Assembly (NCBI GenBank): GCA_965198115.1 | Contig: OZ240241.1 | Span: 416,001 to 480,000 of the forward strand | Length of the DNA stretch: 64,000 bases | Direction of reading: 5' to 3' | Origin: Candidatus Latescibacterota bacterium | Lineage (GTDB): Bacteria; Latescibacterota; UBA2968 | Shown here: in pieces, positions 1-64,000 of the stretch | Numbering within the stretch: position 1 is the first letter of the stretch | How the letters are laid out: each line of letters starts with the position of its first letter | The notes under the pieces: model-generated | Told to the model about the DNA's origin: nothing | What the model saw: only the letters and a program-made list of their open reading frames with translations | Databases searched by the model: none | Made by a program: the position numbers and the translations under genes

Positions 1-417
1 GTCTTCACCGGCGATTACTATCCCGAAAAGCTGAGGAAGTTCGGAGCCGAAGCGGTTGCCGATTCCACGATGACGGCAAAGCAGTGGGCCAGAAAGCAGG
101 CGGCAGAGAATCTTCAGCTCGACCAGGACGGGCTTGGCGGCGACCAGGTGGGCTTCCAGGAGCCCGGCATCCCCGAGGGTGGCAATGTTGCTGCCCCCGA
201 TTTTTCGTCCATCGTGCATTCCCGTATCGCCTCGGGTGTCGATCCGGTCCAGGATACGAACTTTAAGGAAGTCCTCGAGACGCCCCCTTCGCCGGTTCCC
301 ACATCGACAGACACGGTAAAGTTCTTAAAGAAGAAGGAAGATGAACTCGTAGGGCGCGGATACACCAGAGAACAGGCCCGAACGATGATCGAAAGGGCAC
401 TTGCCAAGCAAGGATAG
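1..417 (+). CDS. Phage-type hypothetical protein, 5'-partial (frame open from base 1)
   Basis: No stop in this frame from 1 to TAG at 415-417; next ATG follows 2 nt later (operonic with the giant protein). Confidence 0.6.
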   Translation, partial: VFTGDYYPEKLRKFGAEAVADSTMTAKQWARKQAAENLQLDQDGLGGDQVGFQEPGIPEGGNVAAPDFSSIVHSRIASGVDPVQDTNFKEVLETPPSPVPTSTDTVKFLKKKEDELVGRGYTREQARTMIERALAKQG

Positions 418-419
418 CA

Positions 420-3400
420 ATGGAATTTGCCTCTCTTGACAGCCTCATAGAAACAGAGCGTAAGAGGTTCGACAGGCTCAACGCCCTGATCGACTCTGAA
501 GCGGATGCCTTCAAGATCGAAGACCCCGTTCAGCGTCAAAAGGTGAAGTCTGATGCGCTGACAAGCCGGTTGGCCAAAACCACGCCCGTCCGTGAAACCC
601 CCGAACTTGAAGACAACCTTTACGGCCGCGATGAGTTGCCGACACCGACACCGCCGAAACCCCAAGGCATCGGCGCGGAGTTCGTGAAAGGCGTCAAAGG
701 AGCAGCTACAGGCGGCATTCCGGCGATGGCGGGGTCCTCTATCCAGATGGGGGCAAGACAGCTCGAGGGTCTTTCTGAGCCCAAGACGTTCTTTGACTAC
801 GTCGCGAAAGCAGCCTTGACGGTGGCTTCTCCTGCTGTCAGCGGTGCTCTGTCCTTCACATCGAACGAGACCAAAAAGGCTGCCACAAACTGGCTCCGTG
901 AGGTCGGATCAAACATCCGGGAATATGGACGGAAACGACAGCTGGCAAACGCACCCGAAGTGACGCTCGCCGATGCGATCGAAAACCCCAGGAAGTTTGA
1001 CAGGTGGGCCGCCTACGCCTTGGGATCTGGCGGCGTCTACATGGCCCCGTCGATGGTGGGCTCCCTGATCTTCGGCCCTGCAGGGGCCATCCTGCCCTCC
1101 TACGCTCTGGCCCACGGCGAAATTTCCGATGAATTGATCGAGGAGGGAATTGAAGATCCCGCCTTTGCCGCTGCACTTGCGGTGCCGGTGGCCGGGCTCG
1201 ATGCGATCGGCGCCACTCGTGCCACAGCACCCGTGCGGAAAGAGGCCATCAAGCGCCTCATAAAAACCGGGATGACCAGGACGCCGTTGCGCGAGGTACT
1301 CGGGGGAGCAGGGACCGAGAGCGCAACCGAAGGCGGACAGGAACTGATGATGGCCATTGCCAACGGCCTCCGTGCGGACAAGAGCTGGGACACGATCTGG
1401 GAGGATGTGAAGGTCCGCGTGCCCGAGGGGATGGCGCAAGGCGGCTTGGTCGGCGGAACGATGACGGCGGGAACGACACTCGCCGGAAGGCTCCAGAAGG
1501 GTCAAGACCTGACCGACGAGCAGAAGACACAGCTTGAGGCCGACATCGAAGAACTGGTAGCCACCGAGCCGGTCGCCGAGCCTGAGCCGGTCGCCGAGCC
1601 TGAGCCGGTCGCCGAGCCTGAACCAGCCGAAGGTTCTCAGGTCCCCATCTTGGGTAGCCAAACCGTCATAGAGGAAATTCGCCGGGAGCTGACTGGGCGA
1701 CAAGACGTGATAAACCGCGCTACTGCTATGCTCGAATCCGGCAAGTCTGAGCGCACCGGCTACAAGCTGACGCCCAAGCAGATCAAGATGGCTGAAGAAA
1801 CGATTGAGGAGCAGAACAACCTGATAGAGGCGAAGCTGAAAGAAGTGGAGCGGGATTTCAACAAGGGCACCGCCGACAAGCTGAGAGCGGAACTTCAGTT
1901 TGAACCCAAAGCTGCCCCTCCAAAGAAGGCCACTGAGGAGGAGCCAGCTATCGAGGAGCCGGCTGCCGAACCCGCCGAGCAGCCGGCACGCTTGAGAGAT
2001 AAGTGGAAAAGCGATCTTCACCGCCTCGACGCGGAGATCCACGACCTTCAAGATGCGCGAGACGCCGTCGACGCGATGCCGGCTCGATGGGAAGATCTAC
2101 AGCCTCTGTGGAAAAAGCACGACAGTATTGAAAAGATGGTCGACGAAGCCAACGAGAAGGGACCCCTGGGTCGATCCGTCAGGATTGATCGAATCGAAAA
2201 GGCAATCACGGATCTCGCGGCCGGTATCGAGGATAGGAGAAGGCAACAGCAGTCTGAAGCCGCTGAGGAAGCGCCCGCCGATGCGCCCATCGTCCTTGAA
2301 GGTGCAGATGCTACCGAGCCCACCGCCACTGAGGAGCCCACCGCCGCAACCCCGACAAAATTGACCTCAGGCGCTTGGGTTGCTCGTGTCCAGAGCGCAA
2401 CCAGGCCCGAGCACGGTGACGAGCTCACGATCACCACACGGTCAGGAAAAACCTGGACCGCATACGTTCTTTCCGTTGAGAGTGTCACCCGCGACGGGGC
2501 GTTCGTCGTCTCCACCACAAAACAGCGTCCCATGCGTGCGATCGTCGTCCCAGAGGAGGAGCCTACCGCCACGGAGGAGCCTACCGCCACGGAGGAGCCC
2601 ACCGCCGTCGATGACATCCTCAAGACCTTCAACGACAAGTTCGTGAATATCCCCTGGGAGGACGCGGACCGGGTTCGACGCCTCATTGCAAAGGAGATTC
2701 CGGCCGAGGTTGCCGAGGACACCGCCTATCGCAACGTCCGGGAAAGCTCCGACATGCAGAACGCCTGGATCGAGCATGACGAAGCCCTGAAGCGCGTGAT
2801 GACGACGGACGTGCTCAACGACGACGTGCAACTCTACAAGGAGTTCACAGACAACGAGGGATTCCGGCAATGGCTCACGGATAAAGTTTTCGAGATGACC
2901 TATAAGCCTGCAAAATGGTCTTTCGAGCCCGTCTTCCCAGCAGCTACCGGCAGCGCCCTCAATGAGGACGCACCACCTACCGCGCCTGCCACTGAGGATG
3001 CGCCCACCGCTGCCGAACCTACCGCCCTTGATACGATGAAAAGCGAGCTTCAGCGCCTCGATAAGAAGATCCTCGACCTGCGAGGACCTGACACGACATC
3101 AGCTCTATGGGCAGAGCACGACAGGCTCCGAAAAAGAAAGACGGAGATTCAAAAGATGATCGAAAAAGCCCCAGGTATTCGGGGCCTGGGTCATGCCAAC
3201 ATGATCAATCGAATCGAAAAGGCAATCCAGGATCTCACGGTCGAGATCCGCAAGGCTGCACCCACCAAGCCGGCCGCCGAGCCCACCGCTGCCGAGGCGA
3301 TGACGGAGAAGTGGAAAGACGAGCTTATGCGCCTCGACGTGGCGATTCTCGACCTGGCTCGCGATGACGTTTCTGGCGTGACTGATCTACGGGCAGATCA

Positions 3401-3875
3401 CAGCAGGATTTTCGAGATGATCGAAAAGCTCCCAAAGGAGCAAGTCGAACAGGTAATCACGGATCTCGCAGCCTCGGTCGATGATCTTCAAAGACGCCAG
3501 CAGGCTACAGCAGAAGGGGAGCCCGCCGAGGCCGGCGAAGATGCACAGCCTACCACACCCACCGAGGAGCCCGCCGATGAACGAACACGCAAAGAAGGAG
3601 AACCTGATGGGGTTCGGGTGGATGGCGATGAACCACTGGGAGGAGTTTCTACCACGGATGTACAAGAAACTGAAGGAGGAGGGGACACTGATACAGAGGG
3701 CCTACGAGGCCCAGGAGATGACGACGGATCTGGTGATGCGTCTGACCGACAGGGGGAGGATGCAGATGCACGAGGCGAAGGAACTGGCCCTACCCGAGTG
3801 GATACTCCTGCCAGCAGAGAGCGAGAGCGACGACCTGCCATAAAGGGCGGACTTCACGGCCCCGGAGGGCTTTGA
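420..3875 (+). CDS. N-terminal part of a giant polyvalent (DarB-like/LPD-type) phage internal protein
   Basis: 1151 aa; Gly/Ala-rich hydrophobic N-terminal block typical of ejected virion proteins; modules separated by PEPVAE/PTATEE linkers; runs into a DarB-type MTase across a +1 frame break near 3845. Confidence 0.75.
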   Translation: MEFASLDSLIETERKRFDRLNALIDSEADAFKIEDPVQRQKVKSDALTSRLAKTTPVRETPELEDNLYGRDELPTPTPPKPQGIGAEFVKGVKGAATGGIPAMAGSSIQMGARQLEGLSEPKTFFDYVAKAALTVASPAVSGALSFTSNETKKAATNWLREVGSNIREYGRKRQLANAPEVTLADAIENPRKFDRWAAYALGSGGVYMAPSMVGSLIFGPAGAILPSYALAHGEISDELIEEGIEDPAFAAALAVPVAGLDAIGATRATAPVRKEAIKRLIKTGMTRTPLREVLGGAGTESATEGGQELMMAIANGLRADKSWDTIWEDVKVRVPEGMAQGGLVGGTMTAGTTLAGRLQKGQDLTDEQKTQLEADIEELVATEPVAEPEPVAEPEPVAEPEPAEGSQVPILGSQTVIEEIRRELTGRQDVINRATAMLESGKSERTGYKLTPKQIKMAEETIEEQNNLIEAKLKEVERDFNKGTADKLRAELQFEPKAAPPKKATEEEPAIEEPAAEPAEQPARLRDKWKSDLHRLDAEIHDLQDARDAVDAMPARWEDLQPLWKKHDSIEKMVDEANEKGPLGRSVRIDRIEKAITDLAAGIEDRRRQQQSEAAEEAPADAPIVLEGADATEPTATEEPTAATPTKLTSGAWVARVQSATRPEHGDELTITTRSGKTWTAYVLSVESVTRDGAFVVSTTKQRPMRAIVVPEEEPTATEEPTATEEPTAVDDILKTFNDKFVNIPWEDADRVRRLIAKEIPAEVAEDTAYRNVRESSDMQNAWIEHDEALKRVMTTDVLNDDVQLYKEFTDNEGFRQWLTDKVFEMTYKPAKWSFEPVFPAATGSALNEDAPPTAPATEDAPTAAEPTALDTMKSELQRLDKKILDLRGPDTTSALWAEHDRLRKRKTEIQKMIEKAPGIRGLGHANMINRIEKAIQDLTVEIRKAAPTKPAAEPTAAEAMTEKWKDELMRLDVAILDLARDDVSGVTDLRADHSRIFEMIEKLPKEQVEQVITDLAASVDDLQRRQQATAEGEPAEAGEDAQPTTPTEEPADERTRKEGEPDGVRVDGDEPLGGVSTTDVQETEGGGDTDTEGLRGPGDDDGSGDASDRQGEDADARGEGTGPTRVDTPASRERERRPAIKGGLHGPGGL
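1566..1619 (+). repeat. 18-bp tandem repeat x3 (EPVAEP linker)
   Basis: GAGCCGGTCGCCGAGCCT three times. Confidence 0.95.
2556..2606 (+). repeat. 18-bp tandem repeat x~3 (EEPTAT linker)
   Basis: GAGGAGCCTACCGCCACG repeats; related copies near 2316-2346, 2975-3027, 3279 and 3560. Confidence 0.9.
2607..2903 (+). other. Embedded domain resembling the C-terminal domain of Type I restriction subunit HsdR
   Basis: ILKTFNDKF.NI.W.DADRVR.LI..EIPA.VA.DTAY.N....SD.QNA.IEHD.AL.RVM....L.DD..LYK.F.DNE.FR.WLTD.VF..TY matches my recollection of the terminal ~100 aa of a widespread HsdR family. Confidence 0.75.
3577..3843 (+). CDS. Overprinted small protein (TnpV-like), +1 frame inside the giant gene
   Basis: GAGGAG 7 nt before ATG; 88 aa of globular composition (FGWMAMNHWEEFLPRMYKKLKEEGTL...AKELALPEWILLP), while the host frame is low-complexity G/D/E/R. 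Confidence 0.65.
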   Translation: MNEHAKKENLMGFGWMAMNHWEEFLPRMYKKLKEEGTLIQRAYEAQEMTTDLVMRLTDRGRMQMHEAKELALPEWILLPAESESDDLP

Positions 3876-5661
3876 GGCCGAGATCGAAAAGGGCGGGCAG
3901 AAAACCAAGTATCGCAAGAACGTGGCCGCCGTTAAACTCCTGAAGACGCTCGAAGCCGAAAATCGCGCCGCTACCCCAGCCGAAAAGGAGACATTGGCCC
4001 AATACACCGGCTGGGGCCACTCTCCCCAAGCGTTCGTTTATACCCTACAGGAGCGCGCCAGGCTGAGACAGCTGTTTCCCGAGGATCAGGCCGAAGGGAT
4101 TTTCGACCAGTGGAACAACGAAAAATGGGAGAAAGAACAGGCCGAGCTACAGGATCTCTTTACCGAAGATGAGTACACTTCGGCGCGGGACTCGATCGCC
4201 AATGCCCACTACACGAGCCTTCCGGTGATAAGGTGGATGTGGGATGCCACCCAAAGGTTCGGCTTCCAGGGCGGGAAGATTCTCGAACCGGGTCTTGGCA
4301 TCGGCAACTTCTTCTCGGTGATGCCATCAGGAGAGATGAGGGGGAAATCAAAACTCACCGGTATCGAGATGGACGACCTCTCCGGCCGCATTGCTCAAAA
4401 GCTCTACGAGCGGGCCGATGTGCGTATCTCCCCTTACCAGAAGACGCGGCTCCCCGACGGTTATTTCGACTTGGCCATTTCCAACGTTCCCTTTGCCGAT
4501 GTCCGAATTCAAGACAAGGCTTACAAGGAACAGCTGACCCTCCACAACTATTATTTCCGTAAGTCTTTGGACAAGGTGAGGCCGGGCGGGGTCGTGGCCT
4601 TTATCACGTCGCGCTTCACGATGGACGGTTCCAAAAATCAGGAATTCCGCCGTCGGATTTCTGAGGAGGCCGAGTTCATCGGCGCGATCCGGTTGCCCAA
4701 CACGGCCTTTAAGAAAAACGCCCACACAGAAGTCACGACCGATGTGATCTTTTTGCGCAAGCTCAACGCCGGCGAGGCCCCCACCGGAGAGAATTGGGTC
4801 GACCTTGTCGATAAGAAGATCAAAGACAAAGAAGGCCGACCGGTCGAAATGGCACTCAATTCCTACTACGACCGGCACCCCGATATGATGATGGGCCGCC
4901 TCACGGCCACAGGGTCGATGTATAGTGCGGGAGAACCCACCCTTGCCCCCTACGGCGATCTTGACAAGCTGATGGCAACGGCCCTTGAAAAGCTGCCCGA
5001 GAATGTAGTGGCTGGGCCCGAGTCGAGCCTGTCCAAGCCGGCTGAGGAGACCCTACTGGCCCCCGACAGCGTGCGAGAAGGGCAGTTCGTTGTCAACGAA
5101 AACGGGGATTTGACCCAGAATTCTAAGGGAAAGTTGGAAGCCTACAAGGCTCCCAACGATACTGCCGTCCTCCGCATCAAGGGGATGGACAGCATCAGGG
5201 CAAAGGTGCGCGACCTGCTTTTCTCCCAGACCGAAGGGATCGAGGAAGCCGATCTCAAGAAGAAGCAGGCGAACCTTCTTAAGACCTACAAGTCCTTTGC
5301 CAAGAAATACGGCCCCCTCAACAACGCGGTCAACAAGCGGCTGTTTTCCAGTGACCCCGATGTGGCGTTGCTTTCGTCCCTGGAAGTCATGGACTACGAT
5401 GAGTCTGGAAAGAATTTCGCAGAGATCGAGACCACCCCTCAGCAATCTTTGAAAGCCATACCTGAAGGAAAGAGGAACACTGAGTTGACGTCCATGGCGG
5501 GCGCGATGCGGAGTAGAGGGATGAGCGGGACAGAGATCGCCGCTGCACTTAACGTCGCAAATCGAGAGCGCTGCCAGCCTCCGCTACCGGATGAGGAAGT
5601 TCACTCTATAGCCCTCAGCATTGATCGCTACGAGGCCGGCTCGCCGGGGGAAGGAAGATAG
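3844..5661 (+). CDS. DarB-like N6-adenine DNA methyltransferase with C-terminal PriCT-1 domain (probable continuation of 420..3875)
   Basis: GGQKTKYRKNVAAVKLLK..ATPAEK..LAQYTGWG, NAHYT, motif I ILEPGLGIGNF, motif IV SNVPF, AIRLPN.AF; C-terminal IPEGKRNTEL..AGAMR..G...PPLPDEEV..IA.SI.RY. Confidence 0.85.
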   Translation, partial: RADFTAPEGFEAEIEKGGQKTKYRKNVAAVKLLKTLEAENRAATPAEKETLAQYTGWGHSPQAFVYTLQERARLRQLFPEDQAEGIFDQWNNEKWEKEQAELQDLFTEDEYTSARDSIANAHYTSLPVIRWMWDATQRFGFQGGKILEPGLGIGNFFSVMPSGEMRGKSKLTGIEMDDLSGRIAQKLYERADVRISPYQKTRLPDGYFDLAISNVPFADVRIQDKAYKEQLTLHNYYFRKSLDKVRPGGVVAFITSRFTMDGSKNQEFRRRISEEAEFIGAIRLPNTAFKKNAHTEVTTDVIFLRKLNAGEAPTGENWVDLVDKKIKDKEGRPVEMALNSYYDRHPDMMMGRLTATGSMYSAGEPTLAPYGDLDKLMATALEKLPENVVAGPESSLSKPAEETLLAPDSVREGQFVVNENGDLTQNSKGKLEAYKAPNDTAVLRIKGMDSIRAKVRDLLFSQTEGIEEADLKKKQANLLKTYKSFAKKYGPLNNAVNKRLFSSDPDVALLSSLEVMDYDESGKNFAEIETTPQQSLKAIPEGKRNTELTSMAGAMRSRGMSGTEIAAALNVANRERCQPPLPDEEVHSIALSIDRYEAGSPGEGR

Positions 5662-5664
5662 TTG

Positions 5665-5725
5665 ACCAGCTTTAGATCTGGTGGCCGAGAGGCCGTGGGG
5701 GTTCGAATCCCCCCCTTTCGCACCA
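5665..5725 (+). other. 3' half of tRNA-Leu(TAG): att-site remnant
   Basis: ACCAGCTTTAGATCTGGT, long variable arm GGCCGAGAGGCC, GGGGGTTCGAATCCCCC, ...CGCACCA; no 5' acceptor or D arm upstream. Confidence 0.85.
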
Positions 5726-5760
5726 ATTATAAACACCATAATACAGGACAGGAATTTACG

Positions 5761-5789
5761 GAAGGGCTCCCCGCTTTGAGGAGCCTTTC
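5761..5789 (+). terminator. GC hairpin downstream of the tRNA remnant
   Basis: GAAGGGCTCC...GGAGCCTTTC inverted repeat. Confidence 0.5.
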
Positions 5790-5937
5790 GTATTTGGCAG
5801 TAAAGTTCAGTGTCCATAGAAGTGTCCACGAGCCTACACGAAAACCCCAGTTTTCAGAGGGCCGTAGGGGGTAGCTCCCCCGCACGGCTCCGTCTCGCCG
5901 GCGGCCCTCGTAAACCCTCAGACGGGAGGGAAAAGCG

Positions 5938-6381
5938 ATGCTACCTGCGGAAGACTGGAATCGGCACAACCGTGAGCTCATCTCTCAGCCAACACCTGGC
6001 GCGCCCGCAGATTGCAACCAGTTGAGAGAGGATATCCTCTCAGGTTTGGAGAAGTTTCGTCGGTCGAGCATCGAGCCCTCGCCGCTTTGGACGGACGTGC
6101 CGTTCACCGAGGAGCTGTTTGCTGATCTTGACGAGGATGATGTTGACCTGTATCAGCGCTGTCTGTGCCCGGAGTATCTGCGAGTGAACGTCTACTTTAC
6201 TCTCTTAACGCTCGTCCTCTTCGTCAGCGAGCAGGCCATCGCCCACGGATCCCCTCAGCAGGTATCCGAGATCGTTGAGACACTCACCCGCCTTTCCAAG
6301 AAGCACAGCGGAGTTGGCCAAGTGCCCGTGGCCGGTTATCTTCTTTCTCTGCAGCAACGCTTGGACAGCGTATGTCGGTAG
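5938..6381 (+). CDS. Hypothetical island protein (may be frameshifted into the next ORF)
   Basis: 147 aa, GGGAGG upstream. Confidence 0.5.
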   Translation: MLPAEDWNRHNRELISQPTPGAPADCNQLREDILSGLEKFRRSSIEPSPLWTDVPFTEELFADLDEDDVDLYQRCLCPEYLRVNVYFTLLTLVLFVSEQAIAHGSPQQVSEIVETLTRLSKKHSGVGQVPVAGYLLSLQQRLDSVCR

Positions 6382-6388
6382 GGAATCC

Positions 6389-6874
6389 ATGCAGGCAATG
6401 AGGAAGGCCGAGGAAGCTGGGCTTGCGGTCGCCATCGAGCGGGCGACTGAACTCACGGCGGCCATCCACCGGATAATCCGATTCGTGTCGCCCGGCCACG
6501 TGCTGAACGATTTCCTTGGAGCGATTGATGCAGGCGATGAGAGCCTGCGACTCTGGAATGTTGTAGGAGAGAAGATCCAGGAACTCGGACTGAGAAGACC
6601 CCTCCAGGAGCTCGAGGACAGTATCGAACTAGAGTTGGGACGTCTCCAAGCAGAGCACAAAGAATGGGCTGAAAGGGTGTTCGGTGATCGACCGAGGCAG
6701 ATATCCTACTTGCCTCAGGACGTGTATCGTGCTTGCCAGGGCATCGCGGAAGCCTTTGAGCTTGGACGGGGATCTGACTATGGGACCCGCAAGGACGCTT
6801 GTGAATTGCTGACTCTTTGCGGAATCGGGATAGATGTCGACACACTTCGGAAGTGGCGTTCTCGGAACCCGTGA
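6389..6874 (+). CDS. Hypothetical island protein with possible C-terminal HTH
   Basis: Helical protein ending ...GIDVDTLRKWRSR. Confidence 0.5.
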   Translation: MQAMRKAEEAGLAVAIERATELTAAIHRIIRFVSPGHVLNDFLGAIDAGDESLRLWNVVGEKIQELGLRRPLQELEDSIELELGRLQAEHKEWAERVFGDRPRQISYLPQDVYRACQGIAEAFELGRGSDYGTRKDACELLTLCGIGIDVDTLRKWRSRNP

Positions 6875-6929
6875 ACATGCCCCCTTTGCGAGAAAGTGAG
6901 ATGTTCACGGGTTTTATGAGAAGTTGGAC

Positions 6930-9470
6930 TAGTGTCGTGTCCCGCGAATAAGTTTTAGAAGTCTGTTGAGTTTATCGAGGACCGAGTCAGCGGTTGCCGT
7001 CCACACGAAAGGCTTTGAGTTCTGATTGTATTGGTCTGTGAACTTCTGGATGCAGGTGATCAGATCCTTGACGTTCCGAAAGGTTCCTCGTCGGATTGCT
7101 CTTTGTGTGATGATGCCGAACCAGAGAGCTATAATCAAAAGGTGTGGAAAAAGAGAAAGGGCGACCCTACCCTTCCCGTGAGATAGTTGATTCACACAAA
7201 ACCGGGTGAGAGGCCCGGTTGGGAAGGAGGATCGCCGTGAAGGAACATACGCATAGAGCCCCATTGAAGTCCATGCCGACGTGGGAGACGGTTGACGATT
7301 GGATCCGTGAAGAGATCCAGAGCCGGTTCCAGTCCATTCTGGAGGAGGAGGCGACCGCGTTCTTGGGCCGGTCGTGGTATGAGCGCCGAGCCGAGGTCGA
7401 TAGCTCCAGGGGCTACAGGAACGGCTACGGCAAGCCCCGGCGTCTCTCGACGAGCTGCGGAACGATCAAGGTCCGGCGTCCCCGGGTTCGTGGTCTGGAA
7501 GAGCGGTTTGAAAGCCGCATCCTCCCCCTGTTCGCCCGGAGAACCAGGGCCATTGGAGATCTGCTTCCCGACCTTTATCTCCACGGTCTCTCCCAGGGCG
7601 ACTTCGAGTTGTCTTTGCGTGCGCTGCTCGGTGATGGCGCGCCGCTTTCGCCGACCTCGATCGCTCGTCTTCGAGGGAAGTGGGAGGTCGACTTCCAGGA
7701 CTGGAAAGAAAGGCGTCTGGATAATCGCGAACTGGTCTACGCCTGGGCTGATGGCATCTACGTCAAAGCCGGGCTCGAGCGCGAGAAGGCGTGTCTGCTG
7801 GTCGTGATCGGCGCGATGAGCGACGGCAGCAAGGAGATCCTGGCGATAGAACCCGGTTATCGAGAGTCTACAGAATCCTGGCTCACGGTGCTCCGGGATC
7901 TCCGGGATCGCGGGCTCGAACATCCTGTCCTGATCGCCGCGGACGGGAATATGGGCATCTGGGCGGCCGTTGATCAGGTCTGGCCAGAGAGCCGGCAACA
8001 ACGGTGCTGGAACCACAAGATCCTCAACGTGCTCGACAAGGTCGCCAAGCGTGCACAGGCTGAAGCCCGCGCACTGCTCGTCCAGATCCCCTATGCCGGC
8101 ACGAAAAAGGAGGCCGAGAAGCTCCGGAAACGCTTTGCCGCACGGTATCGCTCACAGTTCCCTGCCGCCGTGGAGACGCTCGAAAGAGACTGGGATCGGA
8201 TGGTCACGTTCTACGACTTCCCGAAGGAACACTGGAAACACCTGAGAACCACGAACGTCGTCGAGAGCCCCTTTGCTTCCGTTCGGCTTCGCACAAACGC
8301 CGCCAGGCGATTCAAGAAAGTCAGGAACGCCACGGCTCTCATCTGGCGTACGCTCAAGGTCGCAGAGAGCCGATTCAGGAAACTCACCGCGCCACACTTG
8401 CTACAACAAGTCTACGATCAGAAACACTCAACCGGACCGCAGGTCGAAACCGGGAAGATGGCCGCCTGATTTCTTTTACACACCTATTGACCTGAGCTCA
8501 CCAGATCTCTACCTGGTTTAGCCAGGAGGCATACGTTGGTGTGTAGTGCACGTGGTATCTTTTACGTGAGGTGAGCCAACGTTTGACGTTCTGGTGCTTG
8601 TGAGTGCCGTAGTTATCGACGACCAGATGGATGTCGAGATCCTTCGGGACGTTTTTGTCAATGTGCTTGAGGAACTGAAGGAACTCTCTGTTGCGATGTC
8701 TGGGCTTGCACTGAGTCAGGACTTTTCCTGATGCGATGTTGAGCGCCGCAAAGAGGGTAGTCGTGCCGTGCCGTGTATAGCTGTGAGTGACGCCCTCGAC
8801 ATACCCGAGGCCCAAAGGGAGAATCGGTTGCGTCCGTTCGAGTGCTTGAATCTGGCTCTTCTCGTCTATGCAGAGCACCATTGCGTTGTCCGGCGGGTTC
8901 AGGTATAAACCGACGATATCCCTGACTTTCTCGACGAAGAAGGGATCGTTCGACAGCTTGAAGTGCTTCTGCCGATGCGGCTGCAGTCCAAAGGCTCTCC
9001 ATACACGTTGCACTGTGGACTTTGAGAGGCCCGTCTCATCGGCCATCGCTCGACAGGTCCAGTGGGTGGCATTCTTCGGCTTCTTCTTGAGCGTCTTGTA
9101 GATGAGTGAGGAGATCTCTTCGTCGCTAACGGACCGCGGACCACCAGGACGTAACTCGTCATACAGTCCCATCAAGCCTTGCTCGCAGAAGCGACGGCGC
9201 CATTTGCCAACGGACGCTCCGGACAACCCGACTCGTTCGGCGATCTCCTGATTGGTCAGACCACCATCGCTCAGCAGGACGATCTTCGCCCGACGCACCA
9301 GAGCGTGAGGCATGCTGCGCGAACCGGACAACGACTGGAGTTGATCGCGGACTTCATCACTGATGTTCAGTGGTTGTAACGGACGACCTCTTGCCATCGG
9401 TTCCTCCTCACAATGAGTGCCTGAGGAACCTTACGACTGTATCACGAATTTTTCTAGTTATTCCTGAGAT
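6930..9470 (-). mobile_element. IS630-family element interrupted by IS256; left end truncated
   Basis: Transposase 9397->8500 plus 7125->6929 (CIDEKSQIQAL, VVDNYGTHK, WLNQVEIW|FGII); removing IS256 and one ACCAGA restores the frame. Confidence 0.9.
7126..8499 (+). mobile_element. IS256-family element A, copy 1 (transposase ~7219..8469)
   Basis: WADGIY, ADG, QRCWNH, RTTNVVES motifs; imperfect IRs GAGCTATAATCAAAAGGTGTG / GAGCTCAGGTCAATAGGTGTG; 6-bp duplication ACCAGA. Confidence 0.95.
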
Positions 9471-9840
9471 GGGTTACAACACCCGGAAGCTCGTTGAGAT
9501 TAAGTCCAGCTGAGTCTGTCAGCGACCGGTTACCTTCGTTTTTCCTTGAGCCGAGTTTCTCTTCGGGATCAGGTAGCCAATGAGAGTCGATAGAGTTTCA
9601 GAAGGTTGTGTGTGAGACAGATCAGGTTCCATTCTCTGATGACTTTGTGGATTCGGCGGAATGAGAATCGGGTGAAGTTCCGAACGGATTTGATCTGTCC
9701 AAACACGGGTTCGATGATCTGTTTTCTTTTCCAGTAGGTGCAGCGACCTTTCTGTGTGAGAAGCTTTCTCGCCATTTTGTCTTTCGTCGTTGCGCCCTTG
9801 GGGATCCGTCCCCTGGGGCAGGTCGCGATGGGCGTTCCAT
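9471..9840 (-). mobile_element. IS1182-family 3' fragment
   Basis: Near-identical to ~42340-42705; RKQIIEPVFGQIK motif. Confidence 0.9.
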
Positions 9841-10046
9841 TGTGGCGACGACAAAACAGAAACGGGGTGCGGGAGGAAGCTGTAAACCGCCTCAAGGAGG
9901 CGGGGATAACAGCGTCGGCGAGGATGGTCGATGCGGCGCTCCGCGCCCGGACGAGCGACGGTGAGGACAATGGGCAGGGACAACGTCTTCTGCTCACCGA
10001 CCCCGAGCCGTGGGACGGCCCCGTGGACGGTGCTGACTTGATAGAT
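9841..10046 (+). pseudogene. Fragment of a satellite-type primase/DUF3631-like protein
   Basis: GQGQRLLLTDPEPWDGPVDGADLID motif; cut by IS on both sides. Confidence 0.55.
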
Positions 10047-11466
10047 GGCTATATCCGGATCTCTCAACGAGATGAAGTGGGTGAAGGTGCCGTGGTTCCT
10101 GGCATGGGGGCGCGGTTAGAGTGTGCGGAACCTCTTCGGAATCTGCTCAGGGATGTTTATGTCTCCGACGGTAAGGAAGATCATATCGTTGAATGCGTCG
10201 AGTGTGCGGAATCCGCTGGCTCGGTTCTTGACGATTTGGACGATTCGGTTGAGGCCTTCGGCGATGGCGTTGGTAAGACGCGTGTTCACGAATGCGAGGA
10301 CGCCGAAGAAGTGCTGTCGCAGGGTCCTGACGAACTTTCGCAGGGGTTCAAGTCGACTTCTGAGTGCGGACGTCGTCCAGCATTTCAGGAAGCGTTCGGC
10401 AGCCCAGGGCGCTTTGTATTCCCAGAACTGCTCGAACTCGTCCTTGAGTCTCCAGGCTCTATAGATTCGGTAGTTCGCCTTCTCCAGTGCTTTGAGTGTC
10501 CGAGTATCCCCTCTGGAGCGTGTCGCTGAGTGCCGGTAGAGGAGCCATCGGAGGCCCTTCATGGCTTTGCGCTCATCCGGGGCAGCTTTACGCCACTGGT
10601 CCTTACGGACCTCGTCAACGGCGGCATTGAGAGCCTTGACGATGTGAAAGCGATCGAGGACCAGCTTGGCATTCGGACAGTGTTCCTGGATGGCTCCGAT
10701 GTAAGCTTCGCTCATGTCGCAGCAGGCCCACTCGATCTTGGATCTCTGGTAGGGACTGAGAGCCTCTGTGAAGAACCGATCGATCGTTTTACGCGCCCTG
10801 CCGCGGCCAACCCACACCACGCAGGAGCGGTCCAGATCGTAAACGAGCGTGGCGTACCTGTGACGCTTGGCGTAGGAGATCTCGTCGATCCCGATGGTTT
10901 TGAGCCCTCGGATACGATGACCTTCACGAAGCCGCGTGATGGATCGGTGAAGGAGATCCGACAGCGTCGAGGCAGAGATGCGCAGTAACTCGGACGCCGC
11001 CTTCTGCGTCATGGTCTGGCAGTAGCGCAGCATGGCATACTCGAAGCGATACGTCACCCGAGAGAACCGCTCCGCCCACGGAATCTCCTCGACCACACGA
11101 CCGTGGGTAGGACACCGAATCTCCCGAGGATGGTAGAGAAGCCAGACCCTCCACCCGCACACCGGAATGTCACGCCACCGACGCGGATGGGGCATTGTGC
11201 GGACGATTTTACCTCGACGGCCGCACTCCGGACAACAACAACCATTCTTATGTGGCTTTACGGCGATGACGAAGCAGCTTCTCCCCTCAAACCACCAGCT
11301 GACAACACGGAACCCCTTGAATCTCAGCAGTTTCGATAGTAATCTGCTCCCGGTCATAGGTCGCACCCCCTTCGCTTTGATTGTCCTACACACACAACCA
11401 AGCGTAGGGAACGATCTATGACCTTGTCATTCTATAGTTTCACCGTTGAGAAACCCGGATAGAGCC
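10047..11466 (-). mobile_element. ISL3-family element (transposase 10116..11393)
   Basis: Zn finger CPECG...CPTHG, IGIDE, CCDM, LDRFH, TNAIAEGLN; IRs GGCTCTATCCGGGTTTCTCAACG / GGCTATATCCGGATCTCTCAACG. Confidence 0.97.
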
Positions 11467-11471
11467 TTATT

Positions 11472-12898
11472 GGCTATATCTGGATCTCTCAACGAGCTGA
11501 AGTGGGTGAAGGTGCCGTGGTTCCTGGCATGGGGGCGCGGTTAGCGTGTGCGGAACCTCTTCGGAATCTGCTCAGGGATGTTTATGTCTCCGACGGTAAG
11601 GAAGATCATATCGTTGAATGCGTCGAGTGTGCGGAATCCGCTGGCTCGGTTCTTGACGATTTGGACGATTCGGTTGAGGCCTTCGGCGATGGCGTTGGTA
11701 AGACGCGTGTTCACGAATGCGAGGACGCCGAAGAAGTGCTGTCGCAGGGTCCTGACGAACTTTCGCAGGGGTTCAAGTCGACTTCTGAGTGCGGACGTCG
11801 TCCAGCATTTCAGGAAGCGTTCGGCAGCCCAGGGCGCTTTGTATTCCCAGAACTGCTCGAACTCGTCCTTGAGTCTCCAGGCTCTATAGATTCGGTAGTT
11901 CGCCTTCTCCAGTGCTTTGAGTGTCCGAGTATCCCCTCTGGAGCGTGTCGCTGAGTGCCGGTAGAGGAGCCATCGGAGGCCCTTCATGGCTTTGCGCTCA
12001 TCCGGGGCAGCTTTACGCCACTGGTCCTTACGGACCTCGTCAACGGCGGCATTGAGAGCCTTGACGATGTGAAAGCGATCGAGGACCAGCTTGGCATTCG
12101 GACAGTGTTCCTGGATGGCTCCGATGTAAGCTTCAAGCTTCGCTCATGTCGCAGCAGGCCCACTCGATCTTGGATCTCCGGTAGGGACTGAGAGCCTCTG
12201 TGAAGAACCGATCGATCGTTTTACGCGCCCTGCCGCGGCCAACCCACACCACGCAGGAGCGGTCCAGATCGTAAACGAGCGTGGCGTACCTGTGACGCTT
12301 GGCGTAGGAGATCTCGTCGATCCCGATGGTTTTGAGCCCTCGGATACGATGACCTTCACGAAGCCGCGTGATGGATCGGTGAAGGAGATCCGACAGCGTC
12401 GAGGCAGAGATGCGCAGCAACTCGGACGCCGCCTTCTGCGTCATGGTCTGGCAGTAGCGCAGCATGGCATACTCGAAGCGATACGTCACCCGAGAGAACC
12501 GCTCCGCCCACGGAATCTCCTCGACCACACGACCGTGGGTAGGACACCGAATCTCCCGAGGATGGTAGAGAAGCCAGACCCTCCACCCGCACACCGGAAT
12601 GTCACGCCACCGACGCGGATGGGGCATTGTGCGGACGATTTTACCTCGACGGCCGCACTCCGGACAACAACAACCATTCTTATGTGGCTTTACGGCGATG
12701 ACGAAGCAGCTTCTCCCCTCAAACCACCAGCTGACAACACGGAACCCCTTGAATCTCAGCAGTTTCGATAGTAATCTGCTCCCGGTCATAGGTCGCACCC
12801 CCTTCGCTTTGATTGTCCTACACACACAACCAAGCGTAGGGAACGATCTATGACCTTGTCATTCTATAGTTTCACCGTTGAGAAACCCGGATAGAGCC
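11472..12898 (-). mobile_element. ISL3 tandem copy; transposase frameshifted by a 7-bp duplication
   Basis: Same element after 5-bp spacer TTATT; AAGCTTC duplicated at 12128-12141. Confidence 0.95.
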
Positions 12899-12899
12899 T

Positions 12900-13134
12900 A
12901 AAAAAAGCGCTCGCTGATTTCGAGTTCAACGCGCTCGGACAGCTTGAAAAGGCGGCCAAGTTAGATCCGCGATCGTGGACGGCCCTTGCGTGGATCCTCG
13001 AGCGCCGATTCAATCACTGGCGGCGACCAGCGGATCGAGTGTCAATGGAACAATCGGGCACGATCACACTCGCCCAGATAGTGAAGGCTGCAGCGGATCG
13101 GCGTGAGCGCGAGGGACTTGCTTCGAAGAGATGA
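12900..13134 (+). pseudogene. C-terminal fragment of a terminase-small-subunit-like protein
   Basis: Own translation: KKALADFEFNALGQLEKAAKLDPRSWTALAWILERRFNHWRRP...* (W.A.AW.LERR motif); 5' end lost at ISL3. Confidence 0.6.
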
Positions 13135-13269
13135 GAGAGAGTGATTCATCGTAGCGTGGAAACTAACCGCATGTCAACCGTATCGAGCGATCGGATGCTA
13201 CGGAAGAACACGCGCCACTCCCAGACAAATCCATAGACTCCGCCCAGGAGAAAACCATGATTGCAAAGT

Positions 13270-13316
13270 TGGTGGGCCCAGCAGGACTCGAACCTGCGAC
13301 CGATCGATGATGAGTC
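13270..13316 (-). other. 3' half of a CAT-anticodon tRNA (Ile2/Met): att-site remnant
   Basis: Reverse complement GACTCATCATCGATCGGTCGCAGGTTCGAGTCCTGCTGGGCCCACCA; no 5' half. Confidence 0.8.
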
Positions 13317-13683
13317 ACTATCCGGTGCCTTCCACTTTGCATCGGTTTATCCGGGTTTACCCAGGTTTGTTCCAAGAGGTCACCGTGATATGCGCCCTAT
13401 GTCATAACACGTTGTCCACTAAATAGTTGTCCTCCAAGTATCGGGGATGGACACTTTTTGGACACCTTGGGCGGACGGGTTGGTTGAGCCATTTGGACTG
13501 TCCACCGTCCACGATCTCCAGGTAAAGGGTTCTTTGTACATCAGCTTGACAGGTGTTTACAATGTCAATCCGTCTGATTTGGCCAGAACTCACTCTATGA
13601 ATGGGTTTTCTCTATTTACGTGTCGGTGTGCGCGTTACAATCTGGGAGAGCTCTTCCGATTTCTTTACGCATAACCGGGTTCG

Positions 13684-14523
13684 ATGAAACTCAAGAACAA
13701 ACATTTCGAGGCAATCGAGCAGATCGTGGCCTGTCAAATTGAGGGCGACGGCATCTCGGAGATGGCACGTCGTTGTGCGGTGTCACGCCAGACGATCTAC
13801 AGCTGGCTGCGCGATTCAGCCTTTCGGGAGGTGCTCGATCAGCGTCGTGCCCTGTGGGATCGCGACATCGGCCAAATCAGGTTGACGCGCCGAAGGGCAA
13901 GGATTGAGGATTTGGCTGCGATCGCCGAGGATCCGGCGACGAATGACTCGATCAAGCTGCGGGCTTTGAAGCAGATAGCCGATGAGACGGCCGCTGACGT
14001 GGAGGGGATGTTGGAAGCCCTGCAGGAGCAAATTGATCTTCTCGAGCGCCAGATCGCCGGTGAGGTCGGGTTGGCCCTTCACCGTCCAGAAGGCAAAAGT
14101 CCGATGAAACTCAAGAACAAACATTTCGAGTCGATCGAGCAGATCGTGGCCTGTCAAATTGAGGGCGACGGCATCTCGGAGATGGCACGTCGTTGTGCGG
14201 TGTCACGCCAGACGATCTACAGATGGCTGCGCGATTCAGCCTTTCGTCAGGTGCTCAATCAGCGTCGTGCCCTGTGGGATCGCGACATCGGCCAAATCAG
14301 GTTGACGCACCGAAGGGCAAGGATTGAGGATTTGGCTGCGATCGCCGAGGATCCGGCGACGAATAACTCGATCAAGCTGCGGGCTTTGAAGCAGATCGCC
14401 GATGAGACGGCCGCTGACGTTGAGGGGACGATCGAGTCCCTGCAGGAGCGAATTGATCTTCTCGAGCGCCAGATCGTCGGTGAGGTCGGGTTGGCCCTTC
14501 ACCGTCCAGAAGGCAAAAGCACA
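13684..14523 (+). repeat. 420-bp in-frame tandem duplication of an HTH (phBC6A51/terminase-small-like) gene
   Basis: Units 13684-14103 and 14104-14523 are highly similar; ISEMARRCAVSRQTIY.WL.D..F HTH. Confidence 0.85.
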
Positions 14524-15368
14524 ATCCGTGGTCACGGTTGGTCGGGGAAGCGGAAGCTTACTATCCGACGCTCGCTCGTGACGGTGCGGCGGACACGGGC
14601 TATGAGGTGTGCGGGTCGATGGTCGTCGCCGTTAATGCGGCTGAGAGGGACACTTTCGAAGAGGCGAGCGTGGGTGTGGTGCGGGGGGATGGACGCGGCG
14701 ACAAGGCCGCCGTCGTGGATGGCGCGCGTGCTGGAGCAGTCGGGCGTGGCTCACGGGCTCGAGGTGCGGCGCGCTTCCGTCGATCGTGTCGAGGTCGAAG
14801 GTGGGACAGCGACAGCGGTTGTCGCGGACGGTGAGGAGCTGACCACGGGGCTCCGTCGTCATCGCCGGGGGGCGTGGTCTAACGCGTTTGGCGAGCAACT
14901 CGGGGTTCGTCTCCCGGTCGGGCCGATGCGGGGGCAGATCGCGCATCTGGATCTTGGGGAGACGGATACATCGGGCTGGGTCATCGTGAGCGGGTTTCGC
15001 GGTCACTACCTGGTACCGTGGGACGACAATCGTGTGGTTGCCGGTGCGACACGGGAGATGGATGCGGGCTATCGGGTCGAGACGACGGTCGAGGGGATGC
15101 TCGAGGTGTTGTCCGAAGCGATCCGGGTCGCCCCCGGTCTCCGAGGAGCTCGGGTGAAAAGGAGTTTCGCGTCGGACTGCGGCCGGCGACGTCCGACGGC
15201 TTTCCCATCATCGGCGTCATCCCCGACGCAGCGAATGTGCACGTGGCGACGGGTCACGGCCCGATGGGGCTCCACCTGGGACCCTACAGCGGAAAGGTTG
15301 TGGCCGATGCGATTCTCGGCGAGAGAGACGAGACTTTTGCCGTGTTTGGAGTCGAACGATTCGGTTGA
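14524..15368 (+). pseudogene. Degraded FAD-dependent oxidoreductase (ThiO/DadA-like)
   Basis: GAWS, PMRGQI, GLRPATSDGFPIIG, VATGHGPMGLHLGPYSG in different frames; N-terminus missing. Confidence 0.85.
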
Positions 15369-15467
15369 TGCGACGAGACAGCTACTGAGGACACAGAGGT
15401 GATGGAACAAAGTTCCAATGACCACCGCGGTACCAAGGTCTTTGACGTAGCAAAGTGAGGTGAAGTG

Positions 15468-15510
15468 ATGGAGTACCGAAAACTCGGGCGAAGTGGGGTG
15501 AAGGTTTCGG
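15468..15510 (+). pseudogene. First ~14 codons of an aldo/keto reductase
   Basis: MEYRKLGRSGVKVS after GAGGTG. Confidence 0.6.
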
Positions 15511-15630
15511 GTGGATCATCGAACGTCACGGCTACAAGACGCCCTGAACAGGCTAGAAACGCACTCACGGCGACTCGAAAGGCCGCCTGAATACACTCAC
15601 CCGAGTGTCCAGACAACCGCGGGCTTTACA
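15511..15630 (+). mobile_element. IS3/IS481-like 3' end remnant
   Basis: WIIERHGYKTP integrase-core tail and terminal TGTCCAGACAACCGCGGGCTTTACA. Confidence 0.5.
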
Positions 15631-15993
15631 CTCCTGCTGTGCGGTCTCGGGATTCGCGCGACCCGGCTAAGGACGCCGAACCCGTCCGGCAGGTACCGCA
15701 TGGGAGGGTGTCCAGAATCTTTCACATAGTGAGAGCGGCAACCCTCGGTCTGCGTGATGACGCCGCCGAAGCGTCATGGCGACGTCGAGGGCGAGGAGAC
15801 GTCGGTAGGAAGGACTCGTCGCGCTCGAGCGTCGACGCCGACGCCTCCGCGAATTAAGAGCGGATCCTTGAACACACGTCCGGAGCCAGGGGATTGCACA
15901 ACCGGTCTTTTCTACAATCGTCCGGGTGTCCTCCGACACGGAGCTGCTCAGGGCGCAGCACGCGACTTGCCCGCGGATCGGTCGCGGTCTAGA

Positions 15994-16881
15994 TCAGCCG
16001 CCGAACACGTGCCTGACGGTGAACAGCAGCGTCCAGTAACGCGTGCCGGTAAACGTGTCGGTGTGGGTGAAGTTCGGGTCCAGAGCGTGGGCCGAGTGCA
16101 GCTGGTATCCGCCGGTGTATTCGATGTCGGCGAGCATCGAGTACGTCAGCTTCGCGCCCAACGCGGTCCGTTCGTTCAGGCCGAAGTCGGTCCCGGCGTG
16201 CAGGTGCCCGGCCAGCACGGTGTCGGAGAAATCGGCGTCCAGGCGGGCGTTGTAGGACGACAGGGGCGGGTCGTGGGCGGCGCCGTTTCCTGCCGTATCC
16301 AGGTACTCATCGGTGAAGCGCACCCCATGGATGTCGACGAATGCGGGTCCCACCCCGCCGCCAACGTAGGGGGAAAACCCGGATGCCGCATCGCGGAAGT
16401 CGTAGTACGCGTTGAACGCGAGGATACGGACGGCAAGGTCGTCAATCGAGGACTCTGTATGCGAGGTGACCGCAGTGTTTTGCCGATCCTCCATCGCTAT
16501 ACCCTCGAGCGTGGTGACGCTGCGAAACATCTGATCGATGTCGTTCCTACGTTGTGCGAACAACAGCTCGAGGCGTGCGCGGTTGAGGATGAACCCGGTC
16601 GAGAGCTCGAACATGGCGCCCGCCCCGGCATCGAGGTCGTAGCCCCAGCGGTATCCGGATACTTCGGGACGGGGGTCTTCGTCGAAGCAGGCGTCCGTCG
16701 GATAGCACAGCGGATCCCGGTTGAAACCCGTCTGGTTGATGTCGGAAGCCCAGTTCGCCCCACCGCCGCTGCCGACGTACCAACCGGACCGCCGCGTGCC
16801 GCTCTGAGCCGACGCGTCCGAGACGGAACAGAGTACCAGGATGCCACCCAGGACTGGTGCAACAAGTGATGCAATACGCAT
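15994..16881 (-). CDS. Outer-membrane beta-barrel protein with signal peptide
   Basis: Signal peptide ...ASAQ, GWYVG, FNAYYDF, FSPYVGGGVG, aromatic C-terminal strand; GGAGG RBS. Confidence 0.8.
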   Translation of the reverse strand: MRIASLVAPVLGGILVLCSVSDASAQSGTRRSGWYVGSGGGANWASDINQTGFNRDPLCYPTDACFDEDPRPEVSGYRWGYDLDAGAGAMFELSTGFILNRARLELLFAQRRNDIDQMFRSVTTLEGIAMEDRQNTAVTSHTESSIDDLAVRILAFNAYYDFRDAASGFSPYVGGGVGPAFVDIHGVRFTDEYLDTAGNGAAHDPPLSSYNARLDADFSDTVLAGHLHAGTDFGLNERTALGAKLTYSMLADIEYTGGYQLHSAHALDPNFTHTDTFTGTRYWTLLFTVRHVFGG

Positions 16882-16965
16882 GAATATCCTCCGCAGGGTC
16901 GTGAAGAAAACCGGATGACTCCTATCGCATCGGCCTGGCGGGCATCCGGTGTCCCGTGTCGGTCG

Positions 16966-17310
16966 TCACGTGGGAAAAGGCAACCAGACGCTTACGTGGC
17001 CCCATCCGATCGGCGAACGCGGCCACTTGCTCATCGCGATCGGCCACGAGCGGCGCCTTGACGACTCGGACGCCTCTTGCGCCGTGATCAGAATCTCATC
17101 ACCCTCGCACCAGTCCAGCCCGCGCAGGACCGTTTGGAACGCTTCGCTCACCCCTCGAGTCAACGCAAGGTCCCCAGGGCCCACACTCAGGAAGCTCGCA
17201 ATCCGGTCGATCGACGCGGTCCGTCTGGGCATCTCCTCGTCGGGATAGGCGATGTGCATCGGCCCGCGCGTCGTCAGTTCTTCCATCAGGGCGGCGTGGG
17301 CGTCTGCCAC
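16966..17310 (-). pseudogene. Aminotransferase class V / cysteine desulfurase fragment
   Basis: IASFLSVGPGDLALTRGVSEAFQTVLRGLDWCEGDEILIT. Confidence 0.7.
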
Positions 17311-17710
17311 CGGCCGTGGCGTGATATCTGTTATAAGTTACTTATAATAATAGACTTATTATCTGCCATACCAACCTTGATGGTGATGACATCGTCGATC
17401 ACGGGTCGGCGCTGGTGTGATTTGGGTAAGGACGAGGGCATTACATCGCTGCGGCGACCGATACTCAGCAAGATAACCCTCGTCAGATGGGGGCTGCAAA
17501 CAAAGCAGCTGTTGCGTCTGCCACCGATTACGAAGACCAGCATTCGAGATATAGAAGAGTGGTCGTCTAAGACAGGCTCTCTCGTCCAAGATCTTTAAAA
17601 GGCGGTTTTCTGGAGCGAGTGTCAGGTAGTTCGATACACAACGAAACGCGTACCTGAAAGCTCCCGCTGGCATACAACTCTATTGTACCATCCCAGTCTG
17701 ACTTCAGTTC

Positions 17711-17767
17711 CCGTAATCCACTCCATCAGCCACGCTTGCCCACCGTTCCCCACTTCGTATCTTGGGT
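17711..17767 (+). promoter_or_regulatory. Orphan copy of the sensor-kinase promoter/leader seen at 55766-55827
   Basis: CCGTAATCC.CTCCATCAGCC..GCTTGCCC.CCGTTCC...ATCTTGGGT shared; TTGCCC-16-TATCTT. Confidence 0.6.
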
Positions 17768-18360
17768 TGACCTGCCCCCATCTATGTGTCCACATCCAGA
17801 GTTAGGATATGGCTGCGGTGAGCGGTTTGGTGACCGCTTCAGGTGCAGGTGGGCGATAGCCCAATGAGCTGTGTGGTCTGATGTGATTGTACTGCCAGCG
17901 CCACCACTTGGTCAACACCCTAGCCTCCTCCAAGGTCGTGAAGATCTCACCGTTGAGTAGCTCGTCTCTGAGCTTCCCGTTGAAGCTCTCGATGTATCCG
18001 TTCTCCCACGGGCTGCCCGGCTCGATGAACAAAGTTCCGACCTCCAACCTCGAGAGCCAGTCCCGAACCGCTTTGGCTACAAACTCCGGCCCGTTATCCG
18101 ATCTGATGTGTTTCGGGACACCATACCTCAGCATCAGCTTCGCCAACGTCCGCAGAACGTCCCGTGATGTTTGCTTGCGAGCGACCTCGATGGTCAGGCA
18201 CTCACGCGTGTATTCATCCACGACTGTCAGGAACTTCAACGGCCTCCCTTCACGTGTGCGATCGAACACGAAGTCGTAGGCCCAGACGTGGTTACGATGC
18301 TCGGGTCTGAGTCTGATGCAGGAGCCGTCGTTGAGCCAAAGTCGACCCCGCGCCCTTTGA
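17768..18360 (-). mobile_element. IS3-family 3' half (integrase core and IRR)
   Basis: WAYDFVFD, RSDNGPEF, PGSPWENGYIESFNG, YNHIRPHSSLGY; end TGACCTGCCCCC. Confidence 0.92.
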
Positions 18361-18371
18361 CGGGAGGACCG

Positions 18372-18759
18372 ATGAAGCTCACCGAAAAGCATCGAATGCG
18401 CGGGGGTGTGTGCCAGGTTGGAATTAGCAGGCCAGGGCTCGAAAACTATGGCTCGAGAGTGTGGGGTTTCGCGGCAGACGATATACAACTGGTGCAAAAT
18501 CCCCGAGTTTTTGGCTGAAAAACTCCGTCGTAAAGCGGTTTTCCGGGTTGACTTGTCCGATATTCCGCTCACGCATCGCCGGAATCGCATCGAGCTCCTC
18601 GCCGGGATTGCGAACGACGCCGGCGAGAGGTCGGGAGATCGGATTCGTGCGGTGAGGGCTATCGCGGATGAGGCGGCGGCCGACGTGGAGGGGATGATCG
18701 AGTCGCTCCAGGAGCAGATCGACCTTTTCGAGCGCCAGATGGCTGGCGACATGTCGTGA
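18372..18759 (+). CDS. Third, diverged HTH/terminase-small-like paralog (frameshift near 5' end)
   Basis: GGAGG + MKLTEKH..., MARECGVSRQTIYNW, IADEAAADVEGMIESLQEQIDL shared with the 13684 units. Confidence 0.7.
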
Positions 18760-18833
18760 CACGTTGCTGACCATCAATCAAGAGCCATCGAGTGAAGGAT
18801 ACTACTTGGCGATGCAGGTTTCCGGAAATAAAA

Positions 18834-19694
18834 GGCTCTATCCGGGTTTCTCAACGGTGAAACTATAGAATGACAAGGTCATAGATCGTTCCCTACGCTT
18901 GGTTGTGTGTGTAGGACAATCAAAGCGAAGGGGGTGCGACCTATGACCGGGAGCAGATTACTATCGAAACTGCTGAGATTCAAGGGGTTCCGTGTTGTCA
19001 GCTGGTGGTTTGAGGGGAGAAGCTGCTTCGTCATCGCCGTAAAGCCACATAAGAATGGTTATTGTTGTCCGGAGTGCGGCCGTCGAGGTAAAATCGTCCG
19101 CACAATGCCCCATCCGCGTCGGTGGCGTGACATTCCGGTGTGCGGGTGGAGGGTCTGGCTTCTTTACCATCCTCGGGAGATTCGGTGTCCTACCCACGGT
19201 CGTGTGGTCGAGGAGATTCCGTGGGCGGGACCGCTCCTGCGTGGTGTGGGTTGGCCGCGGCAGGGCGCGTAAAACGATCGATCGGTTCTTCACAGAGGCT
19301 CTCAGTCCCTACCGGAGATCCAAGATCGAGTGGGCCTGCTGCGACATGAGCGAAGCTTACATCGGAGCCATCCAGGAACACTGTCCGAATGCCAAGCTGG
19401 TCCTCGATCGCTTTCACATCGTCAAGGCTCTCAATGCCGCCGTTGACGAGGTCCGTAAGGACCAGTGGCGTAAAGCTGCCCCGGATGAGCGCAAAGCCAT
19501 GAAGGGCCTCCGATGGCTCCTCTACCGGCACTCAGCGACACGCTCCAGAGGGGATACTCGGACACTCAAAGCACTGGAGAAGGCGAACTACCGAATCTAT
19601 AGAGCCTGGAGACTCAAGGACGAGTTCGAGCAGTTCTGGGAATACAAAGCGCCCTGGGCTGCCGAACGCTTCCTGAAATGCTGGACGACGTCCG
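18834..19694 (+). mobile_element. ISL3 truncated copy with internal deletion
   Basis: IRL at 18834; ~240-bp deletion at ~19228; fused to IS256 at 19694. Confidence 0.92.
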
Positions 19695-20905
19695 GCCGTG
19701 GCGTTCCTGGCTTTCTTGAATCGCCTGGCGGCGTTTGTGCGAAGCCGAACGGAAGCAAAGGGGCTCTCGACGACGTTCGTGGTTCTCAGGTGTTTCCAGT
19801 GTTCCTTCGGGAAGTCGTAGAACGTGACCATCCGATCCCAGTCTCTTTCGAGCGTCTCCACGGCGGCAGGGAACTGTGAGCGATACCGTGCGGCAAAGCG
19901 TTTCCGGAGCTTCTCGGCCTCCTTTTTCGTGCCGGCATAGGGGATCTGGACGAGCAGTGCGCGGGCTTCAGCCTGTGCACGCTTGGCGACCTTGTCGAGC
20001 ACGTTGAGGATCTTGTGGTTCCAGCACCGTTGTTGCCGGCTCTCTGGCCAGACCTGATCAACGGCCGCCCAGATGCCCATATTCCCGTCCGCGGCGATCA
20101 GGACAGGATGTTCGAGCCCGCGATCCCGGAGATTCCGGAGCACCGTGAGCCAGGATTCTGTAGACTCTCGATAACCGGGTTCTATCGCCAGGATCTCCTT
20201 GCTGCCGTCGCTCATCGCGCCGATCACGACCAGCAGACACGCCTTCTCGCGCTCGAGCCCGGCTTTGACGTAGATGCCATCAGCCCAGGCGTAGACCAGT
20301 TCGCGATTATCCAGACGCCTTTCTTTCCAGTCCTGGAAGTCGACCTCCCACTTCCCTCGAAGACGAGCGATCGAGGTCGGCGAAAGCGGCGCGCCATCAC
20401 CGAGCAGCGCACGCAAAGACAACTCGAAGTCGCCCTGGGAGAGACCGTGGAGATAAAGGTCGGGAAGCAGATCTCCAATGGCCCTGGTTCTCCGGGCGAA
20501 CAGGGGGAGGATGCGGCTTTCAAACCGCTCTTCCAGACCACGAGCCCGGGGACGCCGGACCTTGATCGTTCCGCAGCTCGTCGAGAGACGCCGGGGCTTG
20601 CCGTAGCCGTTCCTGTAGCCCCTGGAGCTATCGACCTCGGCTCGGCGCTCATACCACGACCGGCCCAAGAACGCGGTCGCCTCCTCCTCCGGAATGGACT
20701 GGAACCGGCCCTGGATCTCTTCACGGATCCAATCGTCAACCGTCTCCCACGTCGGCATGGACTTCAATGGGGCTCTATGCGTATGTTCCTTCACGGCGAT
20801 CCTCCTTCCCAACCGGGCCTCTCACCCGGTTTTGTGTGAATCAACTATCTCACGGGAAGGGTAGGGTCGCCCTTTCTCTTTTTCCACACCTTTTGATTAT
20901 AGCTC
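19695..20905 (-). mobile_element. IS256-family element A, 3'-truncated copy
   Basis: Near-identical to 7126-8499, lacks right end. Confidence 0.93.
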
Positions 20906-21113
20906 GTTGGATTTTGCCCACAACAGGTCGGTGGATTGGGTGGTCTTCTTCTTGTCCCTGCACGTTTATCAGTCCGTGTAGAGCTGGTAATGTCTTAGGT
21001 TTCCTGCAAAAGAAGCGGCGTGAACTATCTTCCTGAGGTCCCAAAAAACCTCACGCCCCGAGTGGGCACAGGCCACGCCGTATGAAGAAGCTATCGCCGA
21101 GTGTTAAGCTTCG

Positions 21114-22502
21114 GGTCAAGTCCCATAGTCAGTTGAAACTCATCGGGCTCCGTGGTATTCATGCTCTCTGCCGAGCATCTTGATTGTCGCCGAGATTCAG
21201 GTTGTTTTTCAGTGCTTGCCTGAGCAGCGGGAGGTGTTTGTATCCGCTCACGCGTCGCAGGCGTGGTTCGATGTCGAGGAGTGCGGCCGCGACCCATCTG
21301 TGTCGCTGAGGAGAGTTGTTCCAGCGGTTGACCTTCCGTATCAGGTTGCCGGTCATGCTGTTGAGCGCCTCGATGCAATTGGTGGTTCGGAAGCTTCGCT
21401 TCAAGAACGGGAGCATCCCCAGCCGGTGGAGGGTCAGGGTTTCCTCCAGTCCTTCCTCGAGGCTTGCCACGGCAGACTGATTCATCAGCTTGAGTTCGGG
21501 TTTGAGTGATTCGAGTGCGGCCTTTGCCTCCTCGTAGGTGTCGCAGTCATAGGCTTTCTGAAGTTTCCGTCGAACTCTTGGACGTTCTGCCTCCGGGAGG
21601 TAGCTGACGACGTTCTCGCGCTTGTGCCACTGACAGCGATGCACGCACACATCCCCTTTGAGGGCTTTGGTGACGGCACTGCGGAGTCCCTTTGAGCCGT
21701 CCAGCACAACGAGAAGGCCCTGGTCGTAGCACAGGCCTCTCCGGATGAGATCCTGGATCAGCTGACGGCAGATCCGTTCGTTCTCCGTCGCCGATTCGAC
21801 GAAGCCCAGGGGGATCTTCTGGCCGTCCGTCGTGACGCCCGGAGCGATCACGATCTCTTCGTCGGCAAAGCTCTTTCCGTCGATGAACAGGGCGACCAAG
21901 TCGTAGTCGTCGAGCGGTCGTTCCTGGAACTGCTTCAGCTTCTTTGCGGTGGCTTTGATGAACCGTCGCGAGACGGAGGATGCCGAGATTCCGAACGCTT
22001 CGGGTACCGACTCTGCACAGGCTCTGTAGTTGCGACAGGAGATTCCCTTGAGCACACGAAGCAGCAGCTTCTCATCCATCGCTCTGGGCCTCTGCATCCC
22101 CCGGTATGCGGCCAGAGAAACCTCCGTATCGGACTCGACGTCGCGCACACGGGGAACGGCCACCGGCAGCTTCTGGTCCATCAGATACACGGACCCTTTC
22201 TGGCTTCCCCATCGACGATGCGACTGCTCTGAACCCTTACGCGCATACCGAACGCCTGCGAGCTGCTCCACCTCCTGCTGGAGCACGTCGGCAACGGCCT
22301 CCAGACCCAGCGGAATCAGCGCCCGGATCACCGATAAACGCGTCTCCAAATCCATAACGTCTGACCCAACCTTGACTTCGCCATCCCCCTGCAAATAGCT
22401 TCTCCATCGTGGGCTCCTTTCTTACGGGTACACGCTCTCACACGTCTACCCACAACGTAAGTTTGGAGCCCTTTAAGTTTCAACTAGGATAGGGACCTCA
22501 CC
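21114..22502 (-). mobile_element. IS256-family element B (transposase 21159..22394)
   Basis: LFIDGK, VLDGSKGL, HRCQWHK, RTTNCIE; 26-bp imperfect IRs GGTGAGGTCCCTATCCTAGTTGAAAC / GGTCAAGTCCCATAGTCAGTTGAAAC; no TSD. Confidence 0.93.
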
Positions 22503-22704
22503 CCCCAGCCTCGTTCGTGTGGTAGACGTGAAAAAGGCGCTCCGCGTTGACGTGGTAGTCGTCGCGATTGTATTCGTAGTGAAGGAAGATGAACAGAATC
22601 AAGGCGCAGGTGATGCCGAGACTGAGGCTCACGACGCTGATGAGGGTGACCATCTTCTCAGCGACGACGTATTGCCAGGCGATTTTGATGTAGTTGGCCA
22701 GCAC
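22503..22704 (-). pseudogene. N-terminus of a MacB/FtsX-like ABC permease, truncated by IS256-B
   Basis: MLANYIKIAW...SLSLGITCALILFIFL.YEY..D.YH.NAERLF.V. Confidence 0.85.
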
Positions 22705-22714
22705 AGATTTTTTG

Positions 22715-24133
22715 GGCTATATCCGGATCTCTCAACGAGATGAAGTGGGTGAAGGTGCCGTGGTTCCTGGCATGGGGGCGCGGTTAGCGTGTGCGGAACC
22801 TCTTCGGAATCTGCTCAGGGATGTTTATGTCTCCGACGGTAAGGAAGATCATATCGTAATGCGTCGAGTGTGCGGAATCCGCTGGCTCGGTTTCTTGACG
22901 ATTTGGACGATTCGGTTGAGGCCTTCGGCGATGGCGTTGGTAAGACGCGTGTTCACGAATGCGAGGACGCCGAAGAAGTGCTGTCGCAGGGTCCTGACGA
23001 ACTTTCGCAGGGGTTCAAGTCGACTTCTGAGTGCGGACGTCGTCCAGCATTTCAGGAAGCGTTCGGCAGCCCAGGGCGCTTTGTATTCCCAGAACTGCTC
23101 GAACTCGTCCTTGAGTCTCCAGGCTCTATAGATTCGGTAGTTCGCCTTCTCCAGTGCTTTGAGTGTCCGAGTATCCCCTCTGGAGCGTGTCGCTGAGTGC
23201 CGGTAGAGGAGCCATCGGAGGCCCTTCATGGCTTTGCGCTCATCCGGGGCAGCTTTACGCCACTGGTCCTTACGGACCTCGTCAACGGCGGCATTGAGAG
23301 CCTTGACGATGTGAAAGCGATCGAGGACCAGCTTGGCATTCGGACAGTGTTCCTGGATGGCTCCGATGTAAGCTTCGCTCATGTCGCAGCAGGCCCACTC
23401 GATCTTGGATCTCTGGTAGGGACTGAGAGCCTCTGTGAAGAACCGATCGATCGTTTTACGCGCCCTGCCGCGGCCAACCCACACCACGCAGGAGCGGTCC
23501 AGATCGTAAACGAGCGTGGCGTACCTGTGACGCTTGGCGTAGGAGATCTCGTCGATCCCGATGGTTTTGAGCCCTCGGATACGATGACCTTCACGAAGCC
23601 GCGTGATGGATCGGTGAAGGAGATCCGACAGCGTCGAGGCAGAGATGCGCAGTAACTCGGACGCCGCCTTCTGCGTCATGGTCTGGCAGTAGCGCAGCAT
23701 GGCATACTCGAAGCGATACGTCACCCGAGAGAACCGCTCCGCCCACGGAATCTCCTCGACCACACGACCGTGGGTAGGACACCGAATCTCCCGAGGATGG
23801 TAGAGAAGCCAGACCCTCCACCCGCACACCGGAATGTCACGCCACCGACGCGGATGGGGCATTGTGCGGACGATTTTACCTCGACGGCCGCACTCCGGAC
23901 AACAACAACCATTCTTATGTGGCTTTACGGCGATGACGAAACAGCTTCTCCCCTCAAACCACCAGCTGACAACACGGAACCCCTTGAATCTCAGCAGTTT
24001 CGATAGTAATCTGCTCCCGGTCATAGGTCGCACCCCCTTCGCTTTGATTGTCCTACACACACAACCAAGCGTAGGGAACGATCTATGACCTTATCATTCT
24101 ATAGTTTCACCGTTGAGAAACCCGGATAGAGCC
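22715..24133 (-). mobile_element. ISL3 copy (small indels near 3' end)
   Basis: Both IRs; 8-bp TSD ATTTTTTG. Confidence 0.96.
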
Positions 24134-24182
24134 ATTTTTTGGCTCTCACTCGTGCGTTTGTGAGGAAGTGTCCGAAGCGCGC

Positions 24183-24645
24183 TTACTCATAACGCAAGGC
24201 TGTGACCGGATCCTGGCGCGCGGCATGAACCGCTTGCCATCCGATCGCCAGCACTGCGACGATCAGTCCCGTCATGACCCCAGCCACGAATGGTGCGGCG
24301 TCTGGCTGGATTCGGTAGGCGAATCCCTCGAGCCAGGCACTGGACGCGTGGTAGGTCACTGGTGTGGCGATGACGCCCGCGATGAGGACGAGCGTGAGAA
24401 ACTCACGCGTGAGCATCGCTACGATGTGCCGTTCTGTTGCGCCAACGGCTTTTCGGACGCCGATTTCGCGGGTTTGCTGCTGGACCGTGTATTAGGCGAG
24501 TCCGACGAGTTCGAAACACGCCATGAGTCCTACGAGGAGGCATACACCGATCCCGACGGCAAGACCGAGGATGTTGATCAGAGAATAGCCGGGATGACGG
24601 GTCGGGCTCTGAAGGCGATGGTGAGTTAGTTTCGGAGCACCTCAT
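24183..24645 (-). pseudogene. C-terminal fragment of a MacB/FtsX-like ABC permease
   Basis: REIGVRKAVG, EFLTLVLIAGVIATP..Y....WLEGFAYRI, DPVTALRYE; frame breaks. Confidence 0.85.
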
Positions 24646-24714
24646 CCTTTCAGGTCGCCTCGCTGTGATAGTGCGATCGTTACGCTAAATCTCCACACGC
24701 TATCAGTTTGTAGT

Positions 24715-24880
24715 CCACTCTTTTGTGACCAAAAGAGTGGCAGAAAAGTCCCGCTCAGTCGCCGCGGGGGCTGGTAGCCTCGGCCGGCAGTCTATGCGGT
24801 GCCAAGGACGAACATCCAGTAGCCGACATGCTCCACCCCCCTCCCTTGCCGTCCGCCGGTATCTGGGTCGCCTTACAGCA
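24715..24880. repeat. Dispersed intergenic repeat, copy A
   Basis: Hairpin CCACTCTTTTG-TGAC-CAAAAGAGTGG then CAGAAAAGTCCCGCTCA, shared with 38764 and 41938. Confidence 0.7.
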
Positions 24881-25447
24881 GAACCGCTTAACATGTTGCG
24901 TTGGCGGACCAGCAGCCGTAGGCGGTGGAAGGAACATCGGGGCCGCCTTTCGCCTTTCCCTCGGCGCCATCCCGTGGACTGCAGGAACTACATAAGGGGC
25001 CCACCAGAGCAAGAGCGCGTTCACCGGTCGATACCAACGTCATTTCGGATCCGTTATCATTCAGTGGGAACGACTAAACGTGGGAACGAGTGGTTTCAGA
25101 CTTCAAAGATACTGTAGGGAGATGCGATTGTGGACACCTTCATCGATCGAGGGACGCGGATCAACGTCGAGGTCGGCAGCGTGCGCAGGCCGGAGATGAT
25201 ATAGTAGACTGTCGATCTGCAGCAGCTTCTGCGGAGCCGCACTTGACATTGTCGTGCAGCCGCGTGATCATTCCGGCACTGAAGGGGGCGCACTTCCGGG
25301 GCTAAGCTGGATCCTTAGCAATGGAGTGCGCCTTTTGCGCATTCCGTTCAAGGGGGAAGTTACGCCTCTTACGGGGCGGGCGGCACTGTAAGCGGTGTTC
25401 TGTCGAAGAGATAGTTGGCGGTTGTGACAAGAGTCGGAGGCTGTGCC

Positions 25448-27874
25448 GTGACCTTACACAAGTATCAAGAGTTCATAAATCTGGACGTTGCACGAAAGTT
25501 CCCAGGGGGCAGAAGCGAGGGTATCCAAGTCTATGTGTCTGAGATTGCGTGCTATACCGAGCATCCTGACTTGCGCCACAACATGCGTCGCCTAGGGCCC
25601 GATCGGTTTACCGAACATCGGCGCTATCACCAGTTCGTCGATCACGGGACCCAAGTGTGTGGGATCATTGGGTGCTGACGAGGACGAAAAGGGTGCGACA
25701 GGCCTCGCGCCGAGCTATAATCAAAAGGTGTGGAAAAAGAGAAAGGGCGACCCTACCCTTCCCGTGAGATAGTTGATTCACACAAAACCGGGTGAGAGGC
25801 CCGGTTGGGAAGGAGGATCGCCGTGAAGGAACATACGCATAGAGCCCCATTGAAGTCCATGCCGACGTGGGAGACGGTTGACGATTGGATCCGTGAAGAG
25901 ATCCAGGGCCGGTTCCAGTCCATTCTGGAGGAGGAGGCGACCGCGTTCTTGGGCCGGTCGTGGTATGAGCGCCGAGCCGAGGTCGATAGCTCCAGGGGCT
26001 ACAGGAACGGCTACGGCAAGCCCCGGCGTCTCTCGACGAGCTGCGGAACGATCAAGGTCCGGCGTCCCCGGGTTCGTGGTCTGGAAGAGCGGTTTGAAAG
26101 CCGCATCCTCCCCCTGTTCGCCCGGAGAACCAGGGCCATTGGAGATCTGCTTCCCGACCTTTATCTCCACGGTCTCTCCCAGGGCGACTTCGAGTTGTCT
26201 TTGCGTGCGCTGCTCGGTGATGGCGCGCCGCTTTCGCCGACCTCGATCGCTCGTCTTCGAGGGAAGTGGGAGGTCGACTTCCAGGACTGGAAAGAAAGGC
26301 GTCTGGATAATCGCGAACTGGTCTACGCCTGGGCTGATGGCATCTACGTCAAAGCCGGGCTCGAGCGCGAGAAGGCGTGTCTGCTGGTCGTGATCGGCGC
26401 GATGAGCGACGGCAGCAAGGAGATCCTGGCGATAGAACCCGGTTATCGAGAGTCTACAGAATCCTGGCTCACGGTGCTCCGGGATCTCCGGGATCGCGGG
26501 CTCGAACATCCTGTCCTGATCGCCGCGGACGGGAATATGGGCATCTGGGCGGCCGTTGATCAGGTCTGGCCAGAGAGCCGGCAACAACGGTGCTGGAACC
26601 ACAAGATCCTCAACGTGCTCGACAAGGTCGCCAAGCGTGCACAGGCTGAAGCCCGCGCACTGCTCGTCCAGATCCCCTATGCCGGCACGAAAAAGGAGGC
26701 CGAGAAGCTCCGGAAACGCTTTGCCGCACGGTATCGCTCACAGTTCCCTGCCGCCGTGGAGACGCTCGAAAGAGACTGGGATCGGATGGTCACGTTCTAC
26801 GACTTCCCGAAGGAACACTGGAAACACCTGAGAACCACGAACGTCGTCGAGAGCCCCTTTGCTTCCGTTCGGCTTCGCACAAACGCCGCCAGGCGATTCA
26901 AGAAAGTCAGGAACGCCACGACTCTCATCTGGCGTACGCTCAAGGTCGCAGAGAGCCGATTCAGGAAACTCACCGCGCCACACTTGCTACAACAAGTCTA
27001 CGATCAGAAACACTCAACCGGACCGCAGGTCGAAGCCGGGAAGATGGCCGCCTGATTTCTTTTACACACCTATTGACCTGAGCTCCTCGCGCCTGAGGCC
27101 ATGCTCTCATTCATACCGAATAATGATTCCAACTACGTTGCGGGAAAGGTGCTCGAGCATGCCCACCCGGGCGATATTCTGAGCTTGTCGTTAGGGTCGA
27201 TTGGTGGTGGGTCGGTCGAGTACCAGTGGGGGTCAGCACTTAGCGATCTAAGGGATTCGGGCATCATTGTTGTGTGCAGTGCGGGCAACCGCAACAAGTT
27301 CCTCGATGCGCTCGACACTGAGGACCACCCGCACGGGACGTTCGACGCAGGGTGCATCGTCGTGGGTGCAGCAAGTCCAAATCAGCGGGAACTGATCCTC
27401 CCCATTCACCAAACTTCGTATGGGTCGCGGGTGAGCGCCAGTGGGCCGGGTAGTGGCGTTTATACGACCGAGTACGATCTCACGACCGAGGATGATGAGG
27501 ACTACGGGTTCTTCTCTCTGACGTCGGCCGCCGTACCTGTTGTCGCCGGCTGTTGTGCGGTGGTGCAAGGCATTCGAAAAGCCCGTGGATTCGGACCCTA
27601 CACACCCGCTGAGATGCGGACCGAGATCGAGGCCACCGGCAAGCCGCTCGACTTCAGATACGCTCCCGAGAAGGAAGGGTATCTTGGCAACTTCATGGAT
27701 CTTGATCCGCTGGTGAAGCGTGCTTTGCAAGTGCCGGATTATGACAACGATGGCAGGGTTGGATTCTATGATCTGACGGAGTGGACGAGGCAAGGGGCGA
27801 CGACATTCGATCGCCTTCTCGAGTTCGCACGCCACTACGGCAGGGCGTGGCCCGATGACTATCCACTGGCTTAG
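25448..27874 (+). pseudogene. Subtilisin-like S8 peptidase with dockerin/EF-hand-like tail, split by IS256-A
   Basis: EHPDL, HGTQVCGII, GATGLAPEA across the IS, SAGN, TSAAVPVVAG; tail DYDNDGRVGFYDL...FARHYG; extra G near 25669. Confidence 0.85.
25712..27085 (+). mobile_element. IS256-family element A, copy 3
   Basis: Complete IRs; 8-bp TSD CTCGCGCC. Confidence 0.96.
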
Positions 27875-28376
27875 TGCATGGTTTCATAAATATTATTACG
27901 TATGTCCTGAACATTATTTGTAGCTTATGTTCTCCTTCAAAAGGAGGAGAACAATGCCAATACGTTCGCCTTATGTGGTGCTACTGTCTGAGAAGGAACG
28001 GGTCGACCTCGAGCGAATGGCTGGACAATATACGTTACCGTATTATCAAGTGATCCGATCGAAAATCGTGCTTCTCGCCGCCGAGGGATTATCCAACAAG
28101 ATTATCGCCCAACGGTTGGATGTCCCGCGTCCGATCGTAAGCAAATGGCGTAAGCGCTTTTTCGAAGAGCGTCTTTCGGGACTCGAAGATAGATCTCGTC
28201 CCGGGCGCCCGCCCGGTTTTCCCCCCTCAGGTGGTCGTTCAGATCAAGGCGCTGGCGTGTGAACTACCGAGCGAGAGCGGGATACCGCTCTCGCGGTTCA
28301 GCTGTTCCGAGATTGCCGCCGAGGCAGTGCAAAGGGGCTTCGTTGCCAAGATCAGCGGCGCCACTGTCTGGCGTGG
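27872..28376 (+). mobile_element. IS630-family 5' remnant
   Basis: HTH RSKIVLLAAEG...VSKWRKRF...LEDRSRPGRP, T4C6 frame change, ALACELP...ISGATVWR, then truncated. Confidence 0.85.
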
Positions 28377-29039
28377 GGAAACGGCGATTTGCAGCAGTCC
28401 TTCCTGTTGCTGACGAAAGAAGGGGCTGTGCTCGTCGACCCTGTGGAACCCAAGAGCAGAGCGGCGCTCGAACTATTGCGGACCCATGCGGGAGGGTCGT
28501 TCCTGGCCATCGTCAACACGAGTGTTCTGCACGATCGAGATGTCGAGTTTTTCAAGAAGCGTTTCAAGATACCCCTCTACGGGCCGCAGGCCTCGCCGCC
28601 ACGATCCAAGTTCTTCAAGAAAGTGGATGAATTCTACTCGGAGGGGAGTGCGCTCCCTGGTGGAATCCAGGCCATCGATTCGGGGGATGCGAACGGAGAG
28701 ACGTGGCTCTCCTGGAAGACACCGAGAGGTAAGCACGTGTTGATCAACGCCGACACGATCTATGGGCAGTCGCGTCGGGGCGGCCTCGACGGGGCGGCTT
28801 CTTCGTACTGGATGCAAGAGGGGGGCATTCGACTACGCATGACGGGTAAGTGCAGCCGCCGCGAAATGCGGAAGCGCTACGGCAAGCTGAGCGACCTCCC
28901 CGTCGACGTCATCATAAATGGTCACAATTCACTGCCGCTGGACGACAGCCCCAAGGACGCGATCGAGCAGGTGTTGGCCAAGGGCCAGTTCGAGAACAGT
29001 CGCGGGGTGACCTATATGTATATGGATTGGGGGGAGTAG
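28377..29039 (+). pseudogene. Metallo-beta-lactamase-fold hydrolase, 5'-truncated
   Basis: SFLL...GAVLVDP, LHDRD, INADT, INGH motifs. Confidence 0.6.
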
Positions 29040-29325
29040 CCGGTGGGCGGTTAGCCCTTCGCTACGCCTGCTGCGCAGGCTACTCAGGACGGGTGGTGGG
29101 ACGAAGAGGCGGCCTATCGTATGAGAATAGGGGATCGCGAGCGTATGCGATCCCTTTTCTGTTTCTGGTGAAGTCGAGAAATCAAGGGTTGACGTTCGGC
29201 TGCCTTCCTCGCCGTGGATAACAGCGGCGATTCCAACTGCAACGAACAACCGTGACCCACTGGCTCACGGGTATCCCCTTCTTATCCGGAAGTCGCCTGA
29301 AACAGCGGTCGCGCCTTTCCAGTTT

Positions 29326-29437
29326 TTGCAAAATGCAATTTTGAAGTGTCGCATAGAATCACATACTAGTAGATATAAATATCATATTTACAGTATATTG
29401 AGTTAATATTTGGGATTCTATGTCTCGCAAAATGCAA
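29326..29437 (+). promoter_or_regulatory. Two NtrC-family enhancer-like sites flanking an AT-rich tract
   Basis: TTGCAAAATGCAA (29326-38) and TCGCAAAATGCAA (29425-37). Confidence 0.65.
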
Positions 29438-29527
29438 AACGCGAGACTTTTAGCTGACTGTATCTTGGCAGTGATAACTGTCTAAAAAAACAAAGCTTAA
29501 TGAAGCGCAACCGTCTCAACTACGATG

Positions 29528-29543
29528 TGGCATTCGTGTTGCA
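29528..29543 (+). promoter_or_regulatory. Sigma54 -24/-12 promoter
   Basis: TGGCATTCGTGTTGCA: GG-N10-GC. Confidence 0.8.
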
Positions 29544-29754
29544 AGGGTGGGCGCGTGAGATGAAAACCATTCCACCTGGAGGTTGCGATGACCGATGCCG
29601 AGCACCATCACATCAAGACGATCCAATCGGCCATGCTTGCGTTCGATGTGGCTGTCGCAGCTGCCTGTCTTCGGCTCGGGGCCCACGACCGGGATCGAGT
29701 GCCGTCCATCCACTCAGACCGGGTCGATCGTCTCAGGGCTTCGAGGGAGGACGT

Positions 29755-30888
29755 ATGGGACACGTGAAAAGTAAACTCACACCTGCTCTGTGGGTGGCCA
29801 ATCTGATCATCGGCTTCGAGATCCTGTTCATGATTAGCCCATTTGCCGTCCATTTCTACTCCGCGTACGGACCGAGTCTGAACCTCTTGCATCAGTGGCC
29901 GGAGACCGCGTGGCTTTCATCGTTTTTCCTTCCCCATTTCGCTGAAACTTCATCCGGACTGCTGAACGCACTCCACGAGGCAGGCAGGGTGCTGGTCGTT
30001 CTGGGTGGCGTTCTTTTCGGGATCGGCGCGGGTCAAATCTACTACGCCAAATTCACGGGCAAAGGCGCCGTGACGGGCGGCCTGTATCGATTCAGCCGGA
30101 ATCCGCAGTATGTGGCATTCGCGGTGATGGGACTGGGCGTCGTTCTGGTCTGGCCCCGATTCACGGTTCTGATCGTGTTCGGCATCATGCTGTTCGCCTA
30201 CTATTTCCTGGCGTCGTGGGAAGAGAAGCTCTGCCGGGAAAAGTACGGGTGTGAATTCGCGGCTTACGCGGCACGGACTCCGATGTTCTTCCCGGGGTTC
30301 AATGGGCCTCGTCTGAGCCGAGTGACCTCGGCGATCGAATCGGCGTTCCGAAGGAACTCGGTTCGCGCCGTGGTCGTCGTGTGCACGGTAGAACTGATGG
30401 TTCTGGGAGGGCTCCAACTACAGAGCCACGTGATCGACCGGCTGTCTACATCCTACACGAAGGATACGGCAACGATCTCCGTGGTTGCCCAGCTGACCTC
30501 CGAAGAGATCGATCGAATCGTCGGGGTCGCGTTGAAAGATCCGACTGTGATGGAAAAATTGAAAGCAGCGGGCCTCGGTTCCGGCGTGAAATTTCTGAAC
30601 TACATCGTGCCGGCCGAGTGGTATCTGCCCGACGTTCCGCTCGAGGTCATTCCGGAAGGCATCCAGGGCCATCATCAGCCCACGCCTTCTGGAGACGGTT
30701 ACAAAGTTCTGTTCACGCGGGCGAAGACGACGGGGTGTGAGGGAGACGGGAAGACGATCATCCAGTGTACGTTCGGCAGAGAGCCCATCGTTGTCGCCAG
30801 TGTCGATGCTGCATCCGGCGCGCTGTTGTCGATCGCCGATCCTCCTCCCCACGTTCGTTGGGGCGACATACCGACTCCGCTGTTCTGA
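29755..30888 (+). CDS. ICMT/PEMT-family membrane methyltransferase with C-terminal extension
   Basis: VTGGLYRFSRNPQY, EE..C..KYG..F..Y..RTP.F; GGAGG RBS favours ATG 29755. Confidence 0.8.
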   Translation: MGHVKSKLTPALWVANLIIGFEILFMISPFAVHFYSAYGPSLNLLHQWPETAWLSSFFLPHFAETSSGLLNALHEAGRVLVVLGGVLFGIGAGQIYYAKFTGKGAVTGGLYRFSRNPQYVAFAVMGLGVVLVWPRFTVLIVFGIMLFAYYFLASWEEKLCREKYGCEFAAYAARTPMFFPGFNGPRLSRVTSAIESAFRRNSVRAVVVVCTVELMVLGGLQLQSHVIDRLSTSYTKDTATISVVAQLTSEEIDRIVGVALKDPTVMEKLKAAGLGSGVKFLNYIVPAEWYLPDVPLEVIPEGIQGHHQPTPSGDGYKVLFTRAKTTGCEGDGKTIIQCTFGREPIVVASVDAASGALLSIADPPPHVRWGDIPTPLF

Positions 30889-30900
30889 TCGGAGCATAGC

Positions 30901-33128
30901 ATGATCTGGGTCGTTCGATTGATACTGACGATGGCGTTCATCGGTACCGCGATGGTCGGCGGATATGTGATCATCCGTGACGCCCGAGACAAGGTGCACC
31001 GGCTTTTCGGGCTGATCGCGCTCAGCGCGCTCGGATGGATGTTCACGAGCCTCGTCCACGCTTGGGACCCGGACCACCTGTTCCATTCGCCCCCTCTCTG
31101 GGGCCCTGCGGGCGGATTCTTTTCCACGTGGGTTATCCCGATCGCCGTGCACTTCGTCCTGCACTTTCCGAAGCCCCTCCGACCCGTGAGAGGATGGCAC
31201 CTGGCTCTCCTCTACGTGCCGACCACCTTCCTGGCTTTCAGCTGGCTGACGGGCGGGATGGTCGACTACTCGGGGTGGCCAGACGAAGGAGGCCGGCCGA
31301 CGCGTCTGTCCTCCGCGCTGGTCGTGTGGATCGCACTCCTGGTTCCTTCGTCGATCGCCCTGATGCTGCTGAAGCTTCGCAGAATCAAGCACGCGGTCGA
31401 GCGGAACCAGATGAAAACGGTGATCATCGGGTTCTCTCTGAGCGCATCGCTGTGCCTCACCACGGCCGGCATTCTGCCGCTCCTGGGTTTCAACGCGCTG
31501 TCGCCCGTCAGCTCTGCCTTCTTCCTGATCTGGATCGAGTGTACGGCCTTCGCGATCGTTCGGTTCGGGCTGTTTCACTCCGCGGTCACGAAAGTCCGTT
31601 CACGATCACTCTCCCACAAGCTTCAGGTTTCGCTCGGTCTGATCATCGTGGTTCTGTTCTTCTCCGTACAGTTTCCGCTGATCGTCTACCTGACGCCGGG
31701 CGATCAGCCGTTCGAGTGGTGGTGGCAGATGGGGCTGCTGGTCCTGGGCGCTCAGGTTCTTCAAGGTCTGCTGATCGGACTCGCTTTCTGGAAGTTGCGG
31801 CTCCGTTGAAGCGATTGACCGAATCCTCCGGCCGGATCGCCGATGGCGCGCTGGGCGAGCGTGTTCACGTTCACGGGGACGAATCGAGAGTGATTGCGCG
31901 CTATCGTGGGCGTGACGAGATGGACGAGCTCGCTGAGACCTTCAACCGGATGTCGTCCACTTTGGAAAGGAACTTCAGCGATCTGGAGAGTCTGAACACG
32001 GATCTCTACAGGGCGAATCAGCTGAACGAAAACATCCTGAACAGCATCAGTCTTGCGCTGACTGTCGTGGATCTCGAGGGTCGTGTTCTGGAGTGGAACA
32101 GCGCCTATGCCGAGTGGACGGGAATCGACAAGGCCGAGGCGTTGGGAAAACACTACGCAACAGATCTCGGCGGATCGTTCTCGGACACGAATGTGTCCCA
32201 GGAGATGGCTGACCTTCTATCACACAGAGAGCCAGTCGCGCTTCAGAATCTGAGTTTTTCAGCGACCGAATCAGAGTCCCGGACCGTCAACCTGGTCGGG
32301 TTTCCTCTACGGGACGTCGAGGGTGAGGTGTTTGGAGCGGTGATCGTGCTCGAGGACGTGACCGAGCGAGCACAACTCGAGGCTCAGCTCCAGCAGTCGG
32401 CGAGACTGGCTTCCGTCGGCGAGCTCGCGGCGGGTGTTGCCCACGAGGTCAACAATCCGCTCGGGTCGATCTCCTCTCTCGCTCAGATGCTGCTTTCGTC
32501 GCCCGGTGGCGAGCAAAGCGACGCGCTTCGGACGATCGTCGATCAGGTCAATCGGATCTCGGGTATTCTCGGCAATCTTGTCGATTTCTCCCGTGCACGT
32601 CCCGCAGTGAAGGAGCAGGTCGAGATTTCGGAGGTCGTCGATTCGGTGGTCGGGCTGGCGAAGTTCAATCGGAAGTTCAGGGATATCGAGATCGATCGTC
32701 GGCTGGATCCGGCGTGTCCACACATCACGGGGGACGCCGGTCAGATTCAGCAGCTTCTGTTGAACCTGCTGCTGAACTCGGCGGACGCAATGCCGACTGG
32801 GGGTCTGGTCAAGATCGAGACGGATGGGCATCCGCCTGGAGAACAGTCGATGGCCCTGAAAATTCGTGTGACGGATACCGGTCACGGAATCCCTGAGAAT
32901 CAGATCAATCGGGTGTTCGATCCCTTCTTCACGACGAAACCGACTGGTGAGGGGACGGGACTCGGTCTGTCGGTCTGTTACGGCGTCGTTCGCTCACACG
33001 ACGGAGAGATCGCTGTGGAAAGCGAGGAGGGATTCGGGACGACGTTCGTGATCGATCTGCCGACTGGGGAGGCAGAAGGACTGAACCACCAAGACACCAA
33101 GGGCACCAAGGGCACCAAGGAAACATAG
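30901..33128 (+). CDS. Multi-TM/HAMP/PAS sensor histidine kinase (1-nt frameshift ~31793)
   Basis: HAMP DEMDELAETFNRM, H-box AHEVNNPL, N box, FDPFFTTK, GTGLGL. Confidence 0.9.
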
Positions 33129-33180
33129 GACGATGGGGAGCTGGGGAGCTGGGGAGCGGAGGTGCAGGGGAGCAGGGGAG
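33085..33180 (+). repeat. Stacked short tandem repeats (9-mer CACCAAGGG; 8-mer GGGGAGCT/A)
   Basis: Read directly at the HK 3' end. Confidence 0.85.
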
Positions 33181-33265
33181 ATGGCTTTGTCTGGCTGCAC
33201 GGTCACTTCCTCAACTTAAGTGACGTTTAGTGTGAAGCACACAAACCAGAACGACGGATAAAAAA

Positions 33266-34685
33266 GGCTATATCCGGATCTCTCAACGAGATGAAGTGGG
33301 TGAAGGTGCCGTGGTTCCTGGCATGGGGGCGCGGTTAGCGTGTGCGGAACCTCTTCGGAATCTGCTCAGGGATGTTTATGTCTCCGACGGTAAGGAAGAT
33401 CATATCGTTGAATGCGTCGAGTGTGCGGAATCCGCTGGCTCGGTTCTTGACGATTTGGACGATTCGGTTGAGGCCTTCGGCGATGGCGTTGGTAAGACGC
33501 GTGTTCACGAATGCGAGGACGCCGAAGAAGTGCTGTCGCAGGGTCCTGACGAACTTTCGCAGGGGTTCACGTCGACTTCTGAGTGCGGACGTCGTCCAGC
33601 ATTTCAGGAAGCGTTCGGCAGCCCAGGGCGCTTTGTATTCCCAGAACTGCTCGAACTCGTCCTTGAGTCTCCAGGCTCTATAGATTCGGTAGTTCGCCTT
33701 CTCCAGTGCTTTGAGTGTCCGAGTATCCCCTCTGGAGCGTGTCGCTGAGTGCCGGTAGAGGAGCCATCGGAGGCCCTTCATGGCTTTGCGCTCATCCGGG
33801 GCAGCTTTACGCCACTGGTCCTTACGGACCTCGTCAACGGCGGCATTGAGAGCCTTGACGATGTGAAAGCGATCGAGGACCAGCTTGGCATTCGGACAGT
33901 GTTCCTGGATGGCTCCGATGTAAGCTTCGCTCATGTCGCAGCAGGCCCACTCGATCTTGGATCTCCGGTAGGGACTGAGAGCCTCTGTGAAGAACCGATC
34001 GATCGTTTTACGCGCCCTGCCGCGGCCAACCCACACCACGCAGGAGCGGTCCAGATCGTAAACGAGCGTGGCGTACCTGTGACGCTTGGCGTAGGAGATC
34101 TCGTCGATCCCGATGGTTTTGAGCCCTCGGATACGATGACCTTCACGAAGCCGCGTGATGGATCGGTGAAGGAGATCCGACAGCGTCGAGGCAGAGATGC
34201 GCAGTAACTCGGACGCCGCCTTCTGCGTCATGGTCTGGCAGTAGCGCAGCATGGCATACTCGAAGCGATACGTCACCCGAGAGAACCGCTCCGCCCACGG
34301 AATCTCCTCGACCACACGACCGTGGGTAGGACACCGAATCTCCCGAGGATGGTAGAGAAGCCAGACCCTCCACCCGCACACCGGAATGTCACGCCACCGA
34401 CGCGGATGGGGCATTGTGCGGACGATTTTACCTCGACGGCCGCACTCCGGACAACAACAACCATTCTTATGTGGCTTTACGGCGATGACGAAACAGCTTC
34501 TCCCCTCAAACCACCAGCTGACAACACGGAACCCCTTGAATCTCAGCAGTTTCGATAGTAATCTGCTCCCGGTCATAGGTCGCACCCCCTTCGCTTTGAT
34601 TGTCCTACACACACAACCAAGCGTAGGGAACGATCTATGACCTTGTCATTCTATAGTTTCACCGTTGAGAAACCCGGATAGAGCC
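33266..34685 (-). mobile_element. ISL3 copy (intact transposase 33335..34612)
   Basis: 8-bp TSD ATAAAAAA, whose last base is the A of the regulator ATG. Confidence 0.97.
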
Positions 34686-34692
34686 ATAAAAA

Positions 34693-36096
34693 ATGGCTGG
34701 CGAGAAGATTCTGATTGCTGAAGACGAAGATCTGCTGCGGAACATTCTGGTCAGGCTGCTGACGGACGAAGGATATGACACGTTCTCCTCAGCCAACGGA
34801 CAGGATGCGCTCGAGATTTTCGAGAATGAACGGATCGATCTGGTGCTGACGGATATCCGGATGCCTAAAGTCGACGGTCTGGAGCTGCTGGGACGCGTGA
34901 AGGATCTGGACGACGACGTGATGGTGATCGTGACGGCGGCCTTCGGTTCGGTCGACTCGGCGGTGGAAGCGATGCGGAAGGGGGCGTACGACTACATCAC
35001 CAAGCCTTTCATCAACGACGACATCGTTCTGACCGTCCGGAATGCGCTGCAGCAGAGAGACCTGTTCCGCGAAAACCGCTATCTGAAGCGCATTCTCCGT
35101 GAGAAGTACCGATTCGACCAGATCATCGGGAAGAGCGAGGCCATGCAAGAGGTCTACGACCTGATGGAAAAGGTCTGCAAGACGACGACGAATGTCCTGC
35201 TGACGGGAAAGAGTGGAACCGGAAAAGAGCTCGTGGCACAGGCCATTCACTTCAACTCCGATCGATCGGGCCGACCTTTTCTTGCGGTGAACTGCGCCGC
35301 GCTGACGGAGAGCCTGCTCGAAAGCGAGTTGTTCGGTCACGTGAAGGGCGCGTTCACGGGTGCGGATACGGCGAAGGTGGGCTACTTCGAGCGAGCGAAC
35401 GGCGGCACGCTCTTTCTGGATGAAATCGGCGAGATCTCTTCCACGCTTCAGATCAAACTGCTGCGGACGCTCCAGGAGCGGGAGGTCGTACCGGTGGGCA
35501 GCACCGATCCGATACAGCTGGACGTCCGGCTGATCTGTGCCACCCACCGCGATGTAGAAGTGGAGGTCGCTGAGGGAAGACTTCGAGAGGATTTTTACTA
35601 CCGAATCAATGTGATGCAGATTTCGCTCCCCGCGCTCAGCGATCGGAGGGACGATATCCCATTGCTCGCTCGACACTTTCTCAGTGTGGGTGAAAAACGG
35701 ACGGGAAATCCTCACATCAGTATTTCCAGAGAAGCGATGATGTGCCTGATCAACTACGACTGGCCAGGCAACGTGCGTGAGCTCGAGAACGTGATCGAAC
35801 GGTCGATTGTTCTGATCGAGGGAGATACCATCCTGCCCGAGCATCTGCCACAAAAGGTCAGGACAGTGTCGATCGAAATCGAGGATCCCGATGGAGAAGA
35901 GGCGACGCTGGCCGAGTTGGAGAAACAGCACATTCTGCGCGTGCTGGGCCGCGTCGAGGGCAGGAAGTCGGAGGCAGCGAGAATTCTGGGGATCAACCTG
36001 GCGACGTTGTATCGGAAGTTGAATCGCTATGAGGAAGGTCAAAGACTTGGAACCACCCCTCGACTTCGCTCGGGACAGGCTCCTGAACACGAATGA
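34693..36096 (+). CDS. Sigma54-dependent NtrC/AtoC-family response regulator
   Basis: Receiver domain, GKSGTGKE, ESELFGH.KGAFTGA, WPGNVREL, Fis-type HTH. Confidence 0.96.
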   Translation: MAGEKILIAEDEDLLRNILVRLLTDEGYDTFSSANGQDALEIFENERIDLVLTDIRMPKVDGLELLGRVKDLDDDVMVIVTAAFGSVDSAVEAMRKGAYDYITKPFINDDIVLTVRNALQQRDLFRENRYLKRILREKYRFDQIIGKSEAMQEVYDLMEKVCKTTTNVLLTGKSGTGKELVAQAIHFNSDRSGRPFLAVNCAALTESLLESELFGHVKGAFTGADTAKVGYFERANGGTLFLDEIGEISSTLQIKLLRTLQEREVVPVGSTDPIQLDVRLICATHRDVEVEVAEGRLREDFYYRINVMQISLPALSDRRDDIPLLARHFLSVGEKRTGNPHISISREAMMCLINYDWPGNVRELENVIERSIVLIEGDTILPEHLPQKVRTVSIEIEDPDGEEATLAELEKQHILRVLGRVEGRKSEAARILGINLATLYRKLNRYEEGQRLGTTPRLRSGQAPEHE

Positions 36097-36212
36097 ACAC
36101 GAATGTTGGGGAGAAGGGACGCAGATATCGAAAATCGAGAATCGAGGATCGAAGATTGGGGATCGAAAGCCCGCTCCTTATTCTCGATCCTCGATAGTCA
36201 ATTCTCGATTTT
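36055..36212. repeat. REP-like motif, 10-mer GAACACGAAT x2, and inverted 7-mer (ATCGAGA/G) arrays
   Basis: CCCCTCGACTTCGCTCGGGACAGGCT; ATCGAAAATCGAGAATCGAGGATCGAAG and its complement TTCTCGATCCTCGATAG. Confidence 0.8.
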
Positions 36213-36232
36213 ATGAAACAGGAGCAAGATCG

Positions 36233-36739
36233 ATGTCAAGGGTTTGGGTGATCACCGGACTCGTGCTCGTGTGCGGTCTGGGGGCTGGGGTCGCGGCGGG
36301 TACGGTCGAGGCAGATGACGTTCTGGGGGAGTGGGTGACGGCCGGTGGCGAGTCGCGTGTTGAAGTAATCAGGCGAGACGATCTGTATTGCGGAAGCATC
36401 GTGGGTCTGATCGAGCCGTTCTATGGAGCAGGGGAACGGAGCGGGATGGATGGCGTGCCGAGGGTCGATGTCGAGAATCCGGACAAGAAGCTGCGCGATC
36501 GACCGTTGCTGGGTCTCGAGATTCTTCGCGATTTCAGGTTCGAGGAGGACAAGTGGGTGGGGGGACGCGTCTACGATCCGAAGAATGGCAAGACGTACCG
36601 ATGCGAATTGAGGCTGGAGGGGAGCAAGCTGAAGGTGAGGGGATACATCGGCGTTTCGTGGCTGGGCCGAACGACGGAATGGGAACGCGCCGACGGTTAC
36701 TACGCGAAGGTTCTGCGCATGCTGGGGAAAGCCTCGTGA
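36233..36739 (+). CDS. DUF2147 family exported protein
   Basis: D.ENPD.KLR.RPLLG, W.GG.VYDPKNGKTY, L.VRGYIG..LGRT..W.R. Confidence 0.9.
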   Translation: MSRVWVITGLVLVCGLGAGVAAGTVEADDVLGEWVTAGGESRVEVIRRDDLYCGSIVGLIEPFYGAGERSGMDGVPRVDVENPDKKLRDRPLLGLEILRDFRFEEDKWVGGRVYDPKNGKTYRCELRLEGSKLKVRGYIGVSWLGRTTEWERADGYYAKVLRMLGKAS

Positions 36740-38741
36740 CCCGGCTTGCCATCGCCATTGCTGTCGCCCTCTGGGTCTTGCCTGTGGACGTTCCGGCGCA
36801 GGAGGAAGAGATGGACGATCGTCTGTCCGTCTCGGCTGAGTTCCTGTTTCCAGACGATCGTGACAACCGAGATATCCGCGTTACCAACATCTCGCTGGAA
36901 ACGGGGAAGTACCTGCGACACGGCTTGTGGCTCCGAGGTGCGATCGGGGTCGCTGTGACGGACGGTGTTTACGTGGAGGATGATGGTTCCTCAGAGGGTC
37001 GGGCATTCGAGGCGAACGGGGTGGGTACGGGTCTCCACGGCTATCTGCGATGGCGGCCCGTTCGGATAGGCCGGGTCGCACCGTTCATCGACGCTGGAAT
37101 CGGAATGCTTTTTATGGGCTATATCCGGATCTCTCAACGAGCTGAAGTGGGTGAAGGTGCCGTGGTTCCTGGCATGGGGGCGCGGTTAGCGTGTGCGGAA
37201 CCTCTTCGGAATCTGCTCAGGGATGTTTATGTCTCCGACGGTAAGGAAGATCATATCGTTGAATGCGTCGAGTGTGCGGAATCCGCTGGCTCGGTTCTTG
37301 ACGATTTGGACGATTCGGTTGAGGCCTTCGGCGATGGCGTTGGTAAGACGCGTGTTCACGAATGCGAGGACGCCGAAGAAGTGCTGTCGCAGGGTCCTGA
37401 CGAACTTTCGCAGGGGTTCACGTCGACTTCTGAGTGCGGACGTCGTCCAGCATTTCAGGAAGCGTTCGGCAGCCCAGGGCGCTTTGTATTCCCAGAACTG
37501 CTCGAACTCGTCCTTGAGTCTCCAGGCTCTATAGATTCGGTAGTTCGCCTTCTCCAGTGCTTTGAGTGTCCGAGTATCCCCTCTGGAGCGTGTCGCTGAG
37601 TGCCGGTAGAGGAGCCATCGGAGGCCCTTCATGGCTTTGCGCTCATCCGGGGCAGCTTTACGCCACTGGTCCTTACGGACCTCGTCAACGGCGGCATTGA
37701 GAGCCTTGACGATGTGAAAGCGATCGAGGACCAGCTTGGCATTCGGACAGTGTTCCTGGATGGCTCCGATGTAAGCTTCGCTCATGTCGCAGCAGGCCCA
37801 CTCGATCTTGGATCTCCGGTAGGGACTGAGAGCCTCTGTGAAGAACCGATCGATCGTTTTACGCGCCCTGCCGCGGCCAACCCACACCACGCAGGAGCGG
37901 TCCAGATCGTAAACGAGCGTGGCGTACCTGTGACGCTTGGCGTAGGAGATCTCGTCGATCCCGATGGTTTTGAGCCCTCGGATACGATGACCTTCACGAA
38001 GCCGCGTGATGGATCGGTGAAGGAGATCCGACAGCGTCGAGGCAGAGATGCGCAGTAACTCGGACGCCGCCTTCTGCGTCATGGTCTGGCAGTAGCGCAG
38101 CATGGCATACTCGAAGCGATACGTCACCCGAGAGAACCGCTCCGCCCACGGAATCTCCTCGACCACACGACCGTGGGTAGGACACCGAATCTCCCGAGGA
38201 TGGTAGAGAAGCCAGACCCTCCACCCGCACACCGGAATGTCACGCCACCGACGCGGATGGGGCATTGTGCGGACGATTTTACCTCGACGGCCGCACTCCG
38301 GACAACAACAACCATTCTTATGTGGCTTTACGGCGATGACGAAGCAGCTTCTCCCCTCAAACCACCAGCTGACAACACGGAACCCCTTGAATCTCAGCAG
38401 TTTCGATAGTAATCTGCTCCCGGTCATAGGTCGCACCCCCTTCGCTTTGATTGTCCTACACACACAACCAAGCGTAGGGAACGATCTATGACCTTGTCAT
38501 TCTATAGTTTCACCGTTGAGAAACCCGGATAGAGCCTTTTTATGACCGAAGCGTTCCCACCGAGTGGGACGGTGTGGAACTTCAGTCCACGCCACGGAGC
38601 AGGCATCGACGTGCGAATCAGCGACGGCTGAGTGTGGCTGTCGCCTATCGTCACGTGCATTATTCGAACGGGAAAGGTTTCGGGCATCCGCGGAATCCGT
38701 CGTATGACGGGAGTGGGGTTTTGGTGGCGGTTTCGTGGTAG
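36736..38741 (+). pseudogene. PagL-like acyloxyacyl hydrolase beta-barrel split by ISL3
   Basis: PFIDAGIG|F..FPP.GT.WNF, YRHVHYSNG...NP; second frame break ~38625. Confidence 0.75.
37117..38536 (-). mobile_element. ISL3 copy (intact transposase 37186..38463)
   Basis: 8-bp TSD TTTTTATG. Confidence 0.97.
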
Positions 38742-38763
38742 GACTCGGAGTGAAGGCGCTTCA

Positions 38764-39065
38764 CAGAGAGGGGCAGAAAAGTCCCGCTTCCCTCGGTACA
38801 GCCGCTAACGCGGCCACTCGGGACAGGCACGCGCCGCGGCCCTCGATACGCGCGTGGAACAGAGCTGTTCGCGAAACCACGCGCAACTCGGGCACACGGT
38901 CGTTACCCTCCCCAACGGCTATTCCGCATCCCCGAGTGCCCTCCGCAGGAGGGTGTAACGAGGGGGCCGGCCTTTACCTGGTCCGCTATTGCGTGGGAGA
39001 CGTGCTCTTTCAACGGTCTTAAGGAGCGGTTGGTTTCTGATCGGTCCACACCCAAGCGTGAAGAA
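38764..39065. repeat. Dispersed intergenic repeat, copy B (internally structured)
   Basis: GCAGAAAAGTCCCGCT...TACCTGGTCCGCTATT...AACGGTCTTAAGGAGCG shared with copy C. Confidence 0.7.
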
Positions 39066-39112
39066 CCAGCTCTAAATCATGAATCCTGTCCACGATAGGA
39101 AATGAGTCGCTA

Positions 39113-41443
39113 ATGAAACTCTACAGATTCGTTTTGACAGCTCTGCTTGCGGTTCCGGCAATGGTGTGGGCTGATGGTACGATCACAGGGATGGTTGTTG
39201 GCGGCTCGGACAAGGATCCACTGCCTTATGTGAATGTGACGGTCGCGGGGCATCCTTTCGGGGAAATGACCGATCTGGCGGGGAGGTTCTCGATCAGGCT
39301 TCCTGCAGGCAGCTACACGTTGACGGCTTCTATGATTGGGTATGCCCCGGGTGTGATTCAGGGTGTGGGCGTCGATTCCGGGTCTGTTGCGGAGGTTGTT
39401 TTCCAGCTGGAGGAGCGGATGCTCGAGCTGGCGGCAATCACCGTGACGCCGGGGCGGTTCGCGATCATGCAGGCGGATCCGGTGGTTTCGCAGACGTTGT
39501 CGCGGGAGGATATCGAGAGTATTCCTCAATTCGGCGAAGACATCTATCGGGCGGTGACGCGACTGCCGGGCATCTCGGCCAACGATTTTTCCGCGAAGTT
39601 CACGGTCCGCGGGGGCGAGCACGAGGAGGTGCTGGTCAGCCTCGATGGCCTCGAGATCAAAGACCCGTTCCACTTGAAGGACATCAACGGCGGGGGGCTG
39701 AGTATCATCGACGTGATGGCGATCGGTGGGATCGATCTGATGACGGGTGGGTTTCCCGCGCAGCACGGCGGGCATCTGAGCGGGGTGTTCAACATCTCGT
39801 CGATCACGCCTAAGCCCGAACGTCAGACTACGCTGGGCATCAGCCTGATGAACGCCCGCGTCATGAGCGAGGGGCAGTTCAACAAGGGAGACGGGAAGTG
39901 GATGATGTCGGCGCGAAGGGGATACCTGGATATCGTCCTCAAGATCATGAACGAGGAGCAGATCGAACCGAAGTACTACGATGTGTTCGGAAAGGTCGAA
40001 TACGCGTTGAACGATCGTCACACGCTGTCTACCCACGTGTTGGCTGCGGGTGATGATCTGTTTGCGCAGGAAGACAGAGACACGGCTCGTACGAAATATG
40101 ACAATACCTACGTCTGGCATCGGCTGAATTCGACGTTCGGGGCGAGCCTGGCGGCGGAAACGGTTCTCTCGTTCAGCCGGATCACGCACTCGAGGGAGGG
40201 AAAGGACCTGGAGGTGGCACCGGTTCCTCAAGGAGATGGGTTTTCCTACGTGGATGAGGTCCAGTGGAACGTGGCCGACGAGCGAAGTTTCAACGTGTTC
40301 GGGCTGAAACAGGACTGGAACTGGGAGACGACGGACCGTCATCTGATCAGTTGGGGATTCGGCGTGAAGCGATTGAAGGCGGACTACGACTATTTCAATC
40401 GAGATCGCTTTTTCGGCCGAACCGGCCCTGACGAAGCGATCGCCTCGTTGTATGACACGACTCGCGTTACGGTGAATCCTACGGGGAACGAGCTCGGACT
40501 GTTCGTGAGCGATCGATTCCGGTTGGGGAGTCGGGTGACGGCGGAAGTCGGACTTCGATATGACCGGGTCAGCCACACAGACGACAGCGATTTCAGTCCC
40601 CGAGCGAGCGTGGTGCTCAACCCGACCTTCCGGACCGCGCTGAGAGCTGGCTGGGGTTTCTATCACCAGAGCTAGGGGATCCACGAACTGGACGTTCAGT
40701 TCGGCGACGCAATCTTCTACCGATCGGAACGGTCGGAGCACCGTGTCGTCGGTTTCGAACACGTCTTCTCACGAGGGACGCAGCTCCGCGTCGAGGGGTA
40801 TCAGAAGAAGCGATCGAATGTCCGGCCGAGATACGAGAACCTATCGAAGGACGTTCTGTTTTTCCCGGAGTTGGAGGCGGAGCGGCTGTTTCTGAGACCG
40901 GAGCGCGCGGAGTCGAAGGGTGTCGAGGTTTATCTGAAACGAGATGTGGGAAAGAAGTTCAGTTTCTGGAGCAGCTACGCGATGGCGTGGGCGGACGAGC
41001 GGATCGACGGGTTCGACGTGCCGAAGAACGCCGATCAACGACACACGTTCTATCTGGACGCCAACTTCAGGCCCAATCGGCGGTGGCGGTTCAATGTGGC
41101 GTGGCAGTACCGATCGGGATGGCCCTACAGTGAGCAGGTCTTCGCGAGGCGGGACGCGCCGGAGGGTCTTTTCCCGTTCACGCGACGCTACGGTCAGCTC
41201 AACGCAAAGCGCTTTCCGGCCTATCACCGACTCGATGTCCGCGTGAATCATGCGTTCGATCTGGATCGTGGCCGACTGTCCGTGTTCCTAGAAATGGTGA
41301 ATCTCTACAACCGAGATAACATCAGGCTGATCGAGGCCGGTTCACTGGATGTTGTGGAGAATGGTGACCTGATCGTGGCCAGCGAACATACGGAGAAATG
41401 GTTCCCGCTGTTGCCGTCGATCGGGGCGAGCTGGGAGTTCTAG
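39113..41443 (+). CDS. TonB-dependent receptor with in-frame TAG at 40673-40675
   Basis: Carboxypeptidase-like N-domain, plug VRGG, LGYHRLD-like PAYHRLDVRV, terminal F; both ORFs share one frame. Confidence 0.9.
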
Positions 41444-41446
41444 GCG

Positions 41447-41893
41447 ATGATTCAGATCACGATCAAGGAAAGCGTCGTCATCGAAGCCCCGGTCGAGCGC
41501 GTGTGGGACTACACGCAGGACTGGTCTCGACGGATCGAATGGGATCCCGCTGTCAAGAGTGCAGAAATTCTGGCCACGGATCCCACACCCATCGTCCGCG
41601 TTGAGGGGCAGGGAGGAACGTCCTTCACGGCACGCTATAGACTGTTTCGGCGTCCTGAGCAGACCAGCCTCGCGATCACTGAGGGCGTGCCGCGCTGGCT
41701 AGGGGGAGGCGGTTCCTGGAAATACGAGTCGGATGAGAGGGGTACGGTGTGGACGCAGACGAACACAGTGACGATTTCGGGACGCTTACGTGCGTGGCTG
41801 TTGCGCTGGCCGATCAGCCGGCAGCTCCGGTCTTTGACCCGCCGGGCGATGGCGAACGCCAAGGCGAATATTGAGGTTCTTCACTCACAGTAG
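41447..41893 (+). CDS. SRPBCC/polyketide cyclase family protein
   Basis: ESVVIEAPVERVWDY..D..RR.EW. Confidence 0.85.
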   Translation: MIQITIKESVVIEAPVERVWDYTQDWSRRIEWDPAVKSAEILATDPTPIVRVEGQGGTSFTARYRLFRRPEQTSLAITEGVPRWLGGGGSWKYESDERGTVWTQTNTVTISGRLRAWLLRWPISRQLRSLTRRAMANAKANIEVLHSQ

Positions 41894-41937
41894 TGGTACA
41901 GGTTCCGCCAACCCTCCATGCAATATCTATCTGTGTT

Positions 41938-42182
41938 CTACTCTTTTGTGGCCAAAAGAGTAGCAGAAAAGCCCCGCTCAGGCGCCGCGGAGGCTGGTGG
42001 CCCACGCCGGCAGTACGATCCGGTCGGTGACGGCTGTGGTGGTGACCCGAAGTTTGGAGGTGAAAACAGCCGCGTTGCTCGCTGCCGCCTCTACCTGGGC
42101 CGCTATTCCGTGGCTGACGGGCTTGTTTAACGGTCTTAAGGAGCGCTTGGACTTCCATTGATCCACAAACAGGCGTAGGAAT
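41938..42182. repeat. Dispersed intergenic repeat, copy C
   Basis: CTACTCTTTTG-TGGC-CAAAAGAGTAG hairpin; 5' part matches A, 3' part matches B. Confidence 0.7.
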
Positions 42183-42241
42183 CCTTTGGAGTAACACTCG
42201 CTACTTGAAGCGACTCTTGAGTCCGGATCCGGGAGGAATCG

Positions 42242-42329
42242 ATGAAATTCGCTCAGTGGGTCTTCAGAATTGCTGGCGTTTATGGAATCCTAGTGGTTGC
42301 ACCGCTTTACTTTATGGAAGACAGGCTAG
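42242..42329 (+). pseudogene. Membrane protein N-terminus truncated by IS1182
   Basis: GGAGG + MKFAQWVFRIAGVYGILVVAPLYFMEDRL. Confidence 0.65.
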
Positions 42330-43883
42330 GAGCCTGTCGGGTTACACCCGGAAGCTCGTTGAGATTAAGTCCAGCTGAGTCTGTCAGCGACCGGTTACCT
42401 TCGTTTTTTCCTTGAGCCGAGTTCCTCTTCGGGATCAGGTAGCCAATGAGAGTCGATAGAGTTTCAGAAGGTTGTGTGTGAGACAGATCAGGTTCCATTC
42501 TCTGATGACTTTGTGGATTCGGCGGAATGAGAATCGGGTGAAGTTCCGAACGGATTTGATCTGTCCAAACACGGGTTCGATGATCTGTTTTCTTTTCCAG
42601 TAGGTGCAGCGACCTTTCTGTGTGAGAAGCTTTCTCGCCATTTTGTCTTTCGTCGTTGCGCCCTTGGGGATCCGTCCCCTGGGGCAGGTCGCGATGGGCG
42701 TTCCATGTTTTTGTTTTGTCGTCGCCACATAGAGGTCGACGCCATCTGATTGAACCTGATCGACCTGACTTTGGTTGAAGTATCCGGTGTCGGCAGTGAG
42801 GTGCTTGGGTGTCGTGCCGCCCATATTCGCTCTGATCTGGTTGACCATAGGTGTCATCTGGTTCTTGTCATCAGCTTCTTGGGTGACGTCGGCAGCAACG
42901 ACAATCTGGGCCTTGTCATCCACAGCAGCTTGGCAGTTGTAGGCTTGAAGGAATTGGCCCCCTGAGACCATGATCCGTGAGTCGGGATCGGTGAAGTTCA
43001 GTTGTTCCTTTCAGTCGGGCTCTTTCGATGGAGGCTTGGGCTTACGTCCACGACCGCCGCGGCGCTCCCGGGCCTTTACCTTCTCTTCATACGCTGCCTG
43101 CTTCTCAGGAAACTCAGCCTCCGCTTCGGCTTCGATCTCGGCTATTGCGTCGCGGATTACTTTGAGTCGAGTCTCCCGGTGCTGCAACTCCTCGGGCAAC
43201 TCGTCGCCGCGGTTGTCCTTTCCGTAGAGTTCGTCTTCGGCCGCGTCAGTGGCTTCGGCCTCGGTCAAGAGTCTGCGCACTTCGGCCTCGATCTCGGCTT
43301 CTTTCTTCTTCATCCGGCCGTAGCTCATCGCTTTGTGTTTTGAGGCATTTGCTTTGACTTTCGTGCCATCCAACGCCACGTGTCCCAGCTTCACCAGACC
43401 TGCCTTCACGCAGAGACACAGCACTTGCCTGAACAGACCTGAGAGGGCATCCAGATGCCGTTGACGAAAGGTCGATATCGTGTCGTGATCAGGATGCTGA
43501 TCCAGGCTGAGCACACGGAAAGCAACCGAGTCATAGGTCGCACGCTCGATCTTGCGGGAACTCCTGATGCCTTCACAGTAACCATACAGCAGTAGGCTCA
43601 CCATCATCCGGGGATCATACGGTGGCTGGCCACCTTGAGACCCATCGTAGGTCTCGTAGATCGCGGACAAATCAAGTTGTCCGACGATATCCAGAATGAA
43701 GTAGGTCGGATGACCCTTGGGAAGCCAACTCCGGAGATCCGGAGGCAGCAACATCAACTGAGCCGGATTGTAGACACGAAACCGAGTAGAAGTGCTCAAC
43801 GGAAACTTCCAATTCAGAGTCGGAACCTTGATCGCACTTCTACAATACGAAATCTTCCTCCGGCTGGGTACTCCGACAGGCTC
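42330..43883 (-). mobile_element. IS1182-family element; transposase with in-frame TGA at 43011-43013
   Basis: PYDPRMM, PDHDTI, ALDGTKVKANAS, FTDPDSRIM, QAYNCQ; IRs GAGCCTGTCGG; CTAG on both flanks. Confidence 0.93.
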
Positions 43884-45257
43884 CTAGTTGAAACTTAAAG
43901 GGCTCCAAACTTACGTTGTGGGTAGACGTGTGAGAGCGTGTACCCGTAAGAAAGGAGCCCACGATGGAGAAGCTATTTGCAGGGGGATGGCGAAGTCAAG
44001 GTTGGGTCAGACGTTATGGATTTGGAGACGCGTTTATCGGTGATCCGGGCGCTGATTCCGCTGGGTCTGGAGGCCGTTGCCGACGTGCTCCAGCAGGAGG
44101 TGGAGCAGCTCGCAGGCGTTCGGTATGCGCGTAAGGGTTCAGAGCAGTCGCATCGTCGATGGGGAAGCCAGAAAGGGTCCGTGTATCTGATGGACCAGAA
44201 GCTGCCGGTGGCCGTTCCCCGTGTGCGCGACGTCGAGTCCGATACGGAGGTTTCTCTGGCCGCATACCGGGGGATGCAGAGGCCCAGAGCGATGGATGAG
44301 AAGCTGCTGCTTCGTGTGCTCAAGGGAATCTCCTGTCGCAACTACAGAGCCTGTGCAGAGTCGGTACCCGAAGCGTTCGGAATCTCGGCATCCTCCGTCT
44401 CGCGACGGTTCATCAAAGCCACCGCAAAGAAGCTGAAGCAGTTCCAGGAACGACCGCTCGACGACTACGACTTGGTCGCCCTGTTCATCGACGGAAAGAG
44501 CTTTGCCGACGAAGAGATCGTGATCGCTCCGGGCGTCACGACGGACGGCCAGAAGATCCCCCTGGGCTTCGTCGAATCGGCGACGGAGAACGAACGGATC
44601 TGCCGTCAGCTGATCCAGGATCTCATCCGGAGAGGCCTGTGCTACGACCAGGGCCTTCTCGTTGTGCTGGACGGCTCAAAGGGACTCCGCAGTGCCGTCA
44701 CCAAAGCCCTCAAAGGGGATGTGTGCGTGCATCGCTGTCAGTGGCACAAGCGCGAGAACGTCGTCAGCTACCTCCCGGAGGCAGAACGTCCAAGAGTTCG
44801 ACGGAAACTTCAGAAAGCCTATGACTGCGACACCTACGAGGAGGCAAAGGCCGCACTCGAATCACTCAAACCCGAACTCAAGCTGATGAATCAGTCTGCC
44901 GTGGCAAGCCTCGAGGAAGGACTGGAGGAAACCCTGACCCTCCACCGGCTGGGGATGCTCCCGTTCTTGAAGCGAAGCTTCCGAACCACCAATTGCATCG
45001 AGGCGCTCAACAGCATGACCGGCAACCTGATACGGAAGGTCAACCGCTGGAACAACTCTCCTCAGCGACACAGATGGGTCGCGGCCGCACTCCTCGACAT
45101 CGAACCACGCCTGCGACGCGTGAGCGGATACAAACACCTCCCGCTGCTCAGGCAAGCACTGAAAAACAACCTGAATCTCGGCGACAATCAAGATGCTCGG
45201 CAGAGAGCATGAATACCACGGAGCCCGATGAGTTTCAACTGACTATGGGACTTGACC
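43884..45257 (+). mobile_element. IS256-family element B, copy 2 (left tip missing)
   Basis: Transposase 43977..45212 identical in translation to 21159..22394. Confidence 0.94.
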
Positions 45258-45709
45258 ACGTCCTCTTCGCTGATCAGACACTCTTCTCCGAATTCATTGA
45301 GATGGTATCGAATGGTTCCTGTTCCTACAGATTCAAAATCGATCCGTGGAACGATGAGGGCATCATCGATCTCCCCCCGCCGGTTGTCATAGCCCTGTCG
45401 GGACAACTCATCGGAGAGGCTGGGCCCGACTCTCCGGAACCTCGTCCTCTGACCAACACTGAACGAGGCGCCACGCAGAATCTGATTACACAGCTTCTCT
45501 CAGACCTGGAAAAGAGTTGGGCTCCTTTGATCGCCCTGCAGGCCTCGAACGCGTCCCCGATCGAGGATGAGATGCAATACGCCGAGGTCGCCAATCCATC
45601 GGACCTCGTGGTCATCATCGGTCTGACCATTCGAGTGGGAATTGTTGCTGGCCAGATGACGCTCATCTATCCCTACAGCAGTCTCGACGCGCTTCCGCGC
45701 AGGAATTGA
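45258..45709 (+). pseudogene. FliM middle (CheC-like) domain, 5'-truncated, no SpoA tail
   Basis: DQTLFSEFI, RPLTNTE, LSDLEKSWAPL, V.P.DLVVII, GQMTLIYPYSSL. Confidence 0.7.
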
Positions 45710-45790
45710 CTTCCACGTGCTGAGTCTCGAACCCAGAACTCTTAGTTCTTTTCTGATCCTCATTCCCAGGCTTTGCCTTGGACCGGTTTT

Positions 45791-45816
45791 CTCCGTGCGC
45801 TCCGTGTACTCCGTGG
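45791..45816. repeat. 9-mer tandem repeat CTCCGTGNN x3
   Basis: CTCCGTGCGCTCCGTGTACTCCGTGG. Confidence 0.8.
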
Positions 45817-45833
45817 TAGGATTTTCCTGATAA

Positions 45834-48302
45834 ATGACATCCAGACTTCGATTCACCCTCACCCACCGAGGCTATTTCACTCAGTCGCTCGCATTCGCAT
45901 GGCCTGAGGAGAGCGGCGGCGATGAACTCGCCGCGACGGTCACCGTTACACAGCCATATGGTTACACTCAGACCCTTGCGTCCACTGCGATGCGTGCAAA
46001 CGACCGGGGCGAAATCACCCTCGACTATCCCCTTCTCGACGAAGGACGCTACGCATCACGACCATCCAAAGATGCGGAGGGCAGAGCACCCTGGGGCATG
46101 GGCGTATATCGGTTCGATGTCGAGCTTTCGTCCAAGGGAAAGACTGTTGCGGCCGGTGTCCTGAATCTCGATCCAAACACCTTCTTCGGCGAGATCGGTG
46201 GTATGCGACTCGCTCAGGTGGATTCCCTCCATCAATTCATCGAATGTGCGCCCACACGCCCCGCCTTCATCGACACGAGTGAACTCGCCTTCACCATTCG
46301 GACGTTGCCGGAGCGCGTGAAATCCTGTGATGTCGAAGTCGATATCGTACGCGCACGGAATCCCGACTCCCTCACCGATCCGATCCGACTATCTCTCGCC
46401 GGAAAAGCAAAACGTTTCACCATCGATGCGTCTGGGTGGGCGCAAGGCGAGTACTGGCTGCGCTTACGTCTCCTTCGAAATGGTGAGCGAGTCGGTCCCT
46501 ACCTCGTCCGTCAGGTCTACGTCGAGAAACCACACATCGACGCCCGACCGCAGAACCCGCTCCGGATCGGCCACGCACCGCAACATCTGGTCGACGATTG
46601 GTGTTTCGCGACATCGAAAGGACTGAAACACGAACCAGACCAACTGGAAGTCGTATCAGACGGCCCGATTGTCGACATCGATCAGCCGTGGGAGCAGGGT
46701 CCCGACCATCTCACGCTCGAGTCCTTTTCCTACGATCAGAAGGCACGCCAGTTCCGAGCCCTCTATCACGCCGGACCACTGAGCGAGGACAAGCGTCTGT
46801 GGGACATGGGTGTACGGTCCACACTCACGGCTTACTCGACGCGCTATCTCTGCCTTGCCGTTTCCAGTGACGGAATCCGGTGGGAAAAACCCGACCTCGG
46901 GCTCGTCGAGTTTCAGGGATCGAAGAAGAACAACATCGTCCGCGACAAGGCCGGCGAGGCGTTCCTGTTATCTGGTGAGTTCGATAGCTTTCCGGTTCCG
47001 GTCAAAGAGCGACCGATCCCCAGGAAGTATCGCTATCGATACTACGACCCGAAGACCGACGGGCCGGTCGACATGGATAACTTCGTGTTCCGCGTTTTCC
47101 TGGGCGAGAGCATGGAGCCGGACGATCAGTTCGAAGGAGACTTTCGCCCGAAGCATCGCGAATTCTGGGGTCTGGAACGCAGAGGCGATACTTTCCTCGC
47201 CCTGACCCGGCGTCCCGTTCTCCAGGGCGCCAGAGGCATGCAGCTCCAGTACACGAACGAGCGTGCGTCCACGTATCCCTTCGAGGGGGATCCGATGGCG
47301 CTCTACCAGCCGGTCGGCCGATCGACCTGTACCTACTACCACCGCAAGAGCAAGACCTTCTTCTACTACTATCGGCCTGACTATCCGGCCTACCCGCCCC
47401 ACGGTCTCCCTTTCTATCTCTGGCACAAGGTGGCGGCGATCCGCACACGCGCCGTCCTGTGGACGAGCGACGGTATCCACTGGAACCGGCGGTATATGAC
47501 GATGCCCGACGAGCACGACCCGCCCGGTACAACACTCTACAGATTCGGATTCCTGAAGCCCGAGGGCCGTGAGGTCAGCGACGCAGACGATCAGCTGTTC
47601 CTGGGCGCGCTCCTCAATTGGGACCTCGCTTCGCAGAGACACCGCCAGCACCTGATGTGGAGCCGAGACCTCATCAACTGGAGCAAGTTCGGAAGCAACC
47701 GAATGCCGCTACTCGAAAACGGGCCGGTCGGAACGTGGAACGCCAGCACGAGCGGACTGGCGAGCTACTACACCCTCAAAGACGAAGCGGAAGAAGAATG
47801 GCTTTTCGCATTCACGGGGACCAGCTGCCGATATATGCTCGGTGGTGCACGTGAGTGCGCATCACTCGAAGACTACAAGGCTCAGTTCCCGTATCACGAA
47901 CTGGCTCCCTTTTTCACGACCTGGGAGGATTTCTTCGAGGAGGCCACGACCTCTCGCGTGCTCACCGGCCTGGCAAAGTGCAAGGCGGGCAGGCTCGCTC
48001 ACGTCGAACCGTATGAGAAGCGAGGCGAGTTCACCACCCTGCCTATCGTCGTGGAGGGCAGCCGGCTCTTGATCAATGCTCGCTGCGAGGCGGGTGGTTC
48101 GATACGTGCGGAGGTTCAGGACGCGGAGGGGAACCCGCTACCCGAGCTCTGTCTCGACGACGCACTCGTGTTCTCGGGCGATCGGGTCGCCCACGAAGTT
48201 CGCTGGAGACGGGCTAGGTTTGAGGAAGTGAATCGACGCGTGATCCGGCTGCGTTTTGTCCTTGAGGGTGCGAAGCTCTATTCGTTCCGGGTTGCGAGCT
48301 GA
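45834..48302 (+). CDS. Uncharacterised beta-propeller glycoside-hydrolase-like protein
   Basis: LAVSSDGIRWEKPDLGLVEFQGSKKNNIV, Asp-box-like TSDGIHW and SRDLINW, conserved tail LRFVLEGAKLYSF. Confidence 0.65.
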   Translation: MTSRLRFTLTHRGYFTQSLAFAWPEESGGDELAATVTVTQPYGYTQTLASTAMRANDRGEITLDYPLLDEGRYASRPSKDAEGRAPWGMGVYRFDVELSSKGKTVAAGVLNLDPNTFFGEIGGMRLAQVDSLHQFIECAPTRPAFIDTSELAFTIRTLPERVKSCDVEVDIVRARNPDSLTDPIRLSLAGKAKRFTIDASGWAQGEYWLRLRLLRNGERVGPYLVRQVYVEKPHIDARPQNPLRIGHAPQHLVDDWCFATSKGLKHEPDQLEVVSDGPIVDIDQPWEQGPDHLTLESFSYDQKARQFRALYHAGPLSEDKRLWDMGVRSTLTAYSTRYLCLAVSSDGIRWEKPDLGLVEFQGSKKNNIVRDKAGEAFLLSGEFDSFPVPVKERPIPRKYRYRYYDPKTDGPVDMDNFVFRVFLGESMEPDDQFEGDFRPKHREFWGLERRGDTFLALTRRPVLQGARGMQLQYTNERASTYPFEGDPMALYQPVGRSTCTYYHRKSKTFFYYYRPDYPAYPPHGLPFYLWHKVAAIRTRAVLWTSDGIHWNRRYMTMPDEHDPPGTTLYRFGFLKPEGREVSDADDQLFLGALLNWDLASQRHRQHLMWSRDLINWSKFGSNRMPLLENGPVGTWNASTSGLASYYTLKDEAEEEWLFAFTGTSCRYMLGGARECASLEDYKAQFPYHELAPFFTTWEDFFEEATTSRVLTGLAKCKAGRLAHVEPYEKRGEFTTLPIVVEGSRLLINARCEAGGSIRAEVQDAEGNPLPELCLDDALVFSGDRVAHEVRWRRARFEEVNRRVIRLRFVLEGAKLYSFRVAS

Positions 48303-48311
48303 GAGGTCCAG

Positions 48312-49547
48312 ATGAAAGTCACTGAGATCGAAGTTCACGAGATCACCGTTCCCTACGTCGACTGGATCGCCTACCAGCTGAACCATTACTACGGGCCCAC
48401 GCGTCGAACCGTCTACATCGCTCATACGGATACGGGTCTTATCGGCATCGGGGAAAGCGGGGGCACAGAGCCAGAGGAAACGGTCGGTCACTACCTGGGT
48501 ACGAACCCGTTCGATCACGTTGGCGACGAAGTCTCGTTAGGGATCGGAACTGCGATGTACGATCTGATGGGACAAGCCGCTGGCGTGCCCGTCTACAAGC
48601 TGATCGGACAGAGGTATCGCGCGTGGGTGCCCACCGGCAGCTGGACCGTATCCACCCATCCAGACCGAATGGCAGAGGCTGTCCGGGAATACAGTGCCCT
48701 GGGTTACACCTGGATGAAGTATCACCTGTCACCGTTCGAAAACGTCATCGACCAGACCGAAGCCATGCAGGCCGTCGCCCCCGAGGGTTTCCGCGTTCAC
48801 TACGACTTCACGATGCACGGGACGGACGACCATATGATCGAGCTTCTCAACAAGCTCGCCCGTTACCCGATCGCTGGCTGCTACGAGGACGCGCTCCCTC
48901 CCGAAGACATTCCGGGTTACATCGAGCTGCGAAAACGCTCACCCCTTCGTAGCGTGCTCCATCACTTTCCACTCGGGGCGTCCTACGAGGTGCTGATGGG
49001 CGCGGCTGACGTCTACATGCTCGGCCACAGCAAGATTGGTGACGCGATTCGTCGTTCGGGTCTCTTCGCAGCTGGGAACATGCCTTTCATGCTGCAGAAC
49101 GTGGGCGGTCACATCACCCAGGCGATGACCAGTCAGATGATGGCCGCGTTTCCTTCGGCAAACTTCCACTTCTTCTGCGATTGCGAAACATGGTCGGACG
49201 ACGTCGTGGAAGAGCAACCGGAAATCGTAAACGGCTTCATCCGGGTCTCCGAGAAACCTGGGCTGGGCGTGACCCTCGATCGTGACGCACTCGATCGATT
49301 GAAGGCTCTCGAGTTACCGGAACAGCCGAAGTGGATCATGAAGTCTCGTTACAAGAACGGCACACGGATGTACAACCTGATCGACACGAGCAATTCGCTC
49401 TTTCTTGTCCGTCCCGATCGTCAGCGTGAAATCACACTGAGCTACGATTCACCGATCGAGTCGGAGTATTGGGACGATGATGGGACGAAGGCGTTCAGAA
49501 CGATGTTCGCACGCCTTCGGCAGGAAGGGACGATTCTGGAGAAATGA
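48312..49547 (+). CDS. Mandelate racemase/muconate lactonising enzyme family
   Basis: HTDTGLIGIGE, AMYDLMG..AGVPVYKLIG, PGLGVTLD. Confidence 0.9.
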   Translation: MKVTEIEVHEITVPYVDWIAYQLNHYYGPTRRTVYIAHTDTGLIGIGESGGTEPEETVGHYLGTNPFDHVGDEVSLGIGTAMYDLMGQAAGVPVYKLIGQRYRAWVPTGSWTVSTHPDRMAEAVREYSALGYTWMKYHLSPFENVIDQTEAMQAVAPEGFRVHYDFTMHGTDDHMIELLNKLARYPIAGCYEDALPPEDIPGYIELRKRSPLRSVLHHFPLGASYEVLMGAADVYMLGHSKIGDAIRRSGLFAAGNMPFMLQNVGGHITQAMTSQMMAAFPSANFHFFCDCETWSDDVVEEQPEIVNGFIRVSEKPGLGVTLDRDALDRLKALELPEQPKWIMKSRYKNGTRMYNLIDTSNSLFLVRPDRQREITLSYDSPIESEYWDDDGTKAFRTMFARLRQEGTILEK

Positions 49548-49711
49548 ACGTTTACCACTACCCGACGGACTCGGAGGAGCGGGTGTAGTGTTCGGTGGCA
49601 TTGTTTTACCGAATTGATCTGCGACTTGCTGCCCCCAGCTCCCAACTTCGTTACAGTAGACGGGTTTCCCCGAACACCGAACTCCCGAACACTAAAAACC
49701 CCGGATAGCCA

Positions 49712-51220
49712 ATGGACATCACTGAGCTAAAGCAACAACGCCGCCAGGCCGCTCACCGAAAGCGGGGCCTCATCTTCAACGACGATGGCTGCCCGATGGT
49801 ATATACGGTCAAGGAAGCATCGCCGGAGGCGTTACTGGCGGAAAGGACAACCGGTCTCCTCGGAACCCACCTCGGATCGATTTTCTACTGTCCGTGGACA
49901 GCTGGACTGGGTCACGTGACCTATCCGAGCGACGTCGCCGAGCCCTTCTATGCCGACTCGGGGATCTTCGCCGCCAACATGACCCGAACGTTTCACGAGC
50001 AAGGTCTCGATCCCGTCCAGATCATGATCGACTTCGCGCGCAAACACAGAATCGAGATCGTTGTCTCGATGCGGATGAACGACATTCACGATGGCTATCC
50101 GCAGTGGCGGGAGATGTTGCCGCAGTTCAAGAAGGATCATCCTCATCTGCTTCACGGTTCCGAGGAGGAACCCCCGCTCTTTGGATTTTGGAGCGGAATG
50201 ACTTACGACGAGCAGGCCGTCCAGGATCGTGCGTTCGAAATCCTCGAGGACATCTGTTCACGCTACGACCTCGATGGGATCGAGCTCGACTGGCAGCGTC
50301 ATCCGCCCCACTTCAGGTGTTCGACGAGGGGCGAAGACTGCACGTCGACAGAACGGGACATCATGACGCGCTTCCATCGCCGTCTCAGGGATATGACCGA
50401 GCAAGTAGGACTCGAGCGTGGGAGACCTCTTCTGACAGCCGTTCGCGTGCCCGCCTCGATCGCGTGTTGCGAAGCCATCGGGTTGGACGTTTCCGCGTGG
50501 GTGGAGCAGGATTTGGTTGATCTACTATGTCCCGGTGAGTGGGAGCTGTCCCCCTGGAATGAGTGGGTTGCGCTGGGCAAGCAGTTTGACAAACCGGTCT
50601 ACCCCAGCATGAGCTGGTCGGGATCCCGGAAGCGGCAAGGACCGATCGGAACGACAGACGGAATGGGTCTTCGGAACTTCCGCGCCCGGGCAATGAACGT
50701 CTGGCACGCCGAGTGCGACGGTGTTTCGACATTCAACCTGTTCGACCCGACAAACTCGTTCTGGGCCGAAGGCGGCGATCCGAAGGTCCTGGCTCGCCTG
50801 GGCAAGGACTACTTTCCAGACGGACACTTCCGATTCCTGCTCGGTCGCGACATTCGGGACCTCTTACGATTCTGCACACTTCCCACGATGCTCGATCCTG
50901 AGATACCCGTGCCGCTCGAACCCACGCGTCCCTTCGATGTCGCAATCACGATCGGAGAGGATCCGGGACAGGACCCCACGTCCGCAGTCACCGTGAGTGT
51001 CTGCGTGGAAGGACTTACAGCAGCGGAGGGGATAATTGTCAGTCTCAATGGACAGAAGGTGGAAGGGGGCACCCTCAAAGGCAGGTGGGTCAGCTATCCG
51101 GTCGCGTCCATCCGAATCAAGAAGGGATTGAACGAGATTCGCGTGATCAACCGCGAACCCACGTTCAAGAGGATTGTGTTGCACGACGTACACGTGGGAA
51201 TTCGCTACGGGAGGGACTAA
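49712..51220 (+). CDS. GHL10-like TIM-barrel glycoside hydrolase
   Basis: LIFNDDG, SMRMNDIH, YDLDGIELDW.RHP. Confidence 0.7.
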   Translation: MDITELKQQRRQAAHRKRGLIFNDDGCPMVYTVKEASPEALLAERTTGLLGTHLGSIFYCPWTAGLGHVTYPSDVAEPFYADSGIFAANMTRTFHEQGLDPVQIMIDFARKHRIEIVVSMRMNDIHDGYPQWREMLPQFKKDHPHLLHGSEEEPPLFGFWSGMTYDEQAVQDRAFEILEDICSRYDLDGIELDWQRHPPHFRCSTRGEDCTSTERDIMTRFHRRLRDMTEQVGLERGRPLLTAVRVPASIACCEAIGLDVSAWVEQDLVDLLCPGEWELSPWNEWVALGKQFDKPVYPSMSWSGSRKRQGPIGTTDGMGLRNFRARAMNVWHAECDGVSTFNLFDPTNSFWAEGGDPKVLARLGKDYFPDGHFRFLLGRDIRDLLRFCTLPTMLDPEIPVPLEPTRPFDVAITIGEDPGQDPTSAVTVSVCVEGLTAAEGIIVSLNGQKVEGGTLKGRWVSYPVASIRIKKGLNEIRVINREPTFKRIVLHDVHVGIRYGRD

Positions 51221-51237
51221 GGGTTCGGAATAAATAA

Positions 51238-52657
51238 GGCTCTATCCGGGTTTCTCAACGGTGAAACTATAGAATGACAAGGTCATAGATCGTTCCCTAC
51301 GCTTGGTTGTGTGTGTAGGACAATCAAAGCGAAGGGGGTGCGACCTATGACCGGGAGCAGATTACTATCGAAACTGCTGAGATTCAAGGGGTTCCGTGTT
51401 GTCAGCTGGTGGTTTGAGGGGAGAAGCTGCTTCGTCATCGCCGTAAAGCCACATAAGAATGGTTGTTGTTGTCCGGAGTGCGGCCGTCGAGGTAAAATCG
51501 TCCGCACAATGCCCCATCCGCGTCGGTGGCGTGACATTCCGGTGTGCGGGTGGAGGGTCTGGCTTCTCTACCATCCTCGGGAGATTCGGTGTCCTACCCA
51601 CGGTCGTGTGGTCGAGGAGATTCCGTGGGCGGAGCGGTTCTCTCGGGTGACGTATCGCTTCGAGTATGCCATGCTGCGCTACTGCCAGACCATGACGCAG
51701 AAGGCGGCGTCCGAGTTGCTGCGCATCTCTGCCTCGACGCTGTCGGATCTCCGTCACCGATCCATCACGCGGCTTCGTGAAGGTCATCGTATCCGAGGGC
51801 TCAAAACCATCGGGATCGACGAGATCTCCTACGCCAAGCGTCACAGGTACGCCACGCTCGTTTACGATCTGGACCGCTCCTGCGTGGTGTGGGTTGGCCG
51901 CGGCAGGGCGCGTAAAACGATCGATCGGTTCTTCACAGAGGCTCTCAGTCCCTACCGGAGATCCAAGATCGAGTGGGCCTGCTGCGACATGAGCGAAGCT
52001 TACATCGGAGCCATCCAGGAACACTGTCCGAATGCCAAGCTGGTCCTCGATCGCTTTCACATCGTCAAGGCTCTCAATGCCGCCGTTGACGAGGTCCGTA
52101 AGGACCAGTGGCGTAAAGCTGCCCCGGATGAGCGCAAAGCCATGAAGGGCCTCCGATGGCTCCTCTACCGGCACTCAGCGACACGCTCCAGAGGGGATAC
52201 TCGGACACTCAAAGCACTGGAGAAGGCGAACTACCGAATCTATAGAGCCTGGAGACTCAAGGACGAGTTCGAGCAGTTCTGGGAATACAAAGCGCCCTGG
52301 GCTGCCGAACGCTTCCTGAAATGCTGGACGACGTCCGCACTCAGAAGTCGACTTGAACCCCTGCGAAAGTTCGTCAGGACCCTGCGACAGCACTTCTTCG
52401 GCGTCCTCGCATTCGTGAACACGCGTCTTACCAACGCCATCGCCGAAGGCCTCAACCGAATCGTCCAAATCGTCAAGAACCGAGCCAGCGGATTCCGCAC
52501 ACTCGACGCATTCAACGATATGATCTTCCTTACCGTCGGAGACATAAACATCCCTGAGCAGATTCCGAAGAGGTTCCGCACACTCTAACCGCGCCCCCAT
52601 GCCAGGAACCACGGCACCTTCACCCACTTCATCTCGTTGAGAGATCCGGATATAGCC
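51238..52657 (+). mobile_element. ISL3 copy (transposase 51311..52588)
   Basis: Both IRs; left flank ATAAATAA. Confidence 0.97.
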
Positions 52658-52666
52658 AATAAAAAA

Positions 52667-54085
52667 GGCTCTATCCGGGTTTCTCAACGGTGAAACTATA
52701 GAATGACAAGGTCATAGATCGTTCCCTACGCTTGGTTGTGTGTGTAGGACAATCAAAGCGAAGGGGGTGCGACCTATGACCGGGAGCAGATTACTATCGA
52801 AACTGCTGAGATTCAAGGGGTTCCGTGTTGTCAGCTGGTGGTTTGAGGGGAGAAGCTGTTTCGTCATCGCCGTAAAGCCACATAAGAATGGTTGTTGTTG
52901 TCCGGAGTGCGGCCGTCGAGGTAAAATCGTCCGCACAATGCCCCATCCGCGTCGGTGGCGTGACATTCCGGTGTGCGGGTGGAGGGTCTGGCTTCTCTAC
53001 CATCCTCGGGAGATTCGGTGTCCTACCCACGGTCGTGTGGTCGAGGAGATTCCGTGGGCGGAGCGGTTCTCTCGGGTGACGTATCGCTTCGAGTATGCCA
53101 TGCTGCGCTACTGCCAGACCATGACGCAGAAGGCGGCGTCCGAGTTACTGCGCATCTCTGCCTCGACGCTGTCGGATCTCCTTCACCGATCCATCACGCG
53201 GCTTCGTGAAGGTCATCGTATCCGAGGGCTCAAAACCATCGGGATCGACGAGATCTCCTACGCCAAGCGTCACAGGTACGCCACGCTCGTTTACGATCTG
53301 GACCGCTCCTGCGTGGTGTGGGTTGGCCGCGGCAGGGCGCGTAAAACGATCGATCGGTTCTTCACAGAGGCTCTCAGTCCCTACCAGAGATCCAAGATCG
53401 AGTGGGCCTGCTGCGACATGAGCGAAGCTTACATCGGAGCCATCCAGGAACACTGTCCGAATGCCAAGCTGGTCCTCGATCGCTTTCACATCGTCAAGGC
53501 TCTCAATGCCGCCGTTGACGAGGTCCGTAAGGACCAGTGGCGTAAAGCTGCCCCGGATGAGCGCAAAGCCATGAAGGGCCTCCGATGGCTCCTCTACCGG
53601 CACTCAGCGACACGCTCCAGAGGGGATACTCGGACACTCAAAGCACTGGAGAAGGCGAACTACCGAATCTATAGAGCCTGGAGACTCAAGGACGAGTTCG
53701 AGCAGTTCTGGGAATACAAAGCGCCCTGGGCTGCCGAACGCTTCCTGAAATGCTGGACGACGTCCGCACTCAGAAGTCGACTTGAACCCCTGCGAAAGTT
53801 CGTCAGGACCCTGCGACAGCACTTCTTCGGCGTCCTCGCATTCGTGAACACGCGTCTTACCAACGCCATCGCCGAAGGCCTCAACCGAATCGTCCAAATC
53901 GTCAAGAACCGAGCCAGCGGATTCCGCACACTCGACGCATTCAACGATATGATCTTCCTTACCGTCGGAGACATAAACATCCCTGAGCAGATTCCGAAGA
54001 GGTCCGCACACTCTAACCGCGCCCCCATGCCAGGAACCACGGCACCTTCACCCACTTCATCTCGTTGAGAGATCCGGATATAGCC
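52667..54085 (+). mobile_element. ISL3 tandem copy (1-nt deletion near the stop)
   Basis: 9-bp spacer AATAAAAAA; right flank ATAAATAA. Confidence 0.96.
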
Positions 54086-55827
54086 ATAAATAAACGGTCG
54101 ATCTCAATGTTGAGCCATTGGCCGGATCGTGTAGTTCCAGTCGCCGTGGAAATCGTGCGGAGTGAGATCGATTTGGGTCATCTGTTCATCGGTCACCTTG
54201 ACCCCGTTAGGGTAGGGTCGCTTGTCGATCTCGGAGCGTACTCGGAGACCGGCTTGAGTGGTCGTTCCGGCAATGAGATTCACGGTTGCAGCCAGGCTGA
54301 CCAGGGGCTTGCCTTGCCAGTTCATAGCGATGAAGGAGAACAGGCGATGTTCGATCTTGTTCCACTTACTAGTGCCAGGAGGGTAGTGGCATACGGTGAT
54401 CGTCAGGCCAGTGCGATTCGCAAAGCGCTGCAGCTCCCACTTCCACAGCCGCGTCTTGGCGCCGTTGCTGCCGCCTGCGTCCGCCGTGATTAGCAGATGC
54501 GTCGAAGTGCCGTAGGCGGGCCGTCCCATGTTCTTCCACCAACTTCGGATCGCATTCACGGCGAAGCTGGCCGTGTCGTGATCGATACCGACACTTACCC
54601 AGCCTTCATCACGGCTCAGATCATACACTCCATAAGGGATCGCCTTGCCCTGAGCAGGCACTATGAAATCGTGTACCTTCACACGCTCCGGGTCTCCCTT
54701 GGGTCGCCATTCTCGGCCAGGATTCTTGAAGTCGCCGATCAACTCTTTCTTCTTGGTGTCCACCGAGATAACGGGAAGGCCCTGCTGCTGCTGCTGGCTA
54801 ATCCGATCATCGAGGTAAACGAACTGAGCGTCCCGATCCGGGTGTGCAGATCCCTCCCTTGTCTTCCGATTCGCCTGCAGCGTGTAATCGTGTTCGTGCA
54901 GGAGATTGGCAACGATCCTGGGGCTCACCGAATGCCCCATCGCTTGCAACTCGGCGGCCAGTTTGCGAGTGCTCTTCGATGTCCATCTCAGAGGATTGTC
55001 GTCAGGCGACCCCGCAGTCGTTGGCTCGACCAGATCATTCAGGTCCTGCCACAGCGTCGGGTCCGTGTCGGCCTTCCGCTTACGACCGCCGCCTGGACGC
55101 CGGATGCGAGCCGGGTCCAAAGGTTCGTCCGACCTCAACTCCTGAATGCCACGAAAGATCCGCTCTCTGGACATTCCTGTCGCCAGAGCCACAATCGCGA
55201 TCCCACCGTGACCCAACGCTTCGGCTTCCGTGGCGGCCCACAGACGACGCGTGCGTTCCGTCAGCACCGGAGCCAAGGCTTCATACTTCGTTCGGAGAGT
55301 TTCGACGTCCACACTCCGAGCGTAAGATCATTACCTTGAAAAGTGCAGCACTTATTTCGTGGCAAACCCTTAATCTGGACGTTCTGTATGTTCTGCAATT
55401 TCAAAGCCGGGAGATTTCTCACTTTACAGGGGAGTGTTTTCCTCTTTCGAAGCCTTCCGAATAACCTTCGCTTCCTACACGTAGAGAAACTCGATTTTAA
55501 ATCGCCGATCTTTTCTGATCCGACTTCAAGTCGAGTTTTCGACGATCGTCCGTCTATGGGCTTTACAAGCTGTTTTCCAAATTAACGGGTTGTGAACAAT
55601 CTCCTGAAGATAAATACTGGACCGTTGATCCTGCACCCCCGGATTCCTCTCAGAGTGCTATAGGCCACTAAATTCGGGCGATCTCAGACGAAGGCGTGAC
55701 GGCCTTTTCTACCAATCATCATCACGAGCCCCAGCTCTCTTCACTGAGTTGGGGTTTTTCAGTCTCCGTAATCCCCTCCATCAGCCGTGCTTGCCCGCCG
55801 TTCCTCGCCGTCGCATCTTGGGTTGCG

Positions 55828-58800
55828 ATGCGCACCTATGCCACCATCCTCTGCCTGCTGCTGACGGTCCCGGCTCTCGCCGTGGACACGCTCCAGGTCA
55901 CGACACCCGATCCAGTGCTGGAGGCGTGGCGGTGGACCGAGTTCGACAGAAGCAACGGGCTGATCGGGAGAGTTCGCGATGTTCATGAGGACAGGGATGG
56001 CGCAATCTGGTTTGCGACCGACCGCGGAGTGAACCGGTATAGCGGCTACGGCTGGACGTCCTACTCGCCCCCTTATCGGTTGACCGGCGTGAGCGCAGTC
56101 TACCAGACACGTAACGGACAGATGTGGTTCGGGACATCGCGAGAAGGAGTTCACCGTCTCGATCCAGAGGTTAACGAGTGGACAACCTACACAAGGCAGG
56201 AAGGCCTCGGCAGCAACTTTGTGTCGCGCTCGGCATTGATGCAGGCCCGAGACGGCACGCTGTGGGTTGGCCACCGCAGATCCTCCTCTGCATCCGACGG
56301 CACCGAGACTGCGATCAGCCGATTCGATGGTCAGTCCTGGTCAACACTGAGCTTTCCTATTGGCCCCCCCAATCCAAGTGTTCGCGATATCCTGCAGGCT
56401 ACGGACGGTTCGATTTGGGTTACGACGACAGAGGGTCTCCTGTCCTTTGATGGAATGGACTGGGAGCGATACACGGCCGAAGATGGTCTTCCACGCAACA
56501 GCGCCTATCAGATTCTGGAGGCTCGGAACGGGGATTTCTGGTTTGCATTCGGATCGGCGGGAATCGCCAGATTCGACGGCAGGGCGTGGACGGTCTATCG
56601 GGATGGTGAAGATCTTCTGGGAGGTGGGTCGATCTGGTCACTTTGGCAGACAGCTGATGGCGCGATCTGGGCCGGTGGCTCCCCCGACCGCCTCTATGTT
56701 TTTAGAGACGGTAAGTGGTCGACCGACGCATTCAGCCTGTTCGCGCGGAGTTCCAAACGTTTGTCAGGTCAGTCTACCCGGGATGGAACGATGTGGGTTT
56801 TCGCCGGAGACAGGGCGTGGCGATTCGACGCCACTTCGGGACGGTGGACCGTCTACAACGGTGTTCCGCCTCCACCGACTAACAGAAACCTGGAATTGGC
56901 CTCGGACTTTGCTTTCGCCACCGGAGAGGACCTCTGGTTTGGTGTCGAAGACGGTGCTGTACGATACGACGGTGAGTCCTGGATGCACTACACCGTTGAG
57001 GACGGTCTGATTGAGGGCCACGTCTCGACTGTTCTCGAGGGAAAGGACGGCGCTATTTGGGTCGCGGGTCAACACTTGGGACAAAGTGGGGCAGCGCGTT
57101 TCGATGGCGTGACCTGGCGAGTGTTCTCCCAGGAAGATGGGCTCGTCGGGAAGAACATTCACACCGGTTTCGTGGCTGATAACGGGGATATGTGGTTCGG
57201 CACGAAATTCCGCAGTCAATGGGGAAGCGCGCACGGGGCAATTCGATTCGACGGTGAGTCCTGGATGGTCTACACAGAGGAAGGCGGGCTGATCCACAAC
57301 ATGATCTACGACATCGTTCAGACGCCCGATGGCGCGATCTGGTTCGCTACGCTGCGCGGACTCAGCCGCTTCGATGGACAAACGTGGACGAGTTTTACGC
57401 CGGCGGAAGGAGGTGCGCGTAGTCAGAAGATCTCATCCCTGGGTGTCGATCAGCGCGGCGTGCTCTGGATTGGGCACGGCGAACAGGCCGAAGGGGTCAC
57501 ATCCTTCGACGGTGAGTCCTGGACGCGTCATACAAGTGGGTTCAGGCTGATCAATTCAGTCTGGAAAATCTATGCGGCCCAAAACGGCGTGCTTTGGTTT
57601 GGCACGAACGGTGGGTTGGTGCGGTTCGACGGCAGTGCCTGGTTCGGATTCCGTCCCGACGAACTCCCCCTGCCCCCGGTAACGGCCATACACGGGATCA
57701 CGGAGTCGACTGACGGAAGCATCTGGCTCCGAAGTTTCGGTTCTGGCGTTCTCAGAATGAAACCGGATCGCACGCCACCCGGCACGGCATTGGAACCGGT
57801 GAGCAAGGAAATCTCCTCAGCAGGGAACCTCCAGCTGAAGTGGACGGGCGGCGATCTCTGGAACGAGACGGAACTGGAAGACCTACGATATCAATGGCGG
57901 CTGGATGACGAAGTGTGGGCACCAGCGTCTGAGAGAACTGAAATCACACTCACGGGCATGTCGTCTGGTCAACACACCTTCGAGGTCCGCTCGGTCGACA
58001 AATACTCGAATGTTGATCCTTCCCCCGCAGTCCACGCCTTCATCGTCGAAGCACCTTGGTGGCGCAACCCCGCTGTGGCAGGACCTGGGCTTTTGCTCAT
58101 CATCGGCATCCTCTTCCAGTCAGCCCGCGTCGTGAAAGGCAAGCAGAAGCTACAGGAATCGGTGGATGCCCTCTCATCGGCCAACAATGAACTGTTTCAG
58201 GTCAACCGCGACCTTGAGTCTGTCAACGTGGACCTCCAGCGCGAGCAGGTGCTGGAGCGGCTGCGGGGTCAGGCGCAGGGGATGCAGTCGAGCGAGGACA
58301 TAGGGCCAGTTGTGGAGGCGGTGTATCGGGAGTTGCGTGGGCTTGGGTTGCCACTGCTTTCTTCGGCAATCAACATACACCTCTCAGAAACGGAGAACAA
58401 AAAGTGGACCACCTCCGAAGACGGTCGAGTTCTTGAGCCGTACATCCAGAATTCCTCTGGCACAGGTCCGGTCAGCCAAGCTCGACGACGTGGCGATGAG
58501 TACTGGCACTCCCATCGGGAAGGTGAGGAAGCCAAAGAGTACCTGCACCGGACCATCGAGGGAGGCAACCCGCGATGGCAGGGCATTCCAGAAGAGCGGT
58601 GGCCGCAAGAGCTTGATTCTTACGTTGTTTTCTTTGGGAAAAGCGGTGTCGTTGTCTCTTCGGAAGAACCCATCGCCGAAGAGTACCTGATGCTCATCAA
58701 GCGGTTCGGCGAAGTCTTCGGATATGCCCATTCGCGACACCAGAAACTTCAGCAGAAGGAAGCGCAGAACAGGCGACTGGTCGTCGAGGCTGCCGTCCAG

Positions 58801-59977
58801 CATCTGCGCGCCGAAGTGCAGTCGATGGACGAAGCGAGTGACTTTGAACGCATCCTGTCGCTGCTGACCGAGAGCCTGAAGACGGTCGAACTTACCTTCG
58901 ACGGCTGCGGCATCGACGTGCTCGATGAACCCGTCGAGCATCCCACGATGGAATACTTCAGGGACGTGGGATTCCGATATACCGCCTACCGATTGGACCC
59001 TCAGGGAACGGTCACGGCGGAGTCGCCTCACGTTCCCGCCCCTTTCCCCGACGTTATCCAGCAGACCATCGAGCGGTTCATCGCGGGGGAGCCGTGGCAG
59101 GGCACCAGCGAAGGCCAGGCAATCGTGGAGGTCCCTGCGGGTGCCTACGGTCGCCTGCGCCTCACCGCGTCCGAGCGTGATAGCTTCACCGAGGACGAAG
59201 TCGCCACCCTCCGCGAGTTCGCCGATGCCGTCGCCCTCGGCTACGCCCGTTACCTCGGACATCCGAGAAATCCAATTGAACACGGAGCGCAAATCGGAGT
59301 TCCTCGCGTCGATGTCGCATGAATTTCGTACCCCGATGAACGCCATCAAGGGGTTTACCAACCTGGTACTTCGGCGGATGGGTGCTGACATGCCCGACCA
59401 GCATCGTGAGAACCTGGAGAAGGTTGACCACGCATCCGACCACCTTCTCACGATGATCAACGATCTACTCGACCTGTCAAAGATCGAGGCAGGTAGGATG
59501 GACGTGAACCCCGAGCGGTTCGATGTGGGCGAACTGGTCACGTCGGCGTGTGACACGGTCAGCCCCCTGATACAGGAGGGCGTGGAGCTATGCCAGGACG
59601 TGGACGAGCACATCGGCGCGGCGAACACGGACAAGGCTCGGCTCCAGCAGATGGTCATCAACCTGCTGTCGAACGCCATCAAGTTCACCGACAGCGGCAG
59701 TGTGACCGTGAATGCGAGCACGGAAGACGGCCAGCTGGTCGTGTCAGTGTCCGACACCGGCAAGGGCATTCCCGCGTACGAGCTGCCGACCATCTTCGAC
59801 GAATACCGTCAGGCTGAAGGGTCTGAGAGCAGCGTGCAGAAGGGAACCGGGCTGGGGCTGTCAATTACGAAGAAGTTTGCGGAGTTGCTGGGCGGGACCA
59901 TCGGCGCGGAGAGCGAGGTGGGAGAGGGCAGCACGTTTACGGTTCGGGTGCCTGTGGAATACACGGACGGAACCTGA
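55828..59977 (+). CDS. Beta-propeller (Reg_prop/Y_Y_Y) sensor histidine kinase; 1-nt frameshift ~59258
   Basis: Signal peptide, many DG..WF.T..G..RFDG..W repeats, TM helix, SMSHEFRTPMN, NLLSNAIKFT, GTGLGL. Confidence 0.92.
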
Positions 59978-60088
59978 TCCTCATCTGTATTCGGGCCGTT
60001 GTGGCAACCTCTGGACGCCACGCGCCAAAATTGGGAAACCGGAATTCGTTCCTTTGTTTGTCGTCCGTAGATCGCACGGAGATACACA

Positions 60089-61006
60089 ATGGATATCCTT
60101 TGGCTCGGTGAAGAAACCTGTCACGACGTTACCCTGACCGGGGGCAAGGCCGCCAGCCTGAGCCTTCTTTCTTCTCGCTTCCGCGTGCAGCCCGGGTTCT
60201 GCGTGACAACCTCTGCCTTCCGCAAGTGGAGGGGCGACGGCGTTACGACGTGTCCGGAGGATTTGAACAAACTGTTGGGAACCGCCTGGGACCGGCTCGA
60301 GAGCGATTGCGAAGGAGCTTGCAGGGTGGCTGTCCGTTCGTCGGCCGTGGATGAGGACGGACAGCAGGCGTCGTTCGCCGGTCAGTATGAGACGTTTCTG
60401 AACATAGAGAGCATCGAGGCTCTCGCGGATGCTGTCGTGCGATGCTGGGCCTCCGCCGAAACCGAGCGAGCCATCCACTATCGGGAGACACGTGCAGAGG
60501 GGGACGGGAAGGGGGGACTGGCCGTGCTCGTACAGCGATTGGTTCAGGCCGACGTGTCCGTCGTTGCCTTCAGTGCCAATCCGGTTACCGGCAGTCGGGA
60601 TGAGGTGGTGGTCAACTCAGCGTGGGGGCTTGGCGAGAGCGTGGTAGGGGGGACGGTCACTCCAGACACGTTCATCGTGAGGAAGAAAGACATGGATGTT
60701 GCGGACAAGGCCCGCATGACGGTATCGATTTCGGGTGGCACGGAAGAAGTCAACGTGCCTGGATTCATGCGAAAGAGTCCATCTCTCGATTTAGACTGGG
60801 TCACCGAAATCGCACAGTTGGCACTGGATCTGGAGAAGCAGTTCGACTACCCAGTCGACATCGAGTGCGCTGTTGCCGACGGAGAGCTTCATCTCCTGCA
60901 ATGCCGGCCTATCACAACAGTCCGATTTCAGAGAATGTCCATTATTTCACGCTGCAGAAGTTCGATCGTTAGCCACGACATTTCGGAAAGACTCGATGGC
61001 AAATGA
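60089..61006 (+). CDS. PEP/pyruvate-binding (PEP synthase ATP-grasp) domain protein
   Basis: GGKAASL, AVRSSAVDEDG..ASFAGQYETFLN, WGLGESVVGG..TPD, LLQCRPIT. Confidence 0.88.
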   Translation: MDILWLGEETCHDVTLTGGKAASLSLLSSRFRVQPGFCVTTSAFRKWRGDGVTTCPEDLNKLLGTAWDRLESDCEGACRVAVRSSAVDEDGQQASFAGQYETFLNIESIEALADAVVRCWASAETERAIHYRETRAEGDGKGGLAVLVQRLVQADVSVVAFSANPVTGSRDEVVVNSAWGLGESVVGGTVTPDTFIVRKKDMDVADKARMTVSISGGTEEVNVPGFMRKSPSLDLDWVTEIAQLALDLEKQFDYPVDIECAVADGELHLLQCRPITTVRFQRMSIISRCRSSIVSHDISERLDGK

Positions 61007-61140
61007 ACACGCCCCACCGGAACCCAAGCCCATTCCCGATCCGCCCGATTTCCCGGTGACGTGGGAGAGGACGTAGTGCCTGAAGAGAAGAAAGCTCGAA
61101 CCCCCATTCCGGTCCCGGATAACTTTCCCGTTTCGGGGGA
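60996..61140 (+). pseudogene. Two truncated paralogous N-termini (likely PEP-utilising enzyme)
   Basis: PIPDPPDFPVTWE and PIPVPDNFPV. Confidence 0.45.
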
Positions 61141-61332
61141 GTAGGTCTGTTCGCTGACGCCAAGCTCACGCGAGACCTCGCCGACCGTCTTGCCTTCCGA
61201 TATACGAATCTCTGCCTGACGGAGATGTCCGATGATCTGCTCCGCTGTGTATCGCTTCCTGGCCATTCGGCCCCCTTTCTATGTTCCGATATCCTAACTT
61301 TAGGAATGGGAACAATCCAGGGGGGCAGGTCA
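61141..61332 (-). mobile_element. IS3-family 5' remnant (IRL and orfA start)
   Basis: MARKRYTAEQII..LRQAE....G.TV..V.R.LGVSEQTY; end TGACCTGCCCCC. Confidence 0.88.
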
Positions 61333-61764
61333 AGGTTGCCAGGGACACTTCGGTGCTCTCACGACCCACGCATTCGACCGCCCGTCCTGTGGTTCACGGT
61401 GCAGATGGCGCTCAGCGATATCGATTCGATAGAGCACGGACCGACCCAGTATGTTCCGGGCAGTCACTTTTCGGGTAAAGATCCCAACAATCAGGAAAGG
61501 CCGGAGTTCGAAGGACGCGGCCCCGTCTCCATCTTCTGCAAAGCGGGAGACATCTACCTGCAGGACCCGCAGTGCTGGCATCGGGGCGCGCCGAACACGT
61601 CTGACAGAACACGATATCTCATGCAGTCCCAGTATGCCGTCAACTGGGCCTACCGTCGTTTCGGCTGGATGAATCGAGTCCCCGTTCCGGAAAAAGAACT
61701 GCCGTCGGCAAGCAGCCGTCTGCTCGAAATGCTGGGCGGGAGACACGCTGAACCTTCGAAGTAG
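61333..61764 (+). pseudogene. Phytanoyl-CoA dioxygenase family, 5'-truncated
   Basis: GPTQYVPGSH, AGD......WHRG..N.S...R. Confidence 0.85.
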
Positions 61765-61802
61765 GTTGAGAACTCACGCATCGCAAAACCATGGGAGCCT
61801 AC

Positions 61803-62882
61803 ATGAAAATCACCAAGATCGAAGCCCATCAGATCGAAACCCCCCGCATCAGCGGCACCATCTCCGGTCACGTCATCGTCAAAGTCCACGTCGACGACGG
61901 TCCCATCGGCCTGGGCGAAGCCTCTGACAGCAAGTGCAGCGACCTTGCCGCCGTCGTCCACCAGTACAACGACCTTCTCGTCGGTCGTGACCCCACCCGC
62001 ATCACCGAGATCAACGAATTCCTCGGCACCCATAGTTTCGAGAGCACCGTCTCCAACAACCATCTCGTCTCCGCCATCGACCTGGCCCTCTACGACCTCA
62101 ACGGCAAGGTGCTGGATGTACCCGTCTACAGGCTCCTGGGCGGGAAATTCCGGGACAAGATCTACTGCTGTTTCCCAACGTGGGGTGGGGCGGTCAAACA
62201 GGACTACGAAGCAACGGCCGGCTACCTGCAGCGCCTCGTCGACCACGGCCACCACCTCTTCCGCTTTTACATTTCGGGAGACGACGCCGAATTCGACAAC
62301 CGCTTTCTCACGGACATGTTCTCCCGCTTTGGGGAGAAGATCCGCCTCAAACAGATCGACTTTTCCGGCCGCTTTTCGGACTGGAATACTGCGCTTCGTT
62401 ACGCCGACGTCCTCCGCCACCACAACCCGTTTCACTTCGAGCAGCCATCCTGGGACCTCCGGGTATGCGCCGAATTCACCCAGCGGATGGACCTCCCTGT
62501 CAGCCTCCACACGGGTAGTCTGGAGCGTGGTCTGGAGTCCATCGAGCGCGGTGCCTGCACAGCCTTCAACCTGTGCAACATCTTCCGCGGTCCCACCTAC
62601 GTCCGCCGCCTCTACGCCCTGGCCGAGTCCGCCGGCATCTTCTGCACGATCGGCACCGACCAGGAATCGACCCTCGGCATCGCGGGCCAGCTCCACCTGG
62701 GGGCCTCCATGCCCAACCTGAATCTTCCGTGCGACCCCATGGGCCCAATGCTCTACACCGCGTCGCCAGCAAAAGAACGCATCCACGCCGAAGGGTCTTA
62801 CCTCACCGTCCCTGAGGGCCCCGGCCTCGGTGTCGAGCTCGACGATGAGAAAATGGCCGCTATCACCGTTGCATCAGCCTAA
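61803..62882 (+). CDS. Mandelate racemase/muconate lactonising enzyme family
   Basis: GLGE, SAIDLALYDL.GK.LDVPVYRLLGG, FEQP, PEGPGLGVELD. Confidence 0.92.
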   Translation: MKITKIEAHQIETPRISGTISGHVIVKVHVDDGPIGLGEASDSKCSDLAAVVHQYNDLLVGRDPTRITEINEFLGTHSFESTVSNNHLVSAIDLALYDLNGKVLDVPVYRLLGGKFRDKIYCCFPTWGGAVKQDYEATAGYLQRLVDHGHHLFRFYISGDDAEFDNRFLTDMFSRFGEKIRLKQIDFSGRFSDWNTALRYADVLRHHNPFHFEQPSWDLRVCAEFTQRMDLPVSLHTGSLERGLESIERGACTAFNLCNIFRGPTYVRRLYALAESAGIFCTIGTDQESTLGIAGQLHLGASMPNLNLPCDPMGPMLYTASPAKERIHAEGSYLTVPEGPGLGVELDDEKMAAITVASA

Positions 62883-62962
62883 TCAAGGGTGAACCCGACT
62901 ATGGATTTTCCTCGCCCTGTCGGCTCCATCTTCGGAGCGTGTCCACTTCTGGCTTTCACCCG

Positions 62963-64000
62963 ATGAATCCAGTCCTCATCGAAGCCAGCAACCTTGTGCC
63001 GCCACCCTCGTGGGCGCTGATCCAACGCGAGCTGCTCTCCTTCATGGAGGAGGCCGCACTCTACGCCGCGGAAAAGTACAACAGGCCGGACGGCACCCCT
63101 TGAACGTTCAGGACGCGGACGACGCATACGAAGCTCACTCCTATCGTGGGCTGTTTTACGCGCTGGGGGCAAGCGATCGGATCCGGAAGCTTGCCCTCGA
63201 TCAGTGGAACGCCATCACCCGCCTCTACGACGACGCATCGGAAGGTGTCGGCCATCCTGCATTCAAAGTCCAGCTACACGACGAGTATTATTTCGACAAC
63301 GACTGGTTCCACATGGGTGAGGGCAACCAGACCTTCTACAGTCTCGGCCTTGTCGACCTCAGAGACCCCGACTATGTCCGTCGAGCACGTCGCTTCGCCG
63401 ACCTGTATTTGGGAGAGAATCTCGAGTGTGCCAACTACGATCCGGACCACCGTGTCATCCGCTCCCCATTCCACGGCAGCACCGGCCCGATTCACCACGC
63501 TGACCTGGAACGGGTTAAGATCGCCCTCGATCCGGTCTATCGCCCTGGCGGGATACCCCGTGGTCACGCCCAACGTGCCAATATGCACCCGCTGGTGGTC
63601 GACCTGGAAGAGGATTGGTACGAAGACCTCGAAAGAAGGCAGGAGATCTGCCGTCTCTTCGACGAGGTGGTGCTCCACACCGACATCCCCGACAATCTCG
63701 CCTGCACCGCTCTGGTGACGAGTGTCTACCTGTGCACCGGCGAAGAAGACTACAAGAAGTGGGTCCTCGACTATACCGAGGCGTGGATGGAGAGAACCCG
63801 CACGAACGACGGCATCATCCCCGACAACGTCGGCCCCACCGGCAAGATCGGAGAGGGTCGCAACGGACAGTGGTGGGGGGGGTGGTACGGCTGGAACAGC
63901 CGTAATTCGGCGCGCAACGCTTTTCTGGCCGCCACCATCGCCGGGGAATGCTGTGTACTCCTGACGGGTGATTTCCAGTATCTGGACCTGATCCGTTCCC
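62963..64000 (+). CDS. Conserved-looking hypothetical protein (possible alpha/alpha-barrel), 3'-partial, frameshift ~63102
   Basis: PPSWAL.QR.L start; then DDAYE, DWFHMGEG, RRARRFADLY, GIIPDNVGP.G.IG..R.GQWWGGWYGW in the adjacent frame. Confidence 0.6.

Follow-up and report, generated by a model that had tools for sequence, protein, structure and literature searches.

The C-terminal tail of HsdR, a subunit of type I restriction systems, is embedded in the linkers of a DarB-like polyvalent gene in the stretch of Candidatus Latescibacterota DNA analysed here (64,000 nucleotides; contig OZ240241.1, positions 416,001 to 480,000; hereafter the window). Similar tails, recognised by their sequences, recur in other DarB-linked proteins, and complex modelling predicts that the window tail contacts HsdM. 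Our main reading, to which we give a probability of roughly 0.55, is that an HsdR tail in a DarB linker is an HsdM-docking module that competes with HsdR and blunts restriction, the window copy being a decaying remnant.

Origin of the tail module

The tail block comprises 99 aa (2607-2903 of the window, plus strand; six helices predicted) and lies in frame inside a giant open reading frame (ORF; 420..3875), of which it forms residues 730-828. A protein database search returned 258 of 301 candidates at E<=1e-10, and the best 120 of the 258 are 72-77% identical to the tail over 100% of the query; for 118 of these 120, the alignment to the host HsdR spans at least 90% of their own length. The piece derives from the very C-terminal end of complete HsdRs encoded in hsdM-S-R operons; a match to the extreme C-terminus of a type I HsdR family had been noted in a first-pass annotation of this DNA. 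The same annotation had the native proteins ending at a VF..TY motif, which is incorrect: all 120 continue for 3-13 residues beyond TY, and 107 of them for 13. The host's own hsdR (C1:7478749-7481823) matches the tail with 75% amino acid identity, and with 88% nucleotide identity over 295 nt (window 2614-2908). It is the closest copy to the window tail among the 61 genomes searched, and in a tree the window tail is nested among the host's closest HsdRs with support of 100/99. Of the 34 columns that are deeply conserved (in at least 85% of 133 native tails), the window tail retains 31. In a plasmid search, 31 records match (best E 4e-36); among the 30 matches listed, 22 are annotated as type I restriction endonuclease, 3 as hypothetical and 5 are unannotated. 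The phage record matched by the tail is an ordinary HsdR and no captured piece. These results confirm that the block in the window gene originates from the C-terminus of HsdR.

The AF2 model of the window tail has six helices and a pLDDT of 94.6. No Pfam, NCBIfam or PHROG model covers the tail at a useful score, the Pfam models for the HsdR C-terminus of EcoR124I and EcoKI do not match it at E<=1, and a PDB sequence search gave no significant match. Foldseek with the model finds nothing at E<=0.001 in PDB or BFVD, and the best hit of a VIA fold search (Z 6.2, archaeal virus coat proteins) is within the range of common helical arrangements. The EcoR124I and EcoKI tails are absent from both match lists, an absence that is compatible with a shared fold; ESM Atlas matches to the tail are uninformative. 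Judged from these comparisons, the tail belongs to a widespread group of HsdRs of about 1000 aa that is distinct from that of EcoR124I and EcoKI, and no solved tail was found. A DNA-mimic reading of the tail was also considered and rejected: its net charge of -10 (host tail -5; native tails -2.7 +/- 2.5) is suggestive and far too weak.

The carrier gene

ORF 420..3875 (plus strand; 1151 aa) is the N-terminal part of a DarB-like polyvalent gene, with a Gly/Ala-rich N-terminus, acidic Pro/Thr linkers and small inserted modules, and has no curated Pfam, NCBIfam or PHROG match. The block had been described as bounded by PTATEE linkers. This holds on the left, where tandem copies of the repeat occupy 2553..2606 (plus strand), but on the right there is a looser linker of PT/PA type, some 25 residues further along. 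Before the tail is a module of about 65 aa (2361..2555, plus strand) with a weak likeness to a tail segment of another DarB (L032), which at 5.7 bits and a pairwise E of 0.001 is a lead only; its ESM Atlas matches lie below 0.9. A helical repeat module is found at 1998..2223 (plus strand) and, in a second copy with 69% nucleotide identity, at 3030-3243. Nested in the +1 frame of the giant ORF is a TnpV-like ORF of 120 aa (3481..3843, plus strand; phrog_938 E 1e-5; PF14198 E 0.025, below the cut-off). The nested ORF is also present in a sibling fragment, and its frame has a dN/dS of 0.48 versus 1.47 for the giant frame; selection apparently acts in the nested frame.

The gene does not encode one giant protein, as had been supposed. 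The first ORF stops at 3875, and the DarB-like part that follows, an LPD36-type lead-in and an N6-adenine methyltransferase (MTase; 3844..5391, plus strand), is in the +1 frame (phrog_10089 E 1.3e-146; 36% identity to the relative P0274 over 510 aa). The frameshift zone at the linker/MTase junction (3844..3875, plus strand) is 2 nt shorter than the corresponding stretch of a sibling fragment in the same genome, where linker and MTase are in a single frame. The MTase is in turn truncated near 5390, before the SF2 helicase: no SF2/SNF2 helicase follows it in the window gene, and the ORF runs instead into a fused PriCT_1 domain (5452..5634, plus strand; PF08708 E 4.5e-12) and ends at 5661. The complete MTase-SF2 helicase dyad is present in the relatives P0274, L163, L164 and L169. 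The DarB-like designation is thus sound for the lead-in and the MTase, while the helicase is absent from the window copy. Assembly error was set aside as the explanation for the frameshift: in contigs from two runs of a single sample, from which the assembly may have been made, both breaks are present with 0 differences from the window, an agreement that may stem from the shared sample.

The element is reduced to a remnant of 6 kb that lies between two tRNA-Leu sequences. Its right edge is a 3' piece of tRNA-Leu(tag) (5675..5727, plus strand), with which a 1.27-kb copy of C1:4955255-4956524 starts; an intact tRNA-Leu(taa) is located about 300 bp before the window. The 3' part of the remnant's upstream gene occupies 1..417 (plus strand), and just before the window is a 94-nt block that it has in common with the giant gene. 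No structural (virion) gene was matched by PHROG among the 5 remnant proteins scanned, and 30 further genomes from the host family gave no match to the N-terminus of the giant gene. The window gene is a damaged, decaying remnant of a DarB-like mobile-element gene.

Farther along the window, most ORFs of 6929-20800 resemble transposases or fragments of transposases, many of them nested. A 130-aa HTH module is found in tandem and dispersed copies (13684-14493 and 18406-18759) and has 16 tblastn matches in the genome.

Decay of the window copy and of its host target

In the host type I locus (C1 7478749-7487096), hsdR and hsdS are open. However, an IS near codon 140-152 interrupts hsdM, which also has a further stop, and the target of the window tail is therefore gone in the present host. 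An orphan, frameshifted 3' end of hsdR also lies elsewhere in the genome (C1 7746451-7746742); it is 87% identical, and its 5' boundary is within 7 nt of that of the captured block. Orphan hsdR 3' ends are common debris: of 148 tail-bearing proteins, 37 carry foreign sequence on the N-terminal side of the tail, mostly as unrelated singletons. Pieces of the giant gene's siblings (60-400 bp, 78-89% nucleotide identity) are likewise scattered over the chromosome, on C1 at 14791-14935, 19524-19586, 1014366-1014659, 1132915-1133078, 7497687-7498086 and 8410482-8410881. On the minus strand the genome also has 20 tRNA genes in an array (C1 2870558-2872531), of a kind carried by mobile elements.

The branch leading to the window tail has 18 non-synonymous and 4 synonymous changes (dN/dS 1.27; neutrality not rejected, p 0.8), compared with N:S ratios of 3:6 and 5:7 on the two branches of hsdR; for native segments of the giant gene, a comparison with sibling fragments gives a dN/dS of 0.15-0.43. 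Sixteen substitutions and one insertion in the window tail are to residues found in no more than 5% of 121 close HsdRs. Selection on an overlapping frame was considered as the source of the non-synonymous excess and discarded, as the two other plus-strand frames carry stops there. Because the 1151 codons have remained free of stops, the most likely course is that the tail drifted while the gene was still translated. That drift was not wholly blind: only 2 of 17 window changes strike deep-conserved columns against 6.3 expected (p 0.02; R54W, exactly at the 85% threshold, is not included), and a test based on profile scores gives p 0.04-0.07. As a working weapon the window copy is not supported, being frameshifted, truncated and at a dN/dS of about 1.3 in a host with a broken hsdM.

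Related tails in other DarB-linked lineages

By sequence comparison, the fusion is shown not to be unique: HsdR tails recur in four DarB-linked lineages (F1 to F4), one of them apparently in conjugative elements. An HMMER search with the whole ORF gave 1095 matches, and the sister proteins of the giant ORF (P0122, P0123, P0124, P0146 and P0194) and the members of F2 come from the best 150 of the 1095. F1 consists of the window gene, P0122 and P0146, which have the same tail, with a one-codon insertion and several substitutions in common; at two positions a single residue is missing from the P0122 tail. F2 has its tail after the helicase, in eight proteins (P0254, P0241, P0212, P0272, P0274 and P0278-P0280), of which P0272 and P0274 are cluster mates and P0274 is a full-length MTase-helicase of 2625 aa. 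The F2 tail is about 47-50% identical to that of the window. Among distant F2 members the tail is 55-66% identical, whereas the post-helicase domain is 35% identical and the linkers barely align.

In F3, half a tail is located at the start of the gene right after DarB in two Dehalococcoidia genomes (L030 and L031), the L031 half tail scoring 32.5 bits, where none of 500 shuffles exceeds 2.2; in L030-L032 the tail is absent from the DarB ORFs proper. The ORF that follows DarB in L031 (11764-14004; also in L030) has 747 aa, repeats the C-end of DarB at its own C-end and has no Pfam match. F4 was reached from a pattern scan of IMG/VR, in which 72 loci contained 73 tail-bearing ORFs: 64 HsdRs, 8 broken or short ORFs, and the single DarB-like ORF that served as the starting point. 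F4 carries two-thirds of a tail before the MTase at 6 loci, three of the ORFs being 2648-3180 aa long, and a reciprocal search with its tail returns HsdRs at E 1e-8. A topoisomerase III gene is close by in both F4 loci whose neighbours were checked (2 of the 6), and at L163 an ArdC/LPD-bearing primase is nearby; from gene content, this neighbourhood looks typical of gut conjugative elements. At L163 the tail-bearing DarB-like ORF (7637-18221) stops within the helicase C-domain, and it is followed by an EF-G-like gene that presumably resembles a tetracycline ribosomal protection gene. The DarB-like ORFs of L162, L164 and L165 also have MutS domain I in their linkers.

In three close F4 pairs dN/dS is 0.06, 0.08 and 0.10; the distant pairs are near or at saturation, with values of 0.16-0.49 where computable (two of the 15 pairs were not computed). 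The F4 tail is under strong purifying selection. In trees F2 and F4 form separate groups, and F1 represents a separate, recent capture, because its DNA is still 88% identical to native hsdR. However, AU tests over 68-98 columns do not reject a single origin (p 0.13, 0.30 and 0.71), and the trees do not prove independent origins of the lineages.

Other searches were negative within their scope. An exact-pattern search of IMG/VR gave no relative of P0122, P0241 or the window tail; JGI metagenomes gave one HsdR-type piece. A word-based search for proteins above 2016 aa with the window tail returned none, a false negative, the P0274 tail being more distant. No F2 member was found in 401 genomes of the class Dehalococcoidia, and no F4-like match in an ORF above 1021 aa in 301 genomes of the phylum Bacteroidota.

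Predicted contact with HsdM

The first-pass annotation took docking of the HsdR C-terminus on the methyltransferase core as established from EcoKI and EcoR124I. The tail has no match to those proteins, in which the role is itself termed proposed or assumed for the EcoR124I helical domain (in excerpts of PMC5248579); what favours docking here is a complex model. Because the docking role in EcoR124I and EcoKI shows no detectable link to the tail, the window tail was modelled with an HsdM of its own group, the intact protein of L034, which is 75% identical to the host's hsdM remnant. The complex scores 0.80, against 0.05 for the best of three controls; the runs agree in at least 94% of contacts, and the partner has a pLDDT of 88. 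The score mark is reached by 116 of 157 solved pairs and by 2 of 215 mismatched pairs. The model, which had been proposed as a check, supports predicted binding of the window tail to cognate-family HsdM. Native tails are present in the alignment, and the pass may therefore reflect the family, not the window copy.

The predicted face comprises tail residues 39-56 and 62-82 and HsdM residues 64-75, 219-224, 253-257, 304-305 and 369-373. In 11 captured sequences from the four lineages, the 14 columns that vary least within 32-69 include 9 contact columns (40, 43, 44, 48, 49, 52, 53, 55 and 56), and conserved positions on the face include N43, S48, D49, N52 and E56. In F4, contact cells are native-like in 70 of 88 cases versus 84 of 165 elsewhere, and in columns 39-56 eight of 12 contact columns are invariant versus none of the 6 others, although the cells depend on one another and the search patterns that led to F4 contained contact residues. 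The corresponding counts in F2 are 115/138 and 319/423 (p 0.06). In the window tail, the contact columns are not spared (19/23 native-like versus 63/72 elsewhere), and A44V strikes a contact residue that is 99% conserved. Conserved basic residues off the predicted face (R54 and R87), on the other hand, are often lost in captured copies. Across lineages, the residues predicted to touch HsdM are those that have been kept.

How a captured tail might act

P1 DarB is established to travel with the DNA, which it protects in cis (excerpts of PMC5512222). By analogy with P1 DarB, a DarB-type protein would enter together with the element's DNA, and its tail is predicted to dock on HsdM at the site of the R subunit. 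There it would compete with HsdR and exclude it near the incoming DNA, and the freed M2S1 core might then methylate instead of cutting. The exclusion step has a precedent in that cleavage-dead HsdR that is still competent for assembly is trans-dominant, lowering restriction in trans (excerpts of PMC5248579). A wider scenario is that the docking tail has been stolen time and again by phages and conjugative elements as a DarB-borne decoy, turning the restriction complex into a mere methylase, and that the device is old and conserved in gut elements. We put this a little short of even odds.

The decoy proposed in the first-pass annotation has to be weighed separately for the family and for the window copy. 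For the latter, the best description is that hsdR 3' debris is tolerated in the flexible linkers of DarB, as a folded spacer without a restriction-related role. Change in the window tail is neutral-like, the same linker holds other small modules, tails with foreign flanks are frequent (37/148), and pieces of related mobile genes, 60-400 bp long, are scattered over the genome. This account fits the window copy better than the family, for which we consider it unlikely: in F4, dN/dS is 0.06-0.10 and synonymous sites are close to saturated, no block among the F2 linkers is better conserved than the tail, and all four lineages keep surface residues of the predicted contact as well as the core. The decoy therefore finds its favour at the family level, in the recurrence across four lineages, the purifying selection in F4 and the complex model, and not in the window copy as a working weapon.

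If the tail does bind HsdM, it might recruit the host M2S1 to DarB on incoming DNA for quick methylation, leaving general restriction unlowered. The predicted binding and conservation would serve this reading equally, and the tail is nearly always fused to, or beside, a DNA-bound MTase-helicase; moreover, DarB acts in cis (excerpts of PMC5512222) and lambda Ral raises host methylation (excerpts of PMC3874165). However, occupancy of the R site would itself exclude HsdR, so recruitment and competition overlap, and recruitment on its own appears rather unlikely to us. Least likely, and in our judgement improbable, is that the tail has been co-opted for contact with the element's own DarB methyltransferase or with DNA. 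The MTases of DarB are EcoKI/TaqI-like, with an N-terminal domain reminiscent of HsdM-N (excerpts of PMC5512222), and C-terminal regions of HsdR also affect translocation and ATPase (excerpts of PMC5248579). But the position of the tail relative to the MTase differs between lineages, and the tendency of captured copies to lose the basic R54 and R87, outside the predicted HsdM face, argues against DNA binding. Competition with HsdR for HsdM is the reading we prefer for the family as a whole.

Relation to known systems

Ocr is a DNA mimic. ArdA is another (PMC2731889). Like the proposed tail, Ocr, ArdA, ArdB/KlcA and Ral are mobile-element proteins that act on type I complexes; however, none is described as derived from an Hsd subunit in the parts of PMC3874165, PMC12602166 and PMC5512222 drawn on here. 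The window gene shares its LPD36-type lead-in and N6-adenine MTase with P1 DarB and with the dyad of methylase and SF2 helicase (Iyer et al., 2017, PMC5512222, in part), and its long linkers with small accessory domains are those of P1 DarB-type polyvalent proteins (same source). It differs from the dyad in carrying an HsdR-derived module, in being frameshifted and in lacking the helicase. The words HsdR and decoy have 0 occurrences in the main text of PMC5512222, whose supplements may list the segment as an unnamed domain. HsdR's C-terminal region in EcoR124I and EcoKI is likewise C-terminal and helical, with a proposed methyltransferase contact (excerpts of PMC5248579), but no Pfam model, PDB sequence or fold match connects it with the window tail.

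Closest in principle are the trans-dominant HsdR mutants and McrB-S, in which an incomplete subunit still assembles and lowers restriction by competing for a partner (excerpts of PMC5248579 and PMC12707154). The former are laboratory mutants and the latter is the system's own regulator, whereas the captured tail is carried by the invader; McrB-S may nevertheless be regarded as a natural analogue of the proposed competition (excerpts of PMC12707154). A literature search, with most subscription papers outside its scope, gave no report of an HsdR-derived anti-restriction module, and the consulted portions of reviews covering HsdR, DarB, fusion and anti-restriction describe no such fusion.

Implications

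The way in which DarB counters type I restriction is still debated on genetic grounds, as shielding or as methylation in cis. A captured docking tail of 65-100 aa is a concrete candidate for a contact with the restriction complex, and is small enough to be assayed alone. The mechanism is a strong hypothesis, better approached via the tails of F4 and F2 than via the degenerate window copy, which for its part shows capture at an early stage, with 88% DNA identity to the host hsdR still remaining. If true, the proposal would assign a function to an unmodelled domain of HsdR and would add subunit mimicry, in which a defence subunit is copied and not DNA, to the known anti-restriction strategies. 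It would also be relevant to the question of how restriction barriers in the gut are crossed by conjugative elements.

Follow-up and report, generated by a model that had tools for sequence, protein, structure and literature searches.

Comparative evidence for a TnpV-type gene embedded in the +1 frame of DarB-like methyltransferase-helicase genes, with a broken copy in a Latescibacterota genome

Comparative sequence analysis indicates that a real, widespread and under-annotated TnpV-type gene is embedded inside the genes for DarB-like polyvalent proteins and that the copy in the stretch of DNA analyzed here is broken. This stretch (the window) comprises 64,000 nucleotides from a Candidatus Latescibacterota bacterium (GenBank assembly GCA_965198115.1, contig OZ240241.1, positions 416,001 to 480,000 of the forward strand). 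Our main reading, to which we give a probability of roughly 0.5, is that of a nested +1 gene in the DarB-like linker whose four-helix TnpV-type product likely binds the methyltransferase (MTase)-helicase as a chaperone or brake. Full same-strand nesting of a gene of 80 to 120 codons is rare in prokaryotes. In the openly available literature, including the main text of PMC5512222, we found no description of a TnpV-type gene nested in DarB-like genes, and the accessible text of PMC9815147, PMC3158075, PMC9144972, PMC11437467, PMC10782964, PMC12810830, and bioRxiv 10.1101/2025.01.04.631326 does not describe it.

The original prediction placed in the window an 88-aa ORF with its own Shine-Dalgarno (SD) sequence, in the +1 frame of a giant gene whose own frame is low-complexity filler at this point, and the coordinates, frame, and SD all agree with what we found (Table 1). 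The small ORF lies wholly inside the host ORF, whose last ~100 codons form an acidic/Gly linker reading across it; over the overlap, the host frame consists of 88% G/D/E/R/A/P/S/T and 9% hydrophobic residues. The pairing energy of the SD is −8.1 kcal/mol. This SD was further thought to be supplied by a linker repeat: the GAGGAG is indeed contained in the repeat GAGGAGCCC (EEP), which recurs at 2331 and 2592, but dependence on the repeat is ruled out because a different purine run serves two paralogous fragments of the same genome (C1:7497690 and C1:8410878). The nested ORFs of these fragments are 66% identical to the window copy, and the dN/dS of the window ORF against its paralogue is 0.61 (one pair). 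The small protein has homologs, with 231 matches at E ≤ 0.001 in a 50%-cluster protein library, the nearest of which are 69 to 79% identical, and we regard the ORF as almost certainly a real gene in its family. Single-protein queries against viral contigs recovered no related loci, and a first alignment (A1) had no match in 40 related genomes; a second (A2) matched 4 among 167 further genomes from the phylum. Longer fused forms of the small protein numbered 0 among 7,993 candidates, a count that carries little weight. Apparent remnants (L005 to L011) in four genomes that belong to the same class also contain family members; of these, L008/L011 has two tandem copies, one with a C-terminal extension and host-frame stops.

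Table 1. Features of the window surrounding the nested gene
Feature	Position	Strand	Details
DarB-like polyvalent host gene, N-terminal half	420..3875	+	1,151 aa; ends early by frameshift
Shine-Dalgarno GAGGAG of nested gene	3564..3569	+	7 nt 5' of ATG; Glu-Glu in host frame
Nested TnpV-like gene	3577..3843	+	88 aa; ATG 3577, TAA 3843; predicted helices 12-24, 26-35, 38-58, 64-75
Frameshift site	3841..3855	+	2 nt shorter than in two paralogous fragments
DarB-like LPD36 + adenine methyltransferase remnant	3844..5400	+	GWG 4009, AHYTS 4204, LEPGxGxG 4282, NVPF 4483
PriCT-1 primase C-terminal piece	5452..5661	+	in-frame join to truncated MTase
tRNA-Leu 3' piece, att-like junction	5666..5725	+	bounds remnant

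The host gene in the window is a frameshifted and truncated remnant in a decayed island. In both paralogous fragments, the linker runs into the MTase in one continuous host frame. The prediction that the nested gene stands just before the MTase holds in that the MTase lies directly 3' of it, but the host frame of the window stops at 3875 and never reaches the MTase, which follows in the frame of the nested ORF, after its TAA, because the window copy lacks 2 nt near 3849 that both paralogues have. Logan contigs from runs X1 and X2, which stem from one sample that may be the source of the assembly, cover 2774 to 3927 without gaps, and the break is therefore in the DNA. No RNA data set was among the listed carriers of the sequence. 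The MTase remnant matches phrog_10089 (E = 1e-154) and is cut after ~520 residues, before the helicase; relatives read into an SNF2 helicase at the point where the window MTase joins PriCT-1, and no intact helicase half was found in this genome. The other boundary of the remnant is a whole tRNA-Leu ~300 bases upstream of the window. With its host gene dead in this genome, the small ORF, though intact, has probably been orphaned. Fragments of the giant are dispersed over C1 (at ~14.8 kb, 19.5 kb, and 1.014, 1.133, 7.479, 7.498, 7.747, and 8.411 Mb), positions 1739 to 1832 of the window repeat sequence just upstream of the window, and positions 5666 to 6500 are 98% identical to a stretch beginning inside another tRNA-Leu. 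After the remnant, positions 7200 to 20800 hold a dense set of whole and broken transposase-like ORFs (identified by eye), several of them duplicated.

The kinship with TnpV that had been suggested from a residue pattern holds at the level of distant homology. The Pfam TnpV profile (PF14198) finds the window protein at 14.9 bits (E = 0.026), below the gathering cutoff of 27, but profile-to-profile comparison by HHalign of the window family with full-score TnpVs of Firmicutes upholds the relationship (97.4%; E = 1.4e-11; 70 columns). Within the family, 42 of 96 members match PF14198 at E ≤ 0.01, and two pass its cutoff (P0068, 32.9 bits; P0151, 28 bits). Judged from these profiles, the window protein is a distant TnpV homologue that falls outside Pfam membership. 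AlphaFold models it as four helices (pLDDT, 90.7), whereas the model of a Firmicute TnpV additionally has an N-terminal beta-hairpin (strands 9 to 13 and 16 to 20). The window family is net acidic (median charge, −3; window protein, −6). The near-invariant H-W of the window subfamily is Y-L in the Firmicute TnpV, which argues against catalysis, and no set of catalytic residues is conserved in sequence across the subfamilies. A sequence search of the PDB returned only designed helical repeats, Foldseek gave no match in the PDB at E ≤ 0.001, and neither an Xis nor an Ulx structure was among the matches listed in the structure comparison.

We surveyed the distribution of the arrangement from both directions. 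The forward survey comprised 160 loci retrieved with the MTase as the only query, namely the best 80 among 570 viral matches and the best 80 among 595 genome matches, which were scanned in all six frames with a profile made from alignment A2, which holds no sequence of these loci; 7 loci with too little upstream DNA were left out, and a match was counted if it scored ≥12 bits, was nested in +1, and lay upstream of the MTase. Within this sample (best 80 of 570 plus best 80 of 595), 130 of the 153 informative loci had such a match (71 of 79 viral and 59 of 74 genome loci), and an iterated profile brought the count to 136 of 153 at 20 bits; matches by frame numbered 133 in +1, 2 in-frame, and 0 in +2 or antisense, and the +1 match was not nested in only 3 of ~140 loci. 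As the surveyed loci are related, the counts overstate independence; by MTase cluster, the first profile matched 101 of 120 (90% identity), 44 of 57 (70%), and 22 of 25 (60%) of the same best-80-of-570 and best-80-of-595 sample. In the reverse survey, metagenome loci were fetched by the small protein, and the host frame was stop-free in 35 of 35, with the MTase in the host frame in all 31 loci with enough downstream DNA, though these loci appear largely to represent one clade. The supposition that the arrangement is common upstream of DarB-like MTases is thus borne out in both surveys. It extends to Firmicute TnpVs of full score (105 to 135 bits), which were nested in +1 of SNF2 MTase-helicase genes in each of the six cases tested.

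Among the 11 isolate phages that we fetched, VvAW1, Atu_ph08, SopranoGao, PEp14, and PBC5 scored >100 bits each with the iterated profile, and weaker scores were obtained for Bcep22 (23.7 bits), JC1 (19.2 bits), and Gerry (9.6 bits); Y7 has a 98-aa +1 ORF without a profile score, BKO1-TP3 has an unrelated 87-aa +1 ORF, and P1 darB has no nested gene. In VvAW1, the nested gene closes the virion gene cluster. The records of nine of these phages (VvAW1, Atu_ph08, SopranoGao, PEp14, PBC5, Bcep22, JC1, Gerry, and Y7) hold no separate CDS for the nested gene; some plasmid records do annotate nested copies. In PBC5 (L188, near 2050 to 2130), the N-terminal part of the giant reads in frame into the small ORF, which makes up the last part of orf33, and the MTase has an annotation of its own. 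This layout looks like the result of a single indel relative to the usual arrangement, possibly an error in the record, and we did not accept it as a natural fusion; a match to phrog_938 (“endolysin”) and the sole BFVD match (Q8W6J4) were set aside, both probably reflecting PBC5 orf33. In one genome bin (L157), the small protein is fused in frame to the MTase-helicase, which may reflect either a genuine deletion or an indel in the assembly. Three short hosts (L108, L128, and L173) have QLDLF or QLDFF and a Pro-rich linker but no nested ORF, representing either a natural loss or a state before nesting. Elsewhere (L043:6588-6929 and its group, L055:2100-2411, L177, and L191), +1 ORFs of 56 to 114 aa without detectable TnpV-type similarity lie just 5' of the MTase and are either very diverged or independent nested genes.

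The supposed dual coding is supported by the selection acting on the two frames. Over 33 disjoint pairs, dN/dS is 0.22 for the nested gene, 1.72 for the host frame over the overlap, and 0.12 for the MTase; protein identity is 78% for the nested product versus 60% for the host product and is higher for the nested product in 33 of 33 pairs. Upon synonymous recoding of 113 nonredundant ORFs, which were by definition nested, the host frame would be expected to be open in only ~8. The nested frame is under purifying selection, and the host frame is open. Third codon positions of the nested gene are 52% G and 6% T, versus 30 and 17% in the MTase, and this G-rich, T-poor usage accounts for the G/D/E/A-rich host linker. 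The frame equivalent to the host frame has 4, 14, and 3 stops in three free-standing TnpVs and none in either of two nested ones. Start signals are likewise enriched: the median SD pairing of 79 single-candidate nested starts is −6.0 versus −2.4 for 6,274 control +1 ATGs, with a strong median in viral loci (−6.6) and a weak one in genome loci (−3.4). From the contrast in selection and the stops in free-standing TnpVs, we infer that the small gene is probably the older frame and that the linker of the giant was overprinted on it. Hence, of the idea of an overprinted nested gene, the dual coding stands, but the direction is probably reversed.

In the short ICE-type hosts (L098 to L143 and L194 to L228), the host ATG usually lies ~58 to 82 nt before the nested ATG and opens a frame that encodes QL[DS]LF ~10 codons before the nested start. 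A relaxed form of this pattern, which was chosen after inspection of these same loci, was present upstream of the MTase in 42 of 52 short hosts versus 10 of 101 long ones in the forward survey (best 80 of 570 plus best 80 of 595); it appears 52 times in the 141,203 residues that precede the MTase and 0 times in the 310,310 that follow. The motif is also present in 25 of the 35 reverse-survey loci and is absent from the window giant. QLDLF is given as the consensus clamp-binding motif in the available text of bioRxiv 10.1101/2025.01.04.631326, and we regard the QL[DS]LF of the short hosts as a putative clamp-binding motif. We take the host frame to be in use even in the short forms.

These observations could be accommodated as follows. 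N-terminal modules, a clamp-type motif in the short ICE forms and kilo-residue domains in the phage forms, would have become joined to the MTase such that the host frame ran across an older small gene. Internal initiation on the mRNA of the giant would yield the small four-helix protein, which, made from the same mRNA, would bind the MTase-helicase in the producing cell and serve as its chaperone or brake up to the point at which the enzyme is sent out along with phage or conjugative DNA. We rate this binding, with the chaperoning or restraining of the enzyme in the producing cell, at a little below even odds. A partner role is favored, on indirect grounds, because the MTase-helicase is the one constant neighbor in virion clusters and conjugative elements and because the small protein is net acidic and helical, without a catalytic set conserved across subfamilies. 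Its presence with the enzyme in both virion- and conjugation-delivered elements makes the enzyme, not the delivery machine, the common factor. Against a strict requirement stand P1 and the three short hosts without a nested gene. Free-standing TnpVs have no MTase in the flanks fetched, and therefore the protein may also act without the enzyme in cis. More tentatively still, and as a possibility that we hold to be the lesser one, the DarB-like MTase-helicases of phages, plasmids, and ICEs might be two-component systems whose TnpV/DUF1896-fold subunit, hidden in the first gene, controls the enzyme; the ICE forms would dock via the N-terminal QL[DS]LF on the host sliding clamp and mark newly copied incoming DNA, and the free TnpV of satellite IMEs would act on the enzyme of a helper.

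Several other roles need to be weighed against that of an enzyme partner. The small protein might be a delivery adaptor or a co-delivered factor, a functional stand-in for Ulx that accompanies the giant or helps to load it into a capsid or secretion system. This would fit the joint action of Ulx and DarB in P1, as reported in the accessible part of PMC12810830, and the complementary pattern in which P1 has Ulx and no nested ORF while the Bcep22-like phages, for which the available text of PMC9144972 gives no known Ulx homologue, have the ORF. As the family shows no similarity to Ulx (HHalign, 0.6%) and a single small fold would need to work with capsids as well as with conjugation machines, we consider this possible but doubtful. 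An independent early effector, such as an inhibitor of host defense nested for the sake of coexpression or coinheritance, would likewise be small, acidic, and helical, could explain the free-standing copies, and might be exchanged for the unrelated ORFs that fill the same slot elsewhere; such a role is unlikely, given that the position just before the MTase is fixed across very distant elements and that a probable remote relative (DUF1896) also lies directly upstream of the MTase (one locus). Slightly less likely again is an excisionase-like recombination helper, as postulated for Tn4451, with the nesting a historical accident. An Xis homology of TnpV is cited as a postulate in the accessible text of PMC3158075, that of PMC9815147 labels TnpV a transposase of IMEs, and the gene for one free-standing TnpV shares 4 nt with a recombinase gene. 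This role is hard to reconcile with nesting inside the MTase-helicase gene in 130 of 153 loci (best 80 of 570 plus best 80 of 595) or with the VvAW1 copy that ends a virion gene cluster. Moreover, the TnpV-type models are helical bundles and the proteins net acidic, whereas Xis is a basic winged-helix protein.

The two remaining alternatives concern whether the ORF is a separate gene at all. Stop readthrough or frameshifting could yield a TnpV-MTase fusion, an idea suggested by the window, where the frame of the TAA continues into the MTase, and by the fused locus L157. This is very improbable: both paralogues have the 2 nt whose loss gave the window its layout, a fusion is seen at only 1 of 153 loci (best 80 of 570 plus best 80 of 595), and the host frame of short hosts starts upstream at an ATG of its own and carries a conserved motif there. 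That the ORF is a noncoding shadow of a low-complexity linker could be argued from the subthreshold Pfam score and from the tendency of acidic Gly-rich codons to leave other frames open; we give it next to no credence, as it is contradicted by the dN/dS of 0.22 and the higher identity than that of the host in 33 of 33 pairs, as well as by the confident fold, the SD enrichment, and the free-standing homologues.

The consequences of the nesting reach beyond the window, which holds only a fossil of the system. Phages, plasmids, and ICEs from many phyla have retained the nesting, and the isolate phage records that we checked overlook it; a deletion or tag in the linker of the giant would strike a second gene. 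The orphan TnpV family gains a testable context, which suggests that the labels “transposase” and “excisionase” are wrong, and the nested gene becomes a candidate for the accessory factor lacking so far in Bcep22-like phages. The clamp-type motif, for its part, points to a way in which methylase-helicases carried by ICEs may locate incoming DNA that has just been replicated.

The system can be placed beside several known ones. With the DarB-type dyad of an MTase and a SWI2/SNF2 helicase, as set out in the main text of Iyer et al. 2017 (PMC5512222), the window host shares the LPD36-type GWG, the gamma-class adenine MTase motifs (the SAM-binding motif and NVPF), and the phrog_10089 match, but the window copy carries a frameshift and no longer has the C-terminal SF2 helicase, which is present in relatives; that main text, to which our comparison was confined, has no mention of TnpV, DUF1896, an overlap, or a frameshift. 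P1 DarB differs from the hosts of the family in being without a nested gene. P1 also encodes Ulx, a small protein made with darB and needed for the antirestriction effect of DarB according to the accessible part of PMC12810830; Ulx shows no similarity to the window family (HHalign, 0.6%), and ulx stands on its own 3' of darB, in contrast to the nested gene of the window. The TnpVs of Tn4451-type mobilizable elements are homologous, and their full-score Firmicute relatives are also nested in +1; the window protein differs in scoring below the cutoff and in the absence of the N-terminal beta-hairpin, and its gene is nested in an MTase-helicase gene, whereas the Tn4451-type tnpV is free-standing beside a recombinase gene (compare L178, with a serine recombinase). 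Free-standing TnpVs of mobilizable elements had no MTase within the 2.5- to 3-kb flanks fetched, and one adjoins a recombinase. IMEs and CIMEs with their own TnpV insert preferentially in an snf2 gene (available text of PMC9815147), which is probably the type of gene that hosts the nested TnpV.

A non-nested counterpart may exist in Bacteroidales. The top hit among 48,161 chains for the window model was 2APL (Z = 6.4, rmsd = 2.2, 62 aligned), and it was also the top hit for the Firmicute TnpV model (Z = 6.2, rmsd = 2.0, 60 aligned), tied there with unrelated entries; both Z scores are middling and of a size often seen among helical bundles. We take 2APL (PG0816) to be a structure of DUF1896 (PF08989). 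The PF08989 profile matched neither the window protein nor its 96 relatives nor the genome, and the HHalign similarity of DUF1896 to the family was at the level of shuffled sequences. At one Parabacteroides locus (NZ_OY725834.1, 4658 to 5110; L192/L193), a DUF1896 gene lies between topB and an MTase gene of the family and overlaps the first codons of the latter by ~11 nt. DUF1896 of Bacteroidales conjugative transposons, a separate adjacent 150-aa gene, may thus be the non-nested counterpart of the nested gene, a parallel that we draw only weakly.

The closest formal precedent is the phage spanin gene Rz1, which lies wholly inside Rz on the same strand (as described in the accessible text of PMC9144972). 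Here too, at the level of the family, an inner ORF lies wholly inside an open outer frame, and both are kept by selection; the outer frame of the window copy stays open over the inner ORF but breaks just after it. The encoded proteins are unrelated to the spanins, and in the present case the inner gene is folded and constrained, while the outer frame is a floppy linker. The nested TnpV-like arrangement, known here from sequence and with a putative interaction between its two products, spans phages, plasmids, and ICEs.
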